Shown here: positions 1-59,352 of the stretch, in pieces
How the letters are laid out: each line of letters starts with the position of its first letter
Position numbering within the stretch: the first letter of the stretch is position 1
Assembly: GCA_964586315.1 (NCBI GenBank)
Contig: CAZPHE010000006.1
Span: 1-59,352, forward strand
DNA: 59,352 bases
Source: an uncultured bacterium
GTDB lineage: Bacteria > Fidelibacterota > Marinisomatia > Marinisomatales > UBA1611
Reading direction: 5' to 3'
Program-made: the position numbers and the translations under genes
The notes under the pieces: model-generated
Seen by the model: only the letters and a program-made list of their open reading frames with translations
Database searches by the model: none
What the model was told of the DNA's origin: nothing

Positions 1-73
1 CCATAGGGGTGTATCCTCCAATTTTGTATCCTCTTTATGGATAATTATGGATAGATATGAATAAAGATGAAAC

Positions 74-102
74 AAAAAAGCCCCGCAGTTAAGCGAGGCT
101 TT
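74..102 (-). terminator. Rho-independent terminator downstream of tRNA-Asp
   Basis: Minus strand reads AAAGCCTCGC-TTAACT-GCGGGGCTTT followed by TTTG: a GC-rich hairpin plus U-tract about 30 bp past the tRNA 3' end. Confidence 0.8.
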
Positions 103-134
103 CTATGAGAGATAAGTGGTATTTACTCTCTGTG

Positions 135-453
<319 letters not shown>

Positions 454-560
454 TTTGGCATCAATATTACGGTTAATTATGAGTCTCCCAAAATCCTTTT
501 TAAATGAGAAATATATTATGATACAGAACAGTTAAAATAATCTTATATTGGGCGCCAAAA

Positions 561-1595
561 ATGAGTGAGAAATCAAAGAAAAAGTTTGTGTTTCTGTTTG
601 GATGTGTAATGATAACTTTATTAATCGTTGCACCTTTAGTATCGGTATTATTTTGGCCACAAAAAAACCATCATCCTGTTATAGATGTTACTATCCAGCC
701 GGGCACAAATTTACGCGAAATATCTGAATTGCTGTATAAGAATAAAATTATATCAAATAAAAAAATGTTTCAATTGGCAGTCCAAATTTTAGGAAAAGAA
801 ACAAAAATTCCGATTGGAACTTTTCGATTAGTCAAAACTCAGTCAAATTATCAAATTATTGATCAATTAGTTTATGGTGCTCCTGAAGTGATAAAAATTA
901 GAATATTAGAAGGATGGAGTATTGAAAAAATTGCAGAATATCTTAGTAGTATAATGGGCTTTGAAAAAGATGATATAATGGCTTTAGCAGAAGATCAAAA
1001 TTTTTTAAATTCAAATGGAATAGAGGCAAATTCTTTAGAAGGATATCTTTATCCTGATACTTATTTTTTTTTCAAAGGCGAGACTCAAAAATCAGTATTG
1101 AATCATCTGGTCTTACAATATAAATCATTTTGGAAAAAATCATTTAAAATGCGTGCAATTGAATTAGGTATGTCAGAGCATGAGATATTAACATTAGCAT
1201 CAATTATTGAAGGTGAAGCAATATTTGATATCGAAAGGCCAAAAATTTCTGCTGTATACCATAATCGACTTAATATTGGTATGAAATTACAAGCAGATCC
1301 TACTATTCAATATATTATTGATGATGGTCCAAGACGCCTTCTTAATAGAGATTTAAGGATACAATCACCCTATAATACCTATTTGAACAAGGGTCTTCCG
1401 CCTGGACCGATTAACTCCCCTGGTAGGAAGTCTATTTTAGCAGCTCTTTATCCTGAAGAAAATGATTTTTTTTATTTTGTCGCTAAAGGAGATGGATACC
1501 ATTCTTTTTCAACCAATGAAATAGACCATAATAAAGCAAAGAAAAGATTGAAAAAATATCGTCGAAGTATTAAAAAGAAACAAAAAAAGATATGA
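561..1595 (+). CDS. mltG: Endolytic transglycosylase MltG (YceG family)
   Basis: N-terminal TM; LEGYLYPDTY, LASIIEGEA, LQADPT, SPYNTY and GLPPGPINSPG motifs. Confidence 0.95.
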   Translation: MSEKSKKKFVFLFGCVMITLLIVAPLVSVLFWPQKNHHPVIDVTIQPGTNLREISELLYKNKIISNKKMFQLAVQILGKETKIPIGTFRLVKTQSNYQIIDQLVYGAPEVIKIRILEGWSIEKIAEYLSSIMGFEKDDIMALAEDQNFLNSNGIEANSLEGYLYPDTYFFFKGETQKSVLNHLVLQYKSFWKKSFKMRAIELGMSEHEILTLASIIEGEAIFDIERPKISAVYHNRLNIGMKLQADPTIQYIIDDGPRRLLNRDLRIQSPYNTYLNKGLPPGPINSPGRKSILAALYPEENDFFYFVAKGDGYHSFSTNEIDHNKAKKRLKKYRRSIKKKQKKI

Positions 1596-3763
1596 GTGTA
1601 GGAAAGTTAAATAAAATTCAACGTGCAGCAATTGAAGCAAATGATGGTCCTGTTCTGATTTTTGCAGGAGCAGGGAGTGGTAAGACTAGAGTTCTAACCC
1701 ACAAAATGGTGTACCTAATAAATAAAGAAAAATATAAACCAGAGAATATTTTATCCGTGACTTTTACAAATAAAGCTGCAAAGGAAATGAAAGATCGAGT
1801 GATGAAGCTTTTAAAAACTGATATTCTTCCTATTACGATTGGAACGTTTCACTCAATTTCTGCTCGTCTTTTAAGGATGGAGGCAAAACATTTAGGTCTT
1901 AATAATCAATTCGCTATATATGATGTTCAAGATCAATTAGATTTAATAAAAGAAGTTTTTAAATATTTAAATATTAGAAAAGACGAGATGACTCCAAACC
2001 AAGCTCGTAATCAAATTAGTTATCTAAAAAGTAAAATGATAAGTCCTGAAGATCAGGCTCGTAAGGCAAGAACAGTATTTGAAAAAAAATCTGCGGAAGT
2101 TTTTGAAAAATATCAAAATGCATTAAAAGAAAATGATGCCCTTGATTTTGATGATTTACTTCTTTATCCACTTGAACTTTTTGATAATCACCCGAAAATT
2201 TTACAAAAATATCAAAAAAAATGGAAATATATACTTGTTGATGAATATCAAGATACCAATAGACCACAGTTTTTTTTCTTAACTAAATTATCTGAAAAAT
2301 ATGAAAAAATTTGTGTTGTAGGTGATGATGATCAATCTATATATGGTTGGAGAGGTGCTGATATTACTAATATATTGGACTTTGAAAAATTTTTTCCAAG
2401 TTGTAGGATATTTACTCTGGAAAAAAATTATCGTTCAACTCAACAAATTTTAGACGCAGCTACCGCTGTAGTTACTCATAATGATCGCCGGACCAAAAAA
2501 AATCTTATAGCAGAGAATGGTACAGGTGAATTGTTGGGTTTAATAGAAACCACAGATGAATTGGAAGAAGCAGATGCAATAATTTCTGCTTTAGAAAAAG
2601 AAATAAAACTACATAAAAGGACTTTTAGCAATTTTGCTGTATTATACCGTACAAATGCACAGTCAAGAGCATTGGAAGATAGTTTTCGAAGAATAGGGAT
2701 TCCTTATAATTTAGTAGGTAGTATTCGATTTTATGAAAGAAAAGAAGTTAAGGATGTATTGGCATACTTAAAATTAGTAATCAATCTAAAAGATACTGTC
2801 TCTCTTCGCCGAATTGTCAATTTTCCACCTCGAGGTATTGGGATGAAAACAATGGATAAATGTGTTGCTCAAGCTGGCGAAAATAAGATAGAATTATTTC
2901 AGGTTTTGAAAGATGCTGACCTATTGCCAATACGTGGTAAACAATCAGAATCCCTAATTAAATTCTATAAGCTAATAAAGAAGTATTATAGTTTTAGAAA
3001 AAAATTTAGTGCCAGTGAGCTAAGCCGTAGTTTAATAGAAGAAGCAGGTGTTTTAAGGCATTTCAAACAATCACAAGATTTGGATGATAAAGAGCGTTAT
3101 GAAAATGTTAAAGAATTATTAAATAGTATTGATGAATTTTCTGCTAGAAAGCCTAAATCGCAATTAAGTGATTTCCTTGAAGAAGTCTCTTTGTTAACAG
3201 ATATTGATCATTGGAATGATTCAGAAAACCGTGTAGCACTTATGACTGTTCATTCTTCAAAAGGTCTTGAATTCCCAGTTGTTTTTGTTGCAGGTTTAGA
3301 TGAAGGGTTATTTCCATTGTACTCTAATTTAGAGAAAAAAGAAGACTTAGAAGAAGAGAGGCGTCTTTTTTATGTTGCTTTAACCAGAGCGCAAGAGCGA
3401 GTATTCCTTTTATATGCAACTAATCGTCGAAGAATGGGAGGTGATAATGTACTAGGCATGCCAAGTCGTTTTATAGGCGAGATACCTAATAAATATTTAG
3501 ATAGGATTGAATTTCAATCAGCACTTACTCGTAGAGTTGTTGGTGGGTCACTACAGAAGAATACTAAAGTTAGAGTAACTCGTACGGTTACAACATTTGA
3601 TGATTTTAAAGTGGGAGATATGGTAGAACATTCTATTTTTGGTATTGGAAAAATTATGGTATTAAGTGGCACAGGTGAGAACCAAAGAGTAGGTGTAGTA
3701 TTTAGAGATGGTACAAAAAAGAAATTGATTGTTAAATATGCCAACCTAACAAAGTTAAACTAA
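1592..3763 (+). CDS. pcrA: ATP-dependent DNA helicase PcrA/UvrD
   Basis: Walker A AGAGSGKT, VDEYQDTN, VGDDDQSIYGWRGA, NYRST, MTVHSSKGLEF, EEERRLFYVALTRA; C-terminal Tudor-like domain (FKVGDMVEHSIFGIG). Confidence 0.97.
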   Translation: MSVGKLNKIQRAAIEANDGPVLIFAGAGSGKTRVLTHKMVYLINKEKYKPENILSVTFTNKAAKEMKDRVMKLLKTDILPITIGTFHSISARLLRMEAKHLGLNNQFAIYDVQDQLDLIKEVFKYLNIRKDEMTPNQARNQISYLKSKMISPEDQARKARTVFEKKSAEVFEKYQNALKENDALDFDDLLLYPLELFDNHPKILQKYQKKWKYILVDEYQDTNRPQFFFLTKLSEKYEKICVVGDDDQSIYGWRGADITNILDFEKFFPSCRIFTLEKNYRSTQQILDAATAVVTHNDRRTKKNLIAENGTGELLGLIETTDELEEADAIISALEKEIKLHKRTFSNFAVLYRTNAQSRALEDSFRRIGIPYNLVGSIRFYERKEVKDVLAYLKLVINLKDTVSLRRIVNFPPRGIGMKTMDKCVAQAGENKIELFQVLKDADLLPIRGKQSESLIKFYKLIKKYYSFRKKFSASELSRSLIEEAGVLRHFKQSQDLDDKERYENVKELLNSIDEFSARKPKSQLSDFLEEVSLLTDIDHWNDSENRVALMTVHSSKGLEFPVVFVAGLDEGLFPLYSNLEKKEDLEEERRLFYVALTRAQERVFLLYATNRRRMGGDNVLGMPSRFIGEIPNKYLDRIEFQSALTRRVVGGSLQKNTKVRVTRTVTTFDDFKVGDMVEHSIFGIGKIMVLSGTGENQRVGVVFRDGTKKKLIVKYANLTKLN

Positions 3764-3838
3764 TTGTTAGATTCTACTGTTTTACTAATTAAGAACTCTA
3801 TTATATTTTAGCTAATAGGAAATAGTTACATATAAAAA

Positions 3839-4252
3839 TTGAATAATGAAAAATTAATTAAAATTCTTCGCAAAGAGGGATTGCGGTTTACTAAGCAAAG
3901 AAAAGCAATTTGGGATGAAGTTAAAACCAACTCTGATCATCTTGATGCTGAAGATTTATTTTATAATATTAAATCAAAGGGTGTTGAAATATCTAGGGCA
4001 ACGGTGTATCGTACCATAGATATGTTAGCAAGGAATAATCTTGTTCGTAAAATGGATGTAGGTGATGGGAGGTATCGTTACGAGCTTAGAAAAGAGGATG
4101 AGCACCATGATCATATGATTTGTTTAGAGACAGGTGATATTATTGAGTTTTTTAATCAGGAATTAGAAGAATTGCAGGAGAAAATTGCAAGAGACCATGG
4201 TTATGCTGTTGTAAGGCATATTCATCAACTATTTGTAAAACCAATTAAATAA
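3839..4252 (+). CDS. fur: Fur-family metalloregulator
   Basis: GLRFTKQRKAI, ISRATVYRTI, HHDHMIC motifs; TTG start. Confidence 0.9.
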   Translation: MNNEKLIKILRKEGLRFTKQRKAIWDEVKTNSDHLDAEDLFYNIKSKGVEISRATVYRTIDMLARNNLVRKMDVGDGRYRYELRKEDEHHDHMICLETGDIIEFFNQELEELQEKIARDHGYAVVRHIHQLFVKPIK

Positions 4253-4260
4253 AAAAATCT

Positions 4261-4708
4261 TCAATTCAATCCTATTTTTACAAAAGTTGTTTTATCATTT
4301 TTATTGAACCAGTATTGGTTTTTCCTATCTCTATTTATCCCATATCTTGATATATTTTTAAACTACGATTTTCAATTTCATTAAGCAATTTTTTTGCCAT
4401 TCCTTTATTTCTATGTTTTGGTTCTATAAATAGATGGAATATTTGAATAGAATTTACATATAATGAGAAACTAACATGTCCATAATCCAATTTTGATATT
4501 TTAGTATAATTGTTGTTAATCTATTTTTATTTGGATGGTAGAATTTCTAAATCCATTTTCTAAAAATAAAAGGATAAGAAAAACTTGTAGATACAAAGTT
4601 TAATGCTTTTGGATCTTTAAACCATTGGGTAAGAACAGGCTTCATTATTTTGCAATCTTCTTTTTGTGAATATGAGATTTCTTCTAGAGTATATTCATAT
4701 AGTACCAT
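4261..4708 (-). pseudogene. Decayed GNAT acetyltransferase (RimJ/RimL-like)
   Basis: Pieces across frames: MVLYEYT...LTQWFKDPKALNFVSTSFSYPFIFRKWI, then TAG (4547-4549), then KFYHPNKNRLTTIILKYQNWI, a 1-nt frameshift near 4482, GHVSFSLYVNSIQIFHLFIEPKHRNKGMAKKLLNEIE (acetyl-CoA motif A), TAA (4335-4337), IEIGKTNTGSIKM (motif B-like), and a further shift to ...FVKIGLN-TGA (4261). Confidence 0.75.
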
Positions 4709-4762
4709 AATAAAAATTACTATTGATTTCAAAATATAATTGTATCATTAGAAAAATAAAAA

Positions 4763-5725
4763 ATGAAAAAACTTACACCTATATCGGACTTTAAAAAGGG
4801 AGATCTTATTCAAGGATTTTATTTATGTGTAGAAAAAAATATGAGGCAAACAAAGGGAGGCGATTTCTACTTGGATTTAGAGCTACGTGATATAACAGGA
4901 CATATTAGTGCTAAAGTATGGAACAATGTAGCAGTTTTCAATAAAAAGTTCGAAAGTGGTAATGCAGTTGCTGTCTCAGGCTATGTAGATTCTTTTTTAG
5001 AACGATTACAGCTTAATGTAAAAAAAATTAATAAAGCAACGATTCAACACTATGGAAGATATGGTTTTGATCCTATTAAAATAGTTCAGGCATCAAAAAA
5101 AGACCCGGAAAAAATGTGGAAACAACTGGAGTTGATAATCAAAAGTATTTCACATAAAAAGCTCCAAAGACTTGTAACTATTATTTATAAATCAAATAAA
5201 AAAAAGTTAATGTTCCATCCAGCATCTATCAAAATAAACCATAATTATAGATCTGGGTTTTTGGAGCATGTTTTTAATATGACTCAAATTGCAAAAAAAA
5301 TATGTCATCTTTACCCTATAGACCGAGATTTAGTTATTACAGGTGTTATGTTAATTAATATTGGGAGATTAAAAGGAATTAGTTCTGGGTATGAGGCAGA
5401 GAATACTAAAGAAGGTAATCTAATTGGACATGATGTCATTGGTCGAGAAATGGTTCTTGATGCTATATCCAGAATAAGCAATTTTCCTAAAATGTTATCT
5501 TTGAAAATAGAAAATATAATTTTAGCAAAAGAAATAATGAATTTTACTGGAGATGTGATAAAACCTTCTTTCCCAGAAGCATTATTTGTTTATTTTATTG
5601 AATTGATTGATTCAAGAATGAATCTTATGGAAATGATTATAAAAAATGACCAACAAACTGGTGATTTTACAACAAGACATAATTATTTCCAGATTCCATT
5701 ATTAAAAAAAAATGAGCCTGATTAA
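4763..5725 (+). CDS. YhaM/Cbf1-like OB-fold + HD-fold protein with degenerate active site
   Basis: N-terminal OB fold (LELRDITGHISAKVW, GYVDSFLERLQLNV), SGFLEHV and FPEAL segments typical of YhaM, but the HD motif reads MLINIG. Confidence 0.85.
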   Translation: MKKLTPISDFKKGDLIQGFYLCVEKNMRQTKGGDFYLDLELRDITGHISAKVWNNVAVFNKKFESGNAVAVSGYVDSFLERLQLNVKKINKATIQHYGRYGFDPIKIVQASKKDPEKMWKQLELIIKSISHKKLQRLVTIIYKSNKKKLMFHPASIKINHNYRSGFLEHVFNMTQIAKKICHLYPIDRDLVITGVMLINIGRLKGISSGYEAENTKEGNLIGHDVIGREMVLDAISRISNFPKMLSLKIENIILAKEIMNFTGDVIKPSFPEALFVYFIELIDSRMNLMEMIIKNDQQTGDFTTRHNYFQIPLLKKNEPD

Positions 5726-5818
5726 ATATTTTTGTTGAAAAGTAGTCCTTCGTATGATCAGTAGTCTATATTATTTAACAAATAGTAATTTAAATATTTA
5801 AAGATTTTAAAACTTAGA

Positions 5819-7468
5819 ATGAAGATATTCTTGAATATTGCAGTAGTTTCTATTTTAAGTTCTCAATCTATGATAACAATTCCATTTGACTGGGGTGGTC
5901 AATTCGGATATATCAATTATTGTGGTGCAATTTTATGGAATCAGGACTGGCGTTCAAAAAATCTATTTTTTGATGGAACCTGGGCACTATACCCACGTAT
6001 GTATGGTCCTGAAATCGAAAATGGATTTTTAAATAATACTATTGATACACTAAATGTGAAAAGTAAACCAAAGATAAGTTCATATTTCAAATATGATCAA
6101 GGTGATTATGCATTGGATAACTTTTCTCTTGGAGCTGAATATAGTATAGAACATAGATTAATTAATTTGCATGGATTTAAAAGAACATTTTCCGGACCTT
6201 TTAATCAATATGCAAATGGTACTTATCAGCCATTGCAACAAACCTATTTAATTTCGTATAAATCATTTAAAGGTTCAGACTATGGCGGAATATCAATAGG
6301 GCATTTTATTACATATTCAGGATTCCCTGATTATGAAAGTATTAGTTTGTTAGAAAATAGAATTTCAAATGCTAATATTTTTTGGAATAAAACTTTTGAA
6401 ACTTTTAAAGTAAAAGTAAATATAGATCAATTTTTACAGCGTTATAGAACACAGCATTCTGATGCAGTAATTAGAGGAAATCGATTTTTAACTAGGAATC
6501 AATATCAATGTGAAATTTTCTATAATAGTAATATACATAATATTTTTTCAATAGGTTATAATTTGAATAACAGAAATGTGCGTGTAGATAATAATTATTT
6601 TAATTTTTATTGGAATGAAATTTTCTTGACCTATAAATGGTACTTTATTGATCTTAGATATGTAATTATTTCAAATAATAGAGATTATTATTATGGTTAT
6701 AATTTTTTATTTCAGAAAGAGTTAGGCTTTTTCAGGATAAAGTTAAATCATTTATCAAAATATTATCCAATTCACCCTTATTATATACTAGGTCATAATA
6801 TTCTGAATATATCTATGTTTATAAATAAAAAATATAATATTGCAGAGTTGTATTTTGATTGGAGATCAAATACTTCTTCAATAAAAATATCTCAAATAGT
6901 GGATGATAAAAACTTTTGGGTCAATACTTCTTTATACTCTTATATGTATCAATCTGATTTCTGGAAACATAAATATTTACAATTGAGTTTTAATCATAAA
7001 ATTAAAATTCTACCTAATCTTGGTCTCTATGCATCCTATATGGTACAAGAAAAAGATAATATTTATTCCGGTGATATAGGTAGCATATTTACGATAAGGT
7101 TAAAATCTAGCTTTAACTTGTTTAAAAATTTTTTAAAAATAAATTTTAATAGTGAATTAAATCGTTTCGGGGATAGAGGATCCAGATTGCATTCTAGTAT
7201 AAATCCAATAGAGATGGTACCTTTATTAAATATTTATACTGATTTACCAAACTATAATAAAGATAAATTAAATCCAGTTAATTTAATTAATGCAAGCATT
7301 GAAGCAAATGTATCATCCTTTGCAATTAGTTTTGAATGGATTAATATAATGGAAATAATCTTGGGAAATTTAGGATCAGATAATGATAACTATTTAACTA
7401 TACATCCTCAAATGCCTGCATTAGGAGGTCAGATGAATTTATCTATTGAATGGCATTTTCAAGATTAA
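5819..7468 (+). CDS. Outer-membrane beta-barrel protein (putative porin, Porin_10-like)
   Basis: Signal peptide, aromatic-rich alternating beta strands, C-terminus MNLSIEWHFQD resembling the W-x-F-x-D ending of FCB putative porins. Confidence 0.5.
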   Translation: MKIFLNIAVVSILSSQSMITIPFDWGGQFGYINYCGAILWNQDWRSKNLFFDGTWALYPRMYGPEIENGFLNNTIDTLNVKSKPKISSYFKYDQGDYALDNFSLGAEYSIEHRLINLHGFKRTFSGPFNQYANGTYQPLQQTYLISYKSFKGSDYGGISIGHFITYSGFPDYESISLLENRISNANIFWNKTFETFKVKVNIDQFLQRYRTQHSDAVIRGNRFLTRNQYQCEIFYNSNIHNIFSIGYNLNNRNVRVDNNYFNFYWNEIFLTYKWYFIDLRYVIISNNRDYYYGYNFLFQKELGFFRIKLNHLSKYYPIHPYYILGHNILNISMFINKKYNIAELYFDWRSNTSSIKISQIVDDKNFWVNTSLYSYMYQSDFWKHKYLQLSFNHKIKILPNLGLYASYMVQEKDNIYSGDIGSIFTIRLKSSFNLFKNFLKINFNSELNRFGDRGSRLHSSINPIEMVPLLNIYTDLPNYNKDKLNPVNLINASIEANVSSFAISFEWINIMEIILGNLGSDNDNYLTIHPQMPALGGQMNLSIEWHFQD

Positions 7469-8463
7469 TAACCCCATATTTCAAAATCACCTGGTAAAGC
7501 ATCAACACCTAATGTTCTAATATGATTACCATGCTCATCATGTATATAAACAGTATCTGGTGCAACATAATCGCTAACTCCTAAAAATACCATTTGATTA
7601 TCTGAGCTGGCAGAATAAATGTTGCTATAATTTCCAATTCGTGCAGAGTGCTTTAGACTTAAATCGGTTTCAATTGGAACCACACCTCCATTTGCGGTCC
7701 TATAAATTTGATTATTTAATTTCATAACATTTCCTCCACAAACTGTACCAGCTCCATAATTGATAATTGAAATTTCTCCAGTTTGAATATTTACCTTACT
7801 AGAACCATAGAATGCTTCCCATGATGAATTATAAAATGTTCTAGAAACCCATAATATTTCTTCATCAAGAATCAAATGTTGCGGACCAAAACCTACTTCA
7901 TAAATTTCTATAACTGATTCTGTTTTTAAGTCTATTTTTGCAATAGTGGACCCTTCATTTTTATCATATAATTCAAGGTTGGAAATACTAACCCATAGAT
8001 GGAGACTATCTGAAACTATATCTTCAGGAATACCATCCAATGTTATAGATGATTCAATATCATACGTGTTTAAATTTAAAACTTTAATATCTTTTGTATT
8101 CCAGTTGGTAAAGTATATTTTATTATTTACAACACACATTTCGCGAGGGCTGGAGTTATTAGTTGGAATTTCAAAACCGGGTAGTTTAAGACCTGTCTCA
8201 GTTATACTATATCTTTTAATCAGATGACTATTGTTTACAATAACGAATAGTTTATCATTATAGACCAACAAAGATTGTACTACATCACCAACATTTTCAA
8301 TAAATTGGATTTTTTTATCACCTGAAAACACAGATATTGAACCATCACTATTTCCAAAGGTACCTTCTGATGCAACAAAAAGGAGAGATGATTCTGGATT
8401 CTCCTTAATATTATCTTCGCAGGCAATATTAATAAAGAGTAAAAGTGGGATTATGATATGCAT
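7465..8463 (-). CDS. BtuG/YncE-like beta-propeller lipoprotein (possible corrinoid binding)
   Basis: Lipobox INIA-C-EDN; motifs VASEGTFG, VGDVVQSL, VIVNNSH, SPRE, FTNW, DYVAPDTVY and ending LGVDALPGDFEIW, colinear with Bacteroides BtuG. ATG at 8463 preferred over TTG at 8475. Confidence 0.7.
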   Translation of the reverse strand: MHIIIPLLLFINIACEDNIKENPESSLLFVASEGTFGNSDGSISVFSGDKKIQFIENVGDVVQSLLVYNDKLFVIVNNSHLIKRYSITETGLKLPGFEIPTNNSSPREMCVVNNKIYFTNWNTKDIKVLNLNTYDIESSITLDGIPEDIVSDSLHLWVSISNLELYDKNEGSTIAKIDLKTESVIEIYEVGFGPQHLILDEEILWVSRTFYNSSWEAFYGSSKVNIQTGEISIINYGAGTVCGGNVMKLNNQIYRTANGGVVPIETDLSLKHSARIGNYSNIYSASSDNQMVFLGVSDYVAPDTVYIHDEHGNHIRTLGVDALPGDFEIWGY

Positions 8464-8661
8464 ATTGATGTCCAATTATTTAAAATAAATTATATAGATT
8501 TTATATATTTTAGTTTTACTTTTCTTCCAAAAATTATATTCTAATGTAACCAATTATAAAAGATTTCTTACTATAAACGATCCTTGGGTCAAGTTAAATT
8601 ACCATTCAAATAATTGTTTATTCAATATTAAATAATTGATTTTTGAAATAGATTTAGTCTA

Positions 8662-9387
8662 ATGGGCAAAATAAAAATGATGTGGTTTATAACTTCAGTT
8701 GGATCTGCACCTATCTATAATAAGCCAAGTTTTAATTCTAATTGTTTAACTGAAACAGTTTATGGAGAGTCAAATAAGATTTTGGATTCAAAAAAAAACT
8801 GGATTTACATAGAATGTCAAGATGGTTACAAAGGATGGATAAATGAATTTTATGGGGCAAAACAATTATTTAAGAATAGAGCACAATTTATTATTGCCTA
8901 TCCAAATGAACATGGACTATTCGATCCAGATTATCCATTCAGTTCTAGAGTAAAAAAAAAAGTAATTGGGGCTAAACCTATAGATCAGCCTTTAGATTTT
9001 AATGAATTAATTTATTTAGCAACTAAGTTATTAGGTATTCCATATAAATGGGGTGGAAAAACTTCCCTTGGCTTTGATTGCTCTGGATTAGTACAATCTG
9101 TTTTAAAAGTTTGTGGATATAATGTACCTAGAGACTCCTATCAACAAAAAGATTTTTTTCGAAATCATAAAATCAATATTATCGATGCACAACCAGGAGA
9201 CCTTCATTTTTTTGGTAAATTAGGCAAGGTTTCGCATGTTGGATTTTCTACAGGAGGAGATGGAATACTCCATGCCCAGGGTTCTGTAAAAAAAGAATCC
9301 TTAAATCCAAATCATACTAATTTCAATAAAAATCTTTTTGATCTCTATCTTTCAAGCAATTCTATTAGACGTAAATTCAAAAGGTGA
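8662..9387 (+). CDS. SH3b + NlpC/P60 peptidase (YkfC-like gamma-D-glutamyl-diamino acid endopeptidase)
   Basis: TETVYGE SH3b motif; LLGIPYKWGGKTSLGFDCSGLVQ catalytic Cys; VSHVG and ILHA His residues; no signal peptide. Confidence 0.88.
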   Translation: MGKIKMMWFITSVGSAPIYNKPSFNSNCLTETVYGESNKILDSKKNWIYIECQDGYKGWINEFYGAKQLFKNRAQFIIAYPNEHGLFDPDYPFSSRVKKKVIGAKPIDQPLDFNELIYLATKLLGIPYKWGGKTSLGFDCSGLVQSVLKVCGYNVPRDSYQQKDFFRNHKINIIDAQPGDLHFFGKLGKVSHVGFSTGGDGILHAQGSVKKESLNPNHTNFNKNLFDLYLSSNSIRRKFKR

Positions 9388-9938
9388 AAATACTTAAATC
9401 TAATTCAGTTAATGGAAATCTGCTAAATAGAGCAGTGCTAGTTTTAAATGCAAATTATTCGCCATTGACTGTTTGTACAGCAAGACGCGCTATATGCCTG
9501 GATTATTTAAAAAAAATTGATATTTTAGCTAATTATAATGAAAAGGTTCATAGCCCATCACTTTCTTTAGCATTACCAAGTGTGATTAAAATAAGAAATT
9601 ATGTTAGATATGATAATTTATCGGTTGAACTCAATAGAAAAAATATTCTTGCTAGAGATAAAAATGAGTGTCAATACTGTGGTGCTTCAAAAACACCACT
9701 AACAATTGATCATATTCTACCAAAAGGAAGAGGTGGTTATGATTCTTGGGAAAATCTAGCCACTGCTTGTAAACCGTGTAACCAAAAAAAAGGGGACCGT
9801 ATTCCTGAAGAAGCAGGAATGCCACTTAGGCGCATTCCAAAGCGTCCTAATAGGCTTCATTATTTTCAAATATTTGTTCAGGATTATCAAAAAGATTGGA
9901 AACCGTATCTTTTTATGGAACCATTTAGAGTTAATTAA
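9384..9938 (+). CDS. HNH endonuclease (McrA-like, VLVLN-type)
   Basis: VLVLNANYSPL, ILARDKNECQYCG, LTIDHILPKGRGG, WENLATACKPCNQKKG. Confidence 0.92.
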   Translation: MKILKSNSVNGNLLNRAVLVLNANYSPLTVCTARRAICLDYLKKIDILANYNEKVHSPSLSLALPSVIKIRNYVRYDNLSVELNRKNILARDKNECQYCGASKTPLTIDHILPKGRGGYDSWENLATACKPCNQKKGDRIPEEAGMPLRRIPKRPNRLHYFQIFVQDYQKDWKPYLFMEPFRVN

Positions 9939-9943
9939 TTTAT

Positions 9944-10927
9944 ATGCACCAAAAAAATAATTTACGGGTTTTAAGTGGAATTCAACCTTCAGGTTCTCTT
10001 CACCTTGGAAATTATTTTGGAATGATGTCTAGGATGATTCATTACCAAACTGAAAATGAATTATTTTGTTTTATAGCAAATTATCATGCATTAACAACTT
10101 TACCAGAGCCAGATATATTGTCATCTAATACTTATAATGCAGTTTGTGATTTTCTTGCATTGGGCTTAGATCCAGAAAAATCAACATTTTGGGTTCAATC
10201 AGACGTTTCTGAGGTTACAGAGTTAACATGGATTCTTTCATCACAAGTAACATTAGGACTAATGGATAGAGCTACATCATATAAGGATAAAATTTCCAGA
10301 GGTTTGAAATCTAATATGGGACTTTATTCTTATCCAATTTTAATGGCAGCAGATATTCTATTATTTGATACGGAAATTGTTCCTGTAGGAAAAGATCAAA
10401 AACAGCATCTTGAAATAACCAGAGATATTGCATCTAGATTTAATCATAATTTTGGTGACATATTTGTAATACCAGAAGCAGATATTAAAGAAGCAACTAA
10501 ACTTGTTCCTGGAATTGATGGTCAAAAAATGAGCAAATCATATAATAATACAATTCCAATTTTTGATTCTGATAAAAGAATTAGAAAAAGAATAATGAAA
10601 ATTATAACAGATGGTACAGATATTAATGACCCAAAAGATATAAATACGCCCTTATTTCAACTATACAGCCTATTCCTTAATGCAAAAGAGAAACAAGTAT
10701 TATCAGATCGGTATACTCAAAAAGGTTTACGTTATGGTGATATAAAACAGGAATTATTTGAAAAAGTCATGGATCATTTTCAACCTTTTAGGAAAAAAAG
10801 GCAGAAATTAGTTTCTAACCCTGATTATGTACATGATGTATTAGAATTAGGAGCAAAAAAAGCAAAGTTAATAGCTAATGAAGTTTTAGAAAGAGTCAGA
10901 TCTATTGTAGGAGTGAATTACAATTAA
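9944..10927 (+). CDS. trpS: Tryptophan--tRNA ligase
   Basis: SGIQPSGSLHLGNY (HIGH-like), YPILMAADIL, VPVGKDQKQHLE, KMSKS. Confidence 0.98.
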   Translation: MHQKNNLRVLSGIQPSGSLHLGNYFGMMSRMIHYQTENELFCFIANYHALTTLPEPDILSSNTYNAVCDFLALGLDPEKSTFWVQSDVSEVTELTWILSSQVTLGLMDRATSYKDKISRGLKSNMGLYSYPILMAADILLFDTEIVPVGKDQKQHLEITRDIASRFNHNFGDIFVIPEADIKEATKLVPGIDGQKMSKSYNNTIPIFDSDKRIRKRIMKIITDGTDINDPKDINTPLFQLYSLFLNAKEKQVLSDRYTQKGLRYGDIKQELFEKVMDHFQPFRKKRQKLVSNPDYVHDVLELGAKKAKLIANEVLERVRSIVGVNYN

Positions 10928-11655
10928 TGTCATATAGGATACAATTATCTAATTTTGAAGGTCCTTTGGATTTATTACTTTATTTTATACGTAGAGATGA
11001 ATTAGATATTTGCGATATACCTATAGCAAAGATTACAAAAGATTTTATTGATGTAATTGAAGAATGGAAACGTCTGAACATGCTGATAGCTGGAGATTTT
11101 ATTGTAATGGCCTCAACTTTAATGCGAGTTAAAGCTAAAATGATGATTCCAAGACCAGAATTAGATGATACAGGAGACATCATAGATCCCAGAACTGAAC
11201 TTATGCAGCAATTGATTGATTATAAACGTTATCGCGATGTTGCTGAAACTCTAAATGATTTAGCTTCCAAAAATGGTCATTATATTAAAAGGCAATTTGA
11301 ACAAGAATTAACAAATATTGAGGAAGATGAATTTAATTCATTGTTTAAAGATGTCACTCTTTATGACCTTGCTAAAGTTTTCAAAAAAGTAATGGAAAAT
11401 AAACCAGTGATTTCTCAATTTGAACTCAACCGAGAACCAATCAAATTAGAAAAGCAGAAAGAAATTATAATTAAGTATTTCGATGGTGAGGGAAAATTAA
11501 GATTTACAACTTTTTTAAATAAACTTAAATCTAGATTGGAAGTGATTGTAACTTTTTTGGCTGTATTAGATTTGATAAAAGAAGGTATCTGTACATTAAA
11601 TCAATCCAATGTTTTTGGAGAGATTATTTTAATACATTTAAAAATAGAAGCCTGA
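10927..11655 (+). CDS. scpA: Segregation/condensation protein A
   Basis: FEGPLDLLL N-terminus; VTFLAVLDLIKEG winged helix. Confidence 0.96.
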   Translation: MSYRIQLSNFEGPLDLLLYFIRRDELDICDIPIAKITKDFIDVIEEWKRLNMLIAGDFIVMASTLMRVKAKMMIPRPELDDTGDIIDPRTELMQQLIDYKRYRDVAETLNDLASKNGHYIKRQFEQELTNIEEDEFNSLFKDVTLYDLAKVFKKVMENKPVISQFELNREPIKLEKQKEIIIKYFDGEGKLRFTTFLNKLKSRLEVIVTFLAVLDLIKEGICTLNQSNVFGEIILIHLKIEA

Positions 11656-12278
11656 TGAATAGTACAGAAGTAAAAAAAATTATAGAGGCTTTGCTTTTTG
11701 CAAGTCCTGATCCTCTAACTCAGACAAAAGTGAATATTGTATTTAATCCCGATACATTCAATCTTAAGAAAATTATCGATGAATTAAATAAGCAATATAT
11801 TAAAGAAGATCATGCATTTGAAATACAGACGATTGCTGGTGGTTATCGATTAGTTGCAAAAATGGAATATGAGTTATTTATTCGCAGGATGCTTAATAAA
11901 ACAGGACGGTTACGTTTATCCAATGCAGCATTGGATTGTCTATCAATCATTGCATATAAACAACCAATTGGTCGATATGAGATTGAGGCAATAAGAGGTG
12001 TTGACTCCAGTGGAGTACTTAAAACACTTTTAAACCGTGATTTAATAAAAATAAAAGGTAGAGATAGCGGACCAGGTAGACCACTGTTATATAAGACAAC
12101 AATTAAATTTTTAGAATATTTTGGTCTTAACCGTTTATCTGATATGCCAAAATTAAAAGAAATTTCAGAGTTGCTAGATGCAGACCCATCTTTAGGTGAA
12201 CAAATTGCAGTTTTTCAGGATGACATTTCAGAACAAAATAATTCAGATCAACTACCACCAGAAGTAGCGCAAGGTTGA
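11655..12278 (+). CDS. scpB: SMC-Scp complex subunit ScpB
   Basis: IIEALLFAS, LSIIAYKQPI, IEAIRGV, PGRPLLYKTT, FGL..LSDMP. Confidence 0.96.
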   Translation: MNSTEVKKIIEALLFASPDPLTQTKVNIVFNPDTFNLKKIIDELNKQYIKEDHAFEIQTIAGGYRLVAKMEYELFIRRMLNKTGRLRLSNAALDCLSIIAYKQPIGRYEIEAIRGVDSSGVLKTLLNRDLIKIKGRDSGPGRPLLYKTTIKFLEYFGLNRLSDMPKLKEISELLDADPSLGEQIAVFQDDISEQNNSDQLPPEVAQG

Positions 12279-12279
12279 T

Positions 12280-12978
12280 ATGCGTTTGAATAAGTTTTTA
12301 TCTCAAGCTGGTATTGGATCTAGAAGGGAAGCTGATAAATTGATCCAAATGGCAACAACAAAAATTAATGGGGAAATTTGTATTGATCCTGCTTATAATG
12401 TAAAAAAAAAGGATATTGTTAATTTTGATGGTAAAAAGGTTTCGCCAATAAAAGAAAAAATAGTATTGATGCTTAATAAACCCAAAAGAGTTATTACAAC
12501 TGTAAAAGATACACATGGAAGAAAAACAGTAATGGATTTAATTCCTTCAAATATAAGATTAACTCCCATTGGACGCCTTGATCAAGATACTACAGGTCTT
12601 TTATTATTAACAAATGATGGTGATTTGCAAGAATATTTAACTCATCCAAAAAATCAAATTCCTAAAGTTTACCAAGCAGTTATTAAAGGGAAAATTTCAC
12701 AATTGCAAATTGAAAGACTTACAAAAGGTGTTTATATTGGCAATAAGGAATATGGTAGAGCTGAAGTTGTTGAAATTAAAATAGTAAAAGGAAGGTCGAC
12801 AATTTTGCTTCGTTTAAAACGAGGTAAAAAGAGAGAGATCAGACGTATTTTTTATAGGTTAAAATTAAATTTAGTTAATTTAAAACGTATCAGTATTTCA
12901 AAACTTAAATTAGGTAACCTTGAAATAGGATGTTATAGATTACTAACAAAAAAAGAAATTAATCTACTTAGGAATTAA
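12280..12978 (+). CDS. rluB: 23S rRNA pseudouridine synthase (RluB/RsuA family)
   Basis: RLNKFLSQAGIGSRREAD S4 domain; PIGRLDQDTTGLLLLTNDG catalytic motif; follows scpAB. Confidence 0.9.
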   Translation: MRLNKFLSQAGIGSRREADKLIQMATTKINGEICIDPAYNVKKKDIVNFDGKKVSPIKEKIVLMLNKPKRVITTVKDTHGRKTVMDLIPSNIRLTPIGRLDQDTTGLLLLTNDGDLQEYLTHPKNQIPKVYQAVIKGKISQLQIERLTKGVYIGNKEYGRAEVVEIKIVKGRSTILLRLKRGKKREIRRIFYRLKLNLVNLKRISISKLKLGNLEIGCYRLLTKKEINLLRN

Positions 12979-13068
12979 GAGGATATATAAATTTTTCAAG
13001 ATCTTTTCTTCATTATGAATTTATTACAATAAAAGGTAATATTGCCGGCTTATTGAGAGTTTAATCCC

Positions 13069-13716
13069 ATGATAATCGCTATTGATGGACCATCAGGATC
13101 TGGAAAGAGTACCACAGCAAGAGGAGTTGCAAAACGCTTGGCTATCACTTACTTGGATACTGGCGCAATGTATCGTGCAGTGACTTGGGGTTTGATAGAT
13201 GCTAATATTGATCCTATTGATAAGGTAAAAGTTTCTAATTTTCTTGAAGGTTTGGAAATTAAATTTGATTCATCAAATAATATCTGGTTGAATGGGAAGG
13301 ATATTTCTATGGAAATCAGAACAAAAAAAATTTCATCAAAAGTAAGCACAATAAGTGCCTTACCTAAAATAAGGGAAAAAATGGTTAAAATCCAAAGGGA
13401 GATTGCAGAGGGAAATGATTGTATTTTAGAAGGACGTGATATTGGCACTATAGTTTTTCCAGATGCTGATTTTAAGTTTTTTTTAGTAGCAGATAAAAAA
13501 ATACGGGCTAAGCGAAGAATGATGGATTTTAAAAATCTTGGAGAAAGCGCTGAAATATCTGAAGTATTAGCTGATCTTGAAAAAAGAGATGCATTTGATT
13601 CAACGCGGATTCATTCTCCCTTGAAAAGGGCAACAGATGCAATAAAAATTGATACATCTCATATCACAATTGATAAGCAAATTGATAAAATAGTTAACTT
13701 AATTAATAAAAAATAA
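13069..13716 (+). CDS. cmk: Cytidylate kinase
   Basis: IAIDGPSGSGKST, YLDTGAMYRA, EGRDIGT. Confidence 0.97.
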   Translation: MIIAIDGPSGSGKSTTARGVAKRLAITYLDTGAMYRAVTWGLIDANIDPIDKVKVSNFLEGLEIKFDSSNNIWLNGKDISMEIRTKKISSKVSTISALPKIREKMVKIQREIAEGNDCILEGRDIGTIVFPDADFKFFLVADKKIRAKRRMMDFKNLGESAEISEVLADLEKRDAFDSTRIHSPLKRATDAIKIDTSHITIDKQIDKIVNLINKK

Positions 13717-13737
13717 AAACATGAGGAACATCGAAGT

Positions 13738-15681
13738 ATGTTTGAAAAACAGAATGAAGAAAATGTAGTTGAAGAGGTTTTAGATAAATATGAAACAGAT
13801 AATGATGAAAAAAAAACCAGCGTTGAAGATGCGCCTGCTACTGAAAATGTTACAGAATTAACAGATTATTTAAATCCTGATCTTTTTAAGGATATTAAAG
13901 TTTTAAATAATGATGAACTTTTAGAAGAACAATCTGATGAGAAAATAAGTGGTGAACTTGAAAAGTTATATTCAAGTACTTTTGCAGATATATCAGAAAA
14001 CACCTTGATAGAGGGTCGTGTAGTAGGAATGAATGAAAAAGATGTATTGATAGATATTGGATTTAAATCTGAAGGAATAATAGATAGAAATGAATTTAAT
14101 GAAAAGGAATTGCCAAAGATTGGTGATCAAGTTGAAGTATATCTGGAGTTTATTGAAGATGCTAGTGGAAATACAATTCTTTCAAAAGAAAAAGCAGATT
14201 TTATGCGCCGCTGGAAGGAATTGAATGATGCTTTTGATAATGAAAAAATAATTAAGGGAACAATTGTTCGTCGAATCAAAGGTGGCCTAATTGTAGATTT
14301 GGGTGTTGTCCAAGCATTTTTACCCGGTTCCCAAGTTGATGTACGACCCATCCAGGACTTTGATATTTATTTAGAAAAAGAAATTGAACTTCGAATTGTA
14401 AAATTTAATGAAGCTCGAAAGAATATTGTTGTATCGCATAAAATTATCCTAGAAGATAGTCTTAAAGAACAGAGAGAAGCATTATTTAAAGAACTTGAAG
14501 TTGGCTCAATAATGGAAGGTAGAGTTAAAAATATTACAGATTTTGGTGTTTTTGTAGATCTAGGTGGTATAGATGGATTATTGCATATTACAGATCTTTC
14601 ATGGGGAAGAGTCAATCATCCTTCTGAATTACTAGAACTTAATGATGCAATTACTGTTAAAGTCATAGAATATGATGAAGAAAGAAAAAGAGTATCTTTA
14701 GGTCTAAAACAACTTAGTCCTCATCCATGGGAAGATGTTGAGATAAAATTTCCTATAGGTAATGTAGTTAAAGGAAAAGTTGTAAGTCTTACAAATTATG
14801 GTTGTTTTATTGAATTGGAACCGGGTATTGAAGGATTAATTCATCATTCAGAAATTTCATGGACAAAACATATAAAAAACCCATCAGAAGTATATTCTAT
14901 GGGTGATGAAGTAGATGCTAAGGTACTATCAATTGATATTGATGAAAGGAAAATAAGTTTAGGAGTGAAACAACTTACACCAGACCCATGGGTAGAAATT
15001 GAAGAAAAGTACATGGTTGGTACAGTGCATAAAGTAATGGTAAAAAACTTAACTCAATTTGGAGCTTTTGCAGAGTTAGAAGAGGAGATCGATGGATTAA
15101 TACATGTTTCAGATATGTCTTGGACTAAAGTTGTGAAACACCCTAAAGAAATAGTTGAAAAAGGTCAAGAAATTGAAGTGAGGATATTAGAAATTTCCAA
15201 GGAAAACAGGAGAATTTCTTTAGGCTATCGTCAAGTAAAAGATGATCCGTGGCCTGAATTAGTGAACTATTTTGATGTTGGAAAAGAAGTCAGTGGTGAA
15301 ATAATCCGTATACTTGATAAAGGTATTATTATCAAATTGGAACATGAAGTAGAAGGTATAATTCCTTTTGGTAAAATGTCAAAAAAAGATAGAAAATCTC
15401 TCGCAAATCAATATGAAGTCGGAGCAAATTTATCTGGTATTGTAATGAAAGTTTCTCCAGAAGATAAAAAAGTAATTCTGTATAAGGAAGAACTTGCGGG
15501 GATAGCGAAAAGAACATCTGCGAATGATGAGGTTAAACAATATCTTAATAATCAAAATACTGATTCAGGAGCAAAACTAGAATTGCCACAAGAATTATTA
15601 GATTTAGCTAGTCAGGCAGAGAAAGAAACTGTAGATGATGCATCCGAAAAAAAAGACTCTAAACCTAAAAAAGAGACCTAA
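13738..15681 (+). CDS. rpsA: 30S ribosomal protein S1
   Basis: Six S1 repeats (VKNITDFGVFVDLGGIDGLLH etc.); downstream of cmk; SD GAGGA. Confidence 0.98.
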   Translation: MFEKQNEENVVEEVLDKYETDNDEKKTSVEDAPATENVTELTDYLNPDLFKDIKVLNNDELLEEQSDEKISGELEKLYSSTFADISENTLIEGRVVGMNEKDVLIDIGFKSEGIIDRNEFNEKELPKIGDQVEVYLEFIEDASGNTILSKEKADFMRRWKELNDAFDNEKIIKGTIVRRIKGGLIVDLGVVQAFLPGSQVDVRPIQDFDIYLEKEIELRIVKFNEARKNIVVSHKIILEDSLKEQREALFKELEVGSIMEGRVKNITDFGVFVDLGGIDGLLHITDLSWGRVNHPSELLELNDAITVKVIEYDEERKRVSLGLKQLSPHPWEDVEIKFPIGNVVKGKVVSLTNYGCFIELEPGIEGLIHHSEISWTKHIKNPSEVYSMGDEVDAKVLSIDIDERKISLGVKQLTPDPWVEIEEKYMVGTVHKVMVKNLTQFGAFAELEEEIDGLIHVSDMSWTKVVKHPKEIVEKGQEIEVRILEISKENRRISLGYRQVKDDPWPELVNYFDVGKEVSGEIIRILDKGIIIKLEHEVEGIIPFGKMSKKDRKSLANQYEVGANLSGIVMKVSPEDKKVILYKEELAGIAKRTSANDEVKQYLNNQNTDSGAKLELPQELLDLASQAEKETVDDASEKKDSKPKKET

Positions 15682-15708
15682 TTTCTTGGCAAGGAGTGTA
15701 TCCATTCC

Positions 15709-16686
15709 TTGAATGTAAAAATAAAAATAGATTCTTTATTGAAGCAAAGAGTCGCTATGTCTTTAGTTGCATTTGGGCTAGCTCTTCTTCTTTGGATTTT
15801 TGTTGTATCTAAAAACGAATATACTATGGTCTTGGATTTACCTATCGAGGCAAGAAATCTTAGTGTACAAAAAGCACATAAAGAAGAAGTCCCTCCTTTT
15901 GCTTCCGTTCGACTTAGAGGTACGGGAAGAGATTTGTTTAAGTCATTTTTATTAAAAAATTTTGCGCGATTTAAATTAGTTTTAGACTTAGAAGGTATCT
16001 CACAGGAATATGAATTCAATTTAAATGAATATTTTGAAAAATATCCAAGAAAAGTTGTTTTACCTTTGAATTATAATGTTTCTTTTGTAGAAGTTGTTTA
16101 TCCAAATCGTATTAAGATTAGTTTAGATGAATATCGATTGAAAAAAGTCCCTATTTTATCAAATATATTAATCATACCTGCACCAGGATATATGTTAGTA
16201 GGAAATCCTAAAATCAACCCCCACGAATTAGAGATTGCGGGTCCAAAGGAAGAATTAGCATTGATAAATCATGTTGAAACTGTATTTGATACAATTAGTG
16301 GAATAGTTTTTCCATATTCAGGGATAGTTGCTTTAGAGTCGTTTGGAAGATTAATTAAATTTTCACAAGAAGAAATTAATATAAACTTTGAAATACAGGA
16401 GATTAGTGAAAGAATTATAGCAGATATACCCGTAGTTATTGAAAATATACCTGAAAAAATAAGGGTATTCCCTTCGCCTCAGACTGTATCTTTAACAATA
16501 GTTGGAGGTATTAAAAGAATCACTGCTATCAATCCTGATGAAATAAATGTTGTTATTGATTTTAATAGATGGAATTATCAAATACAGTTTTATGAACCTA
16601 TAGTAAAAATACCATCAGATATTCTAAGCTGGAGAGATATATCACCGAAAAATCTTGAAATTGCTGTCGCTCGTGAAATAAGATGA
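15709..16686 (+). CDS. YbbR/CdaR-like membrane-anchored protein
   Basis: N-terminal TM (ALLLWIFVVS) followed by YbbR-like repeats (V.LRG.G, P..I.I.GP, P.TVSLTIVGG). Confidence 0.7.
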   Translation: MNVKIKIDSLLKQRVAMSLVAFGLALLLWIFVVSKNEYTMVLDLPIEARNLSVQKAHKEEVPPFASVRLRGTGRDLFKSFLLKNFARFKLVLDLEGISQEYEFNLNEYFEKYPRKVVLPLNYNVSFVEVVYPNRIKISLDEYRLKKVPILSNILIIPAPGYMLVGNPKINPHELEIAGPKEELALINHVETVFDTISGIVFPYSGIVALESFGRLIKFSQEEININFEIQEISERIIADIPVVIENIPEKIRVFPSPQTVSLTIVGGIKRITAINPDEINVVIDFNRWNYQIQFYEPIVKIPSDILSWRDISPKNLEIAVAREIR

Positions 16687-17678
16687 CTATTCTAGGTATT
16701 GAAACATCTTGTGATGAAACTGCAGCATCAGTCTGTAGAGGAGAAAAGATAATTTCAAGTATTGTTAATCAACAAAATATTCATAAAGGTTTTGGTGGTG
16801 TGGTTCCAGAAATTGCATCTAGAGAGCATGAAGTATTATTAAATAGTGTTGTAGATCGATCTGTAAGTGATGCAAATATAGATCTTACCGATCTTGATGC
16901 AATTGCGGTAACTCAGGGACCGGGTTTAACTGGTTCACTCTTAACAGGAATTACTTTTGCTAAAGGATTAGGAATTGGTTTGGGAATTCCAGTAATCCCT
17001 ATAAACCATCTTGAAGGTCATATCTTTGCTAATTTTTTAGCAGATAAAACATTGGAATTTCCTTTTGTTTGTCTTCTAGTTTCTGGCGGTCATACTCAAC
17101 TTTGGTATATAAAAGAAATGGAAGAATATGAATTGTTAGGAGAAACAAGAGACGATGCAGCAGGAGAAGCATTTGATAAAGGTGCTAGAATATTTGGATT
17201 AGGATATCCTGGTGGACCTGAGATTGAAAAAGAAGCAAAAGGTGGAGATCCGTATAAAATTCAATTTCCAAGAAGTTTACTGGGGGAAAATAGTTTAGAA
17301 TTCAGTTTTAGCGGCTTGAAAACATCCTTATTGTATTATATGGATGGTTTCATTGAAAATTCATGTATTCAAAAAAAAGATGTTATTGCTAGCTATCAGC
17401 AGACCATCATAGATATTTTAATAGAAAAAGTAAAAAGAGCAATATTAAAGATGAAGGTGGATACTTGTGTAATTGCAGGTGGAGTTGCCGCTAATCAAAG
17501 TTTGAGAAAACAATTAAATGTTTGCTTATCAAATACTAAAATCATATTTCCTTCTTTAAAACTTTGTACTGATAATGCAGCAATGATTAGCTATTTAGGT
17601 GCATTAAAAATGAAAAAAAGTGTAAATAATTCAATGGGATTTAGTGCATCACCCAATTTAAAGTTAGTCTCATCTTGA
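16683..17678 (+). CDS. tsaD: tRNA N6-threonylcarbamoyladenosine synthesis protein TsaD
   Basis: LGIETSCDETAA, GGVVPEIASREH, NHLEGH, SGGHT, DDAAGEAFDK, CTDNAAMI. Confidence 0.98.
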   Translation: MTILGIETSCDETAASVCRGEKIISSIVNQQNIHKGFGGVVPEIASREHEVLLNSVVDRSVSDANIDLTDLDAIAVTQGPGLTGSLLTGITFAKGLGIGLGIPVIPINHLEGHIFANFLADKTLEFPFVCLLVSGGHTQLWYIKEMEEYELLGETRDDAAGEAFDKGARIFGLGYPGGPEIEKEAKGGDPYKIQFPRSLLGENSLEFSFSGLKTSLLYYMDGFIENSCIQKKDVIASYQQTIIDILIEKVKRAILKMKVDTCVIAGGVAANQSLRKQLNVCLSNTKIIFPSLKLCTDNAAMISYLGALKMKKSVNNSMGFSASPNLKLVSS

Positions 17679-19780
17679 AATTTGAATTTGCTGATCCTAA
17701 TCAATTGTTTTGGTTGTCATTTATTTTATGGCTTTTACTAATCTATATTGGTTTATCTAAATCATTATCTATAAATAAAATACGAGTCACAATAATTTTA
17801 CGTATAATCTCTGTTGGAGTTATTGTTTTTCTTTTTTTAGAACCAAAATTAAATTTTTTAAATATAAGTAAACATGATTTGGATTGGCATATTTATGTTG
17901 ACCGATCATTAAGTATGGCATATCATAAAAATCCATCGGTGGGTTCTTTAGTCTCTGGAATAGATGAAATTATAGATAAACTGAATAGTAAAATGGTTAA
18001 AACAAAAATTTATGGTTTTGGCTCTAAGTTAGACACAAATTGGATATATGGTGAAAAAAATATTCAAGATGGTTCCACTAGTATTGGAGAAGTATTTAAC
18101 CATTTAAAATCAAATAAAAATAATAAAATAGCAGGTTCGATATTAATTACAGATGGTCAAATCAATCTCGGTCCAGAAATTCCTAATAAACATTTGGATG
18201 ATGTAAAACCTATTTATGTTTTAGGTATTGGAGATAACAGTCCATTTGTTGATATCTCTATCCAATCAATTGATGCACCACCTGTAATTATCAAAGGAGA
18301 AAATGCAGAGCTAGAAGTAATGATTGCTTCAAGTGGTAATGTTAATCAAAAACTAAACATTATGTTATATTCTGAAAAAAAATTATTAGGCTCTAAAATC
18401 ATTACAGTATCTGGGGAAGGGAGTCTAGAACGTGTAAGATTTATGATTAATCCTGATCATACAGGTGAAATGCAATATAAGGTACAAGTTAATGCTCTTC
18501 CTGATGAAATTAATATTGAGAATAATAAACAAGTTGTATCCATACAAGTTTTAAAAAATTTATATAGAATTGCGATTATTACTGGTGCACCAAATTTTAA
18601 TACGCAAATCATAAAAAAAATTGTAGCTATGAATTCAAAATTTGAATTCGATCATTTTGTTTTTCAGCCTGATGGGTACTCAGAACCATTAAAGAAATTT
18701 TGGGATACAAAATATGATCTTATCATTTTTGATAATAATCCTGTTCAAATTAATTCAAAAGAATGGGCTTCGTATATAAGGGTATTCGCAAAAAAAATCT
18801 TATCTCAAAAAACAAGCTTAGCGATTGTTGTTGGACATGATATGAATAAGGAAATTTTTCAATCTTATTTAAATCTAATGGATTTAAATGTAAAAGAATC
18901 AGTAATTGAACTTCATTCAGATTATCAATGGGAATTAACTTCTAATTGGGAATCGTTTTTCCCTTTCTATAGTGATGAAATAGGAAATAAAAAATTATTT
19001 AATTATCCACCGTTATTTATAGATATGGAAATAGATTCATTAGGTGGTACAGTATTAGCAAATTTTTTGATATCAGAGATGGAAGTACCATTACTAATAT
19101 TGGCAGAAAAAGCACCACTTAGATATATGGTGTGGACATCACCTGATTTATATCAATTATATTATAAAACACAAAATACAGAATATAAAGACTTCTCAAA
19201 TCAAATTTTACAACCTGTTTTTTCATGGTTAACTAGAACAAGTAATGAAAAAGATTTTTATTTTAGATCAAGTAAAAATTCATATCAACAAGGGGAACAG
19301 GTATCAATAAAAGGGAAGCCAGTTAGAAATAATCAAATCACAACTGAAGGGTTTATCCATATTTATAATAATGGATCTTTAATTAACACAAAAAAACTAA
19401 CTTATAATAAAGATGAAGGTTTATATATTGGTCAATTTTGGGCATCTGAATCAGGGAAGTTAGATTATAATATAGAATTAATCTATGGAGATAATTCTAT
19501 GATCGTTAGTAAAGGTTATGTACAGGTACAAGAAAGTCAAATAGAACTAAATAATGTTTTTTTAAATAAATATCCCTTAAAGAAGTTAGCAGAAATTACA
19601 CGTGGTGGTTTTTATCATTGGGACGATAAAACAGCCTTAATTAATCAAATTAATAAAAAATCTAAAGATGAAATAATTCACTCAAGAGTTATCCTTTATA
19701 AAAATAAAATAATCTTTTTTATTTTATTAATATTACTAACTGTGGAATGGATACTTAGAAGAAGGCTAGGTATGCTTTAA
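17675..19780 (+). CDS. vWA-domain membrane protein (FCB-type)
   Basis: Two N-terminal TMs, MIDAS-like VDRSLSM and ITDGQ, Ig-like and GATase-like middle regions, C-terminal TM ending EWILRRRLGML. Confidence 0.65.
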   Translation: MKFEFADPNQLFWLSFILWLLLIYIGLSKSLSINKIRVTIILRIISVGVIVFLFLEPKLNFLNISKHDLDWHIYVDRSLSMAYHKNPSVGSLVSGIDEIIDKLNSKMVKTKIYGFGSKLDTNWIYGEKNIQDGSTSIGEVFNHLKSNKNNKIAGSILITDGQINLGPEIPNKHLDDVKPIYVLGIGDNSPFVDISIQSIDAPPVIIKGENAELEVMIASSGNVNQKLNIMLYSEKKLLGSKIITVSGEGSLERVRFMINPDHTGEMQYKVQVNALPDEINIENNKQVVSIQVLKNLYRIAIITGAPNFNTQIIKKIVAMNSKFEFDHFVFQPDGYSEPLKKFWDTKYDLIIFDNNPVQINSKEWASYIRVFAKKILSQKTSLAIVVGHDMNKEIFQSYLNLMDLNVKESVIELHSDYQWELTSNWESFFPFYSDEIGNKKLFNYPPLFIDMEIDSLGGTVLANFLISEMEVPLLILAEKAPLRYMVWTSPDLYQLYYKTQNTEYKDFSNQILQPVFSWLTRTSNEKDFYFRSSKNSYQQGEQVSIKGKPVRNNQITTEGFIHIYNNGSLINTKKLTYNKDEGLYIGQFWASESGKLDYNIELIYGDNSMIVSKGYVQVQESQIELNNVFLNKYPLKKLAEITRGGFYHWDDKTALINQINKKSKDEIIHSRVILYKNKIIFFILLILLTVEWILRRRLGML

Positions 19781-19836
19781 CTATTTGGAACAAATAAACC
19801 ATTATGTAATTTTAGTTTAAGAAAGGAAAAATTATT

Positions 19837-21153
19837 ATGAAAAAGATTGCAGTTATTGGAACTGGTTATGTTGGATTAGTTAGTGGTGCTGGTATTTCAG
19901 ATTTCGGGCATATTGTTACTTGTGTAGATATAGTTAAAGAAAAAATTAATTTACTAAAAAATGGAAAAATTCCAATTTATGAGCCAGGATTAGATGAACT
20001 TGTAGACCGCAATGTAAAAGCAGAAAGATTAAATTTCTCTACTGATATACCTAAAGTCATAAAAGAATCAGAGGTCATTTTCATTGCAGTAGGTACTCCT
20101 GAGGCAAAAAATGGTGAAGCTGATATAACTGCTATTGAAAGCGTATCAAAAACTATAGGAGAAAATTTAAATGGATATAAAGTTATATGTACAAAAAGTA
20201 CAGTTCCAATAGGGACGGGAAGTAAGGTCTGTAAATGGATCAACCAATCCATTAACCATGGAATAGAATTTGATTATGTATCAAATCCTGAGTTTTTAAG
20301 AGAAGGCTCAGCAGTTAAAGATTTTTTATGGCCAGATAGAGTTATTATAGGAGCAACAAGGAAAAAGGCTTTTAATATTATGAAAGATGTATATCGACCG
20401 ATATATATAAATGAAACTCCAATACTACATACAAATGTAGTTACTGCAGAAATGATAAAGTATGCATCAAATGCATTCCTAGCATTAAAAATAAGCTATG
20501 TTAACGAAGTAGCAAATTTATGCGATGAGGTAGGTGCTGATATTCATCAAGTAACAAAAGCAATGGGACAGGATGGTAGAATCAGCGCAAAGTTTTTACA
20601 CCCTGGACCAGGTTTTGGTGGATCTTGTTTCCCAAAAGATACAAAGGCATTTTCTTCTTTTTCAAAGAATAATGGATTGTCAATTCAAACAGTTGAAGCT
20701 GCTATCTCTACTAATGTTCAACAGAAAAAACGAATGGTTAATAAAATGGAATCTTTAATTGGTAGTTCTTTTAAAGATAAGAAAATCGCTATCTTAGGAT
20801 TAGCATTTAAATCTAATACTGATGATGTTCGAGAATCACCAGCTATAAACATGATCAATGCTATTATAAATCAGGGAGGGATTGTAAAAGCATTCGATCC
20901 AGTCGCGAATGAATCAATGAAAGAGATATTTCCTAAATTAAATTATTTTGATTCTTGGCAATTAGCATGTAAGAATGTTGATGGTGTGGTAATTATGACT
21001 GAATGGAATGAATTTAGAGCAATGAATCTAACATTATTAAAATCTTTATTAGCTAAACCAGTATTATTAGATACTAGAAATATTTTAAGTCCTAGAAAAT
21101 TAAAAGAACTTGGATTTATTTATGATAATGTAGGTAGAAAAAATATTCTATGA
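19837..21153 (+). CDS. ugd: UDP-glucose/GDP-mannose 6-dehydrogenase
   Basis: IGTGYVGL, NPEFLREG, KYASNAFLA, GFGGSCFPKD, LAFKSNTDDVRESP. Confidence 0.95.
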   Translation: MKKIAVIGTGYVGLVSGAGISDFGHIVTCVDIVKEKINLLKNGKIPIYEPGLDELVDRNVKAERLNFSTDIPKVIKESEVIFIAVGTPEAKNGEADITAIESVSKTIGENLNGYKVICTKSTVPIGTGSKVCKWINQSINHGIEFDYVSNPEFLREGSAVKDFLWPDRVIIGATRKKAFNIMKDVYRPIYINETPILHTNVVTAEMIKYASNAFLALKISYVNEVANLCDEVGADIHQVTKAMGQDGRISAKFLHPGPGFGGSCFPKDTKAFSSFSKNNGLSIQTVEAAISTNVQQKKRMVNKMESLIGSSFKDKKIAILGLAFKSNTDDVRESPAINMINAIINQGGIVKAFDPVANESMKEIFPKLNYFDSWQLACKNVDGVVIMTEWNEFRAMNLTLLKSLLAKPVLLDTRNILSPRKLKELGFIYDNVGRKNIL

Positions 21154-21695
21154 TAATTAAGCGAACAATGTTAGAAGGAATTAAGTTAATCACACCCAAG
21201 GTTTATAAAGATAGAAGAGGGTATTTTTTTGAATCTTTTAAATCAGTGTTTTTTTCAGAAAATGGATTACCAAAATATTTTTTGCAAGATAATGAAGTAA
21301 GATCAGGAAAAAATGTTTTGCGAGGTTTACATTATCAATTAATAAAACCACAAGGAAAATTAGTTAGAGTAGTTGAAGGTAGTATATTAGATGTCGCAGT
21401 TGATATTCGTGTTGGTTCACCTAATTTTGGTAAATATATTATGGTTGAACTTTCATCACAAAATCAAAAGATGTTATATATTCCTGAAGGTTTTGCACAT
21501 GGTTATTTGGTTACATCTGATGATTCTTTAGTATTATACAAATGTACTAATTTATATGATCCGGATGATGAATTCGGTATAAGATGGGATGATAAAAGTA
21601 TTGGTATTAATTGGAATCACTCTTCGCCTATTATCTCTGATAAAGATAAGTTATTACCATCATTAAAAGGTCAAAAATTTTTGCCAAAATTCTAA
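21150..21695 (+). CDS. rfbC: dTDP-4-dehydrorhamnose 3,5-epimerase
   Basis: [33 protein letters not shown]. Confidence 0.96.
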
Positions 21696-21696
21696 A

Positions 21697-22743
21697 ATGA
21701 AAACAATATTAATTACTGGAGGCTGTGGATTTATAGGTTCAAATTTTATCCAATATATTTTTGATAAAAAAGAGTCCGTCCAAATTGTTAATCTTGATAA
21801 GCTTACTTATTCTGCAAATATTAATAATTTAAAGGATCTACCGAAAAATAATTATAAAATGGTACATGGAGATATATGTGATACAAATCTTCTTAAAAGT
21901 CTTTTTCATGAATATCAATTTGATGCTGTAATACATTTTGCTGCAGAGAGTCATGTAGACCGATCTATTGATGGGCCTTTAGAATTTATACAGACTAATA
22001 TTATTGGGACTTTAGCATTATTAGAAGAATCACGTAAATTTTATTTTAAAACTAAAAATAAGAAATTTAAATTTTTGCATATATCTACAGATGAAGTATA
22101 TGGGTCACTTAGTAATTTAGGAAAATTTGTTGAATCTTCTCCTTACGATCCGAGTTCACCATATTCTGCATCAAAAGCAAGCTCAGATCATTTAGTTAGA
22201 GCTTGGGAACGGACATATGGATTGCCTACATTGATTACAAATTGTTCAAATAATTATGGTCCATACCAATTTCCAGAAAAATTAATTCCATTAATGATAA
22301 TCAACTGTTTAAATCACAAAGCGTTACCAGTCTATGGGAAGGGAGAGAATATAAGAGATTGGTTATATGTAAGAGATCATTGTGATGCAATTAATTCTGT
22401 TTTAAATAAAGGCGAGATAGGTGAAACATATAATATTGGTGGTAATAACGAAATAAAAAATATAGATGTAGTAAAATTAATATGTGAATTATTAGATCAA
22501 AAATTGCCAATGCAAAATGGGGGGTCATATTTAGAATTAATTTCTTTTGTTGATGATAGGCCTGGTCATGATTTTCGTTATGCTATAGATTCTAATAAAA
22601 TTAAAAATGAATTAGGTTGGTTTCCTTTAGAGTCATTTGATAGTGGTATAAATAAAACGATACAGTGGTATTTAGATAATAAAGATTGGTGGAAGTCAAT
22701 CTACAATAATACATATAGACAAGAAAGATTGGGAATAATCTAA
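21697..22743 (+). CDS. rfbB: dTDP-glucose 4,6-dehydratase
   Basis: [49 protein letters not shown]. Confidence 0.97.
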
Positions 22744-22745
22744 TC

Positions 22746-23624
22746 ATGAAAGGTATTATTTTAGCTGGTGGTAGTGGAACAAGGCTTTTCCCAATTACTA
22801 AAGTTATTTCAAAACAATTATTGCCTATTTATGATAAACCAATGATTTACTACCCACTTTCAACATTAATGATAGCGGGTATTAGAGATATATTAATTAT
22901 ATCAACAGAAGATGATATTCCTAGGTTTGAACAGCTGTTCGGCAATGGAAATCATTTGGGATTAAATATTTCTTATAAAGTTCAGCCATCACCAGATGGA
23001 CTTGCACAGGCATTTATTTTAGGTGAGGACTTTATTCAAAATGATTCTGTTTCCTTAATATTAGGAGACAATATTTTTTTTGGTCAAGGGTTGTCTAAAA
23101 TGCTAGAGAATAGTGTTAAAAAAGTGGAATCAACATCTGAAGCTGTAATTTTTGGTTATAATGTTAGAGATCCCGAAAGATATGGTGTTGTAGACTTTGA
23201 TGACTTAGGTAAAGTCAGAAGTATAGAAGAAAAACCACCTAATCCAGTATCAAACTTCGCAGTTGTTGGCTTATACTTTTATCCTAATAGTGTTATTAAT
23301 ATTGCAAAAAAGATAAAACCATCAGCTAGAGGTGAATTAGAAATTACTGCTGTAAATCAAACCTATTTGGAGATGGATGAATTATCTGTGGAACTAATGG
23401 GAAGAGGTTTTGCATGGCTTGATACAGGAACACAAGAAGCGATGAATAATGCATCCAATTTTATAAAAACAATTGAAGAAAGGCAGGGTTTAAAAGTAGG
23501 TTGTTTAGAAGAAATTGCATATCACCAAAATTTTATTAATCGAGAAGATTTAGAAAAACTTGCTACCACTTATTCTAATTCCTATGGTGATTACTTAATG
23601 GAATTAATTTCTTTAAAAATTTAA
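22746..23624 (+). CDS. rfbA: Glucose-1-phosphate thymidylyltransferase
   Basis: [44 protein letters not shown]. Confidence 0.97.
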
Positions 23625-23633
23625 GTATATTAA

Positions 23634-24989
23634 TTACATCTTAAAGTTATAAGACATTCGAAATTCCATTGATAATTTTTCTATGTTTACTCCCATGTAG
23701 TCTACTTCTAAAATAGAAAACCCAACATTTTTGAACATCAAATATTTTAAACCAATAGAATAATCTAGACTCTCTATTCTTGATGATCGTGAAAAAAAAA
23801 CAGATAATAATGACTTTAACTCATATCCAGATTGGAATCGATTTTTTTGATTATCTTCATAATTTTCCTGTACCATTTCTTCTGTTACAATTCCACGTTT
23901 TACATTGGAATATTCTATAATAAGTTTATTTTTTCTTAATTGTAAAAAATAATCGATTAAAAATTCTTGAGCATGGGGTCCTGCCCAAAAGCCTAAAGTT
24001 TGCATATGACTATAAAAATCATTTACATTATATTTGTGTTTATAAATTCGCTGGTCAGTCCAATTATATTCTAAAACAATGGTCTCATCATCAAAAAAAA
24101 TATTTCTTGCAATATAACCAAACTGCCATGCAAACCAATTATGATTTTTTGAATTGAAAATCCATTCTGGAGTGAGTTCATCCATAAAAAAGCCTAGATA
24201 AAATTTGTGTCCTGAATAAGGTAAAAATAATATATCACATCCCATTTGTATGTTATCTGTATCTCCTAAATAATTTTCAATAGGATAAAATGGTATTATA
24301 GGAATTAAATAATGAAAATCTAAACTTCTGGTCGCATAAATAACAGATTCATTGGCACTAAGGATAATTTTTTCAGAAGGCCTCCATTCAATCCTATGTG
24401 CTGCAATATTTCTTGGAATATTAATTGATCTTTCACTGTAATTATTTTTATAATATGAAAAACGATTAGTGTCAGAAATCCCACTATTGAGAAAACCGTG
24501 AAAGTAAATAAGTTTAATATTTTTTGTGATAGACCAATCAAATCCAATTTGTGGATAAGATGGTACTTTACTTGATATATGTAATGCTCTTTTTCCTGAT
24601 CCCCAATGCCTATCAAATTTCCCAAAATTAATTTCAAAATTATTTGATATATATTTTATTTTTGTTGTTGCGTATTCTGACCAATAACCAGCTGCATCCT
24701 TTGACTCATCGATGTATGGTAAACTTTGTCTAGGTGAAAAATCAAAAATATCTTTTCCAATATTGCCTAACATCCCTAGTTGGAGATATTCTGTATTAAT
24801 AGACCACTTATCATTTTTATAATAGGCACCTATACCAGTTCCAAAAAATGTAACGGGTTTATTTTTATACATCCAATCATTCCCCCCAGTGGAATGATAA
24901 ATAAAAATAAGGGGATTAATTATCAAATTATTTGATAAAATTAGAGTTGAAAAAACTGTTACAACAAATATTCCTTTAAAAAATCTCAT
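23634..24989 (-). CDS. wzi: Capsule assembly Wzi-family outer-membrane protein
   Basis: FGKFDRHWGSG..ALHIS, AAHRIEW, ESVIYATRSLDFHYLIP, GDTDNIQM; ends in Y-x-F beta signal. Confidence 0.7.
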   Translation of the reverse strand: MRFFKGIFVVTVFSTLILSNNLIINPLIFIYHSTGGNDWMYKNKPVTFFGTGIGAYYKNDKWSINTEYLQLGMLGNIGKDIFDFSPRQSLPYIDESKDAAGYWSEYATTKIKYISNNFEINFGKFDRHWGSGKRALHISSKVPSYPQIGFDWSITKNIKLIYFHGFLNSGISDTNRFSYYKNNYSERSINIPRNIAAHRIEWRPSEKIILSANESVIYATRSLDFHYLIPIIPFYPIENYLGDTDNIQMGCDILFLPYSGHKFYLGFFMDELTPEWIFNSKNHNWFAWQFGYIARNIFFDDETIVLEYNWTDQRIYKHKYNVNDFYSHMQTLGFWAGPHAQEFLIDYFLQLRKNKLIIEYSNVKRGIVTEEMVQENYEDNQKNRFQSGYELKSLLSVFFSRSSRIESLDYSIGLKYLMFKNVGFSILEVDYMGVNIEKLSMEFRMSYNFKM

Positions 24990-24992
24990 TAC

Positions 24993-26978
24993 TTATTTGC
25001 TTCGAGCTCCAGAAAATAGAATATTTGTAATAGCCTTTAAAAAATATTTTAAATCAGTAATAAACGGGCGTTTTTGTTTTTTATTCAAATACCTAATCTC
25101 ACTTTTTATAATTTCATCAAATGATTTGGGCAAATCTGCATAATATGGTGGAATTAATCCTGGTTTTAATTTGATTCTTTTTTCTCGAAGATATTTGGGA
25201 TATAGGCTGAAATAATGTTCACTTAATGCTCTTACACCCATTAAGTTTAAATCTCCTTTAATCCAATTATAAATCTGGGGTATTTCATCAATAAAATACT
25301 TTCTAAATAACTTTCCCCACGATGTAATTCTATAATCACCTTTTATCTTACCAGAATTATCTAAATGATATTTTTCATAAATATCACCTTGTATAAATTC
25401 ACTATAAGGGTACATGGTTCTTAATTTATATATATAAACAGGTTTACCAAGATGTCCGATCCTTTTTAGTTTGACAATAGGACCATAGGATGGGGATTTT
25501 TCACTTGAAACGGTATTTTTCTTTTTACAAATAAAATAAATTTGATCTCCTAAACTAATTTCATTGAGAATTTCATACCCACAAAACGCCAAACGTCCTA
25601 GAATCTCTGATTTTGAGATAACACGATTTTTCCCATTTGTAAGAATAAAATAAATTTGTTTTGTTATTGCCAACTTAGGAAATACTCTATGAAAAATAAA
25701 ATGGAATGGCAATATCATTGAAAAAAGAAAATGAGGCATTTGTGATCTTAGATGATCTTTAATGTTTTCTAATGGAATAAAATTACCAACTAAAATTCCA
25801 CCAGATTCTAATTTTGAGTACGCGGATAAAAAATATTGATTAATTTTTTTAAAATCATTTAGTGGATGAATATTAACTAAAAGCTCTTTTGATTCGTTAA
25901 ATAATAATTTTACGTTGATTGTAGATGCTGTATTTAATATTGTTACTTTACTTTTTGAAAATTTTTCTAAATGAATTGACTCCCATATGAAATTTGTTAA
26001 ATGTTTACCATATTTAAAACCAAAGGTCTTTATACTATGAGATAATTCATTTTTAGTGTAAGTACCATTTTTACCATTAGAGCTATTTTTAATCTTTAAT
26101 GACTCCTGGCCATTGGTTGGTATATTATTTTTTAATATATTATTTTTATAATTTCCATTTTTCTTTGATTCTCCAAAAAAATAAAGAAAAAATGCAACAA
26201 TTTCTAATCCTGAATGTAAAAATCCTGCTTCATAAATTAATTTTATGGATGATGAACTGATTCTTAATGTATAATAAAAAAAAGTGAGAAAAAGAAAAGT
26301 AAGAATAGATGCCTTTATATATGGAGAAATTTCATAATAATGGTTTATGGAAATTGGCTCTTTATATCGATTAGTTAGTAATGTTCCCAGACCCCATGCA
26401 GATATTAATATTAAAAAATTTTGTTCATGTAATATATTATATTTAAATGAACCTGTATGTAAATAAACAATACCAGTATAGATCATAAGAAGAAAAATAA
26501 GACCAGGTATCAACCATTTAATATAAAATTTATTTGATACTGAAATATCAGGGTGATTATTTAGATTTTGATTAATAATTATTCTTGAACTAAGAAATAT
26601 TTTAATGAATAATGTTATCAGTATTTCGTAAAGAATCATTATTATGGTAAAAGTAACAATAAATATTCTTGAAATATTCCATAAATCTGAAAAAGAAATA
26701 GCAATGACAACGAAAAGAAGACTAATGAGCGATGACCAAAAGATAATTCGAAGTGTCAGCCAAATTGGTTTTTCAATGATTATATTTATTTTATCATAAT
26801 AAATCGAAAAGATTACCCAAAAGAAAATGAAGATAAGATAAAGGTGTAAATAATTATCTTTAGGAATAAAAAAGGAAAATTTCCAATAGTGCATTATTGA
26901 AAAGCAAATACTAAAGCAAAAGATATCTAAGACCCATAATAAATTTTCTAGTTTTGATTTGTTTATCATAAAGAACAC
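24993..26978 (-). CDS. Priming phosphoglycosyl transferase (bacterial sugar transferase family) with extended N-terminus
   Basis: C-terminal RIG..GK..YIYKLRTM, ITSWGKLFRKYFIDEIPQIYNWIKGDLNLMGVR, KPGL; about 8 N-terminal TMs. Confidence 0.85.
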   Translation of the reverse strand: MFFMINKSKLENLLWVLDIFCFSICFSIMHYWKFSFFIPKDNYLHLYLIFIFFWVIFSIYYDKINIIIEKPIWLTLRIIFWSSLISLLFVVIAISFSDLWNISRIFIVTFTIIMILYEILITLFIKIFLSSRIIINQNLNNHPDISVSNKFYIKWLIPGLIFLLMIYTGIVYLHTGSFKYNILHEQNFLILISAWGLGTLLTNRYKEPISINHYYEISPYIKASILTFLFLTFFYYTLRISSSSIKLIYEAGFLHSGLEIVAFFLYFFGESKKNGNYKNNILKNNIPTNGQESLKIKNSSNGKNGTYTKNELSHSIKTFGFKYGKHLTNFIWESIHLEKFSKSKVTILNTASTINVKLLFNESKELLVNIHPLNDFKKINQYFLSAYSKLESGGILVGNFIPLENIKDHLRSQMPHFLFSMILPFHFIFHRVFPKLAITKQIYFILTNGKNRVISKSEILGRLAFCGYEILNEISLGDQIYFICKKKNTVSSEKSPSYGPIVKLKRIGHLGKPVYIYKLRTMYPYSEFIQGDIYEKYHLDNSGKIKGDYRITSWGKLFRKYFIDEIPQIYNWIKGDLNLMGVRALSEHYFSLYPKYLREKRIKLKPGLIPPYYADLPKSFDEIIKSEIRYLNKKQKRPFITDLKYFLKAITNILFSGARSK

Positions 26979-27050
26979 CTAACATATAATTGGTTATCCA
27001 ATTCATATGATTGAGAACTTAAAAAATTTAAATCGAGTGAATTATTTATA

Positions 27051-27068
27051 TTGTGCGAAGGATCACAA
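27051..27068. promoter_or_regulatory. CRP/FNR-family-like operator
   Basis: TTGTGC-GAAGGA-TCACAA: one mismatch to TGTGA-N6-TCACA, in the 240-bp gap upstream of the priming transferase. Confidence 0.45.
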
Positions 27069-27219
27069 GGACTATAAATCTTCATTTATGCAAAACATAC
27101 ATTTCATTTAATTATAATTATCTTATTAAAAAATGATAGCGTTTTACAGCAATAAAGTATTACTCCTTTGTTAACCTTAATCTAAGAACTAATTATAAGA
27201 TTAGGAAAAAGATAATATG

Positions 27220-28287
27220 TTATTTAATAGAATATTGTAATTCTGGTTTGATTCTTAATTTTTCTGCACTGTGAGGGTAACCTAAGATTAACCATTGAAT
27301 AAAACGGTTTACATCAATTTTATTTTGCATTACTTCAAAACATTTTTTTCTTTGGATAGATTTTATTTTTGGATTACCTAATAATTCTAATGCTTTATTT
27401 TTAACACCATGAGGTGAATTAAAGATATGTAATAAGCCCTTTTTTTCTTGATCTTCTAAAGTGCCAGCTGATAAAGTATTAATATATATACTTGGTGTTC
27501 CAAGAATTGCGCATTCTGATGCCATCGTAGCACCTTCTCCAATAAAAAGTATCGCGTAGTATAATAAATTATGAATCTCAATTGGGTTAATTTTCAATTC
27601 ATATTTTTTTAAAACTTGTGGTATCTCCCCTTCTGATAGAATAAATATACGAGCATATTTTTCAATCGAATTCACTAAGTCCATTAGAGTATCCTTTCCA
27701 AATCCTTGTTGTCCTATATCATGACTTGCTTTCCAGGCCACCAAACGTATAATAACAAATTTTTGATTCTTCGTTAGTTTTAACTTTTTGAGTGTATCGA
27801 TCTTTGGATTAAAGTCATTTTGTAAATAACTTTGCTCCATATAACCATCAAAGCGAATATGTTTTTTTCCTAGATCATTTTTATATACTTTTGGAGTGAT
27901 AACATAATTAGAGAATGGTAAAAATGCTAAAATACCAAGTTTTGCATGTTCTGTATCTGTAAATGCAATATGAGGAATTTTCAAAATTGTAGAAACCTGC
28001 GCAGCATAAGGAGATGAAAAGCTAATAAAAAGATCAGGTTTAAAACCTTTACCTAAATGATATAATTGGTAATTAGCTTTTAATAAATAAAAAAATTTAC
28101 CTAATAATCCATCTCTACCTTTGCCCCTAGAAACAAAAGATATTTTATAATTATTTAATAATTGATGTGTAACATCTTTTTCTCGTGCCGTAATTAAAAA
28201 ATCATGTCCATTTTTTTTGAGGTATAAAACAGTGTTCTTAAAGTAATGCACATGTGCAGGGTGACCAATATCTATAAATATTCTCAT
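27220..28287 (-). CDS. DUF354 GT-B fold glycosyltransferase-like protein
   Basis: MRIFIDIGHPAHVHYFK, FTDTEHA, GEGATMASECAILGTPSI. Confidence 0.88.
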   Translation of the reverse strand: MRIFIDIGHPAHVHYFKNTVLYLKKNGHDFLITAREKDVTHQLLNNYKISFVSRGKGRDGLLGKFFYLLKANYQLYHLGKGFKPDLFISFSSPYAAQVSTILKIPHIAFTDTEHAKLGILAFLPFSNYVITPKVYKNDLGKKHIRFDGYMEQSYLQNDFNPKIDTLKKLKLTKNQKFVIIRLVAWKASHDIGQQGFGKDTLMDLVNSIEKYARIFILSEGEIPQVLKKYELKINPIEIHNLLYYAILFIGEGATMASECAILGTPSIYINTLSAGTLEDQEKKGLLHIFNSPHGVKNKALELLGNPKIKSIQRKKCFEVMQNKIDVNRFIQWLILGYPHSAEKLRIKPELQYSIK

Positions 28288-28290
28288 ATG

Positions 28291-29217
28291 CTATGGAGCT
28301 TTGTAATTCTTTGCAACAGTTTGGTAAACACCAAAAACTTTTTTTGCAATTATATTTAATGCAAAAGGTTTGACTGCGGTCCTGCCATTGGATTCTTTTT
28401 TTGAATCTAAAATAATTTTGATTTTTTGTTCGATCTCCATTGGATCATAATTTGTTAGGTAGCAGTTATTAACATTTTTGGTTATTTTTTTTACATCTCC
28501 GACATTTGTTGAAATAATTGGACAATTACATGCAAGTGCTTCTTTTACAACAACAGGTCCAGTTTCAGAGTAAGAAGTTACCAGAAGTAAGTCTGAAGCA
28601 TTCATTAGCAGGTTGATCTCTTTTTTTGAATAATTTTTTAATTCAATAAGTTTTGTGTTTCTAAAATTTTTTAATGCTGTTTTTGCAAGTGGGGCATTTT
28701 TAATAGGATTATTAAAAGCTGATGAGAATAATACATAAATAGTATTATCATTCCATCCAAGTATACTTCTAGCATTCGATTTTTTCATAGGATAGAAAGT
28801 GTTCAAATCAACACCGCAAGGAATAATATTTTTCTTGTTTGAAAAGATTTTTAGTTTTCTAGATAAATTAGGATGAACAAAAATATTGGTCGTAGATAAT
28901 CTTGAAGCTAAACGACTAAATAAGTAATTTTTTTTAAAATTTACATCACTACCATGGAATGTTATTATAACTGGCACTTGAGTCTGTATTGTTGCTAGTA
29001 GTCCTGATAATCCATAATGTGCATGCAATAGATCATAGTGATTATCTTTTAAATATTTAATTAATTTAAAATGATTGTTTAGATATCCCCCAATACCCTT
29101 CCCTTTAATTAAAAAATAATCAATAAATATGCCCATTGTTTTCAAACTATTTACTTGCTCTTCAACAAATGGACTAATATTTGTTTGATTTCCACTTGCA
29201 ATGACAAGAATTCTCAT
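28291..29217 (-). CDS. GT4 glycosyltransferase (TuaC-like)
   Basis: HAHYGLSG, TFHGSD, IPCGVD, SYSETGPVVVKEALACNCPIISTNVGD. Confidence 0.9.
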   Translation of the reverse strand: MRILVIASGNQTNISPFVEEQVNSLKTMGIFIDYFLIKGKGIGGYLNNHFKLIKYLKDNHYDLLHAHYGLSGLLATIQTQVPVIITFHGSDVNFKKNYLFSRLASRLSTTNIFVHPNLSRKLKIFSNKKNIIPCGVDLNTFYPMKKSNARSILGWNDNTIYVLFSSAFNNPIKNAPLAKTALKNFRNTKLIELKNYSKKEINLLMNASDLLLVTSYSETGPVVVKEALACNCPIISTNVGDVKKITKNVNNCYLTNYDPMEIEQKIKIILDSKKESNGRTAVKPFALNIIAKKVFGVYQTVAKNYKAP

Positions 29218-29218
29218 T

Positions 29219-30442
29219 TTATGATTTTATTGTTGCCAATAGATAATAAAATAAAGAACCTGATGTAACGGAATCAATTACATGTCCACCAAAGAAACTA
29301 TAAGTGAAGAATAAAATGATTGCGATATTATTTCTAATATTAGAATAATTTAATGATTCAAATAATCGTCTTGTTAATAGCATTACTAAAATAATTGTCC
29401 CAATTAAGCCATATTTAAAAAAAAAGTCAAAAAAGTCCATTGATGCATTTGTAAACCAAAACTCACCTCTTTGTCTCCAAAAAAGATTTTGTCCTGCAAA
29501 ACTTGTTCCTAGAAAAAATGTTTTTGGATCTCTAAAAGATTCGGTCATTTGGATATTCAAAGATGCATACCTTCTAAAATTCAATGAAGCGATCTTGTTT
29601 AGAGCTTGGTTTTTATATAAACCACCAACTTTTTCAGCAGCAGCAATAGATTTATTTATATTGAGTCCAAATCGAGATTCATACATCTCAATTGATTGAT
29701 CAATTAATAATGATACAGATAAAATGAAAATAATTGTAAATATATTATATGCGATTATTTTATTAAGACTTAGAGCTCTTCTTTTCAATGCGAAAAATAT
29801 TGGAATAATAAAACCAAAAACACTTTTTGATGCTATAATAAATGCGTTTAAAAAAGTTAACGAGACGGGAATAATTTGTTTTCTTAATCTTCCATCTAAT
29901 AAGAAATATGTAAAAAAGATAAGGTTTAAAATTGAAACGGGATTTCCTCCTTGGAACATCCCTTTTGAAGTCCCCTCAAACCTGTATGATTCTAAGCCAA
30001 ATCCAAAAAGATAACCGAGACTGAGGCTTATAACAAAATATGAAAAATTTAAATAAATGACCTTTTTTGTAAATAGTGAATTATGGCTCATACGATTTTT
30101 TATAAAAACAAATAAGAATAATAGGAATTGAAATCTTAAAAGGTATGCTATGTTTTCTATAAACATACTAATTGAGGAATATTCGATATAATGTAATCCA
30201 GTGTTTAGAATAAAAAATAAAAACATTAAAAGGCATAACATTTCATCATAGTATAGATTTTTTTTAATCGTTTTTATTATATAAAAAAAAACAAATATAA
30301 CCAGCATAGGTCCACGTACCCAATATCCAATATTAAAAATCGGATTTGTTATTTCTAAATAAACTCTAATAAAACCACTAAATGCATCAATAAGAAGAAA
30401 TGATAACATATAATATTTGATAATCATTTGTAATTTGATCAT
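29219..30442 (-). CDS. wzy: Polysaccharide polymerase Wzy / O-antigen ligase-like membrane protein
   Basis: About 10-11 TM segments, one large periplasmic loop, MDFFDFFFKYGLIG motif; located between flippase and GTs. Confidence 0.6.
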   Translation of the reverse strand: MIKLQMIIKYYMLSFLLIDAFSGFIRVYLEITNPIFNIGYWVRGPMLVIFVFFYIIKTIKKNLYYDEMLCLLMFLFFILNTGLHYIEYSSISMFIENIAYLLRFQFLLFLFVFIKNRMSHNSLFTKKVIYLNFSYFVISLSLGYLFGFGLESYRFEGTSKGMFQGGNPVSILNLIFFTYFLLDGRLRKQIIPVSLTFLNAFIIASKSVFGFIIPIFFALKRRALSLNKIIAYNIFTIIFILSVSLLIDQSIEMYESRFGLNINKSIAAAEKVGGLYKNQALNKIASLNFRRYASLNIQMTESFRDPKTFFLGTSFAGQNLFWRQRGEFWFTNASMDFFDFFFKYGLIGTIILVMLLTRRLFESLNYSNIRNNIAIILFFTYSFFGGHVIDSVTSGSLFYYLLATIKS

Positions 30443-30454
30443 ATTTATTAAATA

Positions 30455-31780
30455 TTAATTTTTAATGTTAAATGTTTTGATTTTTAATATTGCCATTATA
30501 ATCTGATAACCAATCCCGATAAAAATACCTGCTGTATAACCAATTGCAATACCTTTTAATTGAAATTGTGGTACAAGCGTTAGCCAGAAAAATATAGAAA
30601 CAAAAAAAATTAGAACACCTCCAATATTTGGATAGATAATGTATTTTGTCCCTGAAAGAAAAGAAACAAATGGAATACTAATCATTCTTATGAAAATACT
30701 CGGTAATATAATTCTAAGAATAATATTTGCCTTTTCAAATTCTTCTCCAAATATTGATAAGATATTAACTGAAAATAAAAAAAGTGGTATACAAATAAAT
30801 CCTGATATTCCAACCATTAACCAAGTTGATTGTTTAATAATAAAAATAATTTTTTCTTTATTGTTTTCCCCAAAAAGCTTTGAGAATTCAGGTAGGAAAA
30901 CTTGTGTAAATAATTTAGGAATAAACATTAATATGCTTATAATTGTAAGGACTGCTGAATACAGACCCGCATCTGCATTATCCAAATATATCCCTGTGAT
31001 AATTATAGAAAGATAACCTGTTCCTGTGCTAGCAGCTGTTCCAATCATACTTACAGCTCCATATTTTGAAAATTTTATTATAGTGTCTTTTTTTGAAAAA
31101 TGAATTTCATTAATTAATTTGGATGATAATGTTTTAAAACTCATAAAAAATATTCTAATACTGATTATAATAAAAATTATATAACTGATTAAATAACTAT
31201 GAATTAAAAATTCTTCTTGCTTAGAATGGCATATATAACTAATTGAAATTAACATAAGAATATCAGATATGATTTCATTCAATGCGTATGATTGAACTAA
31301 ATCCATACCATAAAGTGCTCTTCTAAAAAGTATATAAAAAGATCGAAGAAAAATGTAAGCAATAATTGGATATATTAAATTGTATGGTAATGAAAAATTT
31401 TTTGAAATAAAACTCCATTTCCAAATAAGGATTAATGATATAAAAGATAAAATAAAAATTGATCCATAAACCATTATTTTAAAAACAAACAAAAAATGTT
31501 TTAAGCTTAGTCTCCCCCGGTATTCTGCAAGAAATTTATTAGCAGAGCTACCAAAAAAGTTTGTGATAAAAATTGTTATTATAAGACAAAAACTGAGCGC
31601 AATATTTATTGAGCCTAGAGTTTCTTTTCCAAAAGTACGTGCAACTAAAAAATTAAATGTAAAAGGTACGAGGCCTATAAAGGTTAAGGCAAACCCTGTG
31701 TAGAAAGAATTTTTTACAAGGCGATTTTTAAGAAGCGAATAAAAGAGTTTAATTTTGGCGTCTATCAAGGTAGATGGCAA
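30455..31780 (-). CDS. wzx: Oligosaccharide flippase (Wzx/MATE-like)
   Basis: About 12-13 TMs; DAGLYSAV, FLPEFSKL, FGEEF, FQLKGIAIG patterns. Confidence 0.85.
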   Translation of the reverse strand: MPSTLIDAKIKLFYSLLKNRLVKNSFYTGFALTFIGLVPFTFNFLVARTFGKETLGSINIALSFCLIITIFITNFFGSSANKFLAEYRGRLSLKHFLFVFKIMVYGSIFILSFISLILIWKWSFISKNFSLPYNLIYPIIAYIFLRSFYILFRRALYGMDLVQSYALNEIISDILMLISISYICHSKQEEFLIHSYLISYIIFIIISIRIFFMSFKTLSSKLINEIHFSKKDTIIKFSKYGAVSMIGTAASTGTGYLSIIITGIYLDNADAGLYSAVLTIISILMFIPKLFTQVFLPEFSKLFGENNKEKIIFIIKQSTWLMVGISGFICIPLFLFSVNILSIFGEEFEKANIILRIILPSIFIRMISIPFVSFLSGTKYIIYPNIGGVLIFFVSIFFWLTLVPQFQLKGIAIGYTAGIFIGIGYQIIMAILKIKTFNIKN

Positions 31781-32951
31781 AAGGTACTGCTAGAATAATT
31801 CCAGCAAAAAATGAAAGGATTACAATTAATGTGCGTTTAGGTTTAGCTTTTTTTACAGCTGGTTCAGCAGTGTCTAAAATATTTATAAGGAGTTTCTCCT
31901 TTGCTTCATCTATTTTAGCAATTTCAAATTGCTGTCTAAGGGTTATATAGACAGCTCTATTCTCTTCAATCGTGCTTTCGAGTCTTTCCCTAGTCATTTC
32001 TAATGTAGGAGTATCTAGTCTAAGAGGGTGTGCTTTACGAAATTCTGTTAAAGAATCTTCTGAATTTTCTGTTAGCATTTTTGCATCTTTCATTTGTTTT
32101 TCGACAAAAGTTCTATTTCTAGTCGCTTCCCTTTTTTGTTCAAATGAGATGAAGTTTTTAACGTATTCAGCAATATAGTTCGCAATATCAGATGCTAGTT
32201 GAGGGTCTTCCATTAATACTGTGACAGTGATTAATCCTGATATTTCTTCTCTTACATTTATTAATTCATCTAGTTCTAAAATTGCTTCCTGTAATTCTTT
32301 ATCTAATTTTTTTGCTTTAAAACCTCCACTTGGTAATAATTTCCGAAGAAAACTTAATGGAGAAAAAAAAGGTGGTTTGTCTAATTCCCAATAGGTAATT
32401 AAATTAGAGCCATCGGGAAATTTTAAACTTTTCCATTGTTTTTGGGTTATATCTTTTTTTAAACGACGACTTTTTATAATATCGGGTATATTATAGGTGG
32501 GTGCACTGCCTAAGGCACCAAGACCAAATGATTTAGCTAGCCCCTGAAAGTCACCTAACACCCCTCCTGATTGACTTAATTCTCCTGCTGGATATAATGA
32601 TATTTTTGATTCAAAGTATATTGTTGCAAAAAGAGCATAGAAAAGACCAATAGTTGTAAATAAAACAGAAAATTTTAATATAAATGATTTCTTATTCTTT
32701 GTTACTTCCCATAGAGCATTAAGATTAATTTCATCGTTTTCTGTAATGAGTGGTTTTTTTTCTGATTTCTTTTCATTTTTCTTCTTATCAAATAGTCCTC
32801 TTTTTCTCAACTCAGCTATACGGTTTCTGAGTGTTTTTTCGGTTAGACTATATTTTTTTGCGATGACCTTCCTTTTTTCGGGATTATTAATTATGGTTGG
32901 GTTTTCTTTTATAATTTTTAGAATTTTTTCTTCGTGAGGTGTCAATTTCAT
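31749..32951 (-). CDS. wzz: Wzz/GumC-type chain-length determinant with N-terminal helix-turn-helix domain
   Basis: Wzz core from about aa 73 (DEINLNALW, TM1, coiled coil, ILDTAEPAVKKAKPKRTLIV, TM2); aa 1-54 are HTH-like (LTPHEEKILKII...IAKKYSLTEKTLRNRIAELRKRG). Confidence 0.88.
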   Translation of the reverse strand: MKLTPHEEKILKIIKENPTIINNPEKRKVIAKKYSLTEKTLRNRIAELRKRGLFDKKKNEKKSEKKPLITENDEINLNALWEVTKNKKSFILKFSVLFTTIGLFYALFATIYFESKISLYPAGELSQSGGVLGDFQGLAKSFGLGALGSAPTYNIPDIIKSRRLKKDITQKQWKSLKFPDGSNLITYWELDKPPFFSPLSFLRKLLPSGGFKAKKLDKELQEAILELDELINVREEISGLITVTVLMEDPQLASDIANYIAEYVKNFISFEQKREATRNRTFVEKQMKDAKMLTENSEDSLTEFRKAHPLRLDTPTLEMTRERLESTIEENRAVYITLRQQFEIAKIDEAKEKLLINILDTAEPAVKKAKPKRTLIVILSFFAGIILAVPFAIYLDRRQN

Positions 32952-32955
32952 TTTT

Positions 32956-34671
32956 TTACCGAATTATAATACTTTGTATATAAAATAAAACCAAAACTGC
33001 CTGATATAAGGTTGCGACCGTTTCACTAGCTACATACCATTCGTTATATTCTAGCATTTCAGGTATAAAGATAATATCTCCACTTTCTAAATGTTGATTA
33101 GTCTTCAATTTTATTCTTTGACCTGTAGTTGATTTAACTAGAAATTTTTTTCTACTAGCATTTTTTGAAATTCCACCAGCCAAAATAATATAGTCTTGTA
33201 CATTATATTCTTGAATAAATGGATACCTACCCGGTGAATGTACAGCACCAATAACTTCCACATATGGAAAATATCTTGGCACATAAATTATATCTTCATT
33301 TGCAACAAGCTGATCTTTATGCTTTATATTTTCCAAAGATGTTTCCAAAGAACCTTTTTGTGTCCTTAGTCTTGCCTTTACATAAGCTTCTTCTTCATTT
33401 GATCGATTTACTTCTTCTTTTAACAAAATACGTTCTAATTCACGATCTGGAATATTTGCTATAGTACTATTATTCAAATAAATTTTTGAAGAATCAGCAT
33501 TTGGTAAAAACCCACCAGCTTCCTTTATGATATCATTAATTGTAGTTTTTCCAAGGATAATAGGATAGTTACCAGGGTATTTTATTTCTCCAACTATTTC
33601 TACAATTTTATGAGGTGTCTCATTATCAAAATAAGGTATCATAATATGATCCTCTGAAAATAATTTAAAGTTTTCTGCTTCATCTAAGGTTAAAAAAAAT
33701 GTTTCTGAAACTTGGATGGATTTTGATCTTGTAATTCTTATATTGTTTATATAATTATTAGTACGTAATCCACCTGCAATAATAACTGCATCTATAATAT
33801 TATCATCCTTTTTAAACTCATATCGACCTGGTTTTTGCACTCCACCTTGTATATTGAAAAAACTTTCTTTAAAAGGGATACGTATTATATCCTTTTGTTG
33901 TAAATAAGGATTGTATTTATCATCTCCTGTAACTTTAAATTTTTCTAGATCAGTGGGAATAGTATCATTATTTCTTAGGATAACTATATTTCTTGTTGAA
34001 AACAATTCAATATCATTTTGGATCTTGTTTTCTATACCTAACTTTCTTTGATAAAAATCATCAACGGCTATTCTAGACCTCATTCCAAAAGTTTCTGAAT
34101 ATTGCATTTCTTTACTATCTTTGAATGTGTCTTTTTTCCTCTGATTATAATCCGAGATAATTTGATTAAATAGATCTGAAACTCTTGTCATTGGGGTTAC
34201 TGTAAAATACCCTGCATTGTCAAATTGTCCAGAGGCCAGTATTCTAAATTGTCGAATGGCGTCTAATTCTACGTTAATTTTTACATTTTTATTCCAACTC
34301 TTTATAACACGTATAATCTCTTTAATTAATTTGCTTAGAATCATATTATTACAATCAATTATTCCAACAGATGGTATAAGTAAAGTTCCAGTAGGGGAAA
34401 TTATTAGATTATGATCAAAAGTTTCATTACTAGAAATAATATTAATGTGAAATTGATCGCCCGGGCCAACAATATATTTTTCTGGATCTACTGCTTTATC
34501 AATGATGAAGCTGTCATCATTTTTATTTGTTTTTGAAATTGTTGGTTTTGTATTACTTAATTTTGAAGCCTGACGTTGTGCAATTCTCAAACTATTTAAA
34601 TCTAGAGTTTGAGCATTAATCAAAATTTGTAGACATACTATTATTGCAAATAATTTTATATATTTTTTCAT
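32956..34671 (-). CDS. wza: Polysaccharide export protein with SLBB repeats (Wza/KpsD-like)
   Basis: Signal peptide; YIVGPGDQF Poly_export domain; repeated SLBB motifs (GGVQKPGRY, GEIKYPGNY, GAVHSPGRY, AGG). Confidence 0.88.
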   Translation of the reverse strand: MKKYIKLFAIIVCLQILINAQTLDLNSLRIAQRQASKLSNTKPTISKTNKNDDSFIIDKAVDPEKYIVGPGDQFHINIISSNETFDHNLIISPTGTLLIPSVGIIDCNNMILSKLIKEIIRVIKSWNKNVKINVELDAIRQFRILASGQFDNAGYFTVTPMTRVSDLFNQIISDYNQRKKDTFKDSKEMQYSETFGMRSRIAVDDFYQRKLGIENKIQNDIELFSTRNIVILRNNDTIPTDLEKFKVTGDDKYNPYLQQKDIIRIPFKESFFNIQGGVQKPGRYEFKKDDNIIDAVIIAGGLRTNNYINNIRITRSKSIQVSETFFLTLDEAENFKLFSEDHIMIPYFDNETPHKIVEIVGEIKYPGNYPIILGKTTINDIIKEAGGFLPNADSSKIYLNNSTIANIPDRELERILLKEEVNRSNEEEAYVKARLRTQKGSLETSLENIKHKDQLVANEDIIYVPRYFPYVEVIGAVHSPGRYPFIQEYNVQDYIILAGGISKNASRKKFLVKSTTGQRIKLKTNQHLESGDIIFIPEMLEYNEWYVASETVATLYQAVLVLFYIQSIIIR

Positions 34672-34687
34672 ATTAGATCTGGAATTC

Positions 34688-34701
34688 GTCGAGATCTCGA
34701 C
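34688..34701. repeat. Perfect 14-bp palindrome GTCGAGATCTCGAC (candidate operator)
   Basis: Self-complementary and GC-rich, 17 bp upstream of the wza start codon. Confidence 0.5.
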
Positions 34702-34820
34702 AAGAGATAAGGAATAACTATTTATTCTTCGAACGAATATTTTTTAATTTTGCCTTTATTAATTAAACTGGGCGCAGTTTATATCGATAGTATTCCCTGT
34801 GTAAGTAATGAAACTTATTC

Positions 34821-34848
34821 TTGATAAGTAAAAATTCCAAATTATAAT
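34821..34848 (+). promoter_or_regulatory. Sigma70-like promoter for serS
   Basis: TTGATA (34821-26), 16-bp spacer, TATAAT (34843-48). Confidence 0.55.
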
Positions 34849-34849
34849 T

Positions 34850-34926
34850 AGCCCGGGCTGAGCCCAAAGATTTTTATATTTTATAAATTTTAGCAATGGA
34901 CAAATAATAAAAATAAATTTGGGCTA
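34850..34926 (+). other. Structured serS leader / inverted-repeat element
   Basis: AGCCCGGGCT palindrome, then AGCCCAAA (34861-68) ... TTTGGGCT (34918-25) closing a long imperfect A/U stem. Confidence 0.45.
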
Positions 34927-34946
34927 TTGTAAAAAGGTTAAAATAA

Positions 34947-36215
34947 ATGATATCAATAAGAAAATTACGTAAAGAAAAAGAACCATTTAAAAATAAATTA
35001 AAATTAAAACAGGATAATTTTGATTTAGATAGTGTCCTTATCCTAGATAAAAAATTACGTGATCTGAAAACAAAATCTAGTGAAATGAGGTATGAAAGGA
35101 ATAGTGCGTCAGAGTCTATTGGAAAAGCAAGAAAAAGTGGTCAAAATGTCCAAGTTGCTATTGAAAAAACAAGAAAACTAGGAGATCATCTTAAGATACT
35201 GGAAAAAGATTTAAATAAAGTACAAAAGAAGTTAAATAAATTATTATACCAAATTCCAAACCTACCTCATGATAGTGTACCCCAAGGATTCAGCGAATCA
35301 GATAATATTGAAATACGCTCTTGGAGAGATAAACCGGACTTTTCTTTTAAACCAAAAACACATTTAGAATTGGGGGACTCCTTGGGCTTATTTGATTTTC
35401 AAAGAGGATCTAAAATTTCAGGTAGTGGATTCCCATTATATACAGGGAAAGGAGCTAAACTTGAACGTGCATTAATTAATTCGATGATTGAGCATCATGA
35501 TAAAAAATTCGGTTTTAAAGAACTATTTCCTCCGATTTTAATGCGAAAAGAATCTATGATGACCACTGGTCAATTACCAAAATTTGAAGAAGATATGTAT
35601 CATACTGAAATTGATAATTTATATCTTGCACCAACAGCAGAAGTGCCCGTAACTAATATACATCGTGATGAAATAATTGATGATGATAAACTTCCTATTA
35701 ATTATGTTGCATATTCTCCATGTTTTAGAAGAGAATCGGGTAGTTATGGTAAGGATACCAGAGGATTATTACGAGTACATCAGTTTAATAAAGTAGAATT
35801 GGTAAAATTTACAACACCTGAATCATCTTATGATGAGCTGGAAACTCTTACAGCTCAGGCAGAATCAGTGTTACAACAATTAGGATTACATTATCGTGTA
35901 ATTGAATTGTGTACAGCTGATTTAAGTTTTGCAGCAACCAAATGTTATGATTTGGAAATTTGGGCGCCTGGTGAACAAAAATGGTTGGAAGTTTCTTCAT
36001 GTAGTAATTTTGAATCCTTCCAAGCTCGCCGTGGCAATATAAGATATAGAAGATCCAGCGATAATAAGGTTGAATTATTACATACTTTAAATGGTTCAGG
36101 AGTTGCAACACCAAGATTGATGGTTGCATTAATTGAGACTTACCAGAATGAGAATGGTAAGATAATTTTTCCTGATAAAGTTGAACAGTTTCTTGGTATT
36201 AAAGAGATATTTTAA
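34947..36215 (+). CDS. serS: Serine--tRNA ligase
   Basis: N-terminal coiled coil; LAPTAEVP, FRRESGSYGKDTRGLLRVHQF, EVSSCSNF, TLNGSGVA. Confidence 0.98.
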   Translation: MISIRKLRKEKEPFKNKLKLKQDNFDLDSVLILDKKLRDLKTKSSEMRYERNSASESIGKARKSGQNVQVAIEKTRKLGDHLKILEKDLNKVQKKLNKLLYQIPNLPHDSVPQGFSESDNIEIRSWRDKPDFSFKPKTHLELGDSLGLFDFQRGSKISGSGFPLYTGKGAKLERALINSMIEHHDKKFGFKELFPPILMRKESMMTTGQLPKFEEDMYHTEIDNLYLAPTAEVPVTNIHRDEIIDDDKLPINYVAYSPCFRRESGSYGKDTRGLLRVHQFNKVELVKFTTPESSYDELETLTAQAESVLQQLGLHYRVIELCTADLSFAATKCYDLEIWAPGEQKWLEVSSCSNFESFQARRGNIRYRRSSDNKVELLHTLNGSGVATPRLMVALIETYQNENGKIIFPDKVEQFLGIKEIF

Positions 36216-36947
36216 TTGGCATATCTTTGGGTATTATTTAACACTATTATTTGGACCATTATTTTTGGATTATCAGGAATTTTAGCATCAATTTTTGAAT
36301 CTAATAAAGGTCAAACCCTTGGATATTGTGCAAGACTATGGGGTAAATTTATTTTATTTTTCAGTGGTGTTAAATATGAAGTAAAAGGTCTTGAAAATCT
36401 TGATCCAAAGGGTAGTTATATTTTTGCTGGAAATCATGCATCAGGTTTTGATATCCTCTTGGCTTTTGCATGTTTGCCTTATTGGTTGATATCTATCGCA
36501 AAGATTGAATTAAAATCAATTGTTATATTAGGATGGGTAATGACTACTGCTGGACATATCTTCGTAGATAGAAGAAAAAGTGAAAGTGCTTTAAACACAA
36601 TACGGAAAGCTAAAATTTCATTAATTAAAAATCCACGATCTATTTTATTATTTCCCGAGGGCACTAGAACTTTGGATGGCTCATTAGGTATGTTTAAACG
36701 AGGTGGTTTATTATTAGGAATTGAAGCAGAAATCCCAATCGTACCGGTTGCTTATATCGGAACTTATGAGATGCTACCGAAAGGTTCTCGGTGCATAAAA
36801 AATAATTTTCTAGAAATGAGGATAGGGAAACCAATCTCTCCAAAACTCTATTCGAGCAAGACACGTAAAAAGTTAGCTAAAGATGTAGAAGCAAAGGTAC
36901 AAAGTTTACTTGATCAATCTGTGTTACATAGTAATAAAATTGGATAA
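36216..36947 (+). CDS. plsC: 1-acyl-sn-glycerol-3-phosphate acyltransferase
   Basis: NHASGFD (HX4D), FPEGTRT, IVPV. Confidence 0.93.
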   Translation: MAYLWVLFNTIIWTIIFGLSGILASIFESNKGQTLGYCARLWGKFILFFSGVKYEVKGLENLDPKGSYIFAGNHASGFDILLAFACLPYWLISIAKIELKSIVILGWVMTTAGHIFVDRRKSESALNTIRKAKISLIKNPRSILLFPEGTRTLDGSLGMFKRGGLLLGIEAEIPIVPVAYIGTYEMLPKGSRCIKNNFLEMRIGKPISPKLYSSKTRKKLAKDVEAKVQSLLDQSVLHSNKIG

Positions 36948-37392
36948 AGATTTAAATTTTGAAGAACTCCAGAATTGGAGAAAACAAGGTAAAACCATTG
37001 TCTTTACCAATGGTTGTTTTGATTTATTACACAGAGGTCATTTAGATTTGTTATCTCAGTCAGCCAAGTTTGGAGATTATTTAATTGTTGGTCTTAATTC
37101 AGATAAGTCTGTTAAAAAAATAAAAGGAAACAATAGACCAATTGAACCGCAAAATGTTAGGATGAAAAATCTTGCTAAATTGACTTATGTAAAATCAGTA
37201 TATATTTTTAATGATCAAACACCTTTAAAATTAATTAAAATTATTAAACCTAATGTTTTGGTAAAAGGTGGTGATTATAGCAAAGATGAAATAGTTGGAA
37301 GTAGGGAAATTATTAAATGGGGAGGGCGTATTGAAATTATACCTTTGACCCCAGGTTATAGCACTACCACTATTATAAAAAATATGAATTGA
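36910..37392 (+). CDS. rfaE2: D-glycero-beta-D-manno-heptose 1-phosphate adenylyltransferase (RfaE domain II)
   Basis: VFTNGCFDLLHRGH, VGLNSDKSV, VKGGDY, GYSTT. Confidence 0.93.
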   Translation: MINLCYIVIKLDKDLNFEELQNWRKQGKTIVFTNGCFDLLHRGHLDLLSQSAKFGDYLIVGLNSDKSVKKIKGNNRPIEPQNVRMKNLAKLTYVKSVYIFNDQTPLKLIKIIKPNVLVKGGDYSKDEIVGSREIIKWGGRIEIIPLTPGYSTTTIIKNMN

Positions 37393-37455
37393 TAAGGTCT
37401 TGTTTAATCTATATTATAAGGTTAATATTTACAAGCGGAGTTTCACTAAATCCCT

Positions 37456-39075
37456 TTGAGTAAAACACTTAGAGCCATATTTACATTTTCTATTAGCATC
37501 ATGACAATCTTTGGTGCGAAAGAGAATTCTATATCTAATGTATTCCCTAATGCTTCTGTATTTACAACTAAAAGGGATTCAATTATAAATATTGACGAAA
37601 CACGAAATAGGCTCCCTGCAATAATAACAGATGCAAAATTACTTATGTCAGAAGTTATTATTTCGGATTTTAATAAGGATACTCTCGAAGTTGCCTACTT
37701 GCTTAGTAAAATTTTTGAACTTCTTATGGAAGCAGATCAAATTGGAGGAATGAGTTTAGAAGATAAAGAAGAGTTTGAACGATTTAATAGGACATTTACT
37801 GATTTATATAATCATAAATTGGTCACAGTTCAAAATATAAATGCACCAATTATGGCTGAAAAAATATGGACAGATATTACGGAAGGTATTGAAATTGAAA
37901 TGGGAGAAACAAAATTTACTGTAGTTGAAGATAGGGATGGCCATTTACCGTTGGTTAGGACAAAACAGGTGGATCAATATATTGATTATTTTAAAACTAA
38001 GGGTCGTAAACAGTTTCAAATCTGGCTTAATCGTTATGCCAAGTATAAAGATCTAATACTTCCCATTTTAGATGAACATGAAATGCCTGAAGAATTAATA
38101 TATTTAGCCATGATTGAATCTGGCTTGAACCCTAAGGCATATAGTAAGGCAAATGCATCAGGGATGTGGCAATTTATATATGCTACAGGGAAAAAATATG
38201 GTTTAAATAGAGATTGGTACAAAGACGAAAGACGTGATCCTGTTAAAGCTACTCATGCTGCGTGTAATTATATAAAAGATCTCTATAAAGAATTTGATAA
38301 TTGGTATTTAGCTTTAGCAGCATATAACTGTGGTTCAGGAAGAGTGGCGAGAGCATCTAAGCTTCACCAAACTTACGATTTTTGGCAGATGCATTCTTTG
38401 CCAAGAGAGACTAGGAATTATATTCCATATTTTCTTTCTGCAGCAATTATTGCAAGAACGCCTGAGATATATGGATTTAAAGTTCCTAAAAAAGTAAAAC
38501 CTTTCCGATATGAAACAATTAGTTTAGAAAAAAGTTCTGATATTGCAGTACTCGCAAGAGTCGCTGGTGTTAAACCAAGTATATTAAGAGAATATAATCC
38601 AGAACTTAGACAATCAGCAACTCCTGCAGATGTTATTTATGAATTAAAGCTACCTTTTGGTGTAAAAGAAAACTTCCTTTCAGCATGGAAGGCAATTCCA
38701 GAAGAAGAGAGATTTGCACCACAATTCGTAGTACATCGTGTTCGCTATGGTGAAAGTCTCTGGACTATTTCAAAAAAATATAACGTATCTATTCATGATT
38801 TGGCAGCGGTAAATAAGATTCGTAATAGAAATAAGGTGAGAGTTGGCCAAAAACTTAACGTCCCTTTAAAAGGTGGTAAAGTATGGAGCAATAATGGAAA
38901 TAGCGGACCTCCGGGTTATTCAAAGCAGGTATATAAAGTTAAACGCGGTGATACGCTTGGGCAAATAGCGGAGAATTTTGGTACAAGGGCAAGTAAAATT
39001 AGAAGATGTAATAATAATAAATATGTATCTCATTTGATTCACCCAGGACAAAAATTGGTTATTTGGGTGAAGTGA
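37456..39075 (+). CDS. mltD: Membrane-bound lytic transglycosylase D with LysM domains
   Basis: LAMIESG, ASGMWQFI, ALAAYNCG, ETRNY; two LysM domains (VRYGESLWTI, VKRGDTLGQI). Confidence 0.92.
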   Translation: MSKTLRAIFTFSISIMTIFGAKENSISNVFPNASVFTTKRDSIINIDETRNRLPAIITDAKLLMSEVIISDFNKDTLEVAYLLSKIFELLMEADQIGGMSLEDKEEFERFNRTFTDLYNHKLVTVQNINAPIMAEKIWTDITEGIEIEMGETKFTVVEDRDGHLPLVRTKQVDQYIDYFKTKGRKQFQIWLNRYAKYKDLILPILDEHEMPEELIYLAMIESGLNPKAYSKANASGMWQFIYATGKKYGLNRDWYKDERRDPVKATHAACNYIKDLYKEFDNWYLALAAYNCGSGRVARASKLHQTYDFWQMHSLPRETRNYIPYFLSAAIIARTPEIYGFKVPKKVKPFRYETISLEKSSDIAVLARVAGVKPSILREYNPELRQSATPADVIYELKLPFGVKENFLSAWKAIPEEERFAPQFVVHRVRYGESLWTISKKYNVSIHDLAAVNKIRNRNKVRVGQKLNVPLKGGKVWSNNGNSGPPGYSKQVYKVKRGDTLGQIAENFGTRASKIRRCNNNKYVSHLIHPGQKLVIWVK

Positions 39076-39120
39076 ATTAGGATAAATATTTTTTAGATTG
39101 TAATTCCTAAGGAGTAAAAA

Positions 39121-39408
39121 ATGACAAAACAAGAAATAGTTGATCTCGTTTCAGAAGCAACAGGTCTTACAAAAGTAGAAACAGAGACAGTAATGAATGG
39201 TATTATGGGTACGATTATTGATTCTCTTGCTAGTAATGAAAGGGTTGAATTGCGAGGTTTTGGTACTTTTGGAATCAAACATCGAATGCCAAAAAAAGCA
39301 AGGAATCCAGGGACTGGAGAACCAGTTTATCTTCCAGAAAGGTTTGTTCCAACCTTTAAACCTAGTAAACTTATGCGGTCTAGAGTTAATGATTTAATTA
39401 ATAAATAA
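39121..39408 (+). CDS. hup: HU-family DNA-binding protein
   Basis: MTKQEIV, VELRGFGTF, ARNPGTGE, PTFKPSK; SD AAGGAG. Confidence 0.95.
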   Translation: MTKQEIVDLVSEATGLTKVETETVMNGIMGTIIDSLASNERVELRGFGTFGIKHRMPKKARNPGTGEPVYLPERFVPTFKPSKLMRSRVNDLINK

Positions 39409-39420
39409 AATGGAAAGTCA

Positions 39421-39516
39421 ATGCCAAGTGGGAAAAAAAGAAAAAAGAAAAAGATGAATACACATAAACGTAAAAAACGTTTACGTGCTAATCGCCATAA
39501 GAAAAAAAATAAATAG
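39421..39516 (+). CDS. 30S ribosomal protein bS22 (AURKAIP1/COX24-like), absent from ORF track
   Basis: Hand translation MPSGKKRKKKKMNTHKRKKRLRANRHKKKNK (31 aa) matches the Bacteroidota bS22 pattern MPSGKKRKRHK..THKRKKR.R.NRHKKK. Confidence 0.92.
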   Translation: MPSGKKRKKKKMNTHKRKKRLRANRHKKKNK

Positions 39517-39525
39517 TTTGTATTT

Positions 39526-39543
39526 AGGTCTTTTGACCTTTTT
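39526..39543 (+). terminator. Weak intrinsic terminator after hup-bS22
   Basis: AGGTC-TTTT-GACCT followed by TTTT. Confidence 0.4.
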
Positions 39544-39572
39544 AATTGATTTTAAATCAAATAATTTGATTT

Positions 39573-40784
39573 ATGCCTGATTATCAAAATTGTTATTCTG
39601 TATCTAATTTAAATAATAAAATTAGATTTTTATTAGAAAGTGAGCTATCGGATATCTGGGTTCAAGGTGAGATTTCCAACTTCCATCATCATCCTAGTTC
39701 AAGCCATATGTATTTTATCTTAAAAGATAATAATAGTGAGTTACGTTGCGCTATGTTCAAAGCAAATAGCCAATCTTTGGATTTTAGACCAGCCGATGGT
39801 ATGGCTGTACGACTATTTGGAAGAGTAACAAATTATGAACAACGTGGTCAAGTGCAATTAATAGTATCTAAAATGGTCCCTGAAGGTGAAGGGGAATTTT
39901 TAAAGGCGTTTGAAGTACTAAAAAAAGCCCTGGCCCAAGAAGGGTTATTTGATATTGAGCATAAAATTTCTTTACCTTCTTATCCAAATACAGTCGGAAT
40001 TATCACTTCAAAATCAGGATCAGTTTTTCAGGATATTTTAAACGTTTTATCCAGAAGAGCTCCTAATGTTAAAGTCTTAATAAAATCTGTTAGAGTTCAG
40101 GGTGCTGATGCTGCGGAACAGATAGTTAGTGCAATTAAATTATTTAATGATCATGGGGATCCAGATGTTTTAATTATTGGGCGCGGTGGTGGATCTATTG
40201 AAGATCTTTGGGCATTCAATGAAGAAAATGTAGCCCGTGCTATTTTTAATTCTTCTATACCTATAATTTCAGCTGTTGGTCATGATACAGATTATACAAT
40301 AGCAGACTTTGTTTCTGATTTACGAGCACCTACGCCATCTGCAGCCGCAGAATTAGCAGTACCTTCAGTAGATAAAATTTTGGTTAGATTATCTGAAACT
40401 GAAAATCGATTAATTAATTTAATTAAGAATCAATTAGAGCAATATTGGATGATTAAAGATCAGTTGGATAAGCGTATTTTAAATCAACAACCTAAAATGA
40501 AAATTCAAAAACAATCAGAACAAGTATTTCAATTTGATCAACGGTTAAAGCATTCTATTAATAGAATAAAAATAAGAAATAAAGACCGAATAGCTTTTTT
40601 AAAAAAACAAATAATTAATTTGGGGCCAGAACAGGTTTTAGATCGAGGCTATGCCATTCCTTTTGATAAAATAGGACAAATTATACGTAGTGCAGATCAA
40701 ATTTCTGTTGGTGATACTTTTTCATTAAAAATATCAAAGGGTGTATTTAATGCAAAAAAAATATCAGATATATCTAATAAGTAA
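39573..40784 (+). CDS. xseA: Exodeoxyribonuclease VII large subunit
   Basis: VQGEISNF, RGGGSIEDLWAFNEE, SAVGHDTD, RAPTPSAAAE. Confidence 0.97.
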   Translation: MPDYQNCYSVSNLNNKIRFLLESELSDIWVQGEISNFHHHPSSSHMYFILKDNNSELRCAMFKANSQSLDFRPADGMAVRLFGRVTNYEQRGQVQLIVSKMVPEGEGEFLKAFEVLKKALAQEGLFDIEHKISLPSYPNTVGIITSKSGSVFQDILNVLSRRAPNVKVLIKSVRVQGADAAEQIVSAIKLFNDHGDPDVLIIGRGGGSIEDLWAFNEENVARAIFNSSIPIISAVGHDTDYTIADFVSDLRAPTPSAAAELAVPSVDKILVRLSETENRLINLIKNQLEQYWMIKDQLDKRILNQQPKMKIQKQSEQVFQFDQRLKHSINRIKIRNKDRIAFLKKQIINLGPEQVLDRGYAIPFDKIGQIIRSADQISVGDTFSLKISKGVFNAKKISDISNK

Positions 40785-40792
40785 ATTATATT

Positions 40793-41023
40793 ATGTCAAA
40801 AAATAATAAAGAAAATACATTTGAATTATCATTAGATCGACTAGAGAATATTGTAAATAAAATGGAATCTGGTGATGCATCATTAGAAAAAAGCCTAGAA
40901 TGGTTTGAAGAGGGAATGCAATTAATCAAGTCCTGTCAAAAACAATTAATTGAAGCCGAACAAAAAGTAGAAGAACTAATTGAAAAATCCAGTACTGAAT
41001 TGGATTCTATTGAAACCCAATGA
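40793..41023 (+). CDS. xseB: Exodeoxyribonuclease VII small subunit
   Basis: TFELSLDRLENIVNKMESGDASLEKSLEWFEEG. Confidence 0.95.
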   Translation: MSKNNKENTFELSLDRLENIVNKMESGDASLEKSLEWFEEGMQLIKSCQKQLIEAEQKVEELIEKSSTELDSIETQ

Positions 41024-41901
41024 TGCATCCAAAAACATTTGGTATATGGGGGAATACTGATAAAAAGTCCTTCTGGGACCTTATACCAAATGTTCTTTCT
41101 TGGGCTGAGGATAAGGGATTATCAGCTTATTTGACAAAGAGAATTCTATATCATGAAAATGGCCCTTTTCTAACAAAAAAAATAATTAAGTCTAAAAAGG
41201 ATTTTTCAAATTTAGACTTCATGCTGGCTCTTGGTGGGGATGGTACTTTTCTTTCATTAGCAAGAGCTATAGGTAAGGAAAACATACCAATATTAGGCAT
41301 TCATTTGGGTGACCTTGGTTTTCTTGCTAAGGTAACAATAAAAGATCTTTTTCCAAGATTAGACCAAGTTGCACAAGGTAATTATATAATTGAAAAAAGA
41401 ATTCTTATTGATTCAGAAATAAAAAAAAATGAATCTTTAATTAGTCATGTTGGTCTAAATGATTTTGTCTTTACTAATGGACAACCACACAGAATGTTGA
41501 GTGCATCAGTAAGTGTAGATGGACACTTTGTTGGGAATTACAAAGCTGACGGGTTAATAATAGCTACACCCACAGGATCTACGGCTTATTCATTATCAGC
41601 AGGTGGTCCAATCGTAACACCTAGAGTAGATTCATTTATTATTACACCTACAGCTGCTCACACACTGACATCACGACCCCTTGTTGTACCTTCAAACTCT
41701 GAAGTTATAATTAGTTTCTCAGATACAAATGATTCAATATTTTTTGTCGTAGATGGTCAAATAAATGAGTCTTTAAATCCATCTTGTAGTGTTAAAATAA
41801 CAAAAGCAGATTATGAAATCAGTTTAATAGACTTTAATGATAAGGATTATTTCGAAACACTTAGAACTAAAATGGGTTGGGGAAAAAGAGGGGATCAATA
41901 A
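41020..41901 (+). CDS. nadK: NAD kinase
   Basis: LGGDGTFL, GDLGFL, LND, ADGLIIATPTGSTAYSLSAGGP. Confidence 0.97.
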   Translation: MMHPKTFGIWGNTDKKSFWDLIPNVLSWAEDKGLSAYLTKRILYHENGPFLTKKIIKSKKDFSNLDFMLALGGDGTFLSLARAIGKENIPILGIHLGDLGFLAKVTIKDLFPRLDQVAQGNYIIEKRILIDSEIKKNESLISHVGLNDFVFTNGQPHRMLSASVSVDGHFVGNYKADGLIIATPTGSTAYSLSAGGPIVTPRVDSFIITPTAAHTLTSRPLVVPSNSEVIISFSDTNDSIFFVVDGQINESLNPSCSVKITKADYEISLIDFNDKDYFETLRTKMGWGKRGDQ

Positions 41902-41920
41902 TAAAGTAAATTACCGAGAT

Positions 41921-42703
41921 TTATAAAAAATTTTCAAAACCCAAAAAAGGCATATGTTTTCCTTTAATAAAAGTGGGCCTATAAATATAATTATTATTAA
42001 TCTGATTTCTTGCGTTACCTCGTAAAAGTACGCACTCCCATTTTTTTCTATTCACGAAAGTAGTCGTCGGTATATATCGAAGAGTTAAACCAATCCTCCA
42101 TAGATCAGATAAATTTGGATTAGAGCCATGTACAATAAATGGATTATGAATAGAAATATCACCGGGGTTAAGTTCTACATCAATAGCATCTTCCTCATTA
42201 ATATGATCAGGATGTATGGCTAGGTCGAGTACATATTTATTAGTATTTAATTCTATCATTTCTGTTGGTTTTAGTAGGCGTTTATTTTGAGTTCCAGGTA
42301 TAACTCTCATACAAGCATTTTCTTTTTTTGATACTGTTCCAGCTAACCAAACAGATACTACATCCATTGGTTTTAGAGGCCAATATGATCCATCTTGATG
42401 CCAACCCACTGGTTGTCCATTAAAAGGTTTTTTAGCTATATAATGTGCTCCAAAAAGAGCGATGTTAGATCCGATAATATTTTCAACAACATCTAGGATA
42501 CTTTTTTGTTCAAGAATATGGTGTATAAAAGGATCATGAATTAATAGATGATGATGGAAGGCTTCAGGTCGAATTTTTGGATATTTTTTTTTTAACCACT
42601 TTACATGATTTTCAACTTCTTTTGCAAGGCTAGGCTCAATAACGTTACGTACAATTGCAAAACCATTAGTAGCGTAATATTTTTTTATGTTTTGGGTATA
42701 CAT
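41921..42703 (-). CDS. Phytanoyl-CoA dioxygenase family Fe(II)/2OG oxygenase
   Basis: WHQDGSYW (H-x-D), VSVWLA, MRVIPGT, VHGS.PN...R.G.TLRY. Confidence 0.9.
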   Translation of the reverse strand: MYTQNIKKYYATNGFAIVRNVIEPSLAKEVENHVKWLKKKYPKIRPEAFHHHLLIHDPFIHHILEQKSILDVVENIIGSNIALFGAHYIAKKPFNGQPVGWHQDGSYWPLKPMDVVSVWLAGTVSKKENACMRVIPGTQNKRLLKPTEMIELNTNKYVLDLAIHPDHINEEDAIDVELNPGDISIHNPFIVHGSNPNLSDLWRIGLTLRYIPTTTFVNRKKWECVLLRGNARNQINNNYIYRPTFIKGKHMPFLGFENFL

Positions 42704-42715
42704 TAAACTAAAATT

Positions 42716-43114
42716 TCAGTTAATAAATTGATGTCGACGGAGCATACAATCATTCATAATAACCAATAGTCCAGCTTCTTTTGCAATTTTTTCAGCATTT
42801 TCATTAATTACATCATCTTGCATCCAAATAGCTTTAGCTTTGATTGAAATAGCAGATTCTACAATTTCAGGTACATACTCCGAACGCCTAAAAATATTAA
42901 CAATATCAATCGTTACTTTTATGGATTGAAGGTCAGGGTAACATTTCATGTCATCAATTATTTTATGGTTCGGATTTACAGGAATTATATTATAACCGTT
43001 TTGTTTCATGTATAAAGAGACAAAATAACTAGGGCGGTGCTTTTTGGAACTAAATCCAACAACCGCTATAGTTTTCATTCGAAAGATTTTAGTAATTATT
43101 TCAACATTTTTCAT
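42716..43114 (-). CDS. CoA-binding protein (YccU family)
   Basis: IAVVGFS.K.HRPSY.V..YM...GY.IIPVNP, DIVNIFRRSE, AIWMQ, MNDCM. Confidence 0.93.
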   Translation of the reverse strand: MKNVEIITKIFRMKTIAVVGFSSKKHRPSYFVSLYMKQNGYNIIPVNPNHKIIDDMKCYPDLQSIKVTIDIVNIFRRSEYVPEIVESAISIKAKAIWMQDDVINENAEKIAKEAGLLVIMNDCMLRRHQFIN

Positions 43115-44010
43115 TTTTTAAATATATTAGATAAAACATATCCTAGAATATCGGGATTTTCTTTTAGTCTCCTAACAGAATATTCAAACCAGTCTGGTCC
43201 AAATGGTACGTAAACTCTAACTTTATGACCATTTTCTAGTAGTTTGCCAAGTTTGTCTCCCATTGGCACACCATATAAAACTTGAAATTCAAAAAGATGA
43301 TTGGAAATATTTTCTGATTTAATCCAATCCAATAGTCTATCAATTAAATCTAGATCATGAGTGGCATATCCCGCAAAAGCACCTCTTTTTGCCATTGTTT
43401 TTGCCATAATTAAGAAGTTGTTTTTTATATCTTCTCTATTTTGGAATGCAATAGAATGATGTTCTTTGTAAATACCTTTACATAATCTTGAATTAAAATC
43501 AGGTTTTGCTAATTTTTCTATATCATTGAGACTTCTAAAAAGGTAAGATTGTATGGCAACTCCAACATTTTCTGTAATTACCTTACATTCTTTATATATT
43601 TCAAATGTTTGATCTGTATATTTTGAACTTTCCATATCAATGCGTAAAAAATTTTCAAACTTTTTTGCTGTATTTGCAATAGTGATCATATTTGAAACAG
43701 CTTCAGATTGGGAAATAGTCAAACCAACATGGGTTGGCTTAACTGATATAGTGCAATCTAGAACTTTATCATTAATATGATGATACAATTGGCAGTATTG
43801 ATTTGTGATATCGCGTGCCTTAGTTATTGATATAACATGCTCTCCAAGAATATCTAAAGTTGCAGAAAACCCATCTTGATTTAGTTTGTTTACATTAGAT
43901 AGAGCTTCATCCATAGTTTCGCCGGCAACATATGGCTTTGCGAATGGTTTTGAGAACCATTTTGGGATCAATGGTAGAATATTAGTAATGATTGAATTAA
44001 TAAATGACAT
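43111..44010 (-). CDS. Monofunctional proline dehydrogenase
   Basis: PYVAGET, SVKPTHVG, RIDMESS, SRLCKGIYKE, YATHD, FEFQVLYGV, RVYVPFG.W..YSVRRLKENP. Confidence 0.93.
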   Translation of the reverse strand: MSFINSIITNILPLIPKWFSKPFAKPYVAGETMDEALSNVNKLNQDGFSATLDILGEHVISITKARDITNQYCQLYHHINDKVLDCTISVKPTHVGLTISQSEAVSNMITIANTAKKFENFLRIDMESSKYTDQTFEIYKECKVITENVGVAIQSYLFRSLNDIEKLAKPDFNSRLCKGIYKEHHSIAFQNREDIKNNFLIMAKTMAKRGAFAGYATHDLDLIDRLLDWIKSENISNHLFEFQVLYGVPMGDKLGKLLENGHKVRVYVPFGPDWFEYSVRRLKENPDILGYVLSNIFKK

Positions 44011-44154
44011 CTAAAAAATTAGATGCAAGTAAGATTCACAACCAATTGGTTTATCAATAAAAAGAGATAACTTTTTTTGTGAAGTTTAATTTGGTCTCAA
44101 AAATATCACTAAGTAAATTTGTGGTCTATTTTACGCCTCGTTTAATAAAATATT

Positions 44155-44571
44155 ATGTATAGAGATTTTGGAACCGTTTTACTTGCAGCCATGTTGGCCA
44201 TAGTGTTTGTTTGTGTACCATTAATTCTCCAATGGTTAGTTGCTCCATCTAATAAGACTGCTGAAAAACTACAAACGTATGAGTGCGGGGAAGTAGTTGA
44301 TGGTTCTGCTTGGTTACAGTTTAATATAAGGTTTTATGTAATAGCTCTTATCTTTCTTATCTTTGATGTTGAAGTAGTTTTTCTTTTTCCTTGGGCTGTT
44401 GTTTTCAAGCAAATGGGTCTTGTTGCTCTAATAGAGATGGGTATCTTTTTGTCAATTCTAATAATTGGGTTAGCCTACGTGTGGGTCAAGTCTGATCTTG
44501 ATTGGGTTAAAAGAAAAGTTCGTTATGGAACGGGTAGGTATCAAAATATTGCATTAAAACAGGGGAAATAA
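44155..44571 (+). CDS. nuoA: NADH-quinone oxidoreductase subunit A
   Basis: [26 protein letters not shown]; about 15-aa C-terminal extension. Confidence 0.97.
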
Positions 44572-45063
44572 ATGGGTTTATTGACAAATAAGTTCCAAGA
44601 TAATATAATAGTAGAAAAATTAGATAAGTTACTTAGCTGGAGCCGTTCAACAAGTCCTTGGTTTTTTCAATTTGGGACTGCTTGTTGCGCAATAGAAATG
44701 ATGGCTGCAGCTGCTAGTAGGCATGATTTAATGAGGATTGGAGCGATACCACGTTCCTCCCCAAGACAAGCGGATGTTATGATTGTTGCCGGAACAGTAA
44801 CAATGAAAATGGCGATCCGTGTAAAAAAACTATATGAACAAATGGCAGATCCTAAATATGTAATTTCTATGGGATCTTGTGCAAATAGTGGAGGACCATA
44901 TTGGCAACATGGTTATCATGTTTTAAAAGGCGTTGATCTTGTAATCCCCGTTGATGTGTATGTACCTGGATGTCCTCCGAGACCTGAATCGTTAATTGAA
45001 GGTCTACTAAAGTTGCAGGAACAAATATCCAATGAACGACCTCTTACAAGAAAAATGGTATGA
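44572..45063 (+). CDS. nuoB: NADH-quinone oxidoreductase subunit B
   Basis: [34 protein letters not shown]. Confidence 0.98.
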
Positions 45064-45782
45064 TAGAAGACAGAGAAAAAATTATAGCTGAATTAGTTAA
45101 CAAAGGTCTTGATGGAGACATGGATGCAGTTAACTCTCATGAAGATAGGATGATTCGTGCTAAAGTCAAGGCGATGATTATGAAAGTTAAGAGAGGTAAT
45201 GTTGAGCGCCCTCCTATACCTATCCCATCTTCGCCAATATCTTCTAGTGAGCCGACTGTAGAGGAAAATATTGTTGTGGAAGAATTAGATGTTAAAGATG
45301 CTTATCAAAAAGTTATAAAATTATTACAAGAAAAATTTCCTAAAGCAATTGTTGAAAATAATAAAAATAAATTTATTCAGATTAATCCTGAAGAATGGTT
45401 TGATATAGCTGTTTATCTTAAATCAGAAGAATCTTTATTGTTTGACTCTTTGCAATGTCAAACGGGTATGGATTTGGGCGAAGATATTTTAGAATCACGG
45501 TATAATTTACATTCTATGGAACATGATCATTATATTGAGATAAGAATTTCTGTTTCAAGATCAAATCCACAAATTCCTTCTGTAGAACAGATTTGGAGAA
45601 TAGCCGATTGGTTTGAGAGAGAAACTTATGATATGTTTGGCATAGAGTATACTGGTCACAGAGATTTAAGACGGATTTTACTTCCAGATGATTGGGAGGG
45701 ATGGCCATTGAGAAAAGACTATCAAGAACAAGAGACTTATCATGGTATAATGGTTCCAAAAATGAAGGAAGGATGGGAGTAG
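45060..45782 (+). CDS. nuoC: NADH-quinone oxidoreductase subunit C with N-terminal extension
   Basis: [17 protein letters not shown]...[23 protein letters not shown]. Confidence 0.95.
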
Positions 45783-46894
45783 TCCACGGCGAAGAGATGG
45801 TCCTAAATATTGGACCGCAACATCCTGCTACGCATGGTGTGCTACGTTTGCAAGTGAGAACGGATGGTGAAGTTGTATCTCAAATCACACCGTATATGGG
45901 GTACTTACATCGATGCTTTGAGAAACATTGTGAGAATGTAACATATGAGCAGGTAATCCCATTCACAGATCGTTGTGATTATTTATCATCTATGTCTATG
46001 AATTTTGGATATGTAGTTGCAATGGAAAGACTAATGGATATCAAGGTCAATGATAGAGTTGAACATATCAGAGTGGTTATGGCGGAATTGCAGAGAATTG
46101 CTAGTCATCTACTTTGCACAGGAGTTTTTGGATTAGATTTAGGTGCTTTTACACCATTTCTATGGGCTCTAAGAGATAGGGAGAGAATCCTAGATTTATT
46201 TGAGTTAACATGCGGAGCTCGTTTGTTGTATAATTATATGTGGGTAGGGGGTCTTAGCCATGATATACCAGTGGGATTTGTGGAGTCAACTTTTGAATTC
46301 TTGGATTATTTTGAACCAAAAGTTGATGAATTAGAAAATATATTAGCACATAACAGTATATTGATAGAACGTTCTGCTGATATAGGTGTATTACCGAAAA
46401 ATGTTGCCATAAGTTATGGTGTAACAGGTCCAAACTTAAGAGCATCAGGAGTTCATTGGGATTTAAGAAAAAATGATCCATATTCTATTTATGATAAATT
46501 TGATTTTGATGTTCCCATTGGTCAAGGATTAAAAGGATCTATAGGAGATTGCTGGGATAGGTTTTATGTGCGAATAATAGAAATTAGAGAAAGTATTAAA
46601 ATTATAAGACAAGCGCTAGCGGCTATGCCAAAAGATGGAGATGTTCATCAATCTTTGCCTAAAAAGTTGCGTCCACCAAAGGGTTCTATCTATGCAAGGA
46701 CGGAGACACCTCGAGGTGATTTAGGTTATTATATTGAGAGCGATGGCTCTCCGATACCCTATCGTTTAAAAATGAGGTCACCAGCGTTTACTGCTTTGTC
46801 GGTAATAGATGAGATAGGCTCTGGATGGTTGCTTTCAGATGTCCTTGCTATTTTAGGGAGTCTAGATATTGTTTTAGGAGAGATTGATAGATGA
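45773..46894 (+). CDS. nuoD: NADH-quinone oxidoreductase subunit D
   Basis: LNIGPQHPATHGVLRL, GYLHRCFEK, RCDY, LGSLDIVLGEIDR. Start placed at ATG 45773 (10-nt overlap with nuoC) rather than 45692. Confidence 0.96.
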   Translation: MGVVHGEEMVLNIGPQHPATHGVLRLQVRTDGEVVSQITPYMGYLHRCFEKHCENVTYEQVIPFTDRCDYLSSMSMNFGYVVAMERLMDIKVNDRVEHIRVVMAELQRIASHLLCTGVFGLDLGAFTPFLWALRDRERILDLFELTCGARLLYNYMWVGGLSHDIPVGFVESTFEFLDYFEPKVDELENILAHNSILIERSADIGVLPKNVAISYGVTGPNLRASGVHWDLRKNDPYSIYDKFDFDVPIGQGLKGSIGDCWDRFYVRIIEIRESIKIIRQALAAMPKDGDVHQSLPKKLRPPKGSIYARTETPRGDLGYYIESDGSPIPYRLKMRSPAFTALSVIDEIGSGWLLSDVLAILGSLDIVLGEIDR

Positions 46895-47964
46895 CAGTCG
46901 ACTACATTTATGAAATGTTAAATGGATTGTTCCCTAATTTTTCTGGGAATGAAACTTTTCTTATTATTGCTATGTTGCTTCCTTTTTTTGCATTATTTGG
47001 CTTTATCACGATTTATGGTTTCGGTGTGATATATGCTGAATTAAAAGTATCATCATTCATTCAAGATAAAACTGGTCCTATGGGGCAGGGGTATGGTTTT
47101 CATGCTGGAAAGTGGGGGGTATTGCAGCCTGTTGCAGATGGATTACATCTTTTTTTTAAGGAAGATATCATACCTGCTACTGCAGATAAACCACTTTTTA
47201 TTTTAGCGCCTTTTTTAATATTTATAGGCATGTTTGTGGGCATTATTGCAATACCGTTTGGTGAGGAAATTATAATTGCGGATATGAATATTGGTATTTT
47301 TTATATTCTTGGTGTTGGTAGTGTAGCTGTGATCGCGCTGATATTGGCTGGCTGGTCTTCAAACAATAAGTGGGCTTTGTATGGAGGTATGAGATCAGCT
47401 GCTCAAATAATCAGTTATGAAATCCCTGCAGGTATTTCACTTATCACTATAATTATGCTAGCTAGCTCTCTGAGTATGCAAGAGATTATTGCATATCAAA
47501 ATGGAGGCCTTTTCAATTGGATTATTTTTGATAATCCATTTATGCCCATAGCTTTTATAATCTTTTTCATTAGTGCTCTTGCTGAGACAAACAGAACACC
47601 TTTTGATCTCCCAGAGTCAGAGTCAGAGCTAGTTGCCGGCTTTGTAACAGAGTATTCAGGAGCTCGTTATGCGTTTTTTTTCTTAAGTGAGTATGTAAAT
47701 ATGTTTGTTATAAGCTCTGTAGCTACAACAGCTTTTTTAGGAGGGTGGCAGAGTCCATTCCCAAATTTATTAAATACACCTGGTTGGAGTGTATTTTGGA
47801 TGATAAGTAAATCTTTTTTTTTAGTATTCCTAATGATTTGGGTACGTTGGACAGTGCCTAGGTTACGTGTAGATCAACTAATGCATTTGTGTTGGAAAGT
47901 ATTCATCCCAATCGGTCTATTGAATATTTTTGGTGTCGCAATTTGGACAGTTTTGAGAGGTTAA
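46891..47964 (+). CDS. nuoH: NADH-quinone oxidoreductase subunit H
   Basis: QPVADG, AETNRTPFDLPESESELVAGFVTEYSG, PRLRVDQLM. Confidence 0.98.
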   Translation: MTVDYIYEMLNGLFPNFSGNETFLIIAMLLPFFALFGFITIYGFGVIYAELKVSSFIQDKTGPMGQGYGFHAGKWGVLQPVADGLHLFFKEDIIPATADKPLFILAPFLIFIGMFVGIIAIPFGEEIIIADMNIGIFYILGVGSVAVIALILAGWSSNNKWALYGGMRSAAQIISYEIPAGISLITIIMLASSLSMQEIIAYQNGGLFNWIIFDNPFMPIAFIIFFISALAETNRTPFDLPESESELVAGFVTEYSGARYAFFFLSEYVNMFVISSVATTAFLGGWQSPFPNLLNTPGWSVFWMISKSFFLVFLMIWVRWTVPRLRVDQLMHLCWKVFIPIGLLNIFGVAIWTVLRG

Positions 47965-47968
47965 TTAA

Positions 47969-48550
47969 ATGGTCAAATATTTATCAGACATAATCAATTC
48001 GATATCCGCAATTCTTGGAGGAATGTTCTTAACTATCAATCATTTTTTTCGCGCTAGGACTGGTATTGCGACCTTGCAATATCCTGAAGAGAGATGGCCC
48101 CGTCCTGAAAGAAATATTGGTTTTGACCATGGAAACTATAATGTTATTAGATCTAGGCTACATGTAGATATTGATGATTGCATTGGTTGTTTGAAATGCG
48201 AGAGGGCATGTCCTGTTGATTGTATTAAAATTGAAACTGAAAAGTCACCAATTAGAGGAGAGGACATTAAAGATATCAAACATACTGGAATCACATCCAA
48301 AAGCACTAAAAAAGCATTAGTAGTTACAAGATTTGATATTGATATGTCAGAGTGCTGTTATTGTAATCTATGTACTTATCCATGTCCAGAGGAATGTATT
48401 TTTATGACAGGCGGACCTAATGAAAGTAAACATTCTATCGACTATGAATTTTCAGAGCCTGATCGCACTGATTTAATCTATCATTTTTCTAAACCTGGTA
48501 CAAAAGAGGGGTTAGAGGATATGTTAAAAAAACAGGAGGTTAAATCATAG
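47969..48550 (+). CDS. nuoI: NADH-quinone oxidoreductase subunit I
   Basis: TLQYPEE; two 4Fe-4S motifs CIGCLKCERACP and CCYCNLCTYPCP. Confidence 0.95.
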   Translation: MVKYLSDIINSISAILGGMFLTINHFFRARTGIATLQYPEERWPRPERNIGFDHGNYNVIRSRLHVDIDDCIGCLKCERACPVDCIKIETEKSPIRGEDIKDIKHTGITSKSTKKALVVTRFDIDMSECCYCNLCTYPCPEECIFMTGGPNESKHSIDYEFSEPDRTDLIYHFSKPGTKEGLEDMLKKQEVKS

Positions 48551-48552
48551 CT

Positions 48553-49047
48553 ATGCCTATTGCTGAAATAGTCTTTTGGTCTTTAGCCGGTTTTACTATT
48601 CTTTCTGCAGCATTGGTTGTCTTAAATAATCAATTACTTTATTCTGCTATAGCTTTACTTTTTTCTCTTTTTGGTGTAGCTGGTCTTTATATTTTTTTAT
48701 GGGCTGATTTTATTGCAGGTGTACAGCTTCTTGTATACATTGGTGGTATTAACGTATTGATTATCTTTGGTATAATGCTTACAAATAAAATTTCTTCTGT
48801 TCGTTTATCCCAAACAAATATGCAGCAGGGCGTTGGTGGTGTAGTTTCTATATGGCTTTTTATTTTTATATCTTTTGTAATTGCGAAAACAACATGGTAT
48901 AAAACATCTGCTATTGAGCCTACTGAAACTGTTAGCACAATAGGAACCCTTTTACTTACAAAATACCTGCTATCTTTTGAAGCTGTCTCTCTACTGTTAT
49001 TGGGTGCATTAATTGGTGCAGCATTACTATCTAGGGAGACAAATTAA
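48553..49047 (+). CDS. nuoJ: NADH-quinone oxidoreductase subunit J
   Basis: ADFIAGVQLLVYIGGINVLIIFGIML, FEAVSLLLLGALIGA. Confidence 0.96.
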   Translation: MPIAEIVFWSLAGFTILSAALVVLNNQLLYSAIALLFSLFGVAGLYIFLWADFIAGVQLLVYIGGINVLIIFGIMLTNKISSVRLSQTNMQQGVGGVVSIWLFIFISFVIAKTTWYKTSAIEPTETVSTIGTLLLTKYLLSFEAVSLLLLGALIGAALLSRETN

Positions 49048-49352
49048 TGGATCAACTAAATAACTACCTATTTATTTCAGCTGTTTTATTTTCTCTTGGT
49101 ATCTTTGGTGTAATGACTCGAAGAAATGGGATAGCTGTATTAATGGGTGTAGAATTGATTCTTAATGCTGCTAATTTAAATTTTGTGGCATTTTCCAGAT
49201 TTGGTGGAATGAATTTAGATGGTCATATTTTTGCACTATTTGTTATTGTTTTAGCAGCAGCTGAAGCTGCAGTTGCTTTAGCAATTGTTATAAATATTTA
49301 TAACAATCTGAATACTATAAGTGTTGATGATGCTTCATCTATGAAAGAATAA
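49047..49352 (+). CDS. nuoK: NADH-quinone oxidoreductase subunit K
   Basis: GVELILNAANLN, AAAEAAVALAI. Confidence 0.97.
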   Translation: MDQLNNYLFISAVLFSLGIFGVMTRRNGIAVLMGVELILNAANLNFVAFSRFGGMNLDGHIFALFVIVLAAAEAAVALAIVINIYNNLNTISVDDASSMKE

Positions 49353-51400
49353 TGGAAAATATGTTTATTAATTATTCTATTTTTATCCTTTTCCTTCCTT
49401 TTTTTGCATTTCTTATTATGATATTCTTTGGTAAGAGATTACCGAGGCAGGGAGACTGGTTGTCGATAGGTGCAATTTTAACAACTCTAATATTTGCAGC
49501 GATTATGTTTGTTTCTATGATACTTGAATATGATCCAGATTTTAAGCACGAAGCTTCATTCACTTGGTTTGATATGGGTGCATTCAACATCCAGTTAGGG
49601 TTCCTTATTGATAATATCACCATTATTATGCTTTTGGTTGTAGCACTTATTTCAACATGTACCCATATATTCTCAACACAGTATCTCAAAGGTGATATCC
49701 GATACACTCGTTATTTTGCTTACTTGGGTCTATTTACATTTTCTATGAATGGGATAGTGTTAGCAAACAATTTAATCTCAATGTATATGTTTTGGGAGTT
49801 AGTTGGAGTAAGCTCATATTTATTAATTGGTCACTGGTTCGAAAAAGATTCTGCTGCGAATGCCAGTAAAAAAGCATTCCTGACAAATAGGGTAGGTGAT
49901 ATTGGATTTTTTATAGGGATAATGCTTATTTATAATGCAGTTGGTTCTTTTGCTTTTAATGATATTTTTAATGGTGTTTCTTCGCAAATGATCACTGGTA
50001 CGACCTTAACATTAGCCGGTGTAGGTTTGTTTTTAGGTGCAATGGGAAAGTCTTCACAGTTTCCTCTACATATCTGGTTGCCTGATGCTATGGAAGGTCC
50101 TACTCCCGTCTCTGCACTTATGCATGCAGCAACAATGGTAGCTGCTGGTGTATATTTATGTGTTCGGATTTTTCCTATATTAACTCCAGATGCTTTGTTA
50201 GTGGTTGCTTATGTAGGTGGTTTTACAGCTTTGTTTGCAGCAACTATTGCAATAACCCAGACAGATATTAAAAAAGTATTAGCCTATTCTACTGTGAGTC
50301 AGCTAGGATACATGATTCTAGCTGTAGGAACTGGGGTCTATACAGCCGCATTTTTTCATTTGCTTACCCATGCAATGTTCAAAGCGAATTTATTTTATGG
50401 ATCAGGTTCTGTAATTCATTCAATGCATCATGCACTCCATGAAAAACATGATCATGAGACTGATCCTCAAGATATGAGAAACATGGGAGGTTTTAGGGGA
50501 AAAATGCCAATTACCCATTGGTCAATGCTTATTAGTACAATGGCGATAGCGGGTGTTCCACTCTTTTCAGGATTTCTTTCTAAGGATGCAATTTTGGCTG
50601 GAACATTATCATTTGCTAACCATAATCCTGTTCATATACTGTTACCAGTATTTGGATTTGGCGCAGCTATGATTACTGCATTCTATATGTTTAGGATGAT
50701 GTTTATGACTTTTTATGGTAAACCACAGATGCCTGAAATATTTGATGATATACACGAGTCACCTAAAGAAATGACTGGTCCAATTGTTTTACTTGGAACA
50801 CTTAGTATTTTTATATGGTATACATTTCCATATTTTAATCCAATATCAAGTCATGGTTGGTTCACCGACTTAGTTTTGCCACAAGATGCTTCAGTCCCAG
50901 GAAATTTAACGGCAGAATATATTTCAGATGGGGCTCATCATGCACATCATTTGGCGATGTACATTTCTATTGCTGTGGCATCAATTGGAATTTTATTATC
51001 ATGGATTTTTTATATAAAAAAGATTTTTTCTGCTAAAGCTGTAGCAAACCGTATTGGAATTTTGTATGACTGGAGTTTGAACAAATATTATTTTGATGAA
51101 AATTATGATAAATATATTTATCAACCCACTTTACGATTAGCAAATAAAATTTCATGGATAGATTGGGAGCTTTATGATAGATATTTTATTAATGGATTTG
51201 GTAGATTGACAAACTGGGCAAGCCGCATTACAGGGGAATTTGATTATAATGGAATAGATCAAACAATGGTTGATGGGACTGGCTGGATAGCAAATGGAGC
51301 TGGCCGTTTATTAAAGACCCTTCAAACAGGTAAACTCCAAAATTATGTACTGTTTGTTGCTGCAGGAGTCATCATACTCATGATAATCCAATCATTTTAA
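49352..51400 (+). CDS. nuoL: NADH-quinone oxidoreductase subunit L
   Basis: WELVGVSSYLLIGHW, KAFLTNRVGD, WLPDAMEGPTPVSALMHAATMV, LAYSTVSQLG. Confidence 0.98.
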   Translation: MENMFINYSIFILFLPFFAFLIMIFFGKRLPRQGDWLSIGAILTTLIFAAIMFVSMILEYDPDFKHEASFTWFDMGAFNIQLGFLIDNITIIMLLVVALISTCTHIFSTQYLKGDIRYTRYFAYLGLFTFSMNGIVLANNLISMYMFWELVGVSSYLLIGHWFEKDSAANASKKAFLTNRVGDIGFFIGIMLIYNAVGSFAFNDIFNGVSSQMITGTTLTLAGVGLFLGAMGKSSQFPLHIWLPDAMEGPTPVSALMHAATMVAAGVYLCVRIFPILTPDALLVVAYVGGFTALFAATIAITQTDIKKVLAYSTVSQLGYMILAVGTGVYTAAFFHLLTHAMFKANLFYGSGSVIHSMHHALHEKHDHETDPQDMRNMGGFRGKMPITHWSMLISTMAIAGVPLFSGFLSKDAILAGTLSFANHNPVHILLPVFGFGAAMITAFYMFRMMFMTFYGKPQMPEIFDDIHESPKEMTGPIVLLGTLSIFIWYTFPYFNPISSHGWFTDLVLPQDASVPGNLTAEYISDGAHHAHHLAMYISIAVASIGILLSWIFYIKKIFSAKAVANRIGILYDWSLNKYYFDENYDKYIYQPTLRLANKISWIDWELYDRYFINGFGRLTNWASRITGEFDYNGIDQTMVDGTGWIANGAGRLLKTLQTGKLQNYVLFVAAGVIILMIIQSF

Positions 51401-51425
51401 CATAAAAGTTTGAGTAGAGGAAAAG

Positions 51426-52973
51426 ATGGAATATAATATTCTAAGTTGGCTAATCTGGTTGCCTATCATTGGGATGGTAGCCATTGCATTTATACCGAGG
51501 GATAATGAGAATTTAATTAAAAACGTATCTGCGGTTACAACAGGAGTCCAATTTATATTGACATTGGTTCTATGGAATAAATTTGATTCCAATATTGGTG
51601 CAATACAATTTAAGGAAAAGTATAATTGGATTCCTTCGTTTAATATAGAATATTTTCTTGGAGTAGATGGTTTAAGCTTGCCCATGGTGATCCTAACTGG
51701 GCTATTATTTTTCATAGGTGTCTTTGTTAGTTGGAATACCAAAAAAGCAGTAAAGGGATACTTTGCACTTTTTCTTCTTTTGGATACTGGTGTAATGGGT
51801 GTTTTTCTTTCTTTAGATTTTTTCCTTTTTTACATTTTCTGGGAAGTTATGTTGCTGCCAATGTATTTCTTGATAGGCATGTGGGGAGGCCCTCAAAGAG
51901 AATATGCTGCGATCAAGTTTTTTCTCTATACCTTATTTGGGTCAGTTCTCATGTTGGTAGGAATATTAGGCCTTTATTTTTCATGCGGGCAAACTTTTAA
52001 TATTTTAGAACTCACTAGTGTAGCAACCGGTGCACTTAGTGGACTTTTATGGTGGGGCATGAGTGCTATCAAAGTTATTTGGGTTCTTCTCTTCATTGGA
52101 TTTGCTATTAAGGTACCCGTTTTTCCATTTCATACTTGGCTCCCCCTTGCACATGTAGAGGCTCCCACTGCTATTTCAGTTCTTCTTGCAGGTATTTTAC
52201 TAAAGCTGGGAGTCTATGGAATTTTGAGAGTTAATTATGGTTTAATGCCTGATGGAGTTTACTGGTTCTCATATGCATTAGCACTTCTTGGGCTTATCAA
52301 TGTAATCTGGGGTGGACTCTGCGCGTTAGCACAAACAGATTTAAAAAAGCTTGTAGCATATTCAAGTGTTAATCATATGGGATATTCACTAATAGGGATG
52401 GCAGCAGTAGTTGCCGCAGGAGAGGCACATGGACTGAATATGAAAGCTGCTCAGGCAGGTCTTGGTGGAGCAGTTTTTCAAATGTTTAACCATGGAACAA
52501 TTTCTGCTATGTTATTTATTTTAGTAGGTGTGATTTATGAACGAGCTCACCATAGAGAAATTGAAGGTTTTGGTGGTCTTGCAAGTCAGATGCCTATCTA
52601 TACAGGCATTACTGCAGTTGCTTTTTTTGCTGGACTTGGTCTCCCCGGGTTATCTGGGTTTATTAGTGAAGCAATGTGTTTTATTGGTGCCTTTCCCGTT
52701 TATAAGGGAATTGTAATCGCCTCAACAATTGGTATTCTATTAAATGCCGCTTATTTTTTATGGGCATTCCAAAGAATTTTCTTTGGTGAGATTAATGAAA
52801 AATATTCTGACTTACCTGAGATAAACCGTCTTGAACTATTTACTGTTATACCGCTACTTATTATTACTCTTTTCTTTGGTATCTATCCCTCACCCTATAT
52901 TGATACCATTTCCAGTACGATGGATGTTATAATTAACCATGTAGTATCGCTTGCTACAAATGCAAGTATGTAA
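51426..52973 (+). CDS. nuoM: NADH-quinone oxidoreductase subunit M
   Basis: FWEVMLLPMY, KVPVFPFHTWLP.AHVEAP, LGLPGLSGFISE. Confidence 0.98.
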   Translation: MEYNILSWLIWLPIIGMVAIAFIPRDNENLIKNVSAVTTGVQFILTLVLWNKFDSNIGAIQFKEKYNWIPSFNIEYFLGVDGLSLPMVILTGLLFFIGVFVSWNTKKAVKGYFALFLLLDTGVMGVFLSLDFFLFYIFWEVMLLPMYFLIGMWGGPQREYAAIKFFLYTLFGSVLMLVGILGLYFSCGQTFNILELTSVATGALSGLLWWGMSAIKVIWVLLFIGFAIKVPVFPFHTWLPLAHVEAPTAISVLLAGILLKLGVYGILRVNYGLMPDGVYWFSYALALLGLINVIWGGLCALAQTDLKKLVAYSSVNHMGYSLIGMAAVVAAGEAHGLNMKAAQAGLGGAVFQMFNHGTISAMLFILVGVIYERAHHREIEGFGGLASQMPIYTGITAVAFFAGLGLPGLSGFISEAMCFIGAFPVYKGIVIASTIGILLNAAYFLWAFQRIFFGEINEKYSDLPEINRLELFTVIPLLIITLFFGIYPSPYIDTISSTMDVIINHVVSLATNASM

Positions 52974-52982
52974 TCAATTTAA

Positions 52983-54476
52983 ATGAATAATTTTCAAAGT
53001 CTATCTTATTACTACCCTGAACTCATCTTAACAGGAGTCATAATAATATCAGTAATATATGATTTACTGATTGATAAATCTAAATCTGGAAGAGTTGGTT
53101 GGGTATTAGTATGTGGCTTAATTCTAGTTGCAATATCTATCCATTTACAAGATGAATTTCCCGTAACAACTTTGTTTACAGATGCAGTTGTCTTAGATCC
53201 TTTTTCAACATTTTTTAAAATCATAGTTCTTTTGGCAACTATTCTTGTATCAATAGTAAGCCTTTATTCTGGTGAATTAGATGGTTATAGAAAGGGTGAA
53301 TATTTTTCTTTATTGGGTATTATTTCATTTGGACTTTTTCTAATGGTGTCAGCAATTGATTTAATAATGGTTTATCTTTCCATAGAAATTGTATCAATAA
53401 TGTCTTTTATTCTTGCAGGGTACCTGAAGCAAAACGCAAGGTCTAATGAGGCAGCTCTAAAATATGTTGTATATGGTGCTTTTTCTTCCGGAATAATGCT
53501 ATTTGGTTTAAGCTATGTCTTTGGTTTAACTGGAAGCACTAATTTTTTTCAAATCCAGCAGTCTCTATCTACTTTAGAGAGCGAATCAAATACTGCAGTT
53601 ATGATGGCAATGATTATGATTCTTGCAGGATTTGGTTATAAAATTTCAGCTGTGCCTTTCCATTTTTGGACTCCAGATGTTTATGAAGGCGCTCCGACAA
53701 CCATTACTGCATATTTATCTGTAGCACCTAAAGCAGGAGCATTTGCCATGATGCTTAGATTCTTTAATCAGGTTTTTGCAGATGGTGGTGCAATGGCAGG
53801 CTTAGATGCTTCATCTTTTTCTGAATTTCCATGGGCAAATATTTTGAGTTTATTAGCCATTATTACCATGACACTAGGTAATGTCGTGGCTATACAGCAG
53901 AATAGTATTAAGCGTATGCTTGCCTATTCCAGTATTGCTCATGCTGGATATATGTTGCTTGCTATGCCGGTCATGTCTGGAGATAGTATTTATGCTATAA
54001 TGATTTATCTTGTAATGTACCTTTTTATGAATTTGGGTGCATTTTTTGTTGTGATAATTGTAAAAAACAAGACTGGAAGTGAATCCTTTGATGATTACAA
54101 GGGTCTAGGTTGGGAGATGCCTCTAATCGGTGTTGTAATGACCTTGTTTATGGTTTCTCTTACAGGTCTACCTCCGACTGCAGGTTTTATCGGAAAATTT
54201 TATATTTTTGCTTCCTTAATTAAAGGTGGAAGTACTTTTTACTGGCTTGTTGTTATTGGTGGTATTAATAGTGTTATATCTCTTTACTATTATTTAAGAG
54301 TAGTAAAAGTGATGTATTTTGAAGGGGAAAAAAAAGAATCTATTCTTTATCCTCCAAGAGTATTAACCGGAATGCTACTTGCCACAGCAATTCCCACTCT
54401 TTTACTAGGAATTTACTGGACTCCTATTGCAGACTGGATTAAAAGCTCACTAATATTTTTTATTCAAACTATATAA
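52983..54476 (+). CDS. nuoN: NADH-quinone oxidoreductase subunit N
   Basis: EAALKY, YKISAVPFHFWTPDVYEGAP, KRMLAYSSIAHAGY, GLPPTAGF.GK. Confidence 0.98.
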   Translation: MNNFQSLSYYYPELILTGVIIISVIYDLLIDKSKSGRVGWVLVCGLILVAISIHLQDEFPVTTLFTDAVVLDPFSTFFKIIVLLATILVSIVSLYSGELDGYRKGEYFSLLGIISFGLFLMVSAIDLIMVYLSIEIVSIMSFILAGYLKQNARSNEAALKYVVYGAFSSGIMLFGLSYVFGLTGSTNFFQIQQSLSTLESESNTAVMMAMIMILAGFGYKISAVPFHFWTPDVYEGAPTTITAYLSVAPKAGAFAMMLRFFNQVFADGGAMAGLDASSFSEFPWANILSLLAIITMTLGNVVAIQQNSIKRMLAYSSIAHAGYMLLAMPVMSGDSIYAIMIYLVMYLFMNLGAFFVVIIVKNKTGSESFDDYKGLGWEMPLIGVVMTLFMVSLTGLPPTAGFIGKFYIFASLIKGGSTFYWLVVIGGINSVISLYYYLRVVKVMYFEGEKKESILYPPRVLTGMLLATAIPTLLLGIYWTPIADWIKSSLIFFIQTI

Positions 54477-54498
54477 TTAAAAAAATAAATATATAATT

Positions 54499-55830
54499 TT
54501 GAAAAATATTGTCATTAAAAAAGGACATGATATAAGAATGTCAGGTTTGCCATTGAGTAGTTCGGTTTCAAATTTAGTGACATCGAGTGTCTCTCTGATG
54601 CCTAACCAGTTCAGAGGTGTTAAGCCAAAATTAATGGTTTCAGAAGGTGAAAAGGTAAAGATTGGGCAACCTCTTTTTTTTGATAAGATAAAACCAGATG
54701 TGAAATGGGCATCACCAGCAAATGGATCTGTAAAAAAAATCGAATTTGGATCCCGAAGAGTAATAGAAAAAATTGAAATTGCAGTAGAAGGTCAAGAAAC
54801 AGTAAGGCATAACTTACTTTCAAAAGAACAGATAAAATCATCTAAAAAAGATTTAGTATTAGATTATATTCTAGAATCTAACCTCTTTCCATTGATCCGC
54901 CAAAGACCATTTAATAAAGTTGCAGACCCTAAAGTAGAACCTAGGGATATTTTTATATCAGGTCACAACACGGCTCCCTTAGCAGTAGATTTTCATGAAA
55001 TTTTGAAAAAAAATAAAGATGCTTTTCAGTTGGGATTGACTGCTCTTAGTAAACTGACCAGGGGTAGAGTATATTTAACCTTGAAGGATTTTATGGAATT
55101 TGAAAATGTTCAAGTTCAAACAATTTCTGGTCCTCATCCAGCGGGAAATGTTGGTATTCAAATACACCATACAAAACCATTAAATCCCAATGAAGTTATA
55201 TGGACTGTGAATGCTCAGCATGTAATTACGCTTGGTAAATTATTTCAAACAGGAGAATATGATCCTTATTTTACTGTATCTATTGGTGGCTCTGGGGCTG
55301 ATAAGCCAGAAGTTGTTAAAACATTAACTGGTTCTAGTATACAATCTATGTTAAAAAATCAATCTAGGGAAAATCCTGTTCGCTTTATTTCAGGCGATGT
55401 TTTGACAGGTGAAAAGGTAAATAAAGATGATTTTATGGGGTTTTATGATTCTACTCTTACTATTGTTGATGATCAAGTAGATAGACCATTTCTTGGGATG
55501 CTTAGTCTAGGGAATAGTAATACGAAATACAGTCTCACAAATACGTTTTTATCATTGTCAAGTTCATTATTTAATTTTACCACATCACAGAATGGTGAAA
55601 AAAGAGCAATGGTTCCAATTAATGCATGGGAAAATGTTTTGCCAATGGATATCTATCCAAATCCACTCTATCGGGCTATCTTAGCTCACGATATAGAAGA
55701 GATGGAAAAACTTGGTATATGGGAATGTGATGATGAAGATTTCGCGTTATGTTCTTTTGCTTGTCCTAGTAAAATAGATGTCGGTAGTGTCATTAGAGAT
55801 GGTCTTGATCTAATGGAATTAGAAGGATAA
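54499..55830 (+). CDS. nqrA: Na(+)-translocating NADH-quinone reductase subunit A
   Basis: VKPKLMVSEGEKVKIGQPLF, GPHPAGNVG, ISGDVLTG, EEDF-like DEDFALCSFACPSK; TTG start. Confidence 0.96.
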   Translation: MKNIVIKKGHDIRMSGLPLSSSVSNLVTSSVSLMPNQFRGVKPKLMVSEGEKVKIGQPLFFDKIKPDVKWASPANGSVKKIEFGSRRVIEKIEIAVEGQETVRHNLLSKEQIKSSKKDLVLDYILESNLFPLIRQRPFNKVADPKVEPRDIFISGHNTAPLAVDFHEILKKNKDAFQLGLTALSKLTRGRVYLTLKDFMEFENVQVQTISGPHPAGNVGIQIHHTKPLNPNEVIWTVNAQHVITLGKLFQTGEYDPYFTVSIGGSGADKPEVVKTLTGSSIQSMLKNQSRENPVRFISGDVLTGEKVNKDDFMGFYDSTLTIVDDQVDRPFLGMLSLGNSNTKYSLTNTFLSLSSSLFNFTTSQNGEKRAMVPINAWENVLPMDIYPNPLYRAILAHDIEEMEKLGIWECDDEDFALCSFACPSKIDVGSVIRDGLDLMELEG

Positions 55831-55832
55831 CC

Positions 55833-57017
55833 ATGAAATGGATTAGAAACTTACTAGATCAAGTTGAACCCCAATTTGCAAAAGGTGGGAAGTTAGAGAA
55901 ATTTGCACCTGTTTACGAAGCAACGGATACAATTCTTTTTAGTACAGATGAAAGAACTAATACGGGTCCGCATATAAGAGACAGTGTTGATATAAAACGT
56001 GTTATGATACTTGTTGTAATAGCGTTAATACCTTGCTATATCTTTGGTACAATTAATGTTGGATACCAAAAAGCTTTAATATTTGGTGACCAGACAACAT
56101 GGCTGGATAATCTATTGGCTGGTGCTATTGCAATTCTTCCAATTATTGCAGTCACGTTCATGTCTGGTGCTTTTTGGGAATTACTATTTGGCATTGTAAG
56201 AGGACATCCTATATCCGAAGGATTCCTTGTGACGTGTGCATTAATACCTCTTACATTACCACCATCAATTCCACTATGGCAGGTTGCTGTTGCTACTTCA
56301 TTTGGTATTGTTATTGGTAAGGAAATATTTGGCGGTGTGGGAATGAATATATTTAACCCAGCACTTATGGCTAGGGCATTTCTTTATTTTACATATCCAG
56401 CTAATATATCAGGAGATAAAGTATGGGCACTAGCACCGGATGGCTATTCTAGCCCAACAGCACTTAGTATACCTGCTGGTAAAATTAATGCTAATGCTGT
56501 TGATCTACTCGATAAGGCTAGTTCTAGTCTCGTTTTTGATTTTTCCTGGATAAATATGTTCATGGGATGGATTCCAGGTTCTATTGGTGAGACAAATAAA
56601 TGGATAATAATGATAGGGGCATTTTTCCTCATTGTTGTTGGTATAACAAGCTGGAGAGTAATGGTTGGTTCTTTAATAGGATTATTTGCTATGAGCTATT
56701 TGACAAATATTTTAGCTCCATACTCCACAAATGCAATGCTAACTATTCCTCCGCATTATCACCTTGTTATGGGTGGTTTTATGTTTGGGACAGTTTTTAT
56801 GGCAACTGAACCAGTTACAGGTGCTCACACTGATATAGGAAGATGGATTTTTGGAATTTTGGTTGGGTCCTTGACTGTAATTATTCGTAGTGTCAATCCA
56901 GCATATCCCGAAGGAATTATGTTGGCAATACTCCTTATGAATGCATTTGCACCATTAATTGATTATTTTGTAGTTCAGAGAAATATAAAAAAGAGAATGC
57001 TGCGATATGTACAGTAA
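55833..57017 (+). CDS. nqrB: Na(+)-NQR subunit B
   Basis: HIRDSVDIKRVM, ISEGFLVT, GKEIFGG.G.NIFNPAL, GSIGET, AYPEGIMLAIL. Confidence 0.97.
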   Translation: MKWIRNLLDQVEPQFAKGGKLEKFAPVYEATDTILFSTDERTNTGPHIRDSVDIKRVMILVVIALIPCYIFGTINVGYQKALIFGDQTTWLDNLLAGAIAILPIIAVTFMSGAFWELLFGIVRGHPISEGFLVTCALIPLTLPPSIPLWQVAVATSFGIVIGKEIFGGVGMNIFNPALMARAFLYFTYPANISGDKVWALAPDGYSSPTALSIPAGKINANAVDLLDKASSSLVFDFSWINMFMGWIPGSIGETNKWIIMIGAFFLIVVGITSWRVMVGSLIGLFAMSYLTNILAPYSTNAMLTIPPHYHLVMGGFMFGTVFMATEPVTGAHTDIGRWIFGILVGSLTVIIRSVNPAYPEGIMLAILLMNAFAPLIDYFVVQRNIKKRMLRYVQ

Positions 57018-57702
57018 TTCATATACGATAATTTTTATGGCGGTTATTACGATCCTTCTTGGTTCATTTTTATCTATTGCTGCGGGACAATTAGAAGATA
57101 TACAGGAATTAAATGTAGAGAATGATAGTAAAAAAAATATATTATCTTGCCTAGGTTATAAAGAGAGTCAAGATAAACCTTGGACTTCAAATGATATAAA
57201 AAAAATATTTGAGAATAATATTGATGCTTATGTTTTGAATTCAAAAGGCAATCGAACAGATAAAGACCCAAAGTTAGTTGATCCTGAAACTGATAATGAA
57301 AATTATCCCATATATGTAGATAAAAATGATGGGAAAATTAAAGGATATGCAATTCCAATATCTGGAAAAGGATTATGGTCAACTCTTTATGGATACTTTG
57401 CCATTGAACCTGATGGAATTACTGCCAAAGGGATAACATTTTATGCACATAAAGAGACACCTGGTTTAGGAGGAGAAGTAGATAAGCAATGGTTTCAAAA
57501 GAATTTTGTTGGTAAAAGATTTATTAATGATGATGGTGAATTAGTTGGTATTAAAGTTATAAAAGGCAAAGCTGATCCAAATAGTCGATATGAGGTTGAT
57601 GGTATTTCAGGTGCAACCATCACAAGTAAAGGATTAGAAAATTTTTTAATTGATGATCTAAAAAAATATGAACCATTTTTTAATAATATCAGAAAAGGAT
57701 AA
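57007..57702 (+). CDS. nqrC: Na(+)-NQR subunit C
   Basis: [32 protein letters not shown] (FMN attachment site). Confidence 0.97.
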
Positions 57703-57707
57703 GACCC

Positions 57708-58334
57708 ATGGTTGTTTTTGAAAAAAAGTCAAAACAAGCACTGACTGATCCTCTTATGAAAAATAATCCTATCAGTCTACAAGTATTAGGAATTTGTTCT
57801 GCTCTCGCTGTGACCGTACAGCTAAATACCGCTGTTGTTATGACACTGGCGGTAGTGTCTGTTTTATCCATTTCCAATACTGTTATTTCTCTATTAAGAA
57901 CTATGATTCCCGGAAAGGTAAGAATTATTGTTCAGCTTTCTGTGATTGCAACATTAGTGATTACTACTGATCAGATTTTACAGGCTTATTTGTATGATAT
58001 AAGCAAACAATTATCAGTTTTTGTGTCCCTAATAATTACCAATTGTATAGTAATGGGAAGAGCAGAAGCATTTGCCATGCAAAATACACCAGGTAAATCT
58101 TTTCTTGATGGTTTGGGTAACGGACTTGGATATGGTGGTATTTTGATATCAGTAGCTTTTTTCAGAGAATTATTAGGAAATGGATCGGTTTATGGTTATC
58201 AGGTTATACCAGATTTTATTTATGATGCTGGTTATCAAAATATGGGACTTATGGTTCTTTCGCCGGGTGCATTTATTATACTTGGACTCATAGTTTGGGC
58301 TCATCGTATCGCAAGTGGTATAGAAGAGGATTAA
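57708..58334 (+). CDS. nqrD: Na(+)-NQR subunit D
   Basis: [34 protein letters not shown]. Confidence 0.97.
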
Positions 58335-58338
58335 TTTT

Positions 58339-58968
58339 ATGGAACACTATATCAGTATATTAACAAAAGCTATCTTTATTGAGAATATTCTGCTCGCTTA
58401 TTTTTTAGGAATGTGTTCATTCTTGGCAATATCAAAAAAGGTAGATACATCTATTGGACTTGGCTTTGCGGTAATTTTTGTATTGACAATTACAACTCAA
58501 GCAAATTGGGCTATTCATAATTTTTTACTAAAAAATGGTGCACTTTCATGGTTGAATTCTGATTACGGTGTGAATGGCAGTAATGCTATTGACCTTAGTT
58601 TTTTAAATAGTATTATATTTATCGCAGTCATTGCTGCTATGGTTCAATTGGTGGAAATGACACTAGATCGATTTGTTCCTAAATTATATATCAGTTTGGG
58701 AATATTCTTGCCATTAATAGCAGTTAATTGTGCTATCCTTGGTGGTTCAATGTTTCTAGTTGAGAGAGAATACACTTTCATGGAGTCCACTGTTTATGGG
58801 TTTGGGTCAGGTATCGGGTTTTTCTTAGCAATTACATCTATGGCGGCTATAAGACACAGAATAAGATATTCCAATGTACCCATCCAATTAAGAGGTATTG
58901 GTATTACAATGTTATTAACAGGGTTAGTTTCAATGGCATTCATGGCTTTTTCAGGAATTGACTTATAG
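58339..58968 (+). CDS. nqrE: Na(+)-NQR subunit E
   Basis: [33 protein letters not shown]. Confidence 0.97.
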
Positions 58969-59352
58969 TGGAACAAATCTTTCTTAGTATAGCAGTTTTC
59001 ACTGGTGTAGTATTATTTTTAGTTCTTCTTCTAAATTTTGCAGAAAGCCAATTGCTACCCCAAGGTGATGTGACGATAAATATTAATGGACAAGATGATA
59101 AAAGCATAATCACTCGTCCGGGTGGTACTCTCCTTACTGCCCTAGCTGGAAAGTCTGTTTTTTTACCATCTGCATGTGGAGGAGGAGGAACATGTGCAAT
59201 GTGTGAATGTCAGGTTTTAGAAGGAGGTGGGGATATATTACCCACAGAGACAGGACACATTAGCCGTAATAAAGCCAAGGATAATTGGCGATTAGCTTGC
59301 CAAGTTAAAATCAAACAGGATATGAAAATAAAAGTTCCTGATGAAATTTTTA
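58968..59352 (+). CDS. nqrF: Na(+)-NQR subunit F, 5' part (runs off window; absent from ORF track)
   Basis: GTG start overlapping the nqrE stop; hand translation MEQIFLSIAVFTGVVLFLVLLLNFAESQLLPQGDVTININ...LPSACGGGGTCAMCECQV...RLACQVKIKQDM shows the TM anchor and 2Fe-2S motif. Confidence 0.96.
   Translation, partial: MEQIFLSIAVFTGVVLFLVLLLNFAESQLLPQGDVTININGQDDKSIITRPGGTLLTALAGKSVFLPSACGGGGTCAMCECQVLEGGGDILPTETGHISRNKAKDNWRLACQVKIKQDMKIKVPDEIF

Follow-up and report, generated by a model that had tools for sequence, protein, structure and literature searches.

Complex I-like enzymes that lack the NADH-oxidizing module have been described together with Na+-NQR in gut anaerobes. Bacteroides fragilis and Prevotella encode the same pair in one cell as is described here, nuoABCDHIJKLMN without nuoEFG and nqrABCDEF (PMC7002350, PMC6560451). 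In B. fragilis, the headless NUO adds no NADH oxidation, and the NADH:quinone activity is carried by NQR and NDH2 (PMC7002350). The two B. fragilis operons lie at distant sites (BF638R_0850-0841; BF638R_2136-2141) and its nqr genes have their own RprY-bound promoter (PMC7002350), whereas in the marine Marinimicrobia locus presented here only 22 nt separate the two co-directional gene sets and a single conserved promoter-like element precedes nuoA. For Marinimicrobia, Getz et al. 2018 (PMC6143742) reported a non-canonical NDH (nNDH) without the NADH module in most genomes, with NQR prevalent in epipelagic clades and a canonical NDH (cNDH) instead in mesopelagic clades. That study treats the same lineage and complexes as presence or absence only, and searches of its text found mention of neither a fusion of nNDH and NQR nor a replacement of NQR by cNDH at the locus; the co-occurrence of NQR and headless NDH in Marinimicrobia is already published, and the fusion of the gene sets is unmentioned in that paper.

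Two further systems are close to one half of the locus each. Among the relatives of complex I that depend on ferredoxin or flavodoxin, cyanobacterial NDH-1 (e.g. PDB 6hum) and the complex I of Campylobacter jejuni (Weerakoon and Olson 2008, as cited in PMC6143742) likewise have a core without NuoEF and use a small low-potential carrier as donor. NuoD of the locus matched cyanobacterial NdhH at 5e-96. However, this operon, where nuoH follows straight after nuoD, contains neither the known ferredoxin-docking subunits of the cyanobacterial enzyme (NdhS, NdhV and NdhO) nor the replacement genes of C. jejuni, and no flavodoxin was found in the genome. The Na+-NQR of Vibrio cholerae has six subunits in the same order with apbE downstream, and its NqrC FMN site, NqrD/NqrE cysteines and NqrF 2Fe-2S cysteines were matched here. 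It differs in that at the present locus nqr showed no separate promoter-like element, and the NqrB site reads SSPT instead of SGAT.

The window, i.e. the whole stretch of DNA that was analyzed (59,352 nt), is the entire contig C6 of a 2.52-Mb genome that is 95% complete and consists of 158 contigs. The ORF list, named with NCBIfam, contained nuoABCDHIJKLMN, nqrABCDE and the start of nqrF as an array of 17 ORFs on the plus strand, with overlaps or intergenic gaps of at most 25 nt from nuoA to nqrF. This confirmed the arrangement given in the first-pass annotation, in which complex I genes without nuoE, nuoF and nuoG run on one strand into nqr genes. The annotation had listed nqrA to nqrF; because the window is an entire contig, nqrF is cut at residue 128, and its remainder was located on the minus strand of contig C44. 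The features are as follows.

44091..44119, plus strand: promoter-like element TTGGTC-N17-TAAATT, 36 nt 5' of the nuoA ATG, candidate promoter of the whole unit
44155..44571, plus strand: nuoA (NF005839, 5.8e-30)
44572..45063, plus strand: nuoB, N2 cluster subunit (TIGR01957, 227.5 bits, cut-off 142.7; CC, GSC and CPP cysteine motifs)
45060..45782, plus strand: nuoC (PF00329 over residues 106-226 only)
45773..46894, plus strand: nuoD, quinone-site subunit (NF008974, 488 bits; QHPATHG and DY conserved)
46891..47964, plus strand: nuoH (NF004741, 342 bits, cut-off 305)
47969..48550, plus strand: nuoI (TIGR01971, 8.9e-19; both CxxCxxCxxxCP motifs present)
48553..49047, plus strand: nuoJ (NF005163, 8.5e-34)
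49047..49352, plus strand: nuoK (NF004320, 114 bits, cut-off 57)
49352..51400, plus strand: nuoL (NF005141, 633 bits, cut-off 556)
51426..52973, plus strand: nuoM (TIGR01972, 562 bits, cut-off 263.8)
52983..54476, plus strand: nuoN (TIGR01770, 411.7 bits, cut-off 332.6)
54477..54498, plus strand: nuoN-nqrA spacer, 22 nt, A/T-only, TTAAAAAAATAAATATATAATT
54499..55830, plus strand: nqrA, TTG start (NF003761, 487 bits, cut-off 450; TIGR01936, 413.9 bits, cut-off 321)
55833..57017, plus strand: nqrB (NF003756, 507.7 bits, cut-off 414)
57007..57702, plus strand: nqrC (TIGR01938, 185.8 bits, cut-off 144)
57708..58334, plus strand: nqrD (NF006777, 306 bits, cut-off 235; two Cys)
58339..58968, plus strand: nqrE (TIGR01940, 292 bits, cut-off 247.55; two Cys)
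58968..59352, plus strand: nqrF, 5' part of 128 codons for the membrane helix and the 2Fe-2S domain (TIGR01941, 5.8e-44, 150.6 bits, model positions 1-125)
C44:16029-16841, minus strand: remainder of nqrF, residues 141-410 (92.6% identity to NqrF of a relative)
C44:14978-16051, minus strand: apbE, flavin transferase gene downstream of nqrF

NuoH, NuoK, NuoL, NuoM, NuoN and NqrA to NqrE each exceeded the curated NCBIfam cut-off of at least one model for their own subunit. The ~100-aa N-terminal extension of NuoC had no family match, and for nuoD the ATG at 45773 is a likelier start than the TTG at 45692 that opens the ORF. The 11 core nuo genes form one cluster, and since the end of nuoD and the beginning of nuoH share positions 46891-46894, there is no room for nuoEFG between them. 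A search of the genome (2.52 Mb, 95% complete) gave no NuoE-family or NuoF-family match, and tblastn with the canonical NuoE, NuoF and NuoG of a relative gave no match either. The sole match to a NuoG model was an FdhF/YdeP-family oxidoreductase and hence not NuoG, so that the designation as headless was upheld for the genome as a whole. In NuoB, the cysteine motifs that ligate cluster N2 in solved structures of complex I were intact, as were the two 4Fe-4S motifs of NuoI and, in NuoD, the His and Tyr of the quinone site. A NiFe hydrogenase identity was ruled out as the best solved-structure matches were complex I subunits; NuoD matched Thermus thermophilus Nqo4 best (1.5e-102) and the large subunit of membrane-bound hydrogenase far more weakly (4.7e-47).

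NqrF bears FAD and a 2Fe-2S center, and the ligands of the latter were present here as Cys 70, 76, 79 and 111. The FMN site SGAT of NqrC was found at 57607-57618, while the NqrB attachment site reads DGYSSPTAL (56439-56465), in which the acceptor Thr is kept, with SSPT rather than SGAT in this subclade. NqrD and NqrE have two Cys apiece, as expected for a shared Fe center. With an apparently full cofactor chain, NQR looks like a complete enzyme, and judged by family membership it would pump Na+. The NCBIfam profile search of the Nqr subunits showed no extra domain able to act as a docking module.

The fusion proved to be conserved. By coordinates, nuoN adjoined nqrA in 70 of the 71 genomes of the order to which the window belongs, at NqrA identities down to ~47%, and nuoN was directly 5' of nqrA in all ~25 Marinimicrobia loci that were found via NqrA and had upstream DNA. 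The full 17-gene order was present in all 13 loci retrieved from nine of the order's families, family f3 excluded. The flanks (putA-like upstream; apbE, CitMHS_2 and PduO-like downstream) were conserved as well. In sister orders of the class the linkage was looser, nuoN and nqrA being 0.5-3 kb apart with foreign genes in between; an unrelated thioesterase gene in this interval indicates that the linkage tolerates passengers. In families f24, f29 and f31, which belong to three other classes, Nuo and Nqr were encoded on different contigs in 23/23 genomes. Chance clustering, which the first-pass annotation had named as an outcome to be checked, does not account for an adjacency that is near-invariant in the order, looser in sister orders and absent in other classes.

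The partner behind the headless complex is exchangeable. In genomes without nqrA, a canonical nuoA-N operon including nuoEFG was located directly after the headless nuoN in 20 of 21 loci, between the same flanking genes as the nuo-nqr loci; NuoE, NuoF and NuoG were verified for one of these (L139). Families f4, f8, f9, f11 and f16 have the headless complex without NQR, and the streamlined family f3 has lost the headless complex and has NQR only, so co-occurrence of the partners is not obligate. The exchange of partners together with NQR alone in f3 indicates that the headless complex is paired with whichever enzyme serves as NADH dehydrogenase rather than with NQR as such, which speaks for co-expression with a division of labor and against NqrF as the missing input module. 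The same loci bear on an idea raised earlier for Prevotella (PMC6560451), that the headless complex has no redox chemistry and acts as an Mrp-like Na+/H+ converter turning the Na+ gradient of NQR into a proton gradient. The antiporter-like NuoL, NuoM and NuoN are homologous to Mrp, separate Mrp-type genes were not found in the genome and the genes adjoin a Na+ pump. However, the conserved NuoB and NuoI cysteine motifs and NuoD quinone-site residues would be needless for a pure antiporter, and the headless complex is also kept where NQR is absent and the neighbor is canonical complex I, normally a proton pump. We regard a pure converter as extremely improbable.

At the junction, the nuoN stop (54474-54476) is separated from the nqrA TTG start (54499) by a spacer without any G or C, which can therefore form no hairpin, and the terminator scan predicted no terminator between the two genes, in agreement with the first reading of this gap. 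Across 40 relatives the nuoN-nqrA spacers measured 7-124 nt (median ~20), which in most species leaves too little room for a promoter or terminator. All 21 loci examined across the class had the element TTGnnn-N16-20-TAAATT within 150 nt 5' of nuoA, whereas none of 47 had it before nqrA, and each of the other genes tested was preceded by it in 0-2 loci. Since the loose motif by itself was not enriched in the AT-rich window (19 copies vs 18.5 in shuffles), the case for a promoter rests on this conserved position. RNA data came from one relative, L014 from Saanich Inlet, as assembled and unstranded metatranscriptome contigs. Contigs from four runs of three studies spanned the L014 nuoN-nqrA junction with 0 mismatches (examples 5783-12251 and 9396-15685), although unstranded assembled contigs might also stem from DNA carry-over, from antisense RNA or from transcripts that overlap. 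RNA depth was similar over nuo and nqr and dropped 4-10-fold directly after the nqrF stop, and the contigs ended ~330-356 nt before the start of the locus, near the expected nuoA start.

The nuo and nqr genes seem to share a single transcript of ~16 kb. The proposal of the first-pass annotation that the 17 genes form a single co-regulated unit was supported by the conserved adjacency, the short gap, the promoter-like element found only at nuoA and the L014 RNA; with apbE the unit would count 18 genes. Alternatively, the gene order may be merely inherited, with nqr transcribed from a promoter of another sequence type inside the 3' end of nuoN. Promoters can sit there, as in 12 of the 21 relatives with a canonical operon in second place a promoter-like element before that operon extends into the 3' end of the headless nuoN, which also means that strict co-transcription is not universal for the slot. 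The sister orders allow intervening DNA and genes, and contig-level RNA does not resolve transcript ends. Against this stand the lack of the conserved element before nqrA, spacers down to 7 nt, the persistence of the adjacency in divergent genomes, and RNA contigs that are continuous, with depth alike on both sides and a sharp drop only after nqrF. Separate transcription of nqr is in our judgment unlikely.

A tight, conserved fusion with similar RNA depth over both halves could also reflect co-assembly, in which NQR, or NqrF with its FAD and 2Fe-2S center and intact Cys ligands, docks as the missing input module of the headless complex or both enzymes join in a stable supercomplex. Consistent with this, another N-module is absent from the genome. 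However, canonical complex I fills the slot where the headless complex exists without NQR, and NQR is kept without an adjacent headless complex in other classes and in f3, which has no headless complex at all. In f24, f29 and f31 the genes of the two complexes lie on different contigs, and NQR looks complete in itself, with no docking domain seen in its subunits. The earlier suggestion of such coupling is disfavored, and we consider it highly improbable. The two complexes probably do not touch.

For the electron donor, the genome search identified a KorAB 2-oxoacid:ferredoxin oxidoreductase (653 bits) adjoining a fumC-like gene and two small ferredoxins, but no 2-oxoglutarate dehydrogenase E1; no ferredoxin gene was found in or beside the operon. 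With nuoEFG missing and KorAB and ferredoxins at hand, the division of labor proposed at first, NADH via NQR and a low-potential donor via Nuo, was supported. Ferredoxin reduced by KorAB is the likely donor of the headless complex, on circumstantial grounds; the B. fragilis NUO, which takes no part in NADH oxidation (PMC7002350), serves as a precedent. KorA occurs in 283/301 genomes of the phylum including f3, so its presence does not predict the headless complex, and reduced ferredoxin can evidently be re-oxidized by another route.

Complex I is reversible, and electrons might instead flow the other way: the NADH dehydrogenase would reduce quinone, and the headless complex, driven in reverse by the gradient, would reduce ferredoxin, giving together an Rnf-like NADH:ferredoxin oxidoreductase. 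That the headless complex always has an NADH:quinone reductase, of one type or the other, as its partner is consistent with such a loop, and the widespread KorAB is reversible in principle. However, as the genome has no 2-oxoglutarate dehydrogenase, KorAB most likely works in the oxidative direction, as a producer rather than a consumer of reduced ferredoxin; a pathway that would consume ferredoxin was not identified here, and f3 manages without the headless complex. The loop appears very unlikely. The broader proposition that the headless complex cannot function except together with the NADH:quinone reductase encoded behind it, the two forming one unit as a supercomplex or as an NADH/ferredoxin quinone loop, is decidedly unlikely. 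If true, it would give the long-sought function of the 11-subunit complex I in FCB bacteria, and in its loop form it would be a respiratory counterpart of Rnf, interconverting NADH and ferredoxin at the cost or gain of an ion gradient.

We consider it probable that the locus is one conserved respiratory transcription unit for two separate enzymes, a ferredoxin-fed headless complex and NQR, that are co-expressed. A promoter ~35 nt 5' of nuoA would drive the 11-subunit headless complex I, comprising the Q-module and the proton-pumping membrane arm, and transcription would run on unbroken into nqrABCDEF and then, at a lower RNA level, into apbE. The two enzymes would share one quinone pool: NQR would oxidize NADH and export Na+, while the headless complex would most likely oxidize reduced ferredoxin from the KorAB of the TCA cycle and export H+. 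The shared operon would thereby fix the ratio of two entry points to the respiratory chain. The enzymes themselves are known and it is the gene arrangement that is new. In Marinimicrobia (SAR406), which are abundant ocean bacteria, it looks like a conserved way to co-express two separate known enzymes rather than a new machine.

Headless complex I, an 11-subunit NuoABCDHIJKLMN enzyme without the NADH-oxidizing NuoEFG, occurs widely, for instance in Bacteroidota, Chlorobi and the Marinimicrobia, which as a group rank among the most abundant bacteria of the interior ocean. [quoted passage not shown] The gene calls of the first-pass annotation agreed exactly with the ORF listing and the family scans:

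44155-54476, + strand: nuoA, B, C, D, H, I, J, K, L, M and N (ORF listing and family scans)
From 54499, + strand: nqrA (TTG start), then nqrB, C, D and E (ORF listing and family scans)
Window end, + strand: nqrF, first 128 codons only (family scan)

According to the ORF listing, neighboring genes of the array overlapped or were separated by at most 25 nt throughout, all on the + strand. As the nuoD stop codon overlaps the nuoH start, there is no room for nuoEFG at this position. The nuoN-nqrA spacer consists of 22 nt, exclusively A and T, and is unable to form a hairpin, as had been stated from the sequence; a terminator scan detected no terminator there. The nqr operon had been annotated as nqrA to nqrF, and nqrA to nqrE were complete, but nqrF was limited to its first 128 codons. 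Because the window is the entire contig C6, this truncation is due to the assembly; NqrF residues 141 to 410 were encoded at the end of another contig of the genome (C44), where apbE comes next and then a gene for a CitMHS_2-family transporter. The start of nuoD is probably ATG 45773 rather than TTG 45692. NuoC residues 1 to 105 (45060-45370) formed an N-terminal extension of ∼100 aa, which contains a Pro/Ser-rich linker and matched no family. Conservation within the array was lowest in this extension, and several families had a shorter NuoC.

The genome belongs to the Marinimicrobia (Candidatus Neomarinimicrobiota, SAR406), measures 2.52 Mb and is 95% complete. No match to the NuoF and NuoE family models was found in it; in control genomes, both families are recovered by these searches. 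The canonical NuoE, NuoF and NuoG of a relative gave no tblastn match in this genome either, and the sole matches to canonical NuoD, NuoH, NuoM and NuoN were the window's own copies. The single match to the NuoG model, on contig C29, was an FdhF/YdeP-type molybdoenzyme. The description of the complex as headless was therefore upheld genome-wide by both approaches.

Judging from their cofactor sites, the enzymes of both complexes appear functional. NuoB retained the cysteine motifs known from solved complex I structures to bind cluster N2, NuoI both 4Fe-4S motifs, and NuoD the QHPxTHG histidine and DY tyrosine of the quinone site; among solved structures NuoD best matched Thermus Nqo4 (1.5e-102). 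NqrC contained the SGAT flavinylation site, NqrD and NqrE two cysteines apiece, and NqrF all four 2Fe-2S cysteines. The FMN-attachment motif of NqrB was DGYSSPTAL (56439-56465, residues 203-211), with SSPT in the window and SGPT in 12 further loci of its subclade of closest relatives, so that a proline replaces the usually conserved alanine before the acceptor threonine. The usual Ala-Thr was present in all other relatives, as SGAT in most of the window's order.

An NqrA search of species-representative genomes yielded 29 Marinimicrobia loci. In every such locus with upstream DNA, nuoN was located directly 5' of nqrA and the 17-gene order was intact, down to an NqrA identity of 54%. In one single-cell contig (L029, CACLYL010000029.1) nqrB was joined to an inverted nuoN, which looks like an amplification chimera. 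Another locus (L030, CAXRJK010000072.1) is filed as 'Winogradskyella sp.' and carried a Marinimicrobia-type nqr operon; the genome index assigns its genome to the phylum of the window, and the record is probably mislabelled or misbinned.

The adjacency was further surveyed across the Marinimicrobia phylum in a sample of 301 genomes, of which 205 encoded nqrA and 182 a headless-type NuoN, and 46 fetched neighborhoods showed the pattern by taxonomic rank. Within the window's order the adjacency was conserved: nuoN and nqrA were adjacent on the same strand in 70 of 71 genomes, based on coordinates (the exception being genome G166), and the gene sets abutted in 13/13 loci from nine families outside family f3. 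The flanks were conserved as well: on the upstream side a divergent putA-like gene, and on the downstream side apbE, CitMHS_2, PduO-like, NrnA-like and IspH genes. Sister orders within the class kept the gene order with ∼0.5 kb between nuoN and nqrA, and the gap was 2-3 kb in some loci of family f19. In other classes of the phylum nqr stood alone; where these had a headless-type NuoN, it was on a different contig from nqr (23/23 genomes).

Two additional genes were observed in the arrays of the sister orders. A gene for a YciA-like acyl-CoA thioesterase, a hotdog-fold protein of 155 aa (4HBT 7.5e-16, YciA 2e-15), was present between headless nuoN and nqrA (L043:12017-12484; also L042, L044, L049 and L070), where it is a passenger among the respiratory genes. 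Between nuoI and nuoJ, a protein of 225-395 aa was encoded (L043:5372-6118; L046:4879-6066; L070:5058-6089), with three to four repeats of LNxIxDKMxRGxAKKAF separated by acidic linkers; in L070 it was in frame with the NuoI C-terminus. A PCP_red-type domain was considered and rejected, as neither Pfam nor NCBIfam gave a match. The protein may serve the headless complex as an accessory or docking module.

Where genomes of the window's order lacked nqrA, a headless-type NuoN (53-76% identity) was accompanied by a second NuoN (36-41% identity) 13-15 kb further on, on the same contig and strand. In these relatives a canonical, 14-subunit nuoA-N operon began ∼50-200 nt after headless nuoN. The presence of NuoE (167 bits), NuoF (590 bits) and NuoG (462 bits) was confirmed in locus L139. 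The canonical operon occupied this slot directly 3' of headless nuoN in 20 of the 21 nqrA-less loci, including one member of the window's own family, and the downstream flank was common to these genomes and the NQR-type genomes. In genome G150 (L143:15989-17056) nqrA-F was lost and apbE was retained between headless nuoN and the canonical operon, which looks like a relic of cassette exchange. Replacement of NQR by canonical NDH has been described for deep-water Marinimicrobia (PMC6143742). Given the filled slot, the shared downstream flank and the retained apbE, this replacement is a cassette exchange at one locus.

In several lineages the canonical operon of the slot had two extra Mrp-like antiporter subunits, which together with an 84-aa ORF occurred where a normal nuoL was expected. 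The CitMHS_2 gene, located 3' of apbE in NQR-type genomes, was found between canonical nuoM and nuoN in three lineages. Family f3, with genomes of ∼1 Mb, kept NQR and had no headless NuoN at all. The respective loci are:

L139:11233-14754, L140:15866-17224, L141:2736-4112 and L142:16052-17410: extra Mrp-like subunits or relocated CitMHS_2 in slot operons
L103-L106 (genomes G325, G372, G480 and G488): f3 loci, highly streamlined; NQR and KorAB kept, no headless complex I

These patterns bear on the proposal that NqrF, or NQR as a whole, serves as the missing input module of headless complex I. The data speak against it: each partner occurs without the other, the place of NQR can be taken by a canonical complex I, and both complexes are unlinked in other classes. 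The data fit instead the co-expression of two quinone reductases that act independently, with NADH as the donor of one and a low-potential carrier as the donor of the other; the partner of the headless enzyme would be the NADH dehydrogenase in use in the respective lineage. This agrees with the division of labor suggested initially. Canonical complex I is normally a proton pump, and since it also fits the slot, complementary Na+ and H+ pumping cannot be the reason for the linkage. A Nuo-Nqr supercomplex, a reverse-flow redox loop and a headless complex acting as a pure antiporter are less likely readings that received no positive support here.

Across 40 NQR-type loci the nuoN-nqrA spacer was 7-124 nt long (median near 20), which in most species is too short for a promoter and leader, or a terminator. 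A promoter-like element, TTGnnn-N16-20-TAAATT, was located ∼35 nt before the nuoA start in 21/21 loci across the class; it was present in 0/47 loci within 150 nt before nqrA and in 0-2 loci before each of the other array genes. The loose motif alone was as frequent in the AT-rich window as in shuffles, and the case for a promoter therefore rests on its conserved position. Among the 21 relatives whose slot holds canonical complex I, 12 had the same element overlapping the end of headless nuoN; the canonical operon, unlike nqr, seems to possess a promoter of its own. A Bacteroidetes-type promoter (TTTG-N19-21-TAnnTTTG) was also considered and rejected: one copy preceded nuoA, the window held 3 copies versus 2.6 expected, and the copy before nuoA was not conserved in relatives.

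The RNA runs searched for the window's own junction contained no match to it. RNA evidence came from a Saanich Inlet relative (L014, 62% NqrA identity), whose junction was contained in 19 metatranscriptome runs. Mismatch-free contigs crossed it in four runs from three studies (5783-12251, 9396-15685, 9396-15656 and 9396-12712), and in these runs nuo and nqr depths were similar. Contigs ended 330-356 nt before the locus start, near the expected beginning of nuoA. Depth dropped 4-10-fold just after the nqrF stop, was low over apbE and rose again over the next genes, which argues for RNA rather than carried-over DNA. A second relative, L005, yielded two short contigs, none at the junction. As the contigs are unstranded assemblies from one relative, the proposed co-regulation of nuo and nqr, favored also by the missing promoter-like element before nqrA, is well supported at the level of co-transcription, not proven.

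The headless enzymes of Bacteroides and Prevotella do not oxidize NADH (PMC7002350, PMC6560451), and the donor of the B. fragilis enzyme was written as 'X' (PMC7002350). The window's genome encoded a KorAB-type 2-oxoacid:ferredoxin oxidoreductase (653 bits) and two small 4Fe-4S-type ferredoxins, of 101 aa (C3:81129-81434) and 108 aa (C8:37316-37642); no ferredoxin gene was located within the operon. On contig C25 (15765-20020) korA and korB were followed directly by a class II fumarase-like (fumC-like) gene, and a search of the genome for 2-oxoglutarate dehydrogenase E1 found none, which together suggest a ferredoxin-linked TCA cycle. Flavodoxin was discarded as donor, as no flavodoxin domain was detected in the genome. 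With this gene complement, reduced ferredoxin from the TCA cycle would be the obvious candidate donor, in agreement with the assumption made for Bacteroides and Prevotella. KorA was present in 283/301 genomes of the phylum, including f3, and being near-universal and present without the complex, it was rejected as a phylogenetic predictor of headless complex I. As f3 kept KorAB and lacks the headless complex, it must re-oxidize reduced ferredoxin by some other route.

No new enzyme is revealed by this array, as its parts and their co-occurrence are already known; the searchable literature yielded no mention of the fusion of both gene sets, of the single promoter-like element conserved in the array or of a cassette exchange in place. 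The genes of the headless enzyme and of the cell's NADH dehydrogenase form one array and are apparently transcribed together. This array is a concrete unit that can be tested by metatranscriptomics, complexome profiling and heterologous expression. The published account of the switch from NQR to NDH between surface and deep Marinimicrobia is refined to a cassette exchange at one locus, and the swap of NQR for canonical complex I in the slot is genomic evidence that the respiratory chain keeps its two entry points in balance.
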